From assembly GCF_006345805.1 (NCBI RefSeq), contig NC_042997.1:112034001-112098000 (forward strand): 64,000 bases of DNA, in the 5' to 3' direction. Within the stretch, counting starts at the first letter, position 1, and every line of letters begins with the position of its first letter. Made by a program: the position numbers and the translations under genes. The notes under the pieces are model-generated. The model was not told the DNA's origin. It saw only the letters and a list, made by a program, of their open reading frames with translations, and searched no databases. This document shows, piece by piece, positions 1 to 64,000 of the stretch. The DNA is from Octopus sinensis. Lineage: Eukaryota.

Positions 1-250
1 AATCAGGCGGTACTGGCAATGACATCGCTCGAATCTTTTTACACATGCCACCAGCACAGGTGCCAGTAAGGCGACGTTGGTAACAATCATGCTTAAATGG
101 TGCCCTTTTACGTGCTACCAGTACGGAAGCCAGTTAGCCGCTCTGGCAACGACCATGCTCGGATGGTGCTCTTGGCACCCAACTAGAACAGGCACAAGTA
201 CCAGTAAGGCGACGCTGGTAACGATCACACTCGAATGGTGCCCTTTTATG
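1..250 (-). mobile_element. 5' tandem-repeat portion of SINE-like family C (RTE-associated, (GAT)n tail); truncated by window edge
   Basis: About 55-60 bp units (CAGGCGG(T/C)ACTGGCA..ACCATGCTCGAATGGTGC) like those preceding other family C copies at 24840-25030, 41690-41830 and 43280-43520. Confidence 0.7.
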
Positions 251-996
251 TGTCACTGGCACATTCAAATTAAGAATGATTGGTGCGCTTCGTTTGTATA
301 AACCACTGTTTGTGCTGCAACAAAGGTCAGCACTTCACAGAACGAATAGAAACAAATGATTTGAGTTCGTTTGTTTTCAATTTTTACAGTGGAATTTTTG
401 ATATATATAAATATTTTCCCAAAAGAGGACATTTGGCTGAAAAATGAATCTTGTCTTTTGGAACCCGTGTCTTGTGCGATTGGATAAATAAACATCTGTT
501 AAATACAAAGACATGCTGATATAGAAAGACTAATGGTGTATATCATATTTGCAAAGTACATAATTAAAAATACACTTGATATAAAATGACAGAAACAAGA
601 ATCGTAGCTTTTTGAAAGAGGAGAAACCAAAATGGCGAATGCAAAATGGAGGCAAAGAGAAGATTGCTTTGCAATGGCAGAGAGAGAGGCGTGAGCGAGA
701 GAAGGAGAGAGAAAAAGACAAACAGACAGACAAACAGACACGCAGACAGACTAACGGACAGACATACGCACAGACAGACGGAGACAGGGATGGTAGAAGA
801 AAATGTAAAGAGAATTCGAAAGCGGGAAAAAAAAATATATTTGATGAGTTTGAGATCTGAAATGTCGCCACACCCTTCCTATTGAATAACTTCCCATTAT
901 CTAATAACTGATATTTTTTTAATAAACCAGGTAGTTTTGCTGCGGAATTGGTCTATACACGTATATGAACACATGACGGGAGACGTCATTTCTGTA

Positions 997-1028
<32 letters not shown>

Positions 1029-1199
1029 ATATATATGATGATGATATATATATATATATATGTATGTATGTATGTATGTGTGCGTACGATATGATTGTAC
1101 GTACGTATGTAATATGTGTGTGTATATGCGTTATGTGAGTATGACTGTTGGAGCGTGTTTCTATTAGAAACAGCCGACGTGAACACGTAGGTGTGTGTA

Positions 1200-1235
<36 letters not shown>

Positions 1236-1686
1236 CTATATTCAAAAAGTGTGCTTTTGTTTGTGCCTATGTGTGCGTAATCTTTCGAATGCGTGGTTAG
1301 CAAGAACAGCCATAAAGAAGAAGTGGTGTGTGTGTGACAAGCATCCATGTTTAGGATGAGTCAATACGTGTGTGCGTGTGCGTTCGCGTGTGCATGCGCA
1401 TGTATGTGTGTGTGTGTGTGTATTTATATGTATATATATATATTCCTATTTTGTCTGAAAGTCCTTCCCTATAGCGTAAACACATTTACTGTTTGATCAA
1501 ACCATTTTAAATTTCAAAAGCTACACACTGATTTCATTGACAGGTAGATTTTAAGAAAGGGTCGCTTTAATAAGCGTGTATGAGTGCTTATGTCTGTGTG
1601 TGTGTGTGTGTGTGCTTATACGTTTATCAGTTTGCATGTGTCAATACGCCTAAAACCCTGCATGTATGTCAGTAGGTAGCTGTATA

Positions 1687-1719
<33 letters not shown>

Positions 1720-1919
1720 GCTGCGTGTGCGTGTTTGCTAATGTCTGTGTGTGGACCTCTATCTAAGTATGAATGTCAATATAAAGACTGCGCGCGCAGA
1801 CACAGACACACATAAACATACGCATAAACATACACACATACACGCATAATCATACACACACACGTGCAAACATTATAGGTTTTTTTGTGTAGTTTCTCGT
1901 TTTAGTCTGCATCTGTTAC

Positions 1920-1942
1920 TATGCCTGGAACATACATATATC

Positions 1943-1987
<45 letters not shown>

Positions 1988-1989
1988 TA

Positions 1990-2023
<34 letters not shown>

Positions 2024-2060
2024 CATACATATATATGTATACATATATATATATATATAT

Positions 2061-2095
<35 letters not shown>

Positions 2096-2150
2096 CATAC
2101 ATATATATGTATACATACATATATACATATATAGATAGATAGATAGATGT
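1920..2150. repeat. (TA)n/(TACA)n/(GATA)n microsatellite
   Basis: Direct reading; source of the IY/YM-rich spurious ORFs. Confidence 0.95.
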
Positions 2151-2429
2151 GTATGTGAACTGGGATGGTAGGGTATCGTTTTACGAGTGTGTTATTAACG
2201 TGTGTGTGTGAAAGAAAGATTACTTGTAAACACACCTATGTTTAGCGTGTCAGTGTTTGAGCTAGCGTGTCTATGTGTGTAAGGGAGCCTTTTGTCTTCA
2301 TAATCTACATTTTGTACGCGCATGCGTATAGTGTATATATATGTAAATGTGTGTGTGTGTACGTATATGTATACACACACATATACGTATGTATGTATGC
2401 GTGTATTATAAAGTATACATGTGTGGGTA

Positions 2430-2770
2430 TGCGCGAAACACTCTTTGCAACCGCATGGTTCCGGGTTCAGCCTCCCTACACGTCACCTTGAGCAGGTATC
2501 CTCTGCAATAGCGCCGGGACGACCAATGCCTTGTGAGCGAATCTGGTAGATGGAAGCTGTGTGGAAGCCCCTCGTACACACACACTTGCACGCACACGCA
2601 CACAACACACACACACGTTTGTGTGTGCTTTGTCCCCCAACTACTATCACTTAACAAACTGTTGGTTTGTTTACATCTCCATAACTTAGTGTTTCTACCC
2701 AAGAAGACTAAAAGTCTTCAAGGCGGTGCCCCAACATGGCCAAGTCTAATGACTGAAACATAAACGATAA
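2430..2770 (+). mobile_element. tRNA-derived SINE, family A
   Basis: B-box-like GGTTCCGGGTTCAG, central CCTTG(G/A)GCA(A/G)GTGTC block, internal CA/TG tract, tail CAGCATGGCC..TGACTGAAACA shared with many copies in the window. Confidence 0.75.
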
Positions 2771-3919
2771 AGGACCTAAAAGCAATGAAATTTATAGATA
2801 TCGTCATCATTTCACGTCCGTTTTCTCTACTGGCATGGGTTGGACGGTTGGACAGGATCTAAGAAGCCAGACGACCGTGTCGAGCGCCAATGTCTACTTT
2901 GGTATCGTTTCTATAGCTGGGATGTCCTTCATAATGCCAACCACTTTATCGAGGGTACTGGGTGCTTTTTTTTCAAAGCACCCATGCTTGTGAAGTTAGT
3001 AATTAACATGCACAGTAAGATCCCTTAATGGAATGGGTGTGGGGTACAGTATTGAGGAAGGTGGCTCCATGCCAAGTGTTAAGAGGTTAAAGTATGACAG
3101 AGAGAGACAGGAACAGGTGTTTTGTTGTAGAGGAGACATGACCAGCCCAGAAGGAAACGGCGGGGGGGGGGAAGAATGATGGAGGGGCAGTCAGGGGATA
3201 CTCTGAAGGTACAAGGAGGTGGATGGAGAGAGGATAGGGATTCAAGGAAGGCTGATAGATGAGTTTGTGAAAGGGGAGTGACAGAATGTTGGAGATGAGA
3301 ATAAAAATGAATGCAGTGAATGGTAAACGTGGATGATAACATGGTCAATGGTGAATGTAAAGAAACAGAGGAATATTGAGCTGTTGTCATCATCTTCATG
3401 TTTCATGCTGGCATGGGTCAGACGGTTTCATAGGATCTAAATGGATCCAGGAAGATGATCAATGAAAATGGTACGGAAATGAGAATGAAGGAGGGAAATG
3501 GTTCCCTCGGTGTACTTGTGGTGCAAAGAACCAAAGGAATTAACATGTACTGAGAAGTTTAGGTTCTGAGTTCAAATGCAGCCGAGTCTCACTTTGTCTT
3601 TCATCCTTTTGAGGCTGATAAAATAAGTACCAGTTATACACTGGGGTCAATGTAATCAACTCAGGCCCACCCCACCCAAACTTGCTGGCTCCTGTGCCAA
3701 AGTTTGAGACTAATATGAACTGAAGAGGAATGGATGTCGGAAGAAGAAGGCATCATAGTGAAACATGATGTGGAGAATGTTTGATAGGGCTGAATAAGGT
3801 CTATGGACAGGATGCAGCATGTACAAGTATGGGCCGAATGTTCATAGGATGGATGTGATTTCTCTCAAGCACAGAAAATTGCCAATTGTCTCAGTCCTTT
3901 ATGAAGCTCAGTATCTTGA

Positions 3920-5000
3920 GATCAGCCTTCATCATTCATTCTATGTCTTTCTAGGTCTTCTTCTTCCTCAAGATTTATTTGTTTTAAGCAACCTAAACTT
4001 TATACAGCTCTCCTCATCCATGCACATCACTTGACCATGCCAATGCAGTCTTCTCTCTTGCTTACTACGACTGATTCCTCTTACGCCCAGTTTTTATCTC
4101 AATACATTTGCACTTTGTCATACATGCATACTGATATTGCACATCCTGTGAAACATACAAGCTTCATTCCCTTCTACTAACCATATCTCCTCAGGCCCCA
4201 TGTCTCACTGCAATGTAGCATTGATTTTCAAATAAGCATCATGCAATCTGCCTTTCATTTGGAGAGAGTGTGTGAAAGAAAGAGACTTTCTTTTTTACCA
4301 ACAAAGGTAAGAGCTCTCTGAATTTACTCCATCCTATTCTAGCAACTATACTTTCAGAACATTCTCCTCAACTGTTAATTAGGTCACCCAGGAAACAGAA
4401 ACTATCTCTCACCTCAAGGCAGCCACCTGGGCATTCAAGGAAATATATTTTTTCTGTCCTTAGTGCTCATTGCTCCTCTGCATCTTCCTCATATAGATAT
4501 TACTCCACAGCTTGCTCTGGGCACATATTTCCTACATACGAACAGGGCCATTTCCCTGAAGGGAGCAAAGTCCTGTCTCTTTTCCTGCTTAATAGAACTT
4601 TGTTCTTTGCTAAGTTAACTTTAAGGATCTCTGATTTCAGGTTTTACTTCCACACTTGGAATTTCTTTTCTGATTCTAACAGATTCTGCTATGAGAACAA
4701 GATCATCAACATACAGTAGTTCCTAGGGGCAGCCAGTCTTAAGTTCCTCAGTTATAGCCTGGAGGACAATGATGAAAAAGAGGGGACTGAGAGCTGAGCT
4801 CTGATAAACAGCTACCTGTACTCTTAATTTATCACTGTAATTGTAGTTAACCCTCACTCACAACACTTCTGAACATGGCTTGTGTGGCCTTCACAAGACT
4901 TTTGCCTACTCATAGCTTCCTTAGAGACCATATATATGTAATTATTAACAAGAAGAAGTGAGTGAACAAGTCCTTTTATTCCATCAATTTACAATTGTTT
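3920..5000 (-). mobile_element. Highly decayed RTE-clade LINE fragment
   Basis: Minus strand near 4700 reads ELLYVDDLVLIAES (RT YADD motif); colinear with the better-preserved RTE copies at 40848-41680 and 44240-45425. Confidence 0.7.
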
Positions 5001-5639
5001 CATCATCTGAATTCAATCTCATGAATATTGCTGTATTATACAATTGATTCCTGGGGTGTCATTGTAAAGACATGAGTTTGATTCTTCAGAATTATATATA
5101 TACAAGCCATTAGCAAATGACTGTTATACATTGGATGTAAGCATGTATGTATGACAAAATACAAATGTCTTGAGAGAAAAAGCTGGGCATAAGAAGAATC
5201 AAATGTGTTTTGCAAAAGAGATGACTGCTCTGGTATGAACATGTAATGCAGATGGACGAGGACAGTTATATAATGAAGTGCCAATCACTAAATGTGGATG
5301 GAGCTCAGAGAAGAAGGAGTCCCAGGAAGACATGGGATAAAGTAGGGATGACTGACCCCAAGAGGAGAGGACAAAGAACCAGGGTGACTGGCAATAGGCA
5401 GTGTTCAAGAAAATCTGCCCATTTTAGCAAAACTGAGATTCTGGAAGCATAATAAATATATATCCACAACTAGGTCTTGTCCAATCTCCTCCTCAAGCCT
5501 TCTTCCTACCTATCATCTCTCTCCCTATCACTGACCCCCCCCCCACCTAACTTCAGTATTCTGATGTTGCAATTAAATTAGAGTAATCATGTAAACAACC
5601 CCTCCCCTGCCACCACCATCAAAAAATTACCATAAGACT

Positions 5640-6390
5640 ACTTAATAGGGATTTCAAGATTTGGCACAAGGCCAGTAATTTCAAGGGTGGGTGGTAAGTT
5701 GATTACATCGCCACCCCCTTGTGTTCAACTGGTACCTATTTTATAGATCCCAAAAGGATGAAAGGCAAAGTCAACCTCAGCAGAATAATAGCAATAACCC
5801 TTTGTACTGGAGGCACAAGGTCTCAAATTGGTGGAAGGGGACTAGTTGATTACATTGGTCCCAGTGTTTCACTGGTGCTTAATTTATTGGCCCCGAAATT
5901 ATGAAAGGAGAATAATAACAATAGCGATTTCAAATTTTTGCCATAAGGACAGCTTGTGGGTGGGGATTACGTCGATTACATCGACCCCAATGCCTAACTG
6001 GTACTTAAGTTATCAATCCTGAAAGGACAAAAGTTGACCCCAGCGGAATTTGAACTCAGAACATAGCAGCAGACAAAATACTGCTAAGCATTTCACCCAG
6101 CGTCCTAATGATTCTGCCAGCTCGCTTCCACAGCAGCAGCAACAACAACAACAACAATAGCAGCAGCAGCAGCAATGATAATCCTTTCTATTATAGGTAC
6201 AGGGCCTGAAATTTTGGGGTAGGGGTCTGGTCGACTACATCACTTCCTAGAACTTAACTGTCACTTAATTTATTGACCTCAAAAGACTGAAAGAGAATGT
6301 TGATCCATGTTGACATTTGAACCTGAAACGTAAAGATGGATGAAATGCCACCAAGCATTCTGTCTCGCATGCTAACAACTCTGCCAGCAT
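5640..6390 (-). mobile_element. Cluster of four SINE family B fragments
   Basis: Repeated AACTGGTAC..TTTAT(C/A)GACCC..AAAGGATGAAAGGCAAAGTC(A/G)ACC block. Confidence 0.75.
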
Positions 6391-6714
6391 GCTGCCCTCA
6401 TGTGGTTACTCAGATTAAAATCATCATCATCATCATTTAACGTCCATTGTCTATGCTGGCATAGGTTGGACAGTTTGACTAGGTCGGCACACTGGAAGGC
6501 TGCACCAAATTCCAGTCTGGTTTGGCATGGTTTTCTATGGTGGGATGCCTTTCCTAATGCCAACCACTCTGAGAGTGTAATGGGTGCTTTTACGTGTCAC
6601 CGACATGGGTGCCATTTGCATGACACCAGTATCTGCCACAGCTGTGATTTTGCTTGATCTGATGGGTTACCTTCTCAAGCACGGCATAATGTCAAAGGTC
6701 TTGGTCATCACATC

Positions 6715-6940
6715 TGTGAGGCCCAACACTTGAAAGGAGCTCAGCCACCTCACCTCTGCGAGGCCCATTTGAAAGGAACTCAACCACCTTACCTCCATGG
6801 GGCCCACTCGAAAGGAACTCAGCTACTTCACCTCCATGAGGCCCAACACTTGAAAGGAATTCAGTCACTTTACCTCCATCAGGCCCAACACTCGAAAGGT
6901 ACTCAGCCACTTCACCTCTGTGGGGCCTGACATTCAAAGG
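6715..6940. repeat. 39-42 bp minisatellite derived from the RTE 3' region
   Basis: About 5.5 units of GAGGCCCAACACT(T/C)GAAAGGAACTCAGCCACTTCACCTC; resembles the RTE terminal sequence at 7035-7080 and 44500-44550. Confidence 0.8.
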
Positions 6941-7885
6941 TTGATGTTTTTTTATGTGCCACTAGCACAAGTGCACTTGGCTTGATGGGTCTTCTCAAGC
7001 ACAGGATATCACCAAATGTCTCAGTCGTTAGTCGTTGCCTCTGTGAGGCCCAAAGTTTGGAGATCATGCTTCACCACCTCATCCCATGTTTTCCTGGGTC
7101 TCTACCACAGGTGCCCAAAAATTTTGTTGTCAACAAATAAACAAATAACTGCTGATGTGGAAGCCAAATGATCCCAAAACACCTTTGGTGAAATATTTGA
7201 CCAAGTATATAAGACACATGAACACCAGATGTATTTCAGTTCTTGAGAACAAGACAGTGAAGGGCTGGGAAGTGTTGAAAATGGATTTAAGAATTTATTG
7301 TTCCAAACCAATTGCAAGAAAGTGAAAAGAAAATAGGAAAAATCTGTAAAAAAAAACAAAAAAAAACTGCAACACAGATATGTCTTTAATTAAACACACA
7401 CACACATATACATACATATACACATATACATGCAAATACACACACACACACATCTTTCACTTTTAACTTTTTCAATCGCTGGACTGCAGCCATGCTGGCC
7501 TACCACATTGAAGATGTTACAAGAAGAGGGAGTGGTAGAAAGATGAGATGTTGGAAATGCTTGATGGGACAGAATAGGTCAAGGGGCAGGATGCAGTATG
7601 TACAAGCATGGACAAAATGTTTATAGGACTTTTGGCTGCGATGGATCTGACTCCTCAAGCACATCAAATTGCCAATTGTCTCGGCCGTTTGTCATCTTCT
7701 CTATAAGGCTCAGCATCTTGAGATCAACCTTCATCACTTCACTCCTTAAGTTCCATCCTCTTTAAACAACCCAAACTTCTTTATGAAGCTCTTCTCATCC
7801 ATTCACATACAAATAGTCTTCTCTCTTGCAGGCTGCATTTGGTCCCTTTTATGCCCAGTTTTTCCTCTCAATACATTTGCACTTT

Positions 7886-8159
7886 AGAAAATTACTATTT
7901 TAAATCTCACATTGAGAAATATTCAGCAACAGTACTTTGGAGTAAAGATTATTTGCCAATATAACATGGCAGTCCTGGTTTAGGACAAATGTAGCTGTAA
8001 TTTAGCCCCAGGAAACATTGTCTCCAGCTGGCTATACGACACAATCTATGTCCTTATATTTTCGAACAAGGGAATCTAGCATGTCTCCTGGGGCTAAATT
8101 ACAGCAACATTCATCCTAAACCAGGACTGCCATGTTATATTGGCAAACAATCTCTACTC
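7886..8159. mobile_element. Fold-back (inverted) short element inserted into an old RTE; same family as the hammerhead-bearing unit at 28.5-29.1 kb
   Basis: About 80-bp inverted arms (7938-8017 vs 8081-8160); 12-bp TSD CATTT(G/A)CACTTT at 7874-7885 and 8160-8171. Confidence 0.8.
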
Positions 8160-9147
8160 CATTTACACTTTGTAGTACATGCACTCTGATATTGCACTCC
8201 CAACAAAGCATACAAGCATCATTCCCCTCTAGTATTCAAGGCTCATGTATCACTACCATGTAGCATTGCTTTTCATAGTCTGTCTTTCACATCGAGAGAG
8301 AGAGAGAGAGAGAGAGCGGGAGGGAGAGAGAGAAGGAGAGAGACAGAGAAAGAAACAGAGAGACCTTTTGTTACCCACTACACTCACGGAGTGGTTGGCG
8401 TTAGGAAGGGCATCCAGCTGTAGAAACATTGCCAGATCAGACTGGAGCCTGGTGCAGCTTCTTGGCTTCCCAGACCCCACTCAAACCATCCAACCAATGC
8501 TAGCATGGAAAGCGGACGTTAAGCGATGATGATGATGATGATGATGATAAACCAGTCATGGGCAAACTGGGTCCTGCAATCTGTCCATGATTGGTTTAGC
8601 CGAACAAACTGACCCAGTCCCTTTATTTTTGAGTCTGGTACAGACTCCACCACTTGACAACAAGGTTGGTGTGTCTACGTCCCTGTAACTTAGCATTCCG
8701 TCAAAACAAACTGACAGAATAGCTAATAAATAGGTTCCAGTGTTGATTCATTCAGCTAGAATTTATTCAAGTTGGTGCTCCAGCATGGTCGCAGTCAAAT
8801 GACTGAAACAATTAAAAGGTAAAACATAAAAGTTGCATGTATTCTTTTATTCTTTTGCTTGTTTCAGTCATTTTGGCTGCAGCCATGCAGGAGCACTGCC
8901 TTTAGTCAAACAAATCGATCTTAGGACTTAATCTTTGTAAACAGACTGTATGCAAAGCAATGCTACATGGTAGTGAGACATGAGCTGTGAATTCTTTGTA
9001 AGCCGACTACTTATTCTATCTGTCACTTTTGCTGAACCGCTAAGTTACGGGGACGTAAACACACCGACATCGGTTGTCAAACGATGGAGGGTGGACAAGC
9101 ACAGACCCATACACAAATATATACATACACATATATATCTTTTCTTT

Positions 9148-9508
9148 TACTTGTTTCAGTCATTTGGCTGCCGCCATGCTGGAGCACCGCCTTTAGTCGA
9201 GGAAATCGACCCCAGGACTTATGCTATCGATCTGTGTTGCCGAACCGCTAAGTTGCAGGGACATAAACACACCAACATCGGTTGTCAAGCAATGTTGGGG
9301 AGTACAAATACAGACACACACACACATATATATATGTATGTATATATATACGACGGGATTCTTTCAGTTTCCATCTACCAAATCCACTCACAAAGCTTTG
9401 GTCGGCCCGAGGCTATAGTAGAAGACACTTGGCCAAAGTGCTATGCAGTGGGACTGAACCCGGATCCATGTGGTTATTATGCAATCTATTTACCAAGAAG
9501 CCACGCGT
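9148..9508 (-). mobile_element. tRNA-derived SINE family A, near full length. Further copies at about 11146-11500, 25190-25505, 27865-28262, 30600-31010, 33270-33945 and 62800-62960
   Basis: Same head, core and tail blocks as plus-strand copies at 12939, 47835, 55530 and 56280. Confidence 0.85.
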
Positions 9509-9719
9509 AAATGTATGTATGTATGCGTGTGTATATACGAATATATATATATATATATATATAATATATATATTCAAAGAGCAATAAGATTCAAGTTAAT
9601 TTAAAAATTTACTTGAATATGGTACCTAACTTAGATGCACCAAAAAAAACTATACTGATTTAACAATACAGTAATGTGGGGTGATTATAAGCGAGAAGAA
9701 GCAACAAGAATGGATAGGT

Positions 9720-9810
9720 TTTTAGTACGATCGTTTCATACAAGGACAGGTTTTATTAAAAGTTGCAAAGATTACAGCATATAAACGAGCCCCGTACTCA
9801 TCAGCTAAAA
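9720..9810 (-). ncRNA. Type-I hammerhead ribozyme motif (left arm of palindrome)
   Basis: Reverse complement of the 10216-10305 motif apart from one homopolymer indel in loop II. Confidence 0.75.
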
Positions 9811-10215
9811 TACATGTAAGTTCTCTAGACATCCTAGTGTTTGAGGCTATACTCATGAAGTAATGTAGATAATTAAACAGATTTCTAAGTTCATTAAAGT
9901 TCTTTAAAGATGATGTATAGTCTTATCACAGAATTTTAAAAAGGTTTTGATAGCATCACAGAGAAGGTGACCTAATCCATATGAATTTCCATAGATATGA
10001 TGAGGGATTATATATAATCCCTCATCATATCTATGGAAATTCATATGGATTAGGTCACCTTCTCTGTGATGCTATCAAAACCTTTTTAAAATTCTGTGAT
10101 AAGACTATACATCATCTTTAAAGAACTTTAATGAACTTTAGAAATCTGTTTAATTATCTACATTACTTCATGAGTATAGCCTCAAACACTAGGATGTCTA
10201 GAGAACTTACATGTA

Positions 10216-10305
10216 TTTTAGCTGATGAGTACGGGGCTCGTTTATATGCTGTAATCTTTGCAACTTTTAATAAACCTGTCCTTGTATGAAACGATCGTAC
10301 TAAAA
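10216..10305 (+). ncRNA. Type-I hammerhead ribozyme motif with long loop II
   Basis: Stem I TTTTAG/CTAAAA; core CTGATGA; helix II GTACGGGG/CCTTGTAT (8 bp with wobbles); GAAA; palindromic helix III ACGATCGT; GUA cleavage triplet, predicted cut after 10299. Confidence 0.8.
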
Positions 10306-10335
10306 ACCTATCCATTCTTGTTGCTTCTTTCTCGC

Positions 10336-10412
<77 letters not shown>

Positions 10413-12694
10413 TAAGTGTACGTGTGTATGTATGTATATATGTTTTTATGGATGTGTGTGCGCGTGTGTATATATGCAGAGATATATTTCATCTCGGATG
10501 TATGTATATATGCGTGCATGTATATATTACACACACTCTTTGTTGTTGTTTTGCACCGGGTGAATTCTAGACGAGCAAACTTAGAATGAGAATAGGCTTC
10601 AATCGAGTTCATTCCTTTTATTCAGACCACGTCTCTAGAACATTATTTTCCAACCTATCCTTCCCTCTTTCCTAAAGATAGAAGGAAAGAAGACGGTAGT
10701 GTATGATTTGGCTGCTATTTCTAACAGGCCGAGCAACCCTGTCGACACTCCCTCATTAAGTCTCGTATTTAGCTGCTTTGTTCGCGTAAATAACAATGAT
10801 TAATAATTATATATAAACTATGAACACAGGATAAAATAATTTTTAAAAAATATAATCTAATATACATTTTAAAAACAATTTATTATGATGATTTTAGTTC
10901 ATACAACTAATTAAGAATAAATATCCGAGGCCGTTTAACTATTTTTTTCCACAAGGAACTCAAGTAATTTTCTGCCATTATTGTGTAAAGGGAGGTAATC
11001 AATAACCTGAAATGGCGGTGTTGGATAAATATTGCACAAAATATTGATTTCTTTTACTCAAACTTGAAATCTTACCCATTCTTGTGTTTTTAAAGGAGGG
11101 GGGGGGGATTTTCTATAATCGATATTGTTGACCTCAATATCTTATCTTTTATCTGTTTCAATCATTAGACTACGGCCATGCTGGGGCACCGCCTCGACAA
11201 TTTTAGTAATTATTTTTAAGTTTAGAATTTAATCTATCGGCCTCCTTTGCCGAACCTTTAAATTAGAGAAAGGGAAACAAACCAACACCGGTTGTCAAAC
11301 GGTGGTGGGAGACAAACACAAGGACACACACACACACATACATACGAGGTGCTTCTTTCAGTTTCCGCTTGCCAAATCTACTCAGAAGGCTTTAGTTAGC
11401 CTATGGCCATAGTAGAAGACATTTGCACAAGGTTCCATGTAGTGGGACAGAACCCGGAACCATGTGGTTGGGAAGGAAATCTTCTCAAGCACACAGCCAC
11501 ACCTTCGCCGAGATAAAGTGTTTCATTCTCTCAAAGAAAAATAAATGTTGACGACTCTGACAGGATTTGAACTTAAAACATTTCAAACCAAATTGCACCA
11601 TAATTATAACTTTTTCTGTGGCGTAAATGAATTATTTGGTAATCTAAAATCTGATGTGGGATAAAGCAAACGGAGTGTTTAGCTGGAATTGTCCGGTAAA
11701 AATGTACGTGTTGAAACGATCCGCCGAGGGGTGGGGTCTCCATGTGGTTTGTGGGTCTGCTAGAAAAAGTAACTAGGTTCCCCAATAAATTGTACTATAC
11801 TGTTAAAAAAAAAAAGAAGAACGCATAAGCATAGATACATATCGCTTTAAAAGACGGGGTGATCACGGTTGGTATGCATCTGATCAAAGATCTATTGAAT
11901 TCAGCTTGGACTCGGGCTAAACAACAGTACGAAACTATTAACTACTTTTGGTCTGGTACAGAGACGTGTCACTCTGTACTAGACCACAGCTATGTTGTCT
12001 GAGATAAACCAGCACATTAACTGTTTTTGTTCTTCCTGTTTTGGCGTGGAGGCATGAACATCACTAAGTCACGTCATTTTATTCTTTCATCTTCTACAGT
12101 TATATAAATACTTGAAATATGACTCGAGAGACGTGAGAAAATAATTTCTTGCTTAGACACTGCGTATTATATTTATAAAAGAGCTGGAATAGATTCAGTG
12201 ACATTCATGCCTTCTCGAAAGACATCAACATGACCTCCACTGATGTGGAATGGCTTACAACAGCGAAAGACGGCTGGTGGGTTTTCCTCGCCGACTTAAA
12301 TTTTATAATCGTTAATTAAAAAATAAAACGATGTAAATAAAATAAATACGGCAGATTATTTTAAATAAACCGCCAAGAGTTAAAGTACAACTGCCTTTGT
12401 AATTCAGCTGCATTGGAGTGCACCGCAGTATACAATAATTTCATTATGTACATAACACGTATGTGTATTTTTATTGTCTGGGGAAGACAACACTACATTA
12501 AACTATAAATCCAAAATCGAAGAAAACACGAATGAAGAAAGAAAGAGGGAAAAAATATGAATTCAACAAAGATTGGTCGCACACTACATAAAAAAAAACC
12601 TCACTTGTATACGGTGTATACCAAAAATTTTGATTTCAAATTTTGGGGGAGGGGAAACGTTGATTACATCGATTCAGTACTCAACTGGTACTTA

Positions 12695-12855
12695 CCGTAT
12701 AAGGAACCCCGCCCCTTTTTTTTTGTCAAAAATTAGGTTAAAAAATATGGGAGTTTCTTATACATGGATAGTATTATAATCCCTTACAAAACTTTTTTTT
12801 TTCCAAATTGTAAGCCCCCAAAATTAGGGGGTTTATTATACACGTTAAAATACGC
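12695..12855. mobile_element. pogo/Tigger-like MITE inserted at TA in a SINE B tail
   Basis: Ends TA-CCGTAT...AAAATACG(C)-TA; interrupts the SINE B motif AACTGGTACTTA|TTTTATCGACC. Confidence 0.55.
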
Positions 12856-12938
12856 TATTTTATCGACCGCCTCGGCGGAAAATAACTTATTTCATTAATC
12901 ACTGTTGAATAATCGTGACAATAATAGAAATGAATTCT

Positions 12939-13345
12939 AGGAGTGACTGTGTGGTAAGTAGCTTGCTTACCAACCACATAGTTCCGGGTTCAGTCCCACT
13001 GTTGGCACCTTGGGCAAGTTTCTTTTACTATAGCCTCGGGCCGACCAAAGCCTTGTGAGTGGATTTGGTAGATAGAAACTGAAAGAAGCACGTCGTATAT
13101 ATATGTATATATATATATATATGTATGTGTGTGTATATGGTTGTGTGTCTGTTTGTCCTTCCCAACATCGCTTGACAACCGATGCTGGTGTGTTTACGTC
13201 CTCGTAACTTAGCGGTTCGGCAAAATAGACCGATAAAATAAGTACTAGGCTTACAAAGAATAAGTCTTAGGGTCGATTTGCTCGACTAAAGGCGGTGCTC
13301 CAACATGGCCGCAGTAAAATGGTTGAAAAAAGAAAAGAAAAAGAG
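12939..13345 (+). mobile_element. tRNA-derived SINE family A, full length
   Basis: GTGTGGTAAGTAGCTTGC head, GTTCCGGGTTCAGTCCC B-box region, conserved body, (AAAAG)n tail. Confidence 0.85.
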
Positions 13346-13530
13346 CTTTATTTTGAGGGATTCGTTTTGGATGTAATGTGTGTGTGTGTTATTATTCCTA
13401 AAACACATCAATACACGTACGTTTATGTATTTGTCAATTTATATATAAAAATAATTTAACAGGAAACTGATTACTCAATACTTTTTAGTTGAGTACATCT
13501 TTTATTTAAGTTTTACAAAGGAAAAGAGTT

Positions 13531-13614
13531 AATGGTGACTTCGAAGTGTTGCCTGCTCGCCTTCGTTAGGCAATCTGACGAAGGCAAATAAGCCGAAACT
13601 TCGAAGTCATTATT
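13531..13614 (+). ncRNA. Minimal hammerhead (13572-13611) with an inverted, degenerate partner (13531-13570, minus)
   Basis: AAT-CTGACGA-A-GGC aaataa GCC-GAAA-C TTCGAA GTC-ATT; helix III palindrome ACTTCGAAGT; GUC site, predicted cut after 13608. Partner reads CTAACGA..AACACTTCGAAGTC. Confidence 0.7.
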
Positions 13615-13943
13615 AGCAGACACTTTCTTCATTTGGTGACTGGTTATTTCAGTATAAACCTGTTGACATCCAAAGAATATAAACACGCTATTTATAAAAT
13701 ATATACTTTAATCGCTGTCAACTTTGTTCCACAGCTCAAAATTCTTAGATGGTTGAGATTACCTCCACTTGACTTCGAGAGTTTCTAACATCTGCCGCTA
13801 GGTTTTCGTTTTCTCTCTCCCAGTAAGGGAAATTTTATCAAGTCGAGATAGTTGCATGATGTGCATATATGTAAACATTAATGACACATATTGTTGTAGA
13901 AATACGTGTCTACAGCTGTCTTCGTATCTCTAAACTATCAAAC

Positions 13944-14360
13944 TGGCACTCCGTCGGTTTCTATGACGTAGGTTCCAGTTTGTCCGATCAACGAAACAGC
14001 CTGCTCCTGGAATTAAAATGAATGGCAGAACACTCTACAGACACGCGTACCCTCTACATAATCCTCAGGGATATCCAGTGTAATACAGAGTGAGCTAAGG
14101 ATGCCCCAAGGGTATTCGGCTCTCGTATGATCGCGATTTCTATTCCCAGGGGCGCGTTGTGCCCTTGAGTTTTATTTCACATTGCTCCAGTTCACTCAGC
14201 TGGCAAAAATGAGTTGTAGCTGTATTTCAAAGGGGCCAGCCTTGTCGCATTCTGTGTCATGCTGACTCTCCCTGAGGGTATTCGTTTCTGCGGAGTGCTC
14301 AGCCACTTACACGTTAATTCCACAAGCAGGCTGTTCCGCTGATCGCATCAACTGGGACCC
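13944..14360. mobile_element. Head-to-head pair of SINE family E copies (3' half on minus, 13944-14105; longer copy on plus, 14107-14360)
   Basis: Shared blocks GTGCTCAGCCAC, AGCAGGCTGTT..GATC in opposite orientations; tRNA-like head remnant at about 14107-14150. Confidence 0.65.
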
Positions 14361-15017
14361 AGTTTTTGTTTGAAATAAAGTCTTTTCTTTACTGGCATGT
14401 CAGTTTCGAAGAAGTCCCGTGATTCCCTCTCCTCACTTGGAGTTGGTTCCTATCACGACCAAGTAAGTGTTCTATCATCCCTGGAAGTAAGGGAAAATCC
14501 AATATATCAAGAACTTTGTATATTTTGGTTAAGTAGCGGCCATGCTGGGGCTCCGCCTCCGTCGGTTTAGTACAGGACTTCACAAGCAGGGCTCAGTGAA
14601 AACTTTTCGGAATTTCCTGTAATAAGGAACCTTTAAATAAATTTTGATAAAAATTTATTTTTGAAAACAAAAATATTTATAATAATAAATTATTATATAA
14701 TCTTAAAATAAATAATCTGTCTTTGTTTCAATTTTTTGTTAAAAGGCGCCAAGGCTTGCCTGTAAAATATAGGAATCGAATCCGTGATATTTGGAAACTT
14801 CTATAACGGCTAAATAATATAAATCTGGTGTGTTATATCGATCTCAATAATTACTTGTGTTGCAGGAATCGGTAACAAGATCTAAAGCGACACTATTTAC
14901 AGTCAACACCGGTCTTTAAACAGGTGTAAAGACAAATATGTCTACAAACTATTTAGTGTGATATAATAAATATTAAAACTTTTCTATGACTTTATAATAA
15001 ATATTCACAAGTATTGA

Positions 15018-15789
15018 GGGCGGAGGTAAAGGACATGGACCGCACCCGCTTTTGGTTTTTTTTTTTTGCTTTTTTTTTTCTACAGAAACACTGCGGAGAT
15101 TCCGAATCTGCAAAAGAAACTGGCATTTCAAAATTTAAATATCCCCCGCCCATTCCCCAATTTTCCACTTATTTTAGAAATTTTTTTTGCCGAAAAACGT
15201 AGAAAAATACGTAGATTATGATTCTGAAAGAAAAATTTCGTAAAATTTCAATTTTTCGAAAATAAATAAACACCTCTTCCACTACGTCAGAGCATCTCTG
15301 ACAGAAAGTGAACATGTGGTTGAGGGATTTTTGGAACTGAGAGGTATGTAAAAATTAGTTTTTCTTTTGCACGCACACACACGACAGCAAAATGACATTT
15401 AAAAAACTTTTTTTCTTGTTTCGTAATTCGTATTTAGAAAGTGGGTCTTCGGTTTGGCTGTTGTTTCTAGCTTGTCGTACTTTCCGGTTGGAGATACTTT
15501 TTTACGCCTGCTTATTTTAGTAGGAGGGGAGGGATTTATTATTTTTTTGTTCTTTGAAAAATTGAAATTTTACAAATTTTTTTTTTCAGAATCATAATCT
15601 CCGTATTTTTCTACGTATTTCGCCAAAACAAAAAAAAAATCTTAAAAAAAGGGGGGGGGGGGGGGTTTAAATTTTGAAATGCCAATTTTTTTGCAGATTC
15701 GGAATCTCTGCTGTCGAAAACGTGGGTTTCTGTAGGAAAAAAAAAAACTAACCGAAAGTGGGTGCGATCCATGTCCTTTACCTCCGCCC
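15018..15789. mobile_element. Non-autonomous long-TIR DNA transposon (MULE-like)
   Basis: About 250-bp TIRs starting GGGCGGAGGTAAAGGACATGGA; 9-bp TSD AAGTA(T/C)TGA at 15009-15017 and 15790-15798. Confidence 0.85.
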
Positions 15790-16682
15790 AAGTACTGAAT
15801 ACTTCTGCAAATTATTTATAAATTATTGGACCAATCGTTAGAAGATGAGACTAATGCAGTGCAGTTGCATTCTGAATTCAAAATCCCGCTCATGTCGACT
15901 CTTCCTCTTATCCCATCGGTTTTGATAAGATAAAGTTTTGACAAGATCCGTCTTGTACTGGGTCGATTCTTCACTTTCTGAGTGTGGTAGATTGGTAGAA
16001 TCGATTGAGTATTGGACTAATTGCTTTGCAGTATTTGTTCGGGCTCTTTACTCTGAGTTTGAGGTCAATTTTGCCTTTCATCTTCCGTGGTCGATAAAAT
16101 AGAATAATAATCAAGATTTATCGACCAACCCTTGCCTCTTCAAATTGCTGGCCTTGTGCTAAAACTAGAAATGATCAAAAGCGGTGGATTTGGCAGAACC
16201 GTCACAGCGTCGGACAAAATACCTTGCCGTTTTTCTTCTGACTCTTTACGCTCTGGGTTCAGATTAACTTTACTTTACAACTTTACAGAATCGCTAAAAT
16301 AAATTACTATTAAAGTACTAGGGTAGATATAACCGACTAACACCCTCTCCTCACCCGCACTCATTGTAGGCTTTATGCTGGTCACAAATTATTGTGTGTG
16401 TGTGAGAGAGAAAGAGAGTGTGTGTGAGCGAGTGAATTGCGCTATAGTTTGTTGTTTCCCATTCATTCGAGGTCAAATTTTGTTATATTTTCCTGTGTAG
16501 CATCTATTTATAAAAGTCAAAAGATTTATTTATAAAACTATCGAATATGACGCTCCGTTGTTGTGAGTAGAGGATGAGTGAAAAGGGAACCACGCCTACT
16601 AAATACAGGCTGTTGTCATTTTCGAGTTTAGCTTGCTGGGGCATCGGGCTACCTTTTGCAGAATACATTAATATATAAAAAG

Positions 16683-16739
<57 letters not shown>

Positions 16740-17064
16740 GAAATAAGATAGCTATAGCTATAGATGCGTATATAAGTATGCATTTATTGTATAGAGGCAG
16801 TTTTTTCACTCTGGATAGCTTCTTGAAGTTATAATATAACACGAAACGGAAAACAAAACACAAAAAATACAGGTGATTTATCTGTTAATTTGTCAACAAT
16901 AACATCAAAATAGACGTGCGTATTTTAAAATTCTATGTGCATCTGTATATTGTCGGTGTTCTCATTCATCTGTATGTATATATGTGTGTGTTTCTGTGTG
17001 TATGAGTCCTGTGGTATGAGTGTGTCAGGTGCCCGCGCGCTTGTGTGTATATGAACAAGATCAT

Positions 17065-17336
17065 GGTACTACTTGAGAACAGTGGTCCCGGTGCGCGCAC
17101 TCGCGTATTCACGCTAGCTAGTCATGACTAGTCGATCCTTACTTTGTGTTATTGTGTTATTTACTTTAATTTAAAAATTATTTACTTTGTGTTTTTGTTT
17201 ACTTTGTTTAAGAAAAATTATTTGTGTAAAAAAATTATTTATTTTGCTACGTAGTCGTTGTAGGATCGACTAGTCACGACTAGCTAGCGCGAGTACACGA
17301 GTGCGCGCACCGGGACCACTTTTCTCAAGCAGTACC
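17065..17336. mobile_element. MITE with about 75-bp CpG-rich TIRs (Merlin-like termini)
   Basis: GGTACT...AGTACC ends; exact 9-bp TSD CAAGATCAT at 17056-17064 and 17337-17345; AT-rich spacer. Confidence 0.9.
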
Positions 17337-17400
17337 CAAGATCATTGTGTGTACACGGCAGGGGGTGGGTGTAAGTATGAGCGGTGTGAGCACATGATGT

Positions 17401-17856
17401 GGGCATTCCCTCGGAGATGGGATAGCTAAAGGTGAAAATGAAAATCGTTCTGTATGATCTGTTTGTTCGGCAATTTCCGTAAAAAAATATTTCTTTCATA
17501 TTTTTTCAGCTGAACAGTGAAATACACGATCGCACACGTACGCACGCACACACGTACTCGTTGTCTTCATGTCCAGGAGCGAATTGAACAGACACACTCA
17601 AGCACATACACACACACACACACATACACACACACGCAAATACACGTACATCTTTCTTTTATGTTTTCACGAATCGCTTATGTTTATGTATTTTTGGTGT
17701 GTGTATGTATATTTTTGTATGTATGGGTGTGTTTGTGTGTGTGTGAGCTGGAAAAAATATTAAAGAAAAAAAAAATCTTACGGAAATTGCGAAAGAAATA
17801 GATAAAACAACAATTTTCATTTTCACTTTCGTGATACCATCTCCGAAGGAATGCCC
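17401..17856. mobile_element. Non-autonomous TIR element (about 115-bp TIRs, GGGCATTCC ends) with CA/TG interior
   Basis: Left GGGCATTCCCTCGGAGATGG..TTTTCAGCT matches the reverse complement of the right end; TSD not clean (ATGATGT/ATTATGT). Confidence 0.8.
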
Positions 17857-18304
17857 ATTATGTTTACACGCTAGTATTCCATATTATATGAATTTTTGTG
17901 TAGTGTTGCACACTACTTGAATATCTAATGGCGAGACCTCCGTCCGTCCCGAAGTCCTTCCTATCTCGTAAATGTATATTATAATTTCCTTTCCTCTTTT
18001 TAAAGCTTAAAGTCGTATGGTATTTAGTTGTGTGCCGGAGATTTAAGTATAACAAGTGTCAAACTGGAAACACATGCATGTATGTGAGTGTGTGTGCATA
18101 GTTTCATTTAAGCTGGTCCAGTGGTCTGTCACCCTGCAGTCTCCATAGCGTGCAACCAAGTCTGACTGGACCAGTTAAAATAAGCTACTGCACTCTATTT
18201 TTATCGAGTACTTCACAGCTTCTTATCATCTTTCCTAAAATCATCACATTTTCTCTATCTCACCTTCTCTCTCTCTCTCTTTTGTCTGTTCCCTATTCTC
18301 CTCC

Positions 18305-18665
18305 AGTACGCCCAAGGTGGACAGAAAAAGCGCTTCAAGGACACGCTCAGAGCCTCACTGAAGAGCTATGAGAATTACCCCGGCACTTGGGAAACGCAAG
18401 CACAGGACTGCCCTGCCTGGCAAAAGCTGCACCAACAGAGGTACTGCCTTCTATGAACAGAACAGGTTTGCAGGGGTACAAAGAAAATGTAAACCATGCA
18501 AGTCTGGAGCCAAATCCTTGTCTTCTGTTCCAGCAGACCACAGTGCCGGACTTGTGGCAGAGCCTACCGAGCACGATTCAGACTGATTGGCCACAGCTGG
18601 ACACATCGTGTCCCATCTTCTATCAAGTGATGTCCTTGATCATCAACAATGACGGACAAACTAAT
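18305..18665 (+). mobile_element. 3' end of a second RTE family (BovB/Expander-like), frameshifted
   Basis: RPQGGQKKRFKDTLRASLKSY..WE..AQD..AW, followed by a CxxC..H zinc-finger-like remnant (CRTCGRAYRARFRLIGHSWTH). Confidence 0.75.
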
Positions 18666-18849
18666 AATTCTCCTTCAGGTATAGGGACGCCCTGTTTGGC
18701 CCATTAATCTTGCATAAACAAAATGTCCAACCACAGATGTGTAAAGACGTGGAATTAAGCCCCTTATTTGAACAAGTAAAGGTTGGTATTAGGAAGGACA
18801 TCTGGCTATAGAATACAGCCTTATGGAAAAAGTTGATGTATAAATGAGG

Positions 18850-19274
18850 GAGTATTTCTTCGGAGATGGTATCACGAAAATGAAAATCATTCTGTTTTAT
18901 CTATTCGGCAATTTCCATAAATTCCTTTATTTCTTTTAAAGGGCTTTTTTTCAGCTTACGGACAGCTCACATACAAACACGCACGCACGCACACACACAC
19001 ACACACACAAATGCATAAACGTAGGTGATTCGTGAAATCAAGAAAAAAAATGTATATATATTTGTGCGTATGTGTGAGTGTTACAGTGTGTATTTTCTCA
19101 ACTCTCTCGTGATCATGAAAGACAATGTGTGTGGTGTATATGTGTGTGTGTGTGTGTGAGACTATGTCTTACTGTTCAATCGGAAAATTTTTTGATAAGT
19201 ATTTTTCACGGAAATTGCCAAACAAATCGATAAAATAACGATTTTCATTTTCTCTTTCCTCTGAAGGAATGCTT
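18850..19274. mobile_element. Second, more decayed copy of the GGGCATTCC TIR family
   Basis: CTTCGGAGATGGTATCACGAAAATGAAAAT left end; ATTTTCATTTTC..GAAGGAATGC right end; CA/TG interior. Confidence 0.7.
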
Positions 19275-19641
19275 GGTGACAATGGTTGATGATGATAGTG
19301 GAGGGAGTGATGACTGATAGTAATGTTAGTGCTGGTGATGATTAATGATTGATTGGTGATGATGAGTAATGCTAATTGCTAACGATAATTGATTGGCAAT
19401 GATTGTAGCTGGAGTGATGAGCGATGGTGATGATTGGTGAAAATGGCGTTGGTGGTGACTGATCGTAAATGACGATCATGTTTGAAGATGATTGATGTAG
19501 TGCAATGCTATGAATTTATAAGATGAATATTTTCAACTGACTGACGGTAAATTATTCATTCCCTCTGTTTTAGTTTTAAAATTGAATTAATCATTATTCA
19601 ACAAATCCTGTAGTTTGTAAGCTATTTGTTGTTAAATTTCT

Positions 19642-19877
19642 AGCCAAGAGATGTTTTATTTGTCACATTCTACCAGTATACGAAGTTTAAAAGTGTTTAG
19701 TTACAAAGAAATTATTTTTAAAATTTGCGGGTCAAAGTGAAAAGATCTCAGAATTTTCTCAAGAAAGCCAAGAGAAAAAGATGTTTTATTTGACACATTC
19801 TACCAGTATACGAAGTTTAAAAGTGTTTAGTTACAAATAAATCATTTTAAAAATCTGTCGGTCAAAGTGAAAAGATC
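19642..19877. repeat. Tandem duplication, about 100-bp copies with 130-bp period
   Basis: AGATGTTTTATTTG(T/A)CACATTCTACCAGTATACGAAG...GGTCAAAGTGAAAAGATC at 19649 and 19779. Confidence 0.9.
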
Positions 19878-20056
19878 CAACAAATCAAGTTAATAGAGGA
19901 TACACACACCCCACATTCTCACAAACTGAAATTTTCCTCTTAGTTGGAGAAAACTTAAACCTAGCGGCAATTGTCAGAAATCCTTAAAGAGAAGGGAGAT
20001 AATTTGATACAATAGACAATTTCGAATGTCCGTGTTTCGAATCCAAGGGATAACTT

Positions 20057-20659
20057 GGTACAACTAGCGAACAATGGTCCCGGTGCGCGCATCCGCGCTA
20101 GCTAGTCGTAAGTAGTTGATCCTACAACGACTTGCGCGTATGTTTGTATTCCAAGGCTGAATACATATCATAGAAAATTAAATAATATTTTTCGAACGAA
20201 GTAAATAAAACGCAAAGTAAATAATTTTTTAAACTAAATAAATAAATTATTTGGTACTATTAGCGAACCGTGGTCCCGGTGCGCACACGCGTAGTCGCGC
20301 ATCCGCGCTAGCTAGTCATGACTAGTCGATCCTTTGTGTTTTTGTGTTTTATTTACTTTGTTTAAAATTATTTACTCTGTGTAAAAAAATTATTTATTTT
20401 ATGTTTTATTTACTTTGCTAGATAGTCGTTTTAGGATCGACTAGTCACGACTAGATGCGCGACTACGCATGTGCGCGCACCGGGACCACTGTTCGCTAGT
20501 AGTACCAATTATTTTTATAAACAAACTAAGGTTAGGGTTAGGGTTAAAAAATTAGGTTTAGGGTCAAGGTTAAAATGTGGTTATAGGATCGACTACTTAC
20601 AACTAGCTAGCGCAGATGCGCGAGTGCGCGCACCGGGACCACTGCGCGCTAGTAGTACT
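20057..20659. mobile_element. Merlin-like MITE (outer), containing TTAGGG-like repeats and a nested same-family MITE
   Basis: GGTAC left end; AGTACT right end; exact 9-bp TSD GGATAACTT at 20048-20056 and 20660-20668. Confidence 0.88.
20253..20506. mobile_element. Merlin-like MITE (inner, nested)
   Basis: GGTACT...AGTACC ends; 8-bp TSD AATTATTT at 20245-20252 and 20507-20514; interior homologous to 17065-17336. Confidence 0.88.
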
Positions 20660-21469
20660 GGATAACTTTATACTTGTTTCAGCCCATTAGCCGTCAACAT
20701 GATCAAACCAAATCTTTCCGATGGAGGTGTTGGTGGGCGAAATAAGCTGGGAGGATTGAAAAGGCGCAGATAAATTAGCAATTATAAAAATTTCACATGA
20801 TTTAAAACTTTTATGTTATTATGGACATTATGGCGAAGGAAGAGGACCCACAAAATTCCTCTACTTTTTGGTTTAAGACTTACTGCATATAATCTGTGAC
20901 TACAGTAACAAACTTTTCCCCCGATATCTGTTATAGTTTTAATTAAAGTTGCGCACCATATATATTTTATTCCTGTATTTCATTCTATTTGATCGGCCTG
21001 GTAGGATGAAAAGCAAAGATAGTCTAGATAAGAACTGAAACGGAAGCAATTAAATACCAACAATGTATCTAATCAAACACCTCACTGATTCCTGCCATAA
21101 ACTGCCCTACATTTTGCAATAAATTAATTACATACTACGGCTAAGTTGAGGTTATTGATACGGCCAATTAAACACTGATAATCTGGTCTAATTTGAGTTC
21201 CCTTATTGTTTACTGTGAACACCAAACAAGTGAAATGGCCTGCTAGAAATAACAGTCAAATGAGCTTCAAACAACAGCCTACTGTCTTAAAAATCGCGTC
21301 CACCCATTATAAGCCCGTAAAGTTATATTCTATAATCACAGCTGTCGACCAGGGTTGGTCTGATTAATTACAAACATCAACATTAATAACTAAATGCTAT
21401 TTTATATGGGATCTTTCCATTCTATATCTTCTGTGTGTATAATATTGTATATATAATATATATGTGTTG

Positions 21470-21529
21470 TTAGCCTTAGCAGCGGTGCCAGTGGGACATC
21501 TATTCCGACAGACATGAATTGAGGCTAAG
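21470..21529 (+). other. Candidate non-coding first exon (5' boundary unknown)
   Basis: Non-repetitive, relatively GC-rich island ending in a strong donor AAG|GTGAGT (GT at 21530-21531); no transcript evidence. Confidence 0.3.
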
Positions 21530-22460
21530 GTGAGTGAGTAAGGTTCATATAGTTATATTTAAACAGTGTTTTCACTTTGTCTAACAGAATTAATTAATTA
21601 ATAATTAGTAATAATTAAACAGACGTGGGTGTTTTGTTGTTGTTATGAATATGCTTTAGTTGATCAATGATGAGTGAAAGCATTTTCATGTTTTAAGTTT
21701 TTACTCCCTTAAATTATCCAACAAAATTATGTTTTATAAATCAATCAATTACTTAATTTACAAAAATTTTTATAAAATATTTCAATTTGTGTTTTGATTA
21801 ACATCTATGTCCGTGTATGTGTGTATATGTATGTGTTATAAGTGTTCGCAATTCTGGGTTAAACGTACAAACATGCCAGAGTATATGTATATATATATAT
21901 ATATTTCTGTGCCACTAATATGTAAACAAACTGTTTCTTTTTGTTGTCGAAGTTTTGGAAAATAATATTTCAAAGTAACTATGGGGACTGAATGGAGGCC
22001 ACAATATTTAAAATCCTCTTTCTATTTTAAAGTCAGTAAGTTCAATCAGGAAGGATCAAGCAATTGACTTCGATTACATTGGTAACATTTGACGTGTAGA
22101 ATATTTATTTATATTGTGCGTGCGTGTTTATAAGATGTATGTATAGATAGATAAATATATATGTAGGACCAGACTAAGACCTAGTGGGGCCCCTGGGCCA
22201 GTTGGCTAGGAGTGGGTCTTTTACGGTTGCAGATTCTAAAGGTAGTAAGATAACATAGTTCCATTAAATTTAGGGACCACACACCATTTGAAGAGGCCTC
22301 AATTAAAAGTTTTTTAAGGGACTCAGTTATATTTAATGGCTTTTTAAATATAAAAGGGTCCCCCTCCCCACTGTTCCTTGTAGGTAGGTCCTCGATGCCG
22401 CTCCAACACTTTCTCTCGGACTGTCTCTATCTCTCCTACCTTCCTCTCTTTCTTTTCCTT

Positions 22461-22564
22461 GCGGAGGTAAAGAATACGCACACCACCCGTTTTCGGCGTA
22501 AACCTAACCCTAAAACTAACCCTAACCCTAAACCACTGGGTGTGTGTATTCTTTACCTTCGCCC
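22461..22564. mobile_element. Miniature derivative of the 15018-15789 TIR family with CCCTAA-like interior
   Basis: GCGGAGGTAAAGAATACGCACACC vs GGTGTGTGTATTCTTTACCTTCGC inverted; no clear TSD. Confidence 0.65.
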
Positions 22565-22932
22565 TTCCCCACCTGGTATAAACCACTTCACTTGGTTCTA
22601 CCCCCTCTCCCAGCTGAGAGGTTTTTGCCTCAGGTTACTTGGCAACCCCACATAAAAATTACCCTGTACACTCTGGAAGGCCATCCAGCCATTGACATCA
22701 TACCAAAGCTGATACTGGAACTCGGTGCAGACCTCAGGTTTGCCAGCTCCTGACAAATTGTCCAACCCATGCCAGCATGGCAGGCGGACATTAAATGATG
22801 ACGATGGTGATAATGATGATTAAATTAGCATGAAGTTTTGATGGAAGACAGTTTTAACTTATTTTCATATTTGGGGACCCAAATATTATTTATTGATCTT
22901 TTCTTTTAGACACACATAGTGGTTTATTATTA

Positions 22933-23555
22933 TTACGTTCTGCACACCCTAGTCCAGTGCCCGAGTATTACTGACCTGTGGGTTTATGTCGAACACCTGC
23001 TGTCGCGTGTAGGACGGATCTGGCTATCACCTGAATCCATTGTGAAGATTGCACCGCCGTCCTCTTTTGGCCGGGAGGGGCAGGCAATTTTTATTTGTCT
23101 AGTGGCTGTAGCGAAAGGGGTAGTATGGTGGACCCGTTTGAAAGGGCTAAAGACAGACACTTTCCTCTTTGGTCAAGCCCTCATCAACTTTTTCAAGTTT
23201 CACTTGAAAAGGAAGTTGAGGGTGGAGAGATTGAGGTGTTGCCTTGTAGCAAGTTTGTTGAGAGAATGGCCAGTATGAAAGGGCCAATTCTGAGCGTGCA
23301 CCTGTAAAAAGGAAATTAAAGAAGAGCTCTTATCCTGCTGATCAGGCACCCGTGGCTTTTGTGGGGTTTTCCACAAGCACCTTAAAGTGCCTCCTCTATT
23401 GGGAGTTTTAATTTAATTTTTATTGTTTTGCTTTGTTTACACAAAGAAAACCCATTGTATCGTCCTGTTTTTGTCTTTTATGTTGTTGTATGTCATTTAA
23501 TGTTTTTGTATGTGAAGCCTTGTGGCTAATAAAACAATAAATTATTATTATTATT
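22933..23555 (+). mobile_element. 5'-truncated L1/Tx1-like LINE 3' end
   Basis: HTLVQCPSITDLWVYVEHLL (end of CCHC knuckle) and the downstream C-terminal pattern; AATAAA and (ATT)n tail. Confidence 0.6.
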
Positions 23556-23561
23556 AATATT

Positions 23562-23985
23562 ATGGTGGCGAGCTGGCAGAATCATTAGCACACCGGGCAA
23601 AATGCTTAGTGGTATTTGTTCCGTCTTTACGTTCTTAGTTCAAATTCCACCAAAGTCGACTTTGCTGTTCATCCTTTCGGGGTCGATAAATTAAGTACCA
23701 GTGAAACACCGAGGTCGATGTTATCAGCTAGTTCCCTCCCACAAAATTTCAAGCCTTGTGCCTATAGTAGAAAGGATTATTATTATTAAGGCACCAAGCT
23801 GGCAGAAACATTAGCATGCTGAGCAAAATACTTAGTGGTATTTTGTCTGTCTTTACATTCTGAGTTCAAATTCTGCCAAGGTCAACTTTGCCTTTCTTCC
23901 TTTTGGGGAGTCGATAAATTAAGTACCAGTTGCGTACTGGGTCGATCTAATCAACTGGCCCCCTCCCTCAAAATTTTGGCTGAGA
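23562..23985 (+). mobile_element. Two tandem SINE family B copies
   Basis: GGCG(G/A)GCTGGCAGAA..TTAGCA head, GAGTTCAAATT B-box, TTTCATCCTTTCGGGGTCGATAAATTAAGTACCAG core. Confidence 0.85.
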
Positions 23986-24132
23986 AAGGCTGATGTAAAG
24001 CAGTGAAATTTGAACTCAGATTGTAAAGGTGGGCGAAATGCTGCTCAGTGTTATGCTTGGTTTGCTTATGATTCTGCCAGCCCATAGCCTTAAATAAACT
24101 TAGAAATTTTAAAAAGCAACAAACTGAAGAAT

Positions 24133-24420
24133 AGTTGTATATTTAAGAATTGAGGAATTATGTACATTATTTACATTTGTCCTCATCTGATGAAGGCTGG
24201 AGGATATATCAGCCGAAACATTGTTTCGGCTGATATACCCTCCAGCCTTCATCAGGTGTCTTGGGGAAATTTCAAACCTGGGTTCTTATTCCTAAGGTAT
24301 TTTTCTATGTTATTATTATTATACCCGTGGGCATAACTAACCCCAAGATTCCGAGTTCAATTCCAGACAGTGACCTAAATAATAATAATAATATTAACAA
24401 CAGCAACACTGAAAATTACC
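24133..24420. mobile_element. Multiply inverted copy of SINE family D (tRNA head, hammerhead-like tail), including a 69-bp palindrome at 24187-24255
   Basis: Segments match 57074-57427 in alternating orientations; palindrome centred on T24221 with one mismatch. Confidence 0.8.
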
Positions 24421-25596
24421 AAGTGTCTTCTACTACAACCTCAGGTCTACCAATGGTTGTGACTAAATGTGATAGAGGGGAACCTGTCATCCATGTGTGT
24501 GTATATATATATATATATCTTGCACCAAAAGCATATATATATATATATATATAGGTAATGGAAAATTATAGAGGTGAACTCTTTTCAAGAAACAACAGTG
24601 TAGGGCTCAATTTATTGAACAATTAGATTAAGGTAGCAAAGTACTGAAGGCATTAAAGTATACCGTAATATATATCTTCATCTTCATCATCATCATTTAA
24701 TGTCCGCTTTCCATGCTGGCATGGGTTGGATGGTTCGACTGGGGACTGGCAAACCAGGAGGCTGCGCCAGGCTCTAGCCTGATCTGGCAAGGTTTCTACA
24801 GCTGGATGCCCTTCGTAATGTCAACCACTCCAGTGTAGTGGGTGCTTTTTACATGCCACCAGCACAGGGATCCAGTCAGGTGGCATTGGCACTGGCCATG
24901 TTCAGATGGTGCTTTTTACATGCCACCAGCACAGGAGCCAGTCAGGTGGCACTGGCATCGACCATGCTCGAATGGTGCTTTTAATGCATCACTGGCACAG
25001 GAGCCAGTTAGGCGGCACTGGCATCAGCCATGTTTGAATGTGTGTATGCGTGTGTCTTTATGCTTGTTTCCCTCCACCACCACCACCTCACAACCAGTGT
25101 TGGTTTGTTTAACTGAATGGTTCTTTTATCTTTCACCTGTTTTAATCATTAGACTGTGGCCATGCTGTGGCACCACCTTGAAGAATTTTAGCTGAATGAA
25201 TCAGTCCCAGTGCTAACTTTTTTTTAAAAATAGTACCTATTCTATCAGTTGCTTTTACCAAACCACTAAGTTATGTGGACATAAACGCACCAACACCAGT
25301 TGTCAAACAGTAGTGAGGGACAAACAAAGAAACATACACACAGACATATGACAGGCTTCATTCAGTTTCCATCTTCCAAATCCATTCCCAAGGCTTTGGT
25401 TGGCCCAAGGCTATAGTAGAAGACACTTACTCAGGGTGCTTTGTAGTAGGACTGAACCTGGATCATGTGTTTAGAAAGTTTCTTACCACACAGCCACGCC
25501 TGTTTAAATTTAGGTTATAAGTTTTTATTTTTTTATGTAAATGATTAATGGTTAATATTTTAATATTATTCTGTTTTTTTTCTTTTTGTTTTCCAG

Positions 25597-25639
25597 ATTT
25601 TCATGGCATGATGACAGATTCTTGAGAGAAATAATAGCA
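25597..25639 (+). other. Candidate internal non-coding exon upstream of the Tigger-derived ORF
   Basis: Long polypyrimidine tract TTTTTTTCTTTTTGTTTTCCAG| acceptor and GCA|GTATGT donor. Confidence 0.4.
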
Positions 25640-25784
25640 GTATGTGATACAGGTGCATGAATCTGGTGCCACAGTTAAGCCCTAAAATATTTCACATGAT
25701 CTTAACATGAACCCTAAATACTTCAGCCCTGAAAAGTTATCTACCCTTAGAATATAGTTCAGATATATTTCAATAATGCAGAAA

Positions 25785-26150
25785 TAACAAGAGCACTCAG
25801 AGTGCAAACCTCTGCCCAAGGCAACACCAATGTCCTCTCAACAATTAGCCAGAGATGATTTTTAGAATGAGAATATCTGAAATAAACTCAGCTACTCTCA
25901 CAAATGAGAATGCTAAAAATGAACCCGACTGCTCTCAAAAATTAAGTAAAAAATAGGAAAAATAATCCAGAATCCTTGTCTGATACTGGATCAATCCCAA
26001 AATCTAATCAGTTTGTACCAGTCACGAGGCCAAACATTCCTGAAAGTTTCATTCGAATCCATCCAGCTGCTCTTGAGATATTTTGTCCATGGACAAACAA
26101 ACAAACACGACTGAAAACAATACCTCCGCCTTCGCTAAGGCAGAAGTAAT
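25785..26150 (+). mobile_element. DINE-1/HINE-like (Helentron-associated) non-autonomous element
   Basis: ACCTC(T/C)GCC near both ends, (CAAA)n microsatellite, terminal hairpin ACCTCCGCC-TTCGCTAA-GGCAGAAGT; class assigned from architecture only. Confidence 0.5.
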
Positions 26151-26437
26151 AAACCTTTAATTATCATGGCTTTGAATTTGCTTGGTTTTATATACTGATG
26201 CCAAATCCCCCGAAATCTAATGCAGTATATATATTTATACATTGTAATGTAGATGTAATAGAGAACAACTTAAAGGTCACATGACTTATGAAATGAATCA
26301 GAACAATATATTTAGCTGTTAGTGTGGTGTGGAGGAGGTTAGTCGCCATTTTATAGTGTTTTTATGTAAATCATTCTAACTTCCATTAGTACAGTGATAG
26401 ACATTGAAGTACTAAATGTAATTTGACCTTAATAATT

Positions 26438-27490
26438 ATGGATAAGAGAAAGATTGATGAGGTTAATTCTGGTGTTAAGAGGAGGAGGAAAGTGTTAACT
26501 CTGGACAGTAAACTGGAAATTATAAAAAGACATGAACGTGGTGAGAGTAAAGCAAAAATAGGACGAGATTTAGGAATGAATGAGTCGACTGTGAGAGCGA
26601 TTCTGAAGAAGATTGATGACTATAAAGAAAAAGGTAAAGTAGCGTCAACTTTGGGTCTGCAAACAACAAGGAATAGAAGTCGGATTATGATTGAAATGGA
26701 GCATCTTTTGTCTTTGTGGATTGAAGATTGCAACCTTAAGCAAATTCCTCTAAACACCATGACTATTAAAATGAAAGCTTTAAATATTTTCTCTGCAATT
26801 AAAAGAAATTTAACGAAAGAAAATGAAATTCTAACAGCAGCCGAAATGAAAGAGACTTTTACTGCTAGTTCTGGTTGGTTTGAGAGGTTTAAAACTCGAA
26901 CAGGGATTCACAATGTTCGTATAACAGGGGAGGCTGGCTGTGTAGACAAATATACAAGAGACAAAGATCCAAACACTTTTAAAAAAATAATTGAAGAACG
27001 AGATTATGATGACAAACAATTATTTAATACTGATGAAATGAACTTATATTGGGTAAAAATGCCTTCGAAAACGTTTTTAATAAAGAAAGAAAATATACAA
27101 AAATCACAACCTTTGCTTGGTTTTGATGAAAAAGACGATAGAAATGATGAGGATTTGTTTGAACCTCATTCAAAAGGATTAAGTGATGATGAACTCCTTA
27201 ATTTAGATCGGGAGTGTGTGTACAAAAAAGCAGTCGGTCAAGCGGGCGATAAAGAGGAACAACAAAACATAGAAATTTCTGTAAAAGGACTTGATACAAT
27301 GTTTCAAGAATTTGAAAAATTCAAACAGTTAATAATGGATATTGACCCTAACATTGAAAGAAGAACAAAAGTTCAGCAGAACTTGGACAATGTACTGTCT
27401 TGCTACAAACAGATCCATGCAGAGAAAACGAAAGAAAACAATAAAAACGGAACACAAATGACTTTGGATAAGTATTTTTCAAAGAAATAA
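26438..27490 (+). CDS. Tigger/pogo transposase-derived protein (CENP-B-type HTH_psq + HTH_Tnp_Tc5 + C-terminal tail), DDE core deleted in frame; 350 aa
   Basis: KRKVLTLDSKLEIIK..GESKAKIGRDLGMNESTVRAILK; ASSGWFERFK; TGEAG; FNTDEM..YW..MPSKT; then jumps to GF..DLFEPHSKGLSDDEL..DPNIER..SCYKQI..QMTLDKYFSKK. Uninterrupted ORF from ATG 26438; no flanking TIRs seen. Confidence 0.85.
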   Translation: MDKRKIDEVNSGVKRRRKVLTLDSKLEIIKRHERGESKAKIGRDLGMNESTVRAILKKIDDYKEKGKVASTLGLQTTRNRSRIMIEMEHLLSLWIEDCNLKQIPLNTMTIKMKALNIFSAIKRNLTKENEILTAAEMKETFTASSGWFERFKTRTGIHNVRITGEAGCVDKYTRDKDPNTFKKIIEERDYDDKQLFNTDEMNLYWVKMPSKTFLIKKENIQKSQPLLGFDEKDDRNDEDLFEPHSKGLSDDELLNLDRECVYKKAVGQAGDKEEQQNIEISVKGLDTMFQEFEKFKQLIMDIDPNIERRTKVQQNLDNVLSCYKQIHAEKTKENNKNGTQMTLDKYFSKK

Positions 27491-28507
27491 ATTAACAAAA
27501 ATATCTATTTTGTTTCTGTCTTGTATTATTTATTTGCTGTGAGTGTTAAAACTTTCAGTCAATGTATTTCATATTATCCTCAAACAAGGTGATCTAAATT
27601 AAAACCATCCATGCTAATTTATATTCAAAATACCAGCTTAATAATGACAAAAGTTGTTTCCCTAAGTTCTTCATTATTTTTAAAATTAACTGAAACAAAG
27701 ACAGTGTATTTCAACAGGAATATGGTAACAAAAGCGTTAAAGTGATCTAAAAACCTTCCATCAAAATTTTATGTTATGTTCCAAATACCAGTTTAAAAAC
27801 AACAAATTTCTTTATTTTCAAAATTAATTGAAACAAAAGCAGTGTTTCAACAGAAATCTCTCTCTTTTTACTCTTTTACTTGTTTCAGTCATTTGACTGT
27901 GGCCATGCTGGAGCACTGTCTTTAGTAGAGCAAATCGACCCCAGAGCTTATTCTTTGTAAGCCTAGTACTTATTTTATCTCTTTTGCTGAACCGCTAAGT
28001 TACGGGGATGTAAACACACTAGCATCGGTTGTCAAGCAATCTTTAGGGGGGGGGGGGACAAACAGACACACAAACACATACACACACACACATATATACA
28101 TATATGCGACGGGCTTCTTTCAGTTTCCGTCTACCAAATCCACTCAGAAGGCTTTGGTTGGCCCGAGGCTATAGTAGAAGACACTTGCCCAAGGTGCCAC
28201 GCAGTGGGACTGAACCCAGAACCATGTAGTTGGGAAGCAAGTTACATAGCACACAGCCAGGTAACAATAGGGTTAAAAGTGGTAACAAAATGAATTTTTA
28301 CCAAATTCTGCCATTATTTTGCAATTCTTGAACCAGTTGTTGCATTTTTTTTATTGCCATGTTCAGTTAACATAGCATTTTCACAGATTTAATTAAATGT
28401 GTTCATTAGAGTTTTAATGTAACTCTCATGGATACAAATTAATGAGGGAGCCTGTATGCGGTCACTTGACCTCTTAGAAAAAGCAACCAAAGTCTCACAA
28501 ATCAAAT

Positions 28508-29112
28508 CTTAGAAATTTCTATTTTTAAATCTTACAACATGAGATATTCAGCAACAGTACTTTGGAGTAAAGGTTGTTTGCCAATATAATATGGCAGTCC
28601 TGGTTTAGAACTAATGTTACTGTAATTTAGCCCCAGGGAACAACATTATCTGTGTCCTTATATTTTTGAACAAGGGAATCTAGCACCCCCACTCAGCTCA
28701 AAATAATATCTGTGTCCTAAACCAGGACTGCCATGTTATGGAGGCAAACAATCTTTACTCCAAAGTACTGTTCCTGAAAATCTCGCATTGTGAGATTTAA
28801 AAATAGTAATTTTCTATTTTATAGATCAGTAACTAGTTGTCACTTTGAAAACTATATATTTTGAATGGGAATTTGGCAGCGCCATCTCTAACTGAACAAT
28901 TATTCTGTGCTGATGAAGGAAAATAATCTAGAAATCACAATACACAGATATTGTTTTGAGCTGAGTGGGGGTGCTAGATTCCCTTGTTCAAAAATATATG
29001 GACACAAATCGTGTCGTATAGCCAGCTGGAGACGATGTCTCCTGGGGCTAAATTATAGTAACATCTGTCCTAAACCAGGACTGCCATGTTACGTTGGCAA
29101 ACAATCTTTACT
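28508..29112. mobile_element. Inverted plus tandem copies of a roughly 350-bp unit (same family as 7886-8159)
   Basis: 28508-28714 on minus; 28715-28818 on plus continuing through 28819-28942 into the next unit (28943-29112). Confidence 0.75.
28905..28947 (+). ncRNA. Decayed minimal hammerhead motif
   Basis: Stem I CTGTG/CACAG; CTGATGA; GGA aaataa TCT; GAAA; ATCACAAT (explainable as CpG decay of palindrome ATCGCGAT); AUA site. Confidence 0.55.
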
Positions 29113-30753
29113 ACAAATCAAATCTTGTGCAAAAAACAAAAAAGGTCTCATAAGGTAATATAATGAGATGGTCATGGCCGGAATGCCTTTGATCATTGAT
29201 TTGGTCATTCAGAGTTGACCTGGAGCTCATAAAAAAGGCTTCCATGAATAGAAGAAAATGCCCTGCCTCTGTGACAAACAGATATCTAATAATGGACCAA
29301 TGAGAAGAGGAGGAGGAGGAAAACATGATCCTTTGAGAGTGGTTCGTTGCATAGATGCAGACCACAGGGTCTTTGGGTGGTTTTAGTGGAGTTCATGTTG
29401 TTTCAAGCATTTGGGTAAGGTGTTTAGTTTAATAATAAACGCCTTCCTTATACCTGCCAATCTCAGAGGCCCTGAAAAATGACAGGGTCATGGGCCCTAC
29501 CCCTCCATGATTGAACTTCAGAAAGAAAGGAAAAATATGTGGTTGATGATCTGTTCGAAAATTTGCAGGAAGAAGATGGTCAGGTGGGAATCCCAGGAAA
29601 AAAAAAAAAATGAAAGCCATCTGGGGAGAAAGGATTCAGTAAAGTGTTCAGGGTAAGGCCTGGAAAATATGTCACAGATGGATGACACCATTAGATTGCA
29701 TTCTGAGGGGTGTAAGGGTTCTTACACTTTTGTTTCACCACCATGAAAGAAGCCTATGATGTGTGTGTGTGCTAGCATAGGAGACAGACATTGATGATGA
29801 TGGTGGTGGTGATGGTAGTGGTGCATGTGTGTATGTCTCCTTGTTTTGACATTATGTGATGTTTGTATACGAGCCTTGCCATCATACAAGTGACAGCCTT
29901 TGTTTTCAATCTTCTGTGAAAACATGTCTATCCAAAGGGAAATATTACCTTGCTTGGAAACAGACGAGGATTGGTGACAGGAAGAGCATCCAGCAGTAGA
30001 TCTGTCTCAGAAAATTCCATCTGATTCATGCAAACATGGAAAGGTGGTCATTAAACAATGATGATGATGTTGTTGTTGCCCATTAATGAGTCAGACTTAA
30101 ACCATAATTATAAATTTCCTACTCAGTGAAACCCAGTGACTCATGTTTGGCTATCTGAAATGTGCAGTTTTCATTATTGTAATTAATTTTAATTACACAG
30201 TCTCCTTTATTAACATTTGTTGCTTCTGTAATCTTAAATGCTGCCAACCTCCTCTAATAAATCTTAAAATATTGCATTGTTCTGGCGGCAGCTGTTCAAG
30301 AGGTCACTGATCTCAGAAATTTGTGAAGACGGCCATGAATGCAGCCTCTTTTACCAGAGCAGGCCAACAGAACAGACAAACATAAAAGTGCTGCCCCTAT
30401 TTTGCCTTCGCTGTGTTCACTTCTAAGACTCTAAAACTTTGGTTCTTAATCAGGGTCCGCATGACCCCTGTGGAGTCTATATGACCCTTGGGGGTCCACA
30501 TAAGATTTTGGTGTTAAAATTTATCTGCAATAAATTGGTTATATTTCTTCAATACAAAATGAAGAAAAAAGATTTTAACCATTTTCCTATAAAACTCCTA
30601 ATGGTGGTAAGAAGCTTGCTTCCCAACCACATGGTTCTGGGTTCCGTCCCACTGCATGGCATCTTGAGCAAGTGTCTTCTACTATAGCCTCAGGCCAACT
30701 AAAGCTCCATGAATAAATTTGGTAGATGGAAACTTAAAGAAGCCCGTCGTATA

Positions 30754-30789
<36 letters not shown>

Positions 30790-33735
30790 TGTGTGTGTGT
30801 GTGTGTGTGTATAAATGTATATGTTTTTGTGTCTGTGTTTGTGCCCCACCATCGTTTGACAACCGATGCTGGTGTGTTTGCTTCCCCGTAACTTAACGGT
30901 TCAGCAAAAGAGACCGATAGAATAAGCACCAGGCTGACAAAAAATAAGTCCTTGGGACGATTTGCTTCAGTATGGCCGCAGTCAAACGACTGAAACAAAT
31001 AAATGAATATATAATTAAAAAATGCTTTAAAAAAAAAAATCAAATGTCTACGAGGGTCCATCTGAGTTAAAAGGGAATCAAAAGAGTCCATTGTTGAAAA
31101 ATAGTTGAGAAACACTAAACAACTGATCGACATGCCAGAAATAGTAGTGAAATCTCTCTCAAACCACACCCTATTGTTCTAGTACAAGGACACTTGGATA
31201 ATGTAATTATAGTTATAATTTGTTTGTATATATTTATTTCTTGCGACATTTAGTCATTTTTTAATGTTCTGAATTCAAATTTCACCGAGGTCGATTTTGC
31301 CTTTCATCCTTTCGGGGTCGATAAATTAAGTATCAGTTGAGAATTTGGGTCGGTGTGATCGACTTAACCACTCTCTCGACTCTGCAGGCCTTGAGCCCCA
31401 AATCGAAACTGATAAATAAACATTCAAACATAGTATAGTTTAATTATAAATCAGTTTATTGTCATTGTATACGATGTATACAACTCATTGATATGTGTAG
31501 AGTAAATAAAATAACAGCGACTATTTCGCGTCGTTGATCTGCTAAGATTATTAATAAAAAGCAAGGTGAGAGAAGAATTTGCAAAAATTTTTAAGCCATA
31601 TCTTCTTCTCTCCCTTAATATATATTACCGAGTTTGCTGCCTGTAATAGTTTTAACATGTCAAACATGAAAATTCAGAAATAAATACTTGATATTTTCTT
31701 TAGTTCTATACATCGCCAGAGAGATAAAGTTTAATTTCCGTCTCTATCTTGTTTCTCTAGTTTAGTATCATGTCTCATAAAATAGAGACAAGGTTTCTGA
31801 TTGAAATAACCTTGGAAGAAGACACGGATGTTACACAACTTTTTTCCCCATTTCCTCCTCTCCTATAAATACCAGAACAGTTTTCTTTTAGCTGTTAAGG
31901 CCTTTCACACTTACGTAACAAGTCAATATTTTGAGTGTTGAGGTTGAACTTATTGATTATAGAGAACTATTTTCTATCCGTCAAACAGTGCTACTGCAAT
32001 TTACACCAGCAATTCATTAGTACATGTTTTAATCCAGTTTTAATTATAAAAAGTTCATAGTAGATGTCTGTAGAAAAACACTGCCTTTGTTTTAATTAAT
32101 TATGAAAATAATGAAGTATTTTGTAAAATAACTTTATCATTATTAACCTGGTACTTGGAACTTATATTAACATGGAAAATTTAAATTTGAATCCCTTTAA
32201 AATAGGAATTTTGTACCATAGAATCAAGGGCGGTCTTGGACTGGTTAGTATCAAAAGAATGTTTTTGCCCTGGGACACTTGGTTCTGTCACATGTTATGA
32301 ACAGAACAGCGCTACCTCAACATAATATATCATTTTTCCACTATATTCTTTCGACGAAGTTTTAACCATTATCTTATTATAGAAGACTTAAATATTCTCT
32401 TAAAAGTAATTTCGACAAAAAATTGTTTCTTTTTTTCATGTCTGCTCTGTTAAATTAAGGGCGAAATCCGCTGTAACCACTGACGGCTGTTCCTCATGTA
32501 GTTTGTCGAAGACCAACCAACACAGTAGTAGTTATTTCGGCTACAACATACTATTTAATAACTAAGCTTGTGTTAATTATAAAATAAAATAACAATAACA
32601 GTGATTTATTATTCTTTAAAATAAAACTAATTGTGAACTATTCCTTAAAGGGCAAAAATTGCTAATCGTAGGTTATGTCCCTTTAATTTGTGAGGGGTTC
32701 AAACCTCGCTGAAGTTGAACATTTCTTTGCTCCTGGGACCAATAAAACAAATACATAGCGAAGTACAGATAACCATATGATCGTTACCAAGTCATGTTCT
32801 GTGCATATATCACAAATCATTTTATTGAACTTGATTAGCTGAGACAGTTGACACCTCTCACTCGCAATGTCTTCTGGATATTCTGGTATTTAAAGTAAAA
32901 AAATATTTCCACAACTCGTGTCATCTTCGTAATTAAACAAGAAAGAAGGATTAACAGCACTTTTGCAGTTAAATAAATGAATTAACCAACGTTATTACCG
33001 AGAATGGACAATTCGAAGACCCAGTCTTCTATGACACAATTCTACGGATAAATTATATTTGATCGAACTTAAAGAAACGAAAAATCTAAGTCGACCGTCG
33101 CTAAATTATAATTACATTAACTAAGAACTTTATTATAATGATATGATAGATTATATATTAATTTGTATTCATTATTTTATCCTTTACATATCAATTATAT
33201 CGGTTTCTTAAAAATACGAAAATATCGCTAATAATAAATCAATATTTCATCAACTTTTCGATCTCGTACTTATTTCAGTTATTAGACTGCGGCCATGCTG
33301 GGGCACCACCTTAAAGAATTTTAGTCGAACGAATCGACTGCTGTTTTTGTTTTGTTTTTAAACCTGGTACACATTCTAGCAATTAATTTCGCCGAACCGC
33401 TAAGTTACCGGGACGTAAACACACCAACACGGGTTGTCAAGCAGTGGTGGGAGACAACACAGACACGCTTTTGTGTGTGTGTGTGTGTGAAGTTATCTAC
33501 TGTCAGCGTTCTCTTTTACTCTTTTACTTGTTTCAGTCATGTAACTGTGGCCATGCTGGAGTACCGCCTTTAGTCGAGCAAATCGACCCCAGGACTTATT
33601 CTTTGTAAGCCTAGTACTTATTCCATCGGTCTCTTTTGCCGAACCGCTAAGTTACGGGGACGTAAACACACCAGCATCGATTGTCAAGCGATGTTGGGGA
33701 GACAAATACAGACAAACATACACACACACACACAC

Positions 33736-33779
<44 letters not shown>

Positions 33780-33944
33780 CACACATATACGACAGGCGTC
33801 TTTCAGTTTCCGTCTACCAAATTCACTCACAAATCTTTGGTCGGCCCGAGGCTATAGTAGAAGACACTTGCCCAAGGTGCCACGCAGTGGGCTGAACCCG
33901 GAACCATGTGGTTGGTAAGCAAGCTACTTACCACACAGCCACTC

Positions 33945-35390
33945 TTTCGTTATTGTAGCTAATACGTTGTATATTGTTTCGTGTTATATTTAGAATAAAT
34001 AATATATAAAACTGATTTTCTCTCTTGGAACTAAAGATACCCCAAACATCCGAGATATGAACGGAATTGCGGGCATTAATATAGACGAAGAAACAGGCGT
34101 TATTCTTAGTTTCTAAGGATTTTATAAATATCAAATGCCTTTGTGCGTGTGTTCCCGAACGCTTAATCCCATGTTAGGGCACGTGTGTGTGGTCGTCTGT
34201 ATGTTTTGGTTAAACAATTTTGGGCTTCTCAGGATATGGTGGTGAAATAGACAAGGGTGGAGAACTGGTGAAAATCATTATGGAGCTCGTAGGTACGATA
34301 AAATATACCTGCTTTCATGTGGGCAAGGGCTAAGTTTAGGTAGATATCTGGATACTGAGAGTTTTTAATATACTTTTTTTTTCCACTTTGCTATTCATAG
34401 CTTGCACTTTCTGCTATTTCTCAGAGATTTTTCCACTTTATGTTGTATTCCGTGCCTCTTTCCTTTAACGAGCATACGTGCCTGGCTAAGGCTGTGGCAT
34501 TTCGTCTCTGGGGTATTGAAGGAAGACTTGGGGGGGTCATTGAATCTGGTTCTAAAGGGACCTTCTTTCGCTCCCACATACAACCGCACGTTTAGTTGTT
34601 CATTCAGGCCTTTTGCTGTTACCTCTGCTCCATTTACGACTGTTTTCGTGTTACGGTGGTCATTAAGGGAACATGTAGTGTTACTTTTACATGAGCATAC
34701 TGCCTGTGTCTCAGATATGTACCGACCTACTAGTATCTCTTTTACACTAGGTGCATAGCTAAAGGAAACTCCTAAGGTGAGCCTATTAAAAATTTTTCTG
34801 AACCTATTCGTACAGGGAAAGTATTTATCCTTGAAGCTAATAAAAATCTTACCCATGCAATTTTTTACGCTTAAGGAGAAGACGTATATGACCCACAACA
34901 CTTTCCGGTGACATTTTCTCTTGGAGGGGATTAAGGTTTGGCGTACAAGTAAGCCTATCCTTAAAACCATTGGCAGCCAGAGCTTCATTGTCGTATAGGG
35001 TAGCAGCGTAAAAAATGTCTTTACTTGAAAATAGGTTGGAGATTCTTCTGCTGGTTTCCTTTACCAGGTCCTTGAACACTATGGGTGGATATCAGAACAC
35101 TGTGTTAAAGTATGCCAGCTTCTCGCTTGGCTTTCTAAAAGTACGAAAGGCATCGGATTTCAAGTCCAAAGTCACATCAAGAAAATCCACTTTCTTCAGT
35201 TGGTTTCTACTATAACCTTGAGGCCAAGGGAAGTCATGATATTGGTGAGGTCCTTCATAAGCTTGTCGAGTGGGCGGTCGTTCACCCCTCTCAAAATTAC
35301 CAGAGCATCGTCTTTGTAAAGACTAAACCTCGTAGAAGGGAATTTTTTCTTAAAGCAAATTCAGGACGAAAAACCAACGAGATCACACAC
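33945..35390 (-). mobile_element. Penelope-like element remnant (RT C-half, linker, GIY-YIG endonuclease), with stops and frameshifts
   Basis: SLYKDDAL; VDFLDVTLDL; YPP..FKDL...RISNLFSS; KYFP..RFRKIFNRLTLGVSFSY; CSCK..TCSL; LYVGAKEGPFRTRFN. Confidence 0.9.
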
Positions 35391-35704
35391 GCCAGCACAG
35401 TTAAATTCGCCATCCTGCGTTAGTGCGCTTTCAACATTGGTGCTTGACGCAGTCCTCAGGTTTGTGGCATCCTGTGACACTGTCCAACCCATGCTAGCAT
35501 GCAAGACGGACCTTAAATGATGGCAATGATGCATATATTATATATCATCAATGTGTCACATCCGAAAGAAGAGGCGCACTCTAAAGAATAGAGCAGCAAT
35601 GTATTTACGTGCAGTTAAGTCTATGTCTGGTTATAGAGTGACCAAAGGTTTCATATCCATAAAGCCCCATGGATGACTCGTCCATGGGGTTAGGCCCTTT
35701 ATGT

Positions 35705-36110
35705 ATGCAAAATCAAAAGGAAAATAGAACAAGGTAGAAAATGCTAAAATCATTTTATCAGGAAGAACATTTTAGTACCGGTTTCAGCCTTTGCGACTTT
35801 TTCAACTTAAAGTAAAGCATGAAAAATAATTAAATTGTGGAAAAATGAAATGAAATGTTTTTTTAAAAATATTTCCATAGTTTTCACATACATGGGAATT
35901 TTCCTTTTTTCTGTCTCTCTCTCTCTCTCTTTTACTTTTGTGGAGGCTCAGTAGGTAGGTAGTAGCAGGTCTGAAGAAATATTTAATATGAGGGAAGTGG
36001 GTTCTTGGTTTTGATTGCTTAAGTCGCAAAGACTGAACCCGGTGCTAAAATGTTCTTCATGATAAAATGATTTTAGCATTTTCTACCTTGTCCTATTTTC
36101 CTTATACATA
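35705..36110. mobile_element. Inverted pLTR-like pair (about 85 bp) next to the PLE remnant
   Basis: 35715-35800 is the reverse complement of 36021-36105. Confidence 0.7.
35770..35811 (-). ncRNA. Minimal hammerhead, U3-A8 core variant
   Basis: Minus strand TTTAAG-TTGAAAA-AGTC gcaaa GGCT-GAAA-C CG GTA-CTAAAA; one mismatch in stem I. Confidence 0.55.
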
Positions 36111-36152
36111 TCAACTTGTGTTACTTTTCAAACTTCTACACACACACACACA

Positions 36153-36244
<92 letters not shown>

Positions 36245-37367
36245 CACATATCGTCAGTAAATCATAAATCCGAAAGAGAAGAACACGCTAAGTTATAGAG
36301 CAGTAGAGTAATTAAAAAAAAGAGATAGTTATGGCCGATCTATGGGGTCACCCTAGATTTCACGTCCATAAAGCTCTTAGCTTTAAGGCGTTTCTTCAGA
36401 CCTATATATATATAATGCATTTATCATTCTTATTAGTGAAGTCTCTCATACACAATGTCTTATATTCTAGCAGACAATTATATCGTCCCGATTCTTCAAC
36501 CTTCTATTCTGTGAAGATCTGGAGTTGTATAGATAACAAAATTTATTTTCCTGAAATCGAACGCAAATGGAAAGATTCGATTCCAACGATGAGATAATAC
36601 TGGTCAGTTGAAGACGTTGTTCACTTACACAACCGTTCTTCTTGACAGATAAAAAAAAAAAAAAGAGGGGGAATGACGTCAACTCCTCGCACCGACACTC
36701 TGGAGACCGATACTGAAGGTTTGCCGTTAAATGATATTGCAAAAACTTGTTTAAGGCCGTGATAACATTGCTTTGTCACTTAATTGAGAGAGAGATAATG
36801 TAGTTTCATATTTAATCGAGAGAAATAACAATGTAGCCTGAATCAATGTTCTCGATCGAAAATCACAACCAGACCGTCTTCTCCTATCGCCGTTGGTTTG
36901 CTGCCTCTCGCTCATTTATTTCTAATTATAGAAAGGAAAGAAATTCCTGATTTATGCTATTCTGGGGGAAGAAAACTGGGTCAAGTGTTTAATAAAGCGT
37001 CTCGGGGTTATCAGGTAACTAAGAAATATAGATGCAACAACAAGTAGGTTTAGATAGAAAGATGGAATCAAGAGAAGTAAATGTTAAGAAAGGAAACTGG
37101 GACCGAATTTTACGAAGGGCCAACGGATGGAGGAGATCTTATAGTTTTGTATAAAGCTTTTCATGACCCCAGTACTGTACACACACACACACACACAGAT
37201 TAACATACAGTTTAGGGGTTTGAAGAATAAATTAAAAAATTGGTTGGAAGTCAAGGTAACATGTCATAATTCAATGTAAATAAATCTACGTGACATAACT
37301 AATGCATAAAACGCAGATGTATTTATATTACATGAAAACTACACACACACACACGCACGCACGCACG

Positions 37368-37421
<54 letters not shown>

Positions 37422-37423
<2 letters not shown>

Positions 37424-38095
37424 GAGGATGCAATGAGTAAATTGCCGACATTTTATATTTTTAATTTTACGCATGCGCAATATTTGTTTTCGATTTTGTC
37501 GACTACACAGTATGGTAGGGGCAGTTGAACACTGTCTGTGAGAGAAACAGCACCATAAAACAATTCACTCTGCCAGAATTTTGGAAACAAGTTGTACTAC
37601 TTGGCATTCGTGCCGGAAGCTCCAATACGAACATTTCAGAGTGTTTGAGTGTCAATCTGAGGACTGATAAAAATCAATCATCCAGTCAACATCATGGTGT
37701 TTGAAGTGATCACTAGTGATGGTGACGTTATGCCTCCATTCATCTTCCCACACAGCCTCAGACTAACATAGAGACGTACATCAAGTACCTGGAAGAGGTA
37801 GTGCTGCCCTGGGTCAAGTCAAGAAGGTGGCTGCTGGAAGACCCTATGTCTGGCAACACAATGCCACACAAACAGGAGAACCTAGTCATGGCAGTCAGAG
37901 AATTTCCGCGACCACATCACTCCTACTCCCTATACTGCAACCCCCTTGATTATTATGAGTGGGGCGCAGTTGAGCGAGAGACCAACAAAACTCCTTGCAA
38001 AACAAAAGATGAACTGAAGGCAAGGATTAGGGCAGCATACACCAACTTAAACGAGGAGAGTTTCCAGAAGAGTGGCAAGAGATTCTGAAGTTGAC
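37422..38095 (+). mobile_element. Internally deleted Tc1/mariner element (maT/DD37D-like)
   Basis: HPVNIMVF.VITSDGDVMPPFIFP; YIK.LEEVVLPW; CNPLDYY.WGAVERETNK..KDELKARI; frameshifted. Confidence 0.8.
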
Positions 38096-38426
38096 ATTGT
38101 TTCCTTACACTGGCGCTCTGTGGACCAATACCGAAGGAATGCCTAAAATGAAAATAAGTACAAGGTTAACATGCAGTTTATCATCAAAAGTGTTAGAGCA
38201 AAATGACCTAAAGACACAGTAAATTGCAATGGAAATCAGAATTGACAACAAAAGGGCTATGGATGCTTGCCAAGTAGAAACCGAGGCAAGAATGTGGACT
38301 TATGGTGATTTATTTACATCATATCTTCATGATCATGTGTGGTGAAACAAATTTAGAGATTGTGTATGTGTGCATGTATATCTATATATGTGCAAGTTTG
38401 GATATGTGTGTACATACATACATATA

Positions 38427-40066
38427 CCGTGTTTCCCCGAAAATAAGCCCTTCCATGATTTTTCAGGATGTTTTTGATATAAGCCCTACCTGAAAATAAG
38501 ACCTAGTCAAAAATGCATCAGCTTGTTTGTAAGACCATGTGCTGTTTGCAAAATAAACCATCTACCTCAGTTTGGTGAATGTCTATGCTAAGCGCACATG
38601 CACAGGGTTCTCTCTCATGGCTTGACTCCCTTGTTCCCCTGGCAAGATGAGTGCAAAATGATAGAGTTATTCCATGGAGTACAAGAAAGGAATTGTGGAA
38701 GAGTAAGGAGAAGATGTTGGATCTCCGAATGGTTTGAAAATGGCGAGTAAAGTACTATAATCTCAGCAGACAGGTGGATGAGGGAAGTGCTAAGAAACGC
38801 AGGTATGGATCAGGTTGATAACCATTAGCTGGAAGATATCACCTGGGGATGGATTACTGACAGAACAAAGGCCTTGGTTGTGTGCAGGGCCAATATTCAA
38901 GAATTTGCTCTTGCAATGGCACCACAGTTGGATATACTTCCCAGAGATATTCAAAGCATCACCTCAGTGGTTGGATAAATTCCTTCAGCGATACAAAACC
39001 TCTCTAAGATCAACAACACTGTTCAAGCTGGAGTGATTCAATGGGCACTTGCATTCAAGTCCTTTATAGATGGCATCAACTTTTCTAAATACAATCTCTC
39101 CGATATAATTGCTATGGATGAGACTCATCAATGTACGTTGCTTTGTCAATCTATGTTGCCTCAACAGATTACAAAAGTGCAAGAGTTACTTGTATTTGAG
39201 CAATTCATCTTGATGGAGCAAAAGTCCCACCGTTTATCATCACAAAGGGCAAAAAAAGAGAAAATTGAATGAGTTTTGGGCATTTGTGTCCTTGAAGCGG
39301 AAAAAGCTTGGTGAACACAAACTGTTATAAGAAAATGGGTTGATTTAACTATGCCATTTATTTTATGTGGTTCTCAAAGAGGTATTTTAGTCTAGGATTT
39401 GGCCAGTATTCATTGTGCAAAAGACATGAAAGCCTTCTTTTATGAAAGAAGAATTGACCACATAATGATTACCGCAGGAATGATTTCATAACTACAAACA
39501 TTAGATCTTGTAATAAACAAGCCCTTCAAGGATTATTTGCAGATGGAAATGAATGAATATACCGAAAACAGAATAGAGAGAAATCAGTGTGGAAACTTTG
39601 TCAAACTCAACCTCCAAAAAGGCTAGAATTGGGTGAAGAATTCATGGAATAATATTACCGACAGTTGCGTTGCCAATGCTCTATGAGCAGGGTACTTGGG
39701 CAAAAAGTATTCATTTAAGGAAAGTTATATTGCCAAACATGAGTGATTGGGGTCCATGATTCTACAGGAAATGGATTTACAAGAAATTCAGTCTAAAGTT
39801 CAGGGTTTGAAGATTTATGACAATGTTCCAGAGGAAGATGAAATGTTTGTGCTTGACCAAAAACAATAAGCAAATAAATAAGCTTTTGATAAGTAAAAAC
39901 ATGGGTTTCCTTTCTACAATTTTTTTCCTTTTACACAAGATGAGACTTTTTGGTCTTTCTTGGATTATTTCACAAAAATATAAGACATCCCCCCAAAATA
40001 AGCCCTAGTGTGTTTTTTGGATGCAAAATTAATATAAGACCAGGTCTTATCTGTGGAGAACCATAG
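38427..40066 (+). mobile_element. Decayed pogo-family DNA transposon with TIRs
   Basis: TA-CCGTGTTTCCCCGAAAATAAG left TIR, degenerate right TIR; remnants FKAS..WLDKF, IIAMDET, D.ASIHCAKDMK, LQTLD..INKPFKD. Confidence 0.85.
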
Positions 40067-40636
40067 AATGTGGTTGAGAAGCATCATTCCCAACCAAGTG
40101 GTTTCAAGTTCAGTCCTCCTGTGTGGAACTTTGGGCAAGGGTCTTCTACCTTAACCCCAGGTCAAACAATGCTTTATGAGTGGTTTATTTAGTAGATGTT
40201 TCAACATCAAATGAATGGTGTGCACCAGTCCAGACCATGATGGAAACTGAGAAATAAGAAAAGATAAGACATTAGCAACATGAAGACACCATTACAACTT
40301 GACTAAGTTCACTGGTGCCACACCAAATGGCCATGGAGAATAAAGAAAGTTCCGCTCATACTGTGTGTGTGCATATCATCATCATCATCATCGTCGTCGT
40401 CGTTTAACACCTGTTCTCCATGCTGGCATAGGTTGGACAGTTTGACTGAGGACTGGTGAGCCAGAGGCTACACCAGGCTCCAATCTGACCTGGTAACGTT
40501 TCTACAGCTGGATGCCCTTCCTAACACCAACCACTCTGAGAGTGTAGTGGGTGCTTTTATGTGCCACCGGCATGAGGGCCAGTCAGGCGGTTCATCACCT
40601 AACTGTCTGGATGTTTTGTGTTCTTGTTCCATTTTG

Positions 40637-40675
<39 letters not shown>

Positions 40676-40677
<2 letters not shown>

Positions 40678-40802
40678 AAGTTTAGAGGACTGACCATTAA
40701 AGGTGGACAGCCTATATGCTAAACATAGATGTCAAATCACCATTGACGTCTATGTTTAGCATATAGGCTGTCTACCTTTAATGGTCAGTCCTCTAAATTT
40801 TG
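40676..40802. mobile_element. 127-bp hairpin MITE with TA flanks
   Basis: 60-bp arms, 7-nt loop ATCACCA, three mismatches; TA on both sides. Confidence 0.8.
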
Positions 40803-40847
40803 TATGTAAAACAATTTTTAATCTTCGGATTTTTTTAAAATATGGAA

Positions 40848-41680
40848 GGCTAACTAGGAAGATAGTTTTTGTATGTGGCAGATGCTCAGGAGCAATAAAC
40901 ACTGAAAATGCGCAGAGAGCAACTTCCGCCACATTCCAGGGAGAAAAACTAGAAATAGTTGATAGCTTCTGTTACCTAGGTGACCAAGTCAGTAGCTGGG
41001 GCGGGTGTGTTGAAAGTGTAACTGCTAGAGTAAGAATAGCTTGGGCAAAGTTCAGAGAGCTCTTACCTCTGCTAGGGACAAAAGGCCTCTCGCTCAGAGT
41101 AAAAGGCAGACTGTATGATGCATGTGTATGAACAGCCATGCTACCTGGCAGTGAAACATGGGCCGTGACTGCTGAGGATATTCGTAAGCTCACAAGAAAT
41201 GAAGCCAGTATGCTCCGATGGATGTGTAATATCAGTGTTCATACTCGACAGAGTGTAAGTACCTTGAGAGAAAAGTTGGACCTAAGAAGTATCAGTTGCG
41301 GTGTGCAAGAGAGACGTTTGCGCTGGTATGGCCATGTGGCGAGAATAGATGAAGATAATTGTGTGAAAAAGTGCCACACCCTAGCTGTTGAGGGAACCTG
41401 TGGAAGAGGCAGACCCAGGAAAACCTGAGATGAGGTGGTGAAGCACGACCTTCGAACTTTAGGTCTCACCGAGGAAATGACTGGAGACCGAGACCTTTGG
41501 AAGTATGCTGTGCGTGAGAAGACCCGGCAGGACAAGTGAGACCATAACCCATGGCTTTAGTCCACTTATGCATACCTTTCCTTCTTGGGACACAAAACTC
41601 TACTTGTGAAGACCTGTTGAGGCAAGTGAAAATCAAAATCAAAATCAAAAATCAAAATCGATCAACATAAATGGAAATTG
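40848..41680 (+). mobile_element. 5'-truncated RTE LINE (ORF C-terminus and 3' UTR), followed by family C element to about 42005
   Basis: VDSFCYLGD; RVRIAWAKFREL; GSETW; RRLRWYGHV; GRGRPRKT; internal stops. Confidence 0.92.
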
Positions 41681-42058
41681 TAGCTGTGATACCAGTGCCG
41701 GTGGCACATAAGAGAACCATCCAAACGTGACCGTTGCCAGTGCCGCCCTGACTGGTTTCTGTGCCGGTGGCACGTAAAAAGCACCATCCGATCGTGGCCG
41801 TTGCCAGCCTCGCCTGGCACGTAAAAAACACCCACTACACTCATGGAGTGGTTGGCATTAGGAAGGGCATCCAGCTGTAGAAACATTGCCAGATCAGACT
41901 GGGCCTGGTGCAGCCTTCTGGCTTCCCAGACCCCAGTTGCAACGTCCAACCCATGCCAGCATGGAAAGCGGACGCTAAACGATGATGATGATGATGATGA
42001 TGATGCTAAGCCACTGGTTTTAATTGATTAATATCAATTTCTACTCTTATTTAATTTT

Positions 42059-42115
<57 letters not shown>

Positions 42116-42584
42116 GTATGTATAAATAAGGATAAGACCGTTATCTAAATAATGATCAAATCAAGTGAGATTATCCAATTTTTACTAGTTTATTTGTCTA
42201 TTTGTCTTCTCACCTTGTGATGTGGTTTAAGAGTCAGGTTTTGACTGCTACTTCAAGCAGGGCTGGTATCTCTTAGATACCCTTATTCATAATTTCATAT
42301 ATATTGTACACACATACTCACACACACACACACACACACCACACACACACATAAAGGAAAGAATGGCAAAGTACATATTCTGATCACATCTCACTAATAA
42401 TGGATGACTGAAAACAGGAATTTGTCTCTGGCTATGTATATCATGTGCTTGCATGGCCAATCCTGAGTTATGCTCTCTGTTTCTCTATGTCTCTTACTCT
42501 CTCTGTATATATCTATATATATATGTATGTATATGTATGTATGTATGTATGGATGGATGGATGGATGGATGGATGTACACACAC

Positions 42585-42656
<72 letters not shown>

Positions 42657-44239
42657 AGACACAATGTTCTAACAGTTTATTTACAAATGTCTAATTATGA
42701 GAGAAACATCATGGATGAATTTGTAATGTGATCGGTTGAGAAAGCAAGTGACTTCCAAATAGAATTTATGGCCACTAACAACATTCGTTTGCTGTAATGC
42801 ATGTAACGAAGCCAAATGAGATTAAAGACGCTCGTTTCTTGAGATTTATTGTAATAGGTGTTATTAACATATTGATTGTTCAAGAAGTGCATTGTCTTCC
42901 ACATCACTGATGGAATGACCAAAGTGTGGGAGACTAATTGTGGTCATAAGACTAATCTTGCTATTCCTAGATTACGTACAAACAGATGGAATCGCTCCAG
43001 AACTCATTGACCAAAGTGTAAAAGAGAGCGGGGCACAAAATTTAATTCTGCTTCAGTTTTAACCAACTTAATAGAAATGTCTTCTGTTATAATTCCGTCA
43101 TCATCATCGTCATTGTTTAACATCTGCTTTCCATGCTGGCATGGGTTGGACGGCTTGACTGAGAGCTGGCAAGCCAGAAGGCTGTACCAGGCTCCAACCT
43201 GATCTGGTAATGTTTCTACAGCTGGATGACTTTCCTAACACCAACCACTCTGAGAGTGCAGTGAGTGCTTTTTACATGTCATTTGCATGAGGGCCAGTCA
43301 GGCGGCACTGGCATCAACCATGCTTGAATGGTGCCTTTTACATTCCACTGGCACAGGACAGTCAGTTGGCACTGGCATCGACCACACTCAAATGGTGCTT
43401 TATATGTGCCACTGGCACGGGACCAGTCAGGCAACACTAGCATTGACCATGCTTGAATGGTTCTTTTTACATGTCACTGGCACAGGACCAGTCAGGCAGC
43501 ACTGGCATCAACCACGCTGGATGTGTTTATTTTAATGATCCTGGAAGTATGGAAAACAAAACCGATCCTGGCAAGATTTGAACTTAGAATGTAAAGGTCT
43601 GTTATTAAAAACTGCTGGCATTTTATTGAATGTCCTAAGGATTTCTGCTGACCAAAGTAGCACCAGAACTAATTATTGATTTCAAATTTTAGTACAAGAC
43701 CAGTAAGTAGTGTCAGTTGATTACATTGAGTTCAATATGCAACTGGTACTTAATTTATTGACCCTGAAAGGCAAAGTCAAGCTAGGCAGAACTTGAACCC
43801 AGAATGTAAAGACAGACAAAATGCCACTAAGCATTTTTCCCAGTGTGCTAACCATTCTGCCAGCCTTACCACAACTAATTGTTGAACACATGAAATGCAA
43901 ATACTAATGATCTGGTAATTTTCTTGTTTTCTATAATTAACATAAAATTTAAATCACTCTACCAGAGGATTCTACCAGATCACTTGTCGCCACTCACACA
44001 CACACACAAGCCTCCTGGCTTCCCAGACCCCAATCTGATCTGGCAGTGTTTCTACAGCTGGATGCCCTTCCTAACGCCAACCACTCCGTGAGTGTAGTGG
44101 ATCCTTTTTACGTACCACTGGCAGAGGAGCCAAGGGAAGCTGGCAGCAGCCATGATCGGTTGGTGCTTTTTATGTGCTACCGGCATGGAAGCCAGTCAAG
44201 GCGGCACTGGCATCGGCCACGTTCAGATGGTGCTTTTTA

Positions 44240-45425
44240 TGTGCCACCGGCACAGGTATCACAACTACAACTTCCATTTGATATTTATTTTGATGTTGGT
44301 GTACTTGACTCAATAGGTCTCCTCAAGCACAGCAGGTCACCCTACAATCCAAGATAGGCACAGCAGGTCGTTCTGCAATCCAAGGTACTTTGGATGGCTG
44401 GGGCTGCTATGTGAAACTGGTGCGGAAACAGCAATGAACTCACATTATTTGTTGGGTCTTTGCAGTCACAGCATATCTCCAGATATCCCAGTCTTTCGTC
44501 ATTGCCTCTATGAGGCCCTGTGTTCGAAGGTCATGCTTGACCACCTCATCCATGTCTTCCTGGGTCTACCTCTCCCCCAAATTCCTTCAACTGTTTGGGA
44601 GTGGCACTTCTTCGCACATCTCTCCTCATCCATCCACAGTACATGACCATACCAGCACAAATATCTCTCTTGCATGCCACATCTGATGCTTCTTATGTCC
44701 AGCATTTCTCTCAGGGTGCTTACACACTGTCATGCATGGACACTGCCATTACACATCCAGCTGATCATGCTAGCTTAATTTCTTTCAAGCCTACATATGT
44801 CCTCTGCAGTCACAGCCCATGTTTCACTACCGTGAAGCATGGCAGTTCGCACACATGCACCGTTCAATCTACCTTTCACTCTGAGTGAGAGACCCTTTGT
44901 CACCAGTAGGGGAAGAAGCTTTCTAAACTTTGCCCAGGCTATTCTTATTCTAGTGGTGACACTCTCTGAGCATCCACCTCCACTACTAACTTGGTCACCT
45001 AGGTAGCGGAAACTATCAACTATTCTAGTTTCTCCCCCTGGAGTGTAATGGAATCTATTTTCTGAGTATCAATGGTGTCTATTGCCCCTGTGCGTCTGCT
45101 GCACACGAAAGCTATCTTCTCGGTTAATTTTCCTCTGATGGTGCTGCACCTCTTACGTGTCCATAGCTTACACTGGGTACATCTTATGGAGTTTCTACAG
45201 ATCGAGCAGGGCCACCTACCTGATGGGGTGTGTGATGAGTTCGCCTTCCTACTTACTATAACTTTGGTCTTTGCTACATTTACTCTAAGGCCTTTTGATT
45301 CTAAACCTAGCTTCCACACCCGAAATTTCTTTTCTAGTTCCGGTAGTGATTCTGCTATGAGGGCCAGGTCATCAGCATAGAGGAGCTCCCAGGAGCAACC
45401 CGTCTTGAATTCCTTTGTTATTGGT
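44240..45425 (-). mobile_element. RTE LINE fragment including the RT catalytic motif
   Basis: ELLYADDLALIAES; KGLRVNVAKTKV; GRWPCSIC; WYGHV; GRGRPRKTW. Confidence 0.92.
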
Positions 45426-45456
<31 letters not shown>

Positions 45457-46239
45457 CTGGCACATAAAAAGCACCCACTACACTCTTGGAGTGGTTGGCA
45501 TTAGGAAGGGCATCCAGCTGTAGAAACATTGCCAGATGAGATTGGAGCCTGGTGCAGCCGCTGGCCCTCCAGATCTCTGTCAAACCATCAAACCCATGCC
45601 AGCATGGAAAACAGACGTTAAACAATGATGATGATATAAATATATATATATGCATGCGAAGGTCTTCTTTCAGCTTCCTACCAAATCCACTCTCAAGCCT
45701 TTCGTTAGTCTGGGGCTGTAGATGAAGACACAAGCCCAAAGTGCCATACTCCTTAACCATATATTGTACCATTCTTTTTATCTCTGGTGTCTACTTTGAC
45801 TCCTATTAGAATTGCACCAAATTAACCAAATTGGTTCCCTACACCATATATATATATATATATATATATTTCTAAGATTTATCATTTACTCTGAATTTTC
45901 CTTATACAGTTTTCTTTATATTTTTCAAGAACATTTAAATATTTTTCTCCTTGATTTTTTCTTAAATTATTTATTTTTCACTCAAAACCATTCAGTAAAT
46001 TCTTCTGCCTGTTTTTGATCTATGCCTTGCCGTTTTGAATATTTTGTGAAAATGTCTGGTCTTTCTTTATGGTGTTGATCAGTCTTTGCCACTCATGGCT
46101 AATAATCTATATTTACCTTGATATTCACTGTTTTAAATTTACCTGAATATGAATATTTGAAGCATAACTTAATAAGATAAATGGAATTGGTGTTTTGAGC
46201 ATTGCCTCTGTGTGTGTGTGAGGGGCAGAGAGGAATGTA

Positions 46240-46315
46240 GAGATTTACAGAGAGAGAGAGAGAGAGAGAGAAAGAGATAAAACAAAAGAATAGATAGACA
46301 GACAGACAGACAAAC

Positions 46316-46393
<78 letters not shown>

Positions 46394-46960
46394 GGGGAAA
46401 TAGAAAAAGACACAGAATAGAGCAAGACATGGAATGGGGAGAGAGAGAGGGACAGAAGAGAGAGAGAGAGAGTATTTCTTTATTCACCATAAGGTTGAGA
46501 AAAAGAGGGGACAAAACAAACGTTGGAGAGAGAGAGAGAGAGAGAGAGAGAAAGATGAAGGACAAAGGAATAGGCAGAGAGAGAGAGAGAGAGAAAGAGA
46601 GAGAAAAGAAAGATTTACAGAGTGAAGTTGAAAGAGATAGACAGAAACAAAAGCCGATAGAGATAGAGAGACAGTGTGAGTAATAGAGAGAGAGAGAGAT
46701 AAAGAAATAAACAGAAGAGACAGACACAGAGTATAGCGAGAGAGAGAGAGAGAGAATGAGAGAGGGGACAAAGGGATAGAGAGAGGGACAGAAACAAAGG
46801 GATAATTACAAAGAGATAGAGATAGTGACAAACGGATATAAAGATAGAGAGAGACAAACAAAAAGTAACAAAGGGAGAGAGAGAGAGAAAGAGAGAAAGA
46901 AAGAGAGACAGACAAACAGTAACAAAGAGAGAGAGAGAGAGAGAGAGATAGTGTGTGTGT
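46240..46960. repeat. (AG)n/(GATA)n polypurine tract, about 720 bp
   Basis: Direct reading. Confidence 0.95.
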
Positions 46961-47454
46961 ATTTTGTGTTAAGACATATTTAGACATAATCACAATTCAG
47001 GTGGACATATTTAACTTCTTGAAACAATTTGGTTCTGAAAATGTCTCCCTGTGTGTGTGTGTGTGTGTGTGCGTGCGCGTGCGTGTGCGTGCTTGTGTGC
47101 GCGCGTGTGCGTGTGTGTGTGTGGGTGTGCGTGTGTGTGTGTGTGTGATGTCCATCCGTCTGTCTATATTAGACAAAGCCAAACAGCAGACACGTTAGAC
47201 TCGCCATAGACAGACGATAGACAGGGTTAGCGTGATTGTCTTTATTACGTGCAAGACAACAACGAAAGTTAAAGAATATTTTAGAATAATAAATTGCTGA
47301 GGGAAAATAGCAAATAGGATTGTTTGGAATCTCTCGATTCATGCTTTGTTTGCGACTGCACTCAAGCTGAACTGTGACAATACTGCAACAGTGTCTGTGT
47401 ATATGTGTGTGCATGTGTGTGTGCGTATGTGTGTGCGTGTGTGTGTGTTTGTGT

Positions 47455-47670
47455 CTGGCGAGCTGGCGAGCGGGCGAAATGCTTAGCTGTATTTCGTCTG
47501 CCGTTACGTTCTGAGTTCAAATTCCGCCGAGGTCGACTTTGCCTTTCATCCTTTCGGGGTCGATAAATTAAGTACCAGTTACGCACTGCGGTCGACGTAA
47601 TCGACTTAATCCGTTTGTCTGTCCTTGTTTGTCCCCTCTGTGTTTAGTCCCTTGTGGGTAGTAAAGAAAT
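47455..47670 (+). mobile_element. SINE family B, near full length
   Basis: Head, B-box, core and TTTAG(T/C)CCCTTGTGGGTAGTAAAGAAAT tail. Confidence 0.88.
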
Positions 47671-47676
47671 CAATCA

Positions 47677-47750
<74 letters not shown>

Positions 47751-47770
47751 TATCTGTTTCTCTCTCTCTC

Positions 47771-47824
<54 letters not shown>

Positions 47825-47834
47825 ATATATGTAT

Positions 47835-48215
47835 AGGCGCAGGAGTGGCTGTGTGGTAAGTAGCTTGCTAACCAACCACATGATTCCGGGTTCAGTCCCA
47901 CTGCGTGGCATCTTGGGCAAGTGTCTTCTGCTATAGCCCCGGGCCGACCAATGCCTTGTGAGTGGATTTGGTAGACAGAAACTGAAAGAAGCCTGTCATA
48001 TATATGTATATATATGTGTGTGTGTTTGTGTGTCTGTGTTTGTCACCCTAGCATTGCTTGACAACCAATGCTGGTGTGTTTATGTCCCCGTTCGGCAAAA
48101 AGAGACCGATAGAATATGTAGTGGGCTTACAAAGAATAAGTCCCGGGGTCGATTTGCTCGACTAAAGGCGGTGCTCCAGCATGGCCGTAGTCAAATGACT
48201 GAAACAAGTAAAAGA
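47835..48215 (+). mobile_element. SINE family A, near full length
   Basis: AGGCGCAGGAGTGGCTGTGTGGTAAG head through TGACTGAAACAAGTAAAAG tail. Confidence 0.9.
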
Positions 48216-48267
48216 TAAAATATAAAAGAACACACATACATATATATATATACATACATACATACAT

Positions 48268-48311
<44 letters not shown>

Positions 48312-48701
48312 AAAACAATAAAAATTTCTGGGCGAGATATAAACAGTAACTGCTCTATAACATAAGAGGGATCAGCCATCTGAATGTGGCTAGGGTCAGG
48401 GCGGGGTGTGGGGGTGTTACTGATGCATTTAGCCCCAGGCGAACATCGACGTCACCAGAAGAGCTGACACCATCTCAGTGTCCTTGCCAGCCAGCAAAGG
48501 GAGATCAGCCTCCCCGAAGATACGGATACTACACACGGACCGGTTTCGAGGTTATTGCCTAGAGCAGTTACTGTTTATATCTCGCCCAGAGATTTTTTAT
48601 TGTTTTCGAGCAGATTTTCTACGCCAGTGACTGTGGTTACTGTGAAAATCTATATATATCCAGCCGGTAGAGGAAGTCCCTCAACGAAGAGCGGTGCTTA
48701 C

Positions 48702-48744
48702 CATACGTTGACAAGAGGCAATAACCTCGAAACCGGTCCATGTG
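48702..48744 (+). ncRNA. Minimal hammerhead, U3-A8 variant (unit 1; one stem-I mismatch)
   Basis: CATACG-TTGACAA-GAGG caataa CCTC-GAAA-C CG GTC-CATGTG; predicted cut after 48738. Confidence 0.65.
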
Positions 48745-49061
48745 TAGTATCCGTATCTTCGGGGAGGCTGATCTCCCTTTGCTGGCTGGCAAGGACACCG
48801 AGATGGTGTCAGCTCTTCTGGTGATGTCGATGTTCGCCTGGGGCTAAATGCATCAGTAACACCCTCACCACCCCGCCCTGACCCTAGCCACATTCAGATG
48901 GCTGATCCCTCTTATGTTATAGAGCAGTTACTGTTTATATCTCGCCCAGAGATTTATTATTGTTTTCGAACAGATTTTCTACGCCAGTGACTGTGGTTAC
49001 TGTGAAAATCTATATATATCCAGCCGGTAGAGGAAGTCCCTCAACAAAGAGCGGTGCTTAC

Positions 49062-49104
49062 CATACGTTGACAAGAGGCAATAACCTCGAAACCGGTCCG
49101 TGTG
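49062..49104 (+). ncRNA. Minimal hammerhead, U3-A8 variant (unit 2; stems intact)
   Basis: CATACG-TTGACAA-GAGG caataa CCTC-GAAA-C CG GTC-CGTGTG; 6-bp stem I; predicted cut after 49098. Confidence 0.72.
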
Positions 49105-49479
49105 TAGTATCCGTATCTTCGGGGAGGCTGATCTCCCTTTGCTGGCTGGCAAGGACACCGAGATGGTGTCAGCTCTTCTGGTGACGTCGATGTTCACCTG
49201 GGGCTAAATGCATCAGTAACAACCCCACCACCCCGCCCTGACCCTAGCCACATTCAGATGACTGATCCCTCTTATGTTATATATATATATAAATCCTTAA
49301 AATCTTTAAAATGTTTCAGCCCGAAGGCTGAGGCCATGCATCGCTACATATATATACACACACATATATATATAGAGAGAAAGAGAGGAGGGAGAGAGTT
49401 ACTAGAGATCTAATATCATAGACATTGGTCTGTATATGACAGGAAGTTTGAATCACAGAACCAAAGGTGGTCACAGATG

Positions 49480-49510
<31 letters not shown>

Positions 49511-50239
49511 ATATATATGTGTGTGTGTGTGTGCAGGTGTATGTGTGTGTGTATGCATAACTGTATGTATGTATGTACGTATGTATGTACGTATGTATGT
49601 ATGTATGTATGTATGCATGTATGTATATACGTATGTATGTATGTACCTATGTATGTACGTATGTATGTATGTACGTATGTATGTATGTATGTATGTATGT
49701 ATGTACGTACGTATGTATGTATGTACTTATGTATATATGTATGTATGTATGTATGCATGCATGCATGTATGCATGAGAGCAGATTGATTAGATTAATTAA
49801 AGTTCCAACAACATTTTTTGTTAATGTTCTATATCTGAACATGACACACACACACACACAAAAAAAAACAAAAAAAAAAACAGGATAAAAATATCCTTTA
49901 AAAGATACAAATTACACGCGGAAAAGTAATTTTTATATATTTGTTGCAAAGAAAGAAGTATTATAGAAGAAAATATAATTACAAGGAGAAAGAAAATATT
50001 ATAATTATAAAAATAGATATTTTAACGTTTTTTTTTTTATTCTCTTATGTTTCCTTAATGCTTAGGTTGCAGTTAAATATATTAATTATTGGTTTCATAG
50101 GTCAGCAATTACATTGTCCAAGGGAGTTTTGTCCTGATCCCATAAATTAATTGTGACTTTTTTTCCTAGCCAAAATTGTGGCTTTATTGCTATGACTTTT
50201 TTTCCTGTGATTTTATTACTGGTCACTATTTGATGTAGG

Positions 50240-50545
50240 GTGGAGGCACATAGCCTAGTGGTTAGAGCAGCAGACTCGCAGTCAAGGGATCATGGGTCCG
50301 AATCTCAGACCGGGTGATGTGTGTGTTAATGAGCGAAACACCTAAGCTCCACGTGGCTCCGGCAGAAGGTAATGGCAAAATGTCTGCAGACTCTTTTGCC
50401 ACAACTTTCTCTCACTCTTTCCTCCTGCATCTTGCAGCTCACCTGTGACGGACTGGCATCCCGTCCAGGTGGGGAACCTATATGCCAAGGAAACCAGGAA
50501 ACCAGCCCTAATGAGCCAGGCATGGCTCGAAAAGGAACAAACAAA
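50240..50545 (+). mobile_element. tRNA-derived SINE family F (second copy on minus at about 59780-60127)
   Basis: A-box TAGCCTAGTGGTTAG, B-box-like GGTCCGAATC, (AAAC)n tail. Confidence 0.75.
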
Positions 50546-51300
50546 CAACAATTTATTTTACAGCTGCCTGCTCTTTCTGTCATCAGTTGTTGCCAATTTT
50601 TCTTTTATCTAAAAGAACCTTTTAATATTCCCTGCTGATCTTTGAAATGGCTATTATGTTTCTGGGACCTCAGCACAAATGAGGTTCTTGAAGCATAATG
50701 TTTATTATGTCAACACCTATGTCCTCAATCTGACCCTGATATGTCCTTTCCCCACAGCTCAGCTTCCTAATACTGCTACTCCTTAATTACTCTTCTGACT
50801 ATGGCACTATTTACTCTACCATTGTAATTATATGAGAACAGAACTCAACATACTTCACCCCCCCGCCCACCACTTTGCACTCCCACTCACCCTACTTGGA
50901 ACAATTTTGTTTCTCACATTCTCAGAATCATCTCTCACCATCTTATTTTCTATCAAATGCCTGTTTCACCTCCAGTCTCTTCCTTTCTACCCTCTCATTC
51001 TCCCAATTGCAACCCCCCACTATTTATGCTCATCTCTCACTATTTCCACCCCTATGTACCTCTGATCTCATCCCTGGCACTGTGCATCTCTCACACACTG
51101 CCTACAATCCACATCCTTCTCTTTCTTTCTTCCCCACCTCTCTCTCTGTCTCTCTCTCTCTCTCTGTGGCTTGTGTATTAGAAAAGGGGCAAAGAACACA
51201 GAAGATCTTTAGCAGATGACTGTCTTCTGTTTCAAAGAATGAGTCTAACTGAAGCAAGAAAGTAACTAGACATCTAATATCATTGGTATTGGTCTGTATA

Positions 51301-51528
51301 AAGGCGGCGAGCTGGCAGAAACGTTAGCACGCTGGGCGAAATGCTTAGCGGTATTTCGTCTGCCGCTACATTTCAAATTCCGCCGAGGTCGACTTTGCCT
51401 TTCATCCTTTCGGGGTCGATTAAATAAGTACCAGTTATGCACTGGGGTCGATATAATCGACTTAATCTGTTTGTCTGTCCTTGTTTGTTCTCTCTGTGTT
51501 TAACCCCTTGTGGGTAGTAAAGAAATAT
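51301..51528 (+). mobile_element. SINE family B, full length with TSD
   Basis: 15-bp TSD GTATTGGTCTGTATA at 51286-51300 and 51529-51543. Confidence 0.92.
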
Positions 51529-52721
51529 GTATTGGTCTGTATATGACAGGAAGTTTGAATCACAGAACCAAAGGTGGTCACAGATGTGTTGGTGACAAAA
51601 GGGGTCAAGCAATCACATAAATACTCCCTCATTGAAAGTACAGCAGTTGATTCATTTGAATAAAACCCTTCAAGGTGGAACTCCCAGCATGGTTGCAGTC
51701 AAAATTACTGGAATAAGTGAAAGATGAAAGATGGAAGCGATATATCTATACATATAAATTTCACATGGGTGATTCTTTCTTGTCTTGGGATTCACGGCCA
51801 AATGGCTGGGTGGAATTGCATGGGAATTGCATGAAAAATTACACAGATGTGTAGAATGATCTGGTGGTGATGCTGGGCTTTGTGTTTTTTCCATAGCTCC
51901 CATAGCTACCGAGATAATCTACTATAATAATACTCTTGTGTTTATGAATAAGGAAGGAAGGGGTGCTGTTATACTTGGTAGTGGGAGGATGACAGTTATA
52001 TATCTACATGACAGGCTTTCAGTTTCCATTTACCAAATCTGCTCGCAAAGCTTTGGTTGGCCAAGGACTGTAGCAGAAGATACTTGCCAATTCAAGGTGC
52101 TGCACAGTGGGACTGAACCTAAGACCACATGGTCGGGAAACAAACTTCTTAATCACACACCCAGGCCCAAGTCTATTAATTATTTTTGTTAATTTAGAAA
52201 TCAAGACTGTTGAACAGCCTTCCTGTAATATATTGCTTTCTTTCAGGTATCAAATACTTTCTTTTATGGCATTATTGTTTCCTGTTCTTTTCTGCCTTCC
52301 TGACATTTAACTTTAGTCAATTACAGCTTCTCCACAGCCATTAAAAATAATATTTTAGCTAATGAGGAACGAAGATGATCAGAGAAGAAGACTTGCACAA
52401 TATGGCTGACTTCACAACTGGTTAATGTCGGCGAGTTTTCATTTTTTGTTTTATCTCTGAAGAGAAAAGAAGAAAGCGATGTTAAAAAGCTGATGAACAA
52501 CTGCATTGTTGTTGAGTTAAACTTCAGTTATCGATTGATTTTTTTTTCTTCTCATAGCTTTCTTAAATGATTGATTGATTTTCAAAATCAATATGCAACA
52601 AGTGTTGATTTTTATGTTGGTTATAGGAACATTCGTAATTGCTTATGAATGGGAATGAGTCCGGTGTCTCATTGAATTCTCGCAAGAAATTCACACACAC
52701 ATATGCTCTCACACATACTGT

Positions 52722-52754
<33 letters not shown>

Positions 52755-54119
52755 TCTCTTACACACACATACTTACTAACACATAAACAAACACACACTT
52801 ATCCATACACATATATTCACTCTCTCACACAGACTCACACACGTAGACACGTACACACACACAAAGAATTTTCTAATAAAAAAATGTGAATTTGCAGTAT
52901 ATAAGAAAAGAAAAAAACTGTTGAGCCTTGAGAAATTGAGAAGAAAATGTCTGGAGAATAACTTGCATGTAACAGATCCTTTGATAAAAAAAAAAGAAAG
53001 AAAAATTAAATTGGTAGCCTAATTTATTTTTAATTAACTTCTATATCTAATTAACAGTTGATATTAATAACAATACTAAATTAATATTTTCTTTTAAACT
53101 CCATTGATTCCTCTGTCAAATTCACTCATTTTCATAAATGTCTTTAAGATGAAAGAAATATAGGCGTCGTCTCTTGCAATGCAGAAATATGGCTTTCATG
53201 ATAATCTTACCATAAGGTAGAGGAATTCTCTCTGTTGTGAAACGTATGTTCCTTTAGTTTCTATGTTCATTAGCTTCTATGGCTTCGAACTGCATCCAGT
53301 GGTGGTACCCACTCCTCAAGACCCAGGGGTTCCAGGGTCTTGAGTAATGTGGAATCACTGTTTAACCAATATTGTTCCCCATTTTACTCTAACCCAAAGT
53401 AGTAGCACCTGTCAGGGTCCCTGTTATGGGTTATTAAAGCCTATTAGACCTTGCTTACCTATGCATGTGAAGACTGGATCCAGACACTGCAGGAAAAACC
53501 CACACAGCCACGTCTGCACCTATACACACATACATTCATACGTATGTATGTACATACTTGAGGCATACATACATACATACATACATACATACATACATGC
53601 ATGCATACATGCTTACATGCAGACACACAAACATATATACACATATATAGATACACACATACATACACATATGGTGGCTGCCCCCTTGTTATCGAGTATG
53701 GCCATTGCACGAAGCTTAATCAATGTTGTTATCATGCAATGCCTGTGCAAGAAGATTTTTTTTTAAAGTGAGGAAAGGCTGTGCACTGAGTCAATCCCAC
53801 TCACTAAGCAACAGCAGCCATAATCCAAAAAGAAGAACAAGTCAACATCATCGGTAACCACTGAGCCGCAGGTTTTATGTCGGAGTTATCCCAGTTGCCT
53901 GAGTTACCTTCTAGAAGGATGCCTTAACAAAGGCTAGGAGTTTAACCGCGCAATCGGGTATTCAGTCCGATTATTTCTATGTCCCCGCGCATGATACAGC
54001 CTTAAGACATTTATTGGATGGCCGTTGACTCTCAAGAGTTCCTCCACCCTTTGACGGCAACCCCACCAAGCTTGCTTGGTGAGGAGGGTGTTTATTGGAC
54101 ACCCTGCGGGATGAAAAAC

Positions 54120-54163
54120 AAAGCATACACATATACAAACATACATACATATATATACACACA

Positions 54164-54194
<31 letters not shown>

Positions 54195-54900
54195 GCACAC
54201 ATACATACACACACATAAATACACACATAATACATTCATACACATATACATGCACATACATACATATATACATACATACACACAAACATATACACACACC
54301 CACACATATATATATACAAACATACACATATAAAAACATACATACATACATACACACACACATAATACATAAATACACACATACATACACACATACATAC
54401 ACACACACATACATAAATACACACATACATACATACACACACATACATACATACATGCATACATATATACACATTGATACACACATACATACACACACAC
54501 ATACATACATGCATACATACACACGTACGTATGTACGTACGTACATATATACATACACACATACATACATACACACATACATACATACATACATGCATAT
54601 GTACATATGTACATAGATGCATTATGGCTGCCCCCTCGTTATCGAGTATGGCCATTGCATACATACATACACACACATACATACATGCATACATACACAC
54701 GTACGTATGTACATATGTACATATATACATACATACACACATACATACATACATACATACATACATACATACATACATAATACACACATACATACATACA
54801 CACATACATATATACATACATACGTACATACATACATACATACATACATACATACATACATACATACATACATTCGTACATACATATACGTACATACATA
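54120..54900. repeat. (CATA)n/(CA)n compound microsatellite; similar (TATG)n array at 49480-49790
   Basis: Direct reading. Confidence 0.95.
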
Positions 54901-55150
54901 GACTGACAATCTGGACAAGGAAGATAAAATATTCCTGATTGCAAAGTATTGCAAAGGGGAGTGAATGTTGTTGAGAAGTGTAAATAGGGGCGATAAGAGT
55001 ACACTTGACCTTGCTGTTGCCAAACCGAATGTGACATGGAAAAGTGTTACGAAAGGTTTGTTGACTGAGGAGAAGGAAGAGGAGTCTTTGAGTCTACAGC
55101 AAGTTTGACCCAACAGAGAGAGACCGGCCAGTAACTCTTTAGAGCGTTTA
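54895..55150 (-). mobile_element. Short PLE GIY-YIG fragment (different clade from 33945-35390)
   Basis: Minus strand TLQSGIFYLPCPDCQSMYV resembles the GIY..IPC..C...YIG start of the PLE endonuclease; truncated by the microsatellite. Confidence 0.5.
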
Positions 55151-55529
55151 AACAGGCCTTGGGCAAGTGTCTTCCATTGTGGTCTCCAACCGACCAAACC
55201 TTTATGAGTGGATTTGATTGACGGAAACTGAGAGAAGCACATTGTATATATATGTGAGTGTGTGTATATGTCTTTGACAGCTGGTGTTGGTGTGTTTACA
55301 TCCCTGAACATTAGTTGTTCAGCAAAAGAGACTGATAGAATAAGAACCAGGCTTGTGGTGCCCCAGCATGGTCGCAACCCAGTGACTGAAAAACTTGAAG
55401 ATAAAAGATATCTTCCCCAAATATTCCACCTGTTTTGTTTAAACTGGCCAGATTCTGCCTCTCACACCTATCCTACAATGTCATTTTAAAAATAAACAAT
55501 GACATCATCAAAATCTTAAAGATATATTA

Positions 55530-55935
55530 TAGGCACAGGAGTAGCTGTGTGGTAAGTAGTTTGCTTACGAACCACATGGTTCCGGGTTCAATCCCACTGC
55601 ATGGCACCTTGGGCCAGTGTCTTCTACTATAGCCTTGGGCCTACCAAAGCCTTGTGAATGGATTTGGTAGACAGCAACTGAAAGAAGCCCGTCGTATATA
55701 TACATATATGTATATGTTTGTGTGTCTGTGTTTGTCCCCCCAACACCACTTGACAACCAATGCTGGTGTGTTTACGTCCCCATAACTTAGCAGTTCGGCA
55801 AGAAAGACCGATAGAATAAGTACTAGGCTTACAAAGAATAAGTCCTCAGATTGATTTACTCAACTAAAGGTAGTGCTCCAGCATGGCCGCAGTCAAATGG
55901 CTGAAACAAATAAAAGAATAAAAAGAATAAAAGAA
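55530..55935 (+). mobile_element. SINE family A inserted in a TTAA-ended (piggyBac-like) MITE remnant (about 55425-56010); another SINE A at 56280-56680
   Basis: SINE blocks; host element continues on both sides and ends AATGTTGAAAGATTAA. Confidence 0.75.
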
Positions 55936-56829
55936 TACATCATTAATTCAAGATGATGTGAATAAATAAGAAATACATTTGACAAACTGATCTGAATGTT
56001 GAAAGATTAAAGTTGACAGCAGGATGTGCAGGAGCCACAAACAGGTGTCGGTGAGCGTCGCTGTTCATGTTGCAGTAACATATCCACCTCTCGGTCATTT
56101 TGACCTGCATGGTTCCTCTGAGGGTGCTCTTCGCCGAGTGTCCGAGTTGGCTGGTACGATCACTGTGAAAAAATGTGAGTTCTCAGAGCAAGCCCTGCAG
56201 AATGGTCACAACAGCAATTAATTTATCAAGGCAGGGAAGGGAAACTGGTGTATGAAAAATTATCTCTAAAATGTTTATAAGCACAGACATGACTGTGTGG
56301 TAAGAAGCTTACTTCCCAACCACATGGTTCCGGGTTCAGTCCCACTGCGTGGCATCTTGGGCAAGTGTCTTCTACTATAGTCTCAGGCCGACCAAAGCCT
56401 TGTGAGTGGATTTGTTAGTTGGAAACTGAAAGAAGCCTGTTGTATATATGTATATATGTGTGTATGTTTGTATTTGTGTGTCTGTGTTTGTCCCACCACC
56501 ATTGCTTGACAACTGATATTGGTGTGTTTACATCCCCGCAACTTAGCGGTTTGGCAAAAGAGACTGATAGAATAAGTACTAGGCTTACAAACAATAAGTT
56601 CTGGGGTCGATTTGCTCGACTAAAGGCAGTGCTCCAGCATGGCCACAGTCAAATGACTGAAGCAAATAAAACAATAAATGTTTAGTATTCAAACCAGCCA
56701 CATCAGGCCCAAATATTCTTCCTTTTTCTTGTGTTCAAACTGGTCAGATCTGGCCCCTTTCACTTATCCTACAATGTCATTCTAAAAATAAACAACCACA
56801 ACCTCAAAATCTCAAAGCAACAAGATACT

Positions 56830-57150
56830 ACATTATTTACATTATTTACATTTGACGGATATTTGTCCTCATCTTGTTTGTTGTTAACACAATGTTTCGG
56901 CTGATATATCCTCCAGCCTTCATCAGTTGTCTTGGGGAAATTTTGAAACTGGGTTCTCATTCCTAATGTATTTTTCGATGTTATTGTTGTTATTATTATT
57001 ATTATTATTCAGGTCACTGCCTGGAATTAAACTCAGAATCTTGGGGTTAGTAGCCCATGCTCTTTACCACTAGGCCCATGGGCATATGACATAGTGGTTA
57101 AGAGCGCAGGCTACTAACCCCAAGATTCTGAGTTCGATTCCAGGCAGTGA

Positions 57151-57234
<84 letters not shown>

Positions 57235-57427
57235 TAATAATAAGAATAACAACAATTGAAAAATACCTTAGGAATGAGAACCCAGGTTCGAAATTTCCCC
57301 CAAGACACCTGATGAAGGCTGGAGGGTATATCAACCGAAACATTGTGTTAACAACAAACAAGATGTGGACAAATATCCATCAAATGTAAATAATGTACAT
57401 AATCTCTCATCTCTTAAATATAGAACT
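56830..57427. mobile_element. Head-to-head dimer of SINE family D (tRNA head, (AAT)n, hammerhead-like tail) inserted as one unit
   Basis: Both copies start at shared palindrome GCCCATGGGC (57074-57083); 10-bp TSD ACAAGATACT at 56820-56829 and 57428-57437. Confidence 0.85.
57304..57349 (+). ncRNA. Minimal hammerhead-like motif in family D tail (helix III reads ACAT rather than palindromic ACGT)
   Basis: GACAC-CTGATGA-A-GGCTG gagggtatat CA(A)CC-GAAA-CATT-GTGTT; second copy on minus at about 56885-56930. Confidence 0.5.
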
Positions 57428-58866
57428 ACAAGATACTGTATGATAATGCAATCAGAGCTGGTGCAAGATGAAATCTGATAGATCTAAAACGTCTAAGACA
57501 CACTAATGTGTCACAACAAAGTCTGTAGAATGCCATCAAGGAGCTGAGAATCCAAGGCAAGGTATTAAAGAAAGCCGCAGTTCCACCATGAATGTTCTTT
57601 TCTATTCTAGGCACAAGGCCCGAAATTTTGGGGGAGGGGACCAGTCGATTAGATCAATCCCAGTATGCAACTAGTACTTAATTTATCGACTCCAAAAGGA
57701 TGAAAGGCAAAGTCAACCTTAGTGGAATTTGAACTCAGAATGTAATACCGCTAAGCATTTTGCCCAACGTGCTAACGTTTCTGCCAGCTTGCCGCCTTAG
57801 TTTCACTGTGAATATTGGTCAGTTTCTGTGATAAAAAAACAAAATCTAAGAATTTCAAATTGTACTTAAGGTTCCTTCTGTGCATTCTTTGTTCAACTCT
57901 TTAGCATTTAAACTGACCATATCCATCTCAATAGGCAACCTGTTTTATGTTCAAAGTGACCAGTCAGGACTCTCACATCTACCCTATGATGTCGTTTTAA
58001 AAGTAAACAATCACATCATTGAAATCTCACATTTGTGAGATAATGCATGCACCCACCGCCCTGACTGGCTCCTGTGCTAGTAGCACGTAAAAAACATCAT
58101 CTGAACGTGGCCAATGCCAGTGCTGCCTTAGTGGCTCCCAATCCAGTGACACATAAAAAGTACCCACTAACACTGTTGGAGTGATTGGTGTTAGGAAGGG
58201 CATCCAGCTGTAGAAACCAAGCCAAATCAGATTGGAGCCTGACTTGCCAGTCCCCAGTCAAACCATCCATAATCAAATGGTACTTATTTCATCGATCCCA
58301 AAAGGGCAAAAGTTGACCTCAGTGGAATTTGAACTCAGAATGTTTAAGAGAGAGGTCAAATGCTGTGAAGCATTTTGTCCAGCATGCAAGGGATTCTGCC
58401 AACTTCATCATTCTCATCAGCATCATTTAATGTCTGTCTTTGTTTAATGGTTTGACTGGTGCTGGCATGGCCGGAGAGCTGCACCAAGTTCCATTGTATG
58501 TTTTGGCTTAGTTTCTACAGCTGGATGCCCTTTCTAAGGCCAACCACTTTCCAGAGTATACTGGGTGCTTTTTATGTGGCACCAGCACTGATGCTTTCTA
58601 CATGGCACCAACACCCGAAGGGTCGGCAAGTGACTTGCAAGACAAAGGCCTCTCAGGTGGGAGAGAGAGTGGAACTAAAGGAAGTGGTTTTATGCCTGGT
58701 GAAAGGTTAGAGTGTGATAGAGGAACAGCTCACTGTCTTATTATAGGGGAGATACTATAGAGTAAAGGAAGGAGAAACAGAAAGGGAGAGAGACAGTCAA
58801 AGCAAGAAAGGAAGAGAGAGAAATAGATAGTGTTGAAGAGTCATCAGGACCTATCTTCAGGTAGCA

Positions 58867-58905
<39 letters not shown>

Positions 58906-58906
58906 G

Positions 58907-59047
58907 CAATAATAAATCTTTGAACGAGTATAAACAGTAGCTGCATGACAATGTGAAGTATATTTGCCACTAAAGGTGGATGCTACTGTAGTTTGTAGCC
59001 CTAGTAGAACATCTTCTCCAGCTGGCTATTGACACACTTTCTGTGCC
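58907..59047 (-). mobile_element. Fragment related to both the 360-bp unit and the fold-back family, within (TA)n
   Basis: Shares CAGCTGGAGA.GATGTT..C..GGGCTA and CAG(C/T)TACTGTTTATA..CG...AGATTTATTATTG. Confidence 0.6.
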
Positions 59048-59241
59048 CTATATATATATATATATATATATACACATTTAATGTCCGTTTTCCATGCTAG
59101 CATGGGTTAGACAGTTTGACGGGGTCATATATATATTATTTTATTCTACAATTTCCCTTTATACTTCCTATATCTCTACCTTTCCAAAATAACTTTTTAT
59201 GTTAAACTCTACTTTTCCCTTCTATTTAACCCTCTCACATC

Positions 59242-59289
59242 GTCTCTGATGAAGGGACATCCCTCATATCTCTGAAACAGCTGTAAGAC
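59242..59289 (+). ncRNA. Type-I hammerhead ribozyme motif, canonical core
   Basis: GTCT-CTGATGA-AGGGA...TCTCT-GAAA-C AGCT GTA-AGAC; helix III palindrome ACAGCTGT; predicted cut after 59285; preceded by a pyrimidine-rich tract. Confidence 0.75.
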
Positions 59290-60189
59290 TACCTCTCTCT
59301 TTATGATTGTCCTAGAAATTTCACACAGCTTTCGCTTTGTTGTCACCTTTTATTTAACACACACACGCACATACACACACACACACGTGCACGCACACAC
59401 ACACACACACACACACATTTAAAAAAATGAGTAGAGATGGCATTTTTTTGATAATTTTTATTGTTGCTTGTGCTGGTGTTGTTGCTGTTGGTGCTGATAT
59501 CAATAATGTTGGTATTGGCATTGGTGCTGGCACTGCTGCCATTAATGCTGATGTAGGGAACATTATCAGTGGTAGTGGTGATGCTGTTGGTGGTGCTTAT
59601 AGCCATCATCATCATTGCTATTGTGGTGGCTGATGTTGTCACCATTGTTATTGTTATCATTGGTGCTGCTGCTATTTCTCTTCAGGTTGCTGTTGTTGCT
59701 ATTGGTACTGCCATTCGTGCTACTGTAGTAGTTGTTGGGAAAGCTGCTGCTGCTGTTTGTTTGTTTGTTTGTTTGTTGAGCGAAGCAGTCTTCGTCCTAG
59801 AAGTCCGAAATGTGGTCCTTTGCTATTCGTAAGACCCGGAGAAGAGAAAGCAGGTCAACTCCCAACACCGAGAGCATCGATGGATGGATGAATGTGCATC
59901 CAGGCTCAGCGGTTGCGTAGGAAGTCGGGGACAAGAAACAGGAAGAAAGAGTGAGAGAAAGTTGGCGCGAAAGAGGACAACAGGGGTCGCCACCACCCCC
60001 TGCCAGAGCCTCGTGGAGCTTTAGGTGTTTTTGCTCAATAAACACACACAACGCCCGGTCTGGGAATCAAAACTGCGATCCTCCGACCGCGAGTTCGCTG
60101 CCCTAACCAGTGGGCCATTGAGCCTCCTGCTGTTGCTGCTAGGGTCAGCTACCACCTCAGCTTCATAGACAACTCCGTTGGTTTCACAA

Positions 60190-60810
60190 TGGCCTGCCAC
60201 TGGACATCTGTTGTAGTCCCTGCATGAGCATCCCCACCTCCGTTCATGGCCTAGAGGTGTTAGCTAGAATGCTCTTAATATTGAGGGCACAGCTAAAAGA
60301 GACCCTTAGATTGTGTCTGTTGAAAATGCACCTGTACCTGTGTGAATATGTGAAGTGCTTATCTATTAGCCTTAGGCATATCCCACCTACACACGTTTTT
60401 ACTTTGAGGGAGAAGCGGGTGGTGACAAACCAAATGATATTTCTGCAGCACATCCTTCTGTGGGTGTCAGGGCTCAGCATGTAGGAGATGCGGTCCCTAA
60501 ATCTGCTAGCAGCTAGTGCCTTGTTATAGTAGGGGGCTGCTGCGTAAAATATCTATTGGCTAGAGGAAAGGTTTGTAATCCTCTTGCTGGTACTCTTCAC
60601 CAGGTTTTTAAACATGATCAATGGGTAGCAGGAAGTTGTGTTGAGACGTGTCAGTGTCTGGCGCCTAAGTTGAGCATGGTGTCTAAGAAGTGGTACTGAG
60701 GTTGGTCTCAATAGTAATTTCCAGTCCCATGGAGCCAAGGGTAGCGTACCTGTTTCTGTCTCCATTCTTGATCTTTCTCTCTCCGGCTGGGTAACCTTGT
60801 ACTTCCTCAA
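60190..60810 (-). mobile_element. Second Penelope-like remnant, same clade as 33945-35390
   Basis: YPLIMFKNLVKSTSKRITNLSSS; IFYAAAPYYNKAL; RNIIWF; LIDKHF..IFNRHNLRVSFSC. Confidence 0.85.
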
Positions 60811-61899
60811 CAGCAAGACACCTGTATCTGTCTCACTATAACCTTTTCATCATCATCTCCTCCAATCCCTCCCCCACTCTTAAACATTCTCTTTTTGTCT
60901 TGCAAGTAATTGATGACCCTGTCAGTGCAGGTTCCACTTAAATGCACCCAGGTCACATTGTAAAGTGGTTGGTGTTTGGAAGGGCATCCAGCTCTAAAAA
61001 ACCATGCCAAAACTGACCTCAACTGTGTCTGTGCCATGTAAAAAGCACTATTCATTGCGCCTGTGCTTGTGCCACATAAAAAGCACTAAGTTCACTCTGC
61101 TGAGTGGTTGGTGTTTGGAAGGGCATCCAGCTGTAAAAATCCAGCCAAAACAGTCTCAGAAGTGTGGTGCAGGCTTTGAGCTGACTGGCTCTTGTGGAAC
61201 CATCCCACTCATGCTAGCATGGAAGACGCACATTAAATGATGATGATGATGATGAGGTTATCGTCAATTATTGCTTCGTATAATATCCTCATATTATTTT
61301 GACTTTGCTCCAGGGAAATATTATGTGACTTTCACATACGCATATACAGACATGTACACACACATGTAGGCATACACATTCACACACACATACACACACA
61401 CATATGCAAACACATATACATGTACACTTACATACACGCACACATACACTCATAAATACAAACACAAACATACACACATACACGAAAGAGACACACATGC
61501 ACGCGCACGCACACACACACACACAGAGAAGTTAGCAAGGAATTATATGCAAGATCAAATTCTATGCATTTGTGAATTTAATGGGGAAAAAAATATGATT
61601 TATACATGTTTTTAGAAAATGTCGTTGGGGTTTTGTTGCTGCGTCTCTAAGCATACATATATAATATTTATGAGATTTTGATGAAATGCATGTTTTATGT
61701 AAAATAGAAAATAAAAAGTCTGTTTGATATCAGTTCCTCTCTATTTTCCTTTCTCAATCAATGCAATGGGGAAGCTTCCAGCAACTTCCATCTGTGAATA
61801 TTTTTTTTAAATATTAGATATTTGTTGTGTCACAACTAACTTTCTCTTTGGCTCAAAGCAATTTTATTGTTCAAATCTTGCTATAAAAACAGATTTTGC

Positions 61900-62330
61900 T
61901 TCTATGATGTCTGATGTAGTGTGATTTACTACAATATTTGATGTATGATGTCCTATGGTGTCTGATGTTTTGATGTACTGTGATGTCTGATGTCTAATAT
62001 CTGATGTAGTCTGATGTTTGATGTCTGATGTTTGGTCTAATGTCTGATGTAGTCTGATGTTTGATGTCTGATGTTTAATGTACTGTGATGTCTGATGTCT
62101 AATATCTGATGTAGTCTGATGTTTGATGTCTGATGTTTGGTTTAATGTCTGATGTAGTCTGATGTTTGATGTTTGATGTACTGTGATGTCTGATGTATTA
62201 TTATATTTAATGTCTGATGTCTGGTGTACTGTAATGTCTGAAGTTTGATGTAGCATAATGTTTGATGTCTAGAGTGGCATGATGTTTGATATCTGATGTA
62301 CTGTGATGTGACCTACAGTGGCGTCTGATG
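61900..62330. repeat. TGATGTC-based minisatellite with about 100-bp higher-order period
   Basis: GTACTGTGATGTCTGATGT recurs at 61975, 62080 and 62178. Confidence 0.9.
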
Positions 62331-62735
62331 TATGAGGTACAGCAATGATGTAGTCCTCTAACTTGACTGATCCTGTCCATCTGCCATCCATCCCATGTCA
62401 CAATGGGGAACAGACATGAAATGGCGATGAAGTGGATGAAGTCATTGAAGATAAATAGATGTGAAATGATTGCAACCTTCTTTATTGTATAAAAATCCTG
62501 GAAAATAAGCTTGATATCTACAAGCAGTAATTCCTCATTTTTCAACTCCTCTTCACTTTATATGTGTGTGTGTGTGTGTGTGTGCGTGCGTGCGAGTGTA
62601 TATGAGTGGTATTTATATGAAATGTGTATGGTAATCATTTTTATAATCCTTCTCTTCCTCCACCTCTTCTTCCTCCTCCTCCTCCTACTCCTCATTCTCA
62701 CAATCATCATCTCAGAGTTACGTGGTGGTGGTATA

Positions 62736-62794
<59 letters not shown>

Positions 62795-63179
62795 TATATA
62801 TACATGTCGTGCTTCTTTCAGTTTCCATCTACCAAATCTACTCACAAGACTTTGGTCAGCCTGAGGCTACATTAGAAAAACCTTGCCCAAGATGTCACAC
62901 AGTGGGACTGAACCTGGAACCATGAGGTTGGGGAGCAAACTTCTTTCAACAAGCATTCCTGCACCAATGTGCACGAGAAAATATATGAAAGGTTGTTGTT
63001 GTTGTTGTTGATGATGATGTTGTTAGTGTAGTTTAACCCCAAGATCAATTGATCCAGCAAACCTCAAACGAGGAAGTGGGGGAAGGGTCCATGTTTGGAT
63101 TCTTCAATGGAACTCCTTTTGAGAATGTGACTTTTGAGTTTAGGGCATTTCATAGCAGAGCCATGAATAGGATGACAGC

Positions 63180-63592
63180 ACCACCAGTTATTGCAGCCAG
63201 AACAAACAACAAACAGCTTGACCGACAGACCATCATCATCATCACAACAACAACAAGGATAAGAGACAGCAGCTGTAGTAACAATAGCAAAGACCACCAC
63301 CACCACCACCACTATCACCATCACCATCACCATCACCATCACCACCACCCCCACTACCACCACTAAACCCCACCACAACCAGCACAGTCACCACAACATC
63401 GACAATAACAGCAACAACAACACCAACAACTACAACAACAACAACAGCAGCAGCAACAACAATACCAACTACACCAACAGCTGCAACAACAGCATTAACA
63501 ACAACTACAACTACAACAGCAGCAGCAGCTGCCCTACTACACCCAAGTACAACAACAACAACAACAATTTCATCAGCAACAATTGGTGTCAG

Positions 63593-63624
<32 letters not shown>

Positions 63625-64000
63625 GTGAGTGTAGTAGTTTCTGGTACAGCTACTGTAGCAGTAGCACCATCACTTGCTGGTACACAACCACCACCACCAC
63701 CACCACCACCACCACTACCTACTACCACCACGCTATTCACTACTACTACAGTAGCAGCAGCAGCGGCAGCAGCAGCAGCAACAGCAATTGGTAAGCAGCC
63801 TCAACTGCTACAACAGGTGCACCACCTGCTGCTGCAGCATGATCGCCACTAACTCCTCCTCCTCCTCCTCCTACTACTACTACTACAGATGATGATGTCA
63901 TTAACTTCACAACCATTATCATCACCATCATCATCATCATCATCGTCGTCGCCATCATCATCATTATCATCGTCGTCGTTATCATCATCATCATCAGTAT
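63180..64000. repeat. Compound trinucleotide low-complexity region (CAA/CAC/CAG/GAT/CAT); similar tract at 59430-59770
   Basis: Direct reading; no consistent frame or splice signals. Confidence 0.9.

What the first reader, a model, noticed from the sequence alone, without database searches (positions are those of the whole stretch)
26438..27490. Intact Tigger-derived gene with a clean in-frame loss of the DDE catalytic core
This is the only long uninterrupted ORF in a window where every other TE ORF is broken. It keeps both HTH DNA-binding modules, the first acidic motif (FNTDEM) and the Tigger C-terminal tail, but lacks the intervening segment (roughly 200 aa by comparison with typical Tigger transposases) carrying the other catalytic aspartates. 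No TIRs are visible. Inference: a domesticated, catalytically dead DNA-binding protein (CENP-B/TIGD/JRK-like), perhaps a repressor of pogo elements or a chromatin factor. A decayed pogo and a pogo-like MITE lie in the same window.
Basis: partly seen in the sequence, partly recalled or inferred. Interest (0 to 1): 0.72.

Follow-up and report, generated by a model that had tools for sequence, protein, structure and literature searches.

The report
Domesticated Tigger transposase gene in octopus
This octopus gene is a former "jumping gene" enzyme that lost its DNA-cutting core but kept its DNA-binding parts, and octopuses have preserved it at one fixed chromosomal site; this is a well-supported but not unprecedented way for new genes to arise.

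Summary
[quoted passage not shown] It keeps the first catalytic Asp motif (FNTDEM) and a Tigger-type C-terminal tail, and it lacks about 220 residues covering the whole Pfam DDE_1 domain. No TIRs are detectable.

The window is Octopus vulgaris (99.1% identical to OX597814.1). The same 350-codon ORF sits at a collinear locus in O. bimaculoides and in a third, unidentified octopod. dN/dS is 0.14-0.20 (p = 1e-7 to 1e-14). The ORF has no indels where the flank rate predicts 10-13. Constraint is strongest on the two HTH modules (pN/pS 0.02-0.06). A published O. vulgaris transcriptome contig matches the ORF exactly.

The most likely function is a non-catalytic, sequence-specific DNA-binding protein. 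It carries a conserved C-terminal helical hairpin and a canonical PCNA-interaction (PIP) box. Its closest analogue is Drosophila CAG.

The gene is not unknown. It is annotated in RefSeq, and the O. bimaculoides orthologue is listed in a 2023 catalogue of TE-derived transcription factors. What is new here is the evidence of orthology, selection, deletion anatomy and the PIP box. Octopods (a second gene) and marsupials also carry independently derived DDE-less genes from the same Tigger lineage.

The parts
26438..27490 (+). Complete 350-codon ORF plus stop of the Tigger-derived gene. It differs by 1 aa (G244 here, E in the reference) from O. vulgaris CAI9715745.1. The O. bimaculoides orthologue is XP_014779662 / LOC106875876.
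26477..26611 (+). CENP-B_N helix-turn-helix (aa 14-58), preceded by a basic KRRRK cluster that looks like an NLS. pN/pS is 0.02.
   Evidence: pLDDT 84-88; Foldseek top hit 1HLV (CENP-B DNA-binding domain with DNA)
26693..26914 (+). HTH_Tnp_Tc5 second DNA-binding module (aa 86-159). pN/pS is 0.05. nt 26687-26914 are identical to the published stretch of O. vulgaris transcriptome contig comp27021_c0_seq2.
26915..27109 (+). Remnant of the region upstream of and entering the catalytic core (aa 160-224). It includes FNTDEM (27023-27040) with the first catalytic Asp. It is predicted disordered, and pN/pS is 0.28.
27098..27118 (+). In-frame deletion junction (aa ~221-227). Profile positions 216-435 are missing, which is the whole Pfam DDE_1 domain with the 2nd and 3rd catalytic Asp.
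27110..27274 (+). Acidic, predicted-disordered linker (aa 225-279). It is the least constrained part, with pN/pS 0.51.
27281..27451 (+). C-terminal helical hairpin (helices at aa 282-302 and 306-338, pLDDT about 83) with the clade-wide DPNxER...SCY signature. It is shared with full-length Tigger1-like transposases and has no match in Pfam or PDB. pN/pS is 0.22 for aa 280-350.
27455..27478 (+). Canonical PIP box QMTLDKYF (aa 340-347). It is identical in all three octopods and sits at the same position in many DDE-bearing relatives.
   Evidence: literature
26317..26385 (+). Non-coding block 55-120 nt upstream of the ATG, conserved in all three octopods (contains GCCATTTT at 26345-26352). It is a candidate promoter or 5'UTR element; this is inference only.

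Best explanation
This is a host gene derived from a Tigger1-like (pogo superfamily) DNA transposon. It has been fixed at one locus since before the divergence of O. vulgaris, O. bimaculoides and a third octopod. An internal in-frame deletion removed the whole DDE_1 catalytic domain, so the protein cannot cut or join DNA.

What selection preserves is, first, the bipartite CENP-B-type DNA-binding domain, which is almost frozen. Second, to a lesser degree, it preserves a C-terminal helical hairpin followed by a canonical PCNA-interaction (PIP) box. An acidic disordered linker joins the two parts.

The most likely mechanism is a nuclear, sequence-specific DNA-binding adaptor. It would recognise motifs descended from its parent element's ends, self-associate through the C-terminal hairpin as pogo transposase and CENP-B-like proteins do, and connect the bound sites to PCNA, meaning replication or chromatin assembly. 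That is how Drosophila CAG and fission-yeast CENP-B homologues behave.

Shown here: transposon origin, loss of the catalytic domain, orthology, purifying selection and its distribution along the protein, transcription, and presence and conservation of the PIP motif. Inferred only: DNA targets, oligomerisation, PCNA binding and the biological role.
For: Transposon origin and anatomy: Pfam CENP-B_N plus HTH_Tnp_Tc5 and no DDE_1. Alignment to DDE-bearing relatives and a 46-sequence profile shows 220 positions missing, including all of DDE_1. AlphaFold gives two confident HTH modules, a disordered middle and a confident C-terminal hairpin. The best PDB fold match is the CENP-B DNA-binding domain bound to DNA, 1HLV.

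Fixed orthologous locus: the window is 99.1% identical to O. vulgaris OX597814.1 and collinear with O. bimaculoides over 21 kb. The third octopod's contig is collinear across both flanks.

Selection: dN/dS is 0.144, 0.141 and 0.196, with binomial p of 1.7e-7, 1.2e-14 and 2.6e-10. The ORF is 96.9% and 92.6% identical where the flanks are 90-95% and 82-84%. There are 0 indels where 10-13 are expected (P = 4e-5 and 2.5e-6), and P(ORF stays open after 78 random substitutions) = 0.026. By region, pN/pS is 0.02-0.06 in the HTH modules, 0.22 in the C-terminus and 0.51 in the linker.

Internal control: a pogo DDE_1 remnant 12 kb away has decayed, with at least 5 stops in 209 codons.

No TIRs.

Transcription: exact 228-nt match to a published O. 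vulgaris transcriptome contig.

PIP box: QMTLDKYF fits Qxx[LIM]xx[FY][FY], is invariant in 3 species, and is shared by many full-length relatives. The chance of one in a random 20-mer is about 3e-4. The pogo and Tigger PIP box and pogo-PCNA binding are documented (PMC4231638; PMC5371812).
Against: Genome-wide copy number was not measured directly, because no octopus genome could be scanned. The single-copy inference rests on protein databases and on this window.

Only three octopods were compared, and the third (SRA run SRR11869391) is unidentified.

O. bimaculoides has four XP accessions for the identical protein. These are probably transcript variants, but identical paralogues cannot be excluded here.

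The transcript evidence is one 228-nt stretch listed from a Trinity assembly. It says nothing about translation, tissue or transcript structure.

The C-terminal hairpin has no detectable relationship to the CENP-B dimerisation domain, so oligomerisation is argued by analogy.

The PIP motif is degenerate in the independently domesticated marsupial genes (QPTLLKYV/I) and in the second octopus gene (QTSLLQYL). PCNA binding may therefore not be the property that drives these domestications.
Confidence: 0.85

Rival explanations
1. KP-type transposition repressor. The DDE-less protein is kept because it still polices related, active Tigger/pogo elements, by occupying their TIRs or poisoning transposase oligomers. 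On this view it has no cellular function of its own.
For: The architecture (DNA-binding domain plus a putative oligomerisation tail, no catalysis) is what a dominant-negative inhibitor needs. DDE-less short forms arise again and again next to full-length relatives across animals. A decayed pogo-family element lies in the same window.
Against: No Tigger1-like transposase remnant other than this ORF is in the 64-kb window. No intact close octopus transposase appeared among 5.8 billion proteins; the closest DDE-bearing relative is a metagenomic fragment at 54% identity. Constraint has persisted across dS of about 0.27, and the decayed pogo nearby belongs to a distant family (about 26% identity). 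A repressor should lose constraint once its target family dies out.
Confidence: 0.2
2. Young or neutral non-autonomous deletion derivative. This would be one of many internally deleted Tigger copies whose ORF is open by chance or because it is recent.
For: Internal deletions are common in pogo/Tigger elements (PMC4231638), and one deletion in three is in-frame.
Against: Orthologous collinear loci in three species. An excess of synonymous changes with p as low as 1e-14. No indels where 10-13 are expected. No TIRs. No paralogue above 46% identity in the databases.
Confidence: 0.02
3. Exon of a larger chimeric host gene. On this view the ORF is the 3' part of a fusion transcript, like POGK, POGZ or SETMAR, and the real protein has extra N-terminal domains from upstream exons.
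For: The O. vulgaris annotation places another same-strand gene model ending about 780 bp upstream. O. bimaculoides has several XP accessions for this protein. A possible splice acceptor (ctaacttccattag) lies about 50 nt upstream of the ATG. Other relatives are fused to zinc fingers or SCAN domains (P0010; P0181).
Against: An in-frame stop lies 10 codons upstream of the ATG (fragment starting at 26408). The N-terminus MDKRK is the ancestral transposase start and is shared with the marsupial proteins. All annotated products in both octopus species are exactly 350 aa.
Confidence: 0.07

Closest known systems
Drosophila CAG (CG12346), a pogo-derived, DDE-less CENP-B-related protein (Mateo & Gonzalez 2014, PMC4231638)
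   Same: It is derived from a pogo-superfamily transposase, lost the DDE domain by internal deletion, and retains the N-terminal CENP-B-type DNA-binding domain. CAG is reported to self-dimerise and to bind PCNA. The octopus protein carries a canonical PIP box and a conserved C-terminal hairpin.
   Different: Independent origin: different phylum, and a Tigger1-like rather than a pogo parent. In CAG no PIP motif was recognisable at sequence level, whereas here it is canonical. No functional data exist for the octopus gene.
Vertebrate pogo-derived genes: CENPB, JRK, JRKL, TIGD2-7, CENPBD1, POGK, POGZ (Gao et al. 2020, PMC7386202)
   Same: Same DNA-binding architecture (CENP-B_N plus HTH_Tnp_Tc5), a fixed syntenic locus, and dN/dS in the same range (0.09-0.21 reported there; 0.14-0.20 here).
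   Different: That paper states that the DDE domain is fully retained in all 12 vertebrate genes; here it is entirely deleted. There is no CENP-B_dimeris domain. The gene is not orthologous to any of them, since it branches within Tigger1-like transposases.
Human Tigger1 / TIGD1 and Tigger1-like transposases (the source of NCBI's name 'tigger transposable element-derived protein 1-like')
   Same: These are the closest sequence relatives. They share the DNA-binding domain, the FNxDE motif, the DPNxER...SCY hairpin and the terminal PIP box.
   Different: Those proteins are about 540-600 aa with a full DDE_1 domain. The octopus protein lacks it, has no TIRs, and is a fixed single locus.
Fission-yeast CENP-B homologues Abp1/Cbh1/Cbh2
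   Same: They are pogo-derived DNA-binding host proteins acting at repeats and replication forks (PMC5371812). This is the functional model proposed here.
   Different: Independent domestication. They keep a degenerate DDE region. No functional evidence links the octopus gene to replication beyond the PIP motif.
Catalogue entry Ob_75876 (XP_014779662, LOC106875876, class 'HTH-PSQ') and Ov_comp27021 (class 'CENPB') in Mukherjee & Moroz 2023, PMC10027918
   Same: This is the same gene, namely its O. bimaculoides orthologue and an O. vulgaris transcript fragment. It was already listed as a potentially TE-derived transcription factor.
   Different: It appears there only as a domain-based listing. 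The two entries are filed under two different families and are not linked as orthologues. No deletion anatomy, synteny, selection test or PIP box is reported, and the paper says its TE-derived factors lack homologues in closest neighbours.

Membership tests
pogo superfamily / Tigger family transposase | N-terminal CENP-B_N (psq-type) HTH | tested here: met
   PF04218, E=5e-14, aa 14-58
pogo superfamily / Tigger family transposase | Second HTH_Tnp_Tc5 DNA-binding module | tested here: met
   PF03221, E=9e-11, aa 86-159
pogo superfamily / Tigger family transposase | DDE_1 catalytic domain with a complete D,D,D triad | tested here: not met
   No DDE_1 hit at E<=1. Profile positions 216-435 are absent. 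DDE_1 spans P0014 residues 221-402, and the octopus protein lacks 215-433. Only the first-Asp motif FNTDEM remains.
pogo superfamily / Tigger family transposase | Terminal inverted repeats with a TA target-site duplication | tested here: not met
   The best inverted pair flanking the ORF matches 15 of 20, equal to the shuffle maximum.
pogo superfamily / Tigger family transposase | C-terminal PIP box (PCNA-binding motif of pogo and Tigger) | tested here: met
   The motif QMTLDKYF is present and conserved. Actual binding to PCNA is not testable with these tools.
Domesticated (exapted) transposase gene | Orthologous copy at the same locus in several species | tested here: met
   Collinear flanks in O. 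vulgaris, O. bimaculoides and a third octopod
Domesticated (exapted) transposase gene | Purifying selection on the coding sequence after fixation | tested here: met
   dN/dS 0.14-0.20, p<=1.7e-7; 0 indels
Domesticated (exapted) transposase gene | Single or low copy number, not an amplified family | tested here: inconclusive
   One copy in the window and one cluster at >=90% identity in the protein databases. The only paralogue is 46% identical. A whole-genome scan was not possible.
Domesticated (exapted) transposase gene | Expression | tested here: met
   A 228-nt stretch from a published O. vulgaris transcriptome contig is identical to window 26687-26914. Protein-level expression was not tested.
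CENP-B proper | C-terminal CENP-B dimerisation domain (PF09026) and orthology to mammalian CENPB | tested here: not met
   No Pfam or PDB match for the C-terminal module. The protein branches within Tigger1-like transposases.
CAG-type DDE-less pogo derivative (functional class, not a clade) | DDE lost by internal deletion with the DNA-binding domain retained in a conserved host gene | tested here: met
   definition from PMC4231638
CAG-type DDE-less pogo derivative (functional class, not a clade) | Self-association and physical PCNA binding | not testable with these tools
   Only the motif and the predicted hairpin are available.

The most novel reading that the evidence does not exclude
The DNA-binding domain plus the C-terminal hairpin and PIP tail of Tigger1-like transposases may be a self-sufficient two-module unit that hosts co-opt repeatedly, each time by a different internal deletion of the catalytic core. 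That would explain two such genes in octopods, one in marsupials, and probably others in cuttlefish, catsharks, lizards and lorises. The resulting proteins would form a convergent class of PCNA-tethered, sequence-specific DNA-binding factors acting at replication forks or on newly replicated chromatin.
Probability: 0.25. Interest if true: 0.6.

Novelty: new member of a known kind. Interest (0 to 1): 0.42.

Why it matters
Domesticated transposases are a recognised source of new DNA-binding proteins, but well-supported cases outside vertebrates, flies, yeast and plants are few. For cephalopods there were only domain-based catalogue listings.

This analysis gives one octopus gene the standard evidence for domestication: synteny, purifying selection, loss of mobility features and transcription. 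It also maps precisely what was kept and what was lost.

The result offers a tractable candidate for asking what DDE-less pogo derivatives do. The parallel octopus and marsupial genes show that losing the catalytic core while keeping the DNA-binding domain and the C-terminal PIP-bearing tail is a repeatable evolutionary route. The result is useful rather than surprising to specialists.

Tried and rejected
(1) TIR search. The standard repeat finder and a 20-mer scan allowing 5 mismatches over 25500-26437 versus 27491-27870 found nothing above shuffle level.

(2) C-terminal hairpin as a CENP-B dimerisation domain. An 18-sequence profile searched against PDB and Pfam gave no credible hit. The dPPR10 hits are spurious sums of 15-residue repeats.

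(3) Logan contigs L003 and L007 as transcripts, for expression evidence. They are collinear with the genome, have no poly(A), and end in microsatellite or SINE sequence. I treated them as genomic DNA.

(4) Identifying the species of SRR11869391 from the literature gave 0 hits.

(5) The cuttlefish short form (P0068/P0171) as an ancient orthologue. It is 33% identical, more distant than many full-length transposases, and it branches elsewhere in the tree. I rejected it as an orthologue.

(6) A processed retrocopy of a spliced transposase mRNA, as an explanation for breakpoints that seemed to recur after the MPxRTFIxKE motif. The breakpoints actually scatter (left 159-263, right 379-470 in P0014 coordinates), and no poly(A) tract follows the ORF. 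The idea is not supported.

(7) Other Tigger1-like remnants in the window. None was found. Only a distant pogo DDE_1 remnant lies at about 39 kb.

It has no obvious CAG/TA termini, and I did not pursue it.
Full report
WHAT IS THERE

Window 26438-27490 (+) is an uninterrupted ORF of 350 codons plus a stop. It is the longest ORF in the window. The next longest is 251 aa, and ten other ORFs of at least 150 aa have no Pfam match.

Pfam finds CENP-B_N (aa 14-58, E=5e-14) and HTH_Tnp_Tc5 (aa 86-159, E=9e-11). It finds no DDE_1, even at E<=1.

I aligned the ORF with DDE-bearing relatives (P0005, P0007, P0008, P0014). It retains everything up to and including the FNxDE motif that carries the first catalytic Asp (FNTDEM, aa 196-201). 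It then jumps to the C-terminal region.

A profile built from 46 full-length relatives (557 positions) matches the ORF at positions 1-215 and 436-551, so 220 positions are missing. In the closest full-length relative, P0014, Pfam DDE_1 spans residues 221-402, and the octopus protein aligns to residues 3-214 and 434-536. The entire Pfam DDE_1 domain has therefore been removed in frame, including the LDNAxxH and QP(L/M)DQG motifs with the second and third Asp.

No terminal inverted repeats flank the ORF. The best candidate matches 15 of 20, which is the level reached by shuffled sequence.

WHERE THE WINDOW COMES FROM AND WHETHER THE LOCUS IS FIXED

The protein is 349/350 identical to Octopus vulgaris CAI9715745.1. 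The window is 99.1% identical over 17.5 kb to O. vulgaris chromosome OX597814.1 at 108.6 Mb.

The same 90%-identity protein cluster contains an O. bimaculoides RefSeq protein (XP_014779662 and three further XP accessions). It also contains a protein from Logan assemblies of SRA run SRR11869391. Both are exactly 350 aa.

The O. bimaculoides locus (CM046601.1 at 4.63 Mb) is collinear with the window across the whole 21 kb compared. The flanks are 80-95% identical and the ORF is 96.9% identical.

The Logan contig is collinear with window 26099-27645, which includes 339 nt upstream and 155 nt downstream of the ORF. Those flanks are 82-84% identical and the ORF is 92.6% identical. The contig has no poly(A), and a sister contig from the same runs ends in repeats, so I treat it as genomic DNA of a third octopod that lies outside the vulgaris-bimaculoides pair.

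These are orthologous copies of one locus, not dispersed copies of a transposon.

SELECTION

Nei-Gojobori dN/dS is 0.144 (window against O. bimaculoides; 20 synonymous and 13 non-synonymous differences). It is 0.141 (window against the third octopod; 46 and 32) and 0.196 (O. bimaculoides against the third octopod). The excess of synonymous changes has binomial p of 1.7e-7, 1.2e-14 and 2.6e-10.

None of the four copies has an indel or a stop. At the indel rate of the immediate flanks, 10-13 indel events would be expected in 1,053 bp (P of zero = 4e-5 and 2.5e-6). Only 2.6% of simulations with 78 random substitutions leave the ORF open.

Constraint is uneven along the protein:

| Region | pN/pS |
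|---|---|
| CENP-B_N | 0.02 |
| Inter-HTH linker | 0.06 |
| HTH_Tnp_Tc5 | 0.05 |
| C-terminal 70 residues | 0.22 |
| Leftover stub around FNTDEM | 0.28 |
| Acidic linker | 0.51 |

An internal control lies 12 kb away. A pogo-family DDE_1 remnant at about 39.2-39.7 kb (Pfam E=4.9e-10) carries at least 5 stops in 209 codons, plus a frameshift relative to its HTH part. That is what neutral decay looks like in this region.

EXPRESSION

The supplementary tables of Mukherjee & Moroz 2023 (PMC10027918) list an O. vulgaris Trinity transcriptome contig, comp27021_c0_seq2. Its 228-nt listed sequence is identical to window 26687-26914 (codons 84-159) and includes the O. vulgaris-specific Thr126.

This shows that the locus is transcribed. 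It does not establish transcript structure, tissue or translation.

An in-frame stop lies 10 codons upstream of the ATG. The N-terminus MDKRK is the ancestral transposase start and is shared with the marsupial relatives. An N-terminal fusion is therefore unlikely.

STRUCTURE AND LIKELY MECHANISM

AlphaFold2 with a 9-sequence alignment gives these features:
- two confident helical DNA-binding modules (pLDDT 80-92);
- a disordered region at aa 159-278;
- two long, confident C-terminal helices at aa 282-302 and 306-338 (pLDDT about 83).

The best PDB fold match is the CENP-B DNA-binding domain bound to its DNA box, 1HLV (E=9e-4, probability 1.00).

The C-terminal hairpin carries a signature, DPNxER...SCY, that is conserved across full-length Tigger1-like transposases. 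It has no detectable relative in Pfam or PDB.

Directly after the hairpin, aa 340-347 read QMTLDKYF. This is a canonical PIP box, Qxx[LIM]xx[FY][FY]. It is identical in all three octopods and occurs at the same place in many DDE-bearing relatives. The chance of one occurring in a random 20-mer of this composition is about 3e-4.

[quoted passage not shown] It also documents that pogo transposase and CENP-B-like proteins self-associate (PMC4231638; PMC5371812).

My best-supported reading is a nuclear, non-catalytic, sequence-specific DNA-binding adaptor. The two HTH modules would bind a defined motif, probably descended from the parent element's ends. The hairpin would mediate self-association, and the PIP box would link the bound sites to PCNA. 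The DNA targets, oligomerisation, PCNA binding and biological role are all inference.

A pure transposon-repressor role is possible, but I rank it lower for two reasons:
- No close Tigger1-like transposase from octopus appeared in the window or in the protein databases.
- Constraint has lasted across dS of about 0.27.

RELATIVES AND RECURRENCE

The nearest non-octopus full-length-coverage hits are 323-324-aa marsupial proteins (41% identity, 99% coverage) with the same short architecture. Their deletion has different breakpoints: they lack P0014 residues ~167-400, against 215-433 in octopus.

The marsupial gene is a contiguous genomic ORF at a collinear locus in Antechinus and Gracilinanus. 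Its dN/dS is 0.19 (p=1.7e-10). It is a separate domestication from the same Tigger lineage.

O. vulgaris has a second DDE-less gene on another chromosome (CAI9724799.1, 270 aa, 46% identical). Its deletion is larger. It is also conserved with collinear flanks in the third octopod, with dN/dS 0.28 (p=1.8e-4).

An exhaustive HMMER search found 3,226 relatives. They include further 310-380-aa DDE-less forms in catsharks, lorises, Anolis, a cordylid lizard, musk deer (named CENPBD1) and the cuttlefish Acanthosepion.

In a neighbour-joining tree the short forms are interspersed with full-length transposases, for example the lizard form with P0036 at 99% bootstrap. The cuttlefish form is far from the octopus genes. 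Loss of the DDE core has therefore happened independently many times. I did not test whether the other short forms are conserved genes.

COMPARISON WITH WHAT IS KNOWN

This is a pogo/Tigger-derived host gene, which is a well-known kind. It fails membership as a transposase, since it has no DDE_1 domain and no TIRs. It also fails membership as CENP-B proper, since it has no CENP-B dimerisation domain and a different parent clade.

The 12 vertebrate pogo-derived genes all retain a DDE domain, with dN/dS of 0.09-0.21 (PMC7386202). The octopus gene shows the same level of constraint but lacks the domain.

The closest analogue is Drosophila CAG. CAG is pogo-derived, lost its DDE domain by internal deletion, binds PCNA and self-dimerises (PMC4231638). 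A 2026 Drosophila study calls this route the 'DNA-binding module pathway' of domestication (PMC13548663).

The gene itself is not unrecorded. It is annotated by NCBI as 'tigger transposable element-derived protein 1-like'. The O. bimaculoides orthologue (LOC106875876) appears as an 'HTH-PSQ' entry in the 2023 catalogue of TE-derived transcription factors, and the O. vulgaris transcript fragment is filed separately there under 'CENPB'. That paper reports no synteny, selection, deletion anatomy or PIP box. It describes such factors as lacking homologues in closest neighbours, which is not the case for this gene.

LIMITS

- No octopus genome could be scanned, so copy number is inferred indirectly.
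- Only three octopods were compared, and the third is unidentified.
- The four XP accessions for the identical O. bimaculoides protein are probably transcript variants, but this was not verified.
- All functional statements beyond loss of catalysis and conservation of the DNA-binding domain are inference.

VERDICT

I rate it a new, well-evidenced member of a known kind, of moderate interest. The most interesting extension is the recurrent, independent co-option of the same pair of modules: the DNA-binding domain and the C-terminal hairpin with its PIP box.

Noticed in passing
window 38900-39700 (+): Decayed pogo-superfamily element. HTH_Tc5-like hits at 38911-39033 are followed, in another frame, by a DDE_1 remnant at about 39258-39677 (Pfam E=4.9e-10) with at least 5 stops. 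It is only about 26% identical to Tigger1-like proteins, so it belongs to a different family from the ORF.
   Followed up: partly
L006 5001-5813 (O. vulgaris OX597819.1 at 109.2 Mb); L007 115-924: A second DDE-less Tigger1-like gene in O. vulgaris (CAI9724799.1, 270 aa, 46% identical, with a larger deletion that also removes the FNxDE motif). It is conserved with collinear flanks in the third octopod, with dN/dS 0.28 (p=1.8e-4).
   Followed up: partly
L004 6001-6972 (Antechinus flavipes); L005 6001-6975 (Gracilinanus agilis): An uncharacterised marsupial gene (LOC127554692 and orthologues, 323-324 aa) is an independently deleted, DDE-less derivative of the same Tigger lineage. It sits at a collinear locus, with dN/dS 0.19 (p=1.7e-10) across the Australian-American marsupial split.
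   Followed up: partly
proteins P0068/P0171/P0172 (Acanthosepion pharaonis CAE1176315.1 and several Logan members): Cuttlefish and relatives carry their own 375-389-aa DDE-less Tigger-like protein, about 33% identical to the octopus one. Its first-Asp motif is mutated (FNEPAG). It branches apart from the octopus genes, so it is probably another independent derivative.
   Followed up: partly
window 27862-28260, with copies at 56287-56678, 33510-33941, 12944-13345, 55544-55926, 47846-48220, 9143-9475, 30604-31009, 11145-11499 and 25124-25496: An abundant SINE-like repeat of about 400 bp (70-86% identity between copies). One copy starts about 370 bp downstream of the ORF and another ends about 900 bp upstream. 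The ORFs found inside these copies have no Pfam match.
   Followed up: no
window 28513-29117: A nested cluster of inverted repeats: arms of 76-99 nt with 87-92% complementarity, in three overlapping pairs. It looks like a foldback or MITE-like structure about 1 kb downstream of the ORF. No obvious Tigger-type termini were seen.
   Followed up: no
window 27586-27860 and 32068-32197: A unit of about 130 bp occurs twice in tandem just downstream of the ORF; the duplication is also seen in O. bimaculoides. It has a reverse-strand copy (78% identity) 4.5 kb away, so it is a small repeat family of unknown type.
   Followed up: no
window 26317-26385: A non-coding block 55-120 nt upstream of the ATG is nearly invariant in three octopods, although neighbouring sequence carries indels. 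It contains GCCATTTT, which from memory resembles a YY1-type core motif. It may be a promoter or 5'UTR element.
   Followed up: no
window 27168-27170 (codon 244): The window encodes Gly244, as do O. bimaculoides and the third octopod. The O. vulgaris reference protein has Glu, so the reference allele is the derived state at what is probably a within-species polymorphism.
   Followed up: no
L001 1-9223 (corresponds to window ~16438-25660, + strand): The O. vulgaris annotation has a same-strand gene model with an 84-aa product. It ends about 780 bp upstream of the ORF and extends beyond the fetched locus. Its relation to the Tigger-derived gene is unknown.
   Followed up: no
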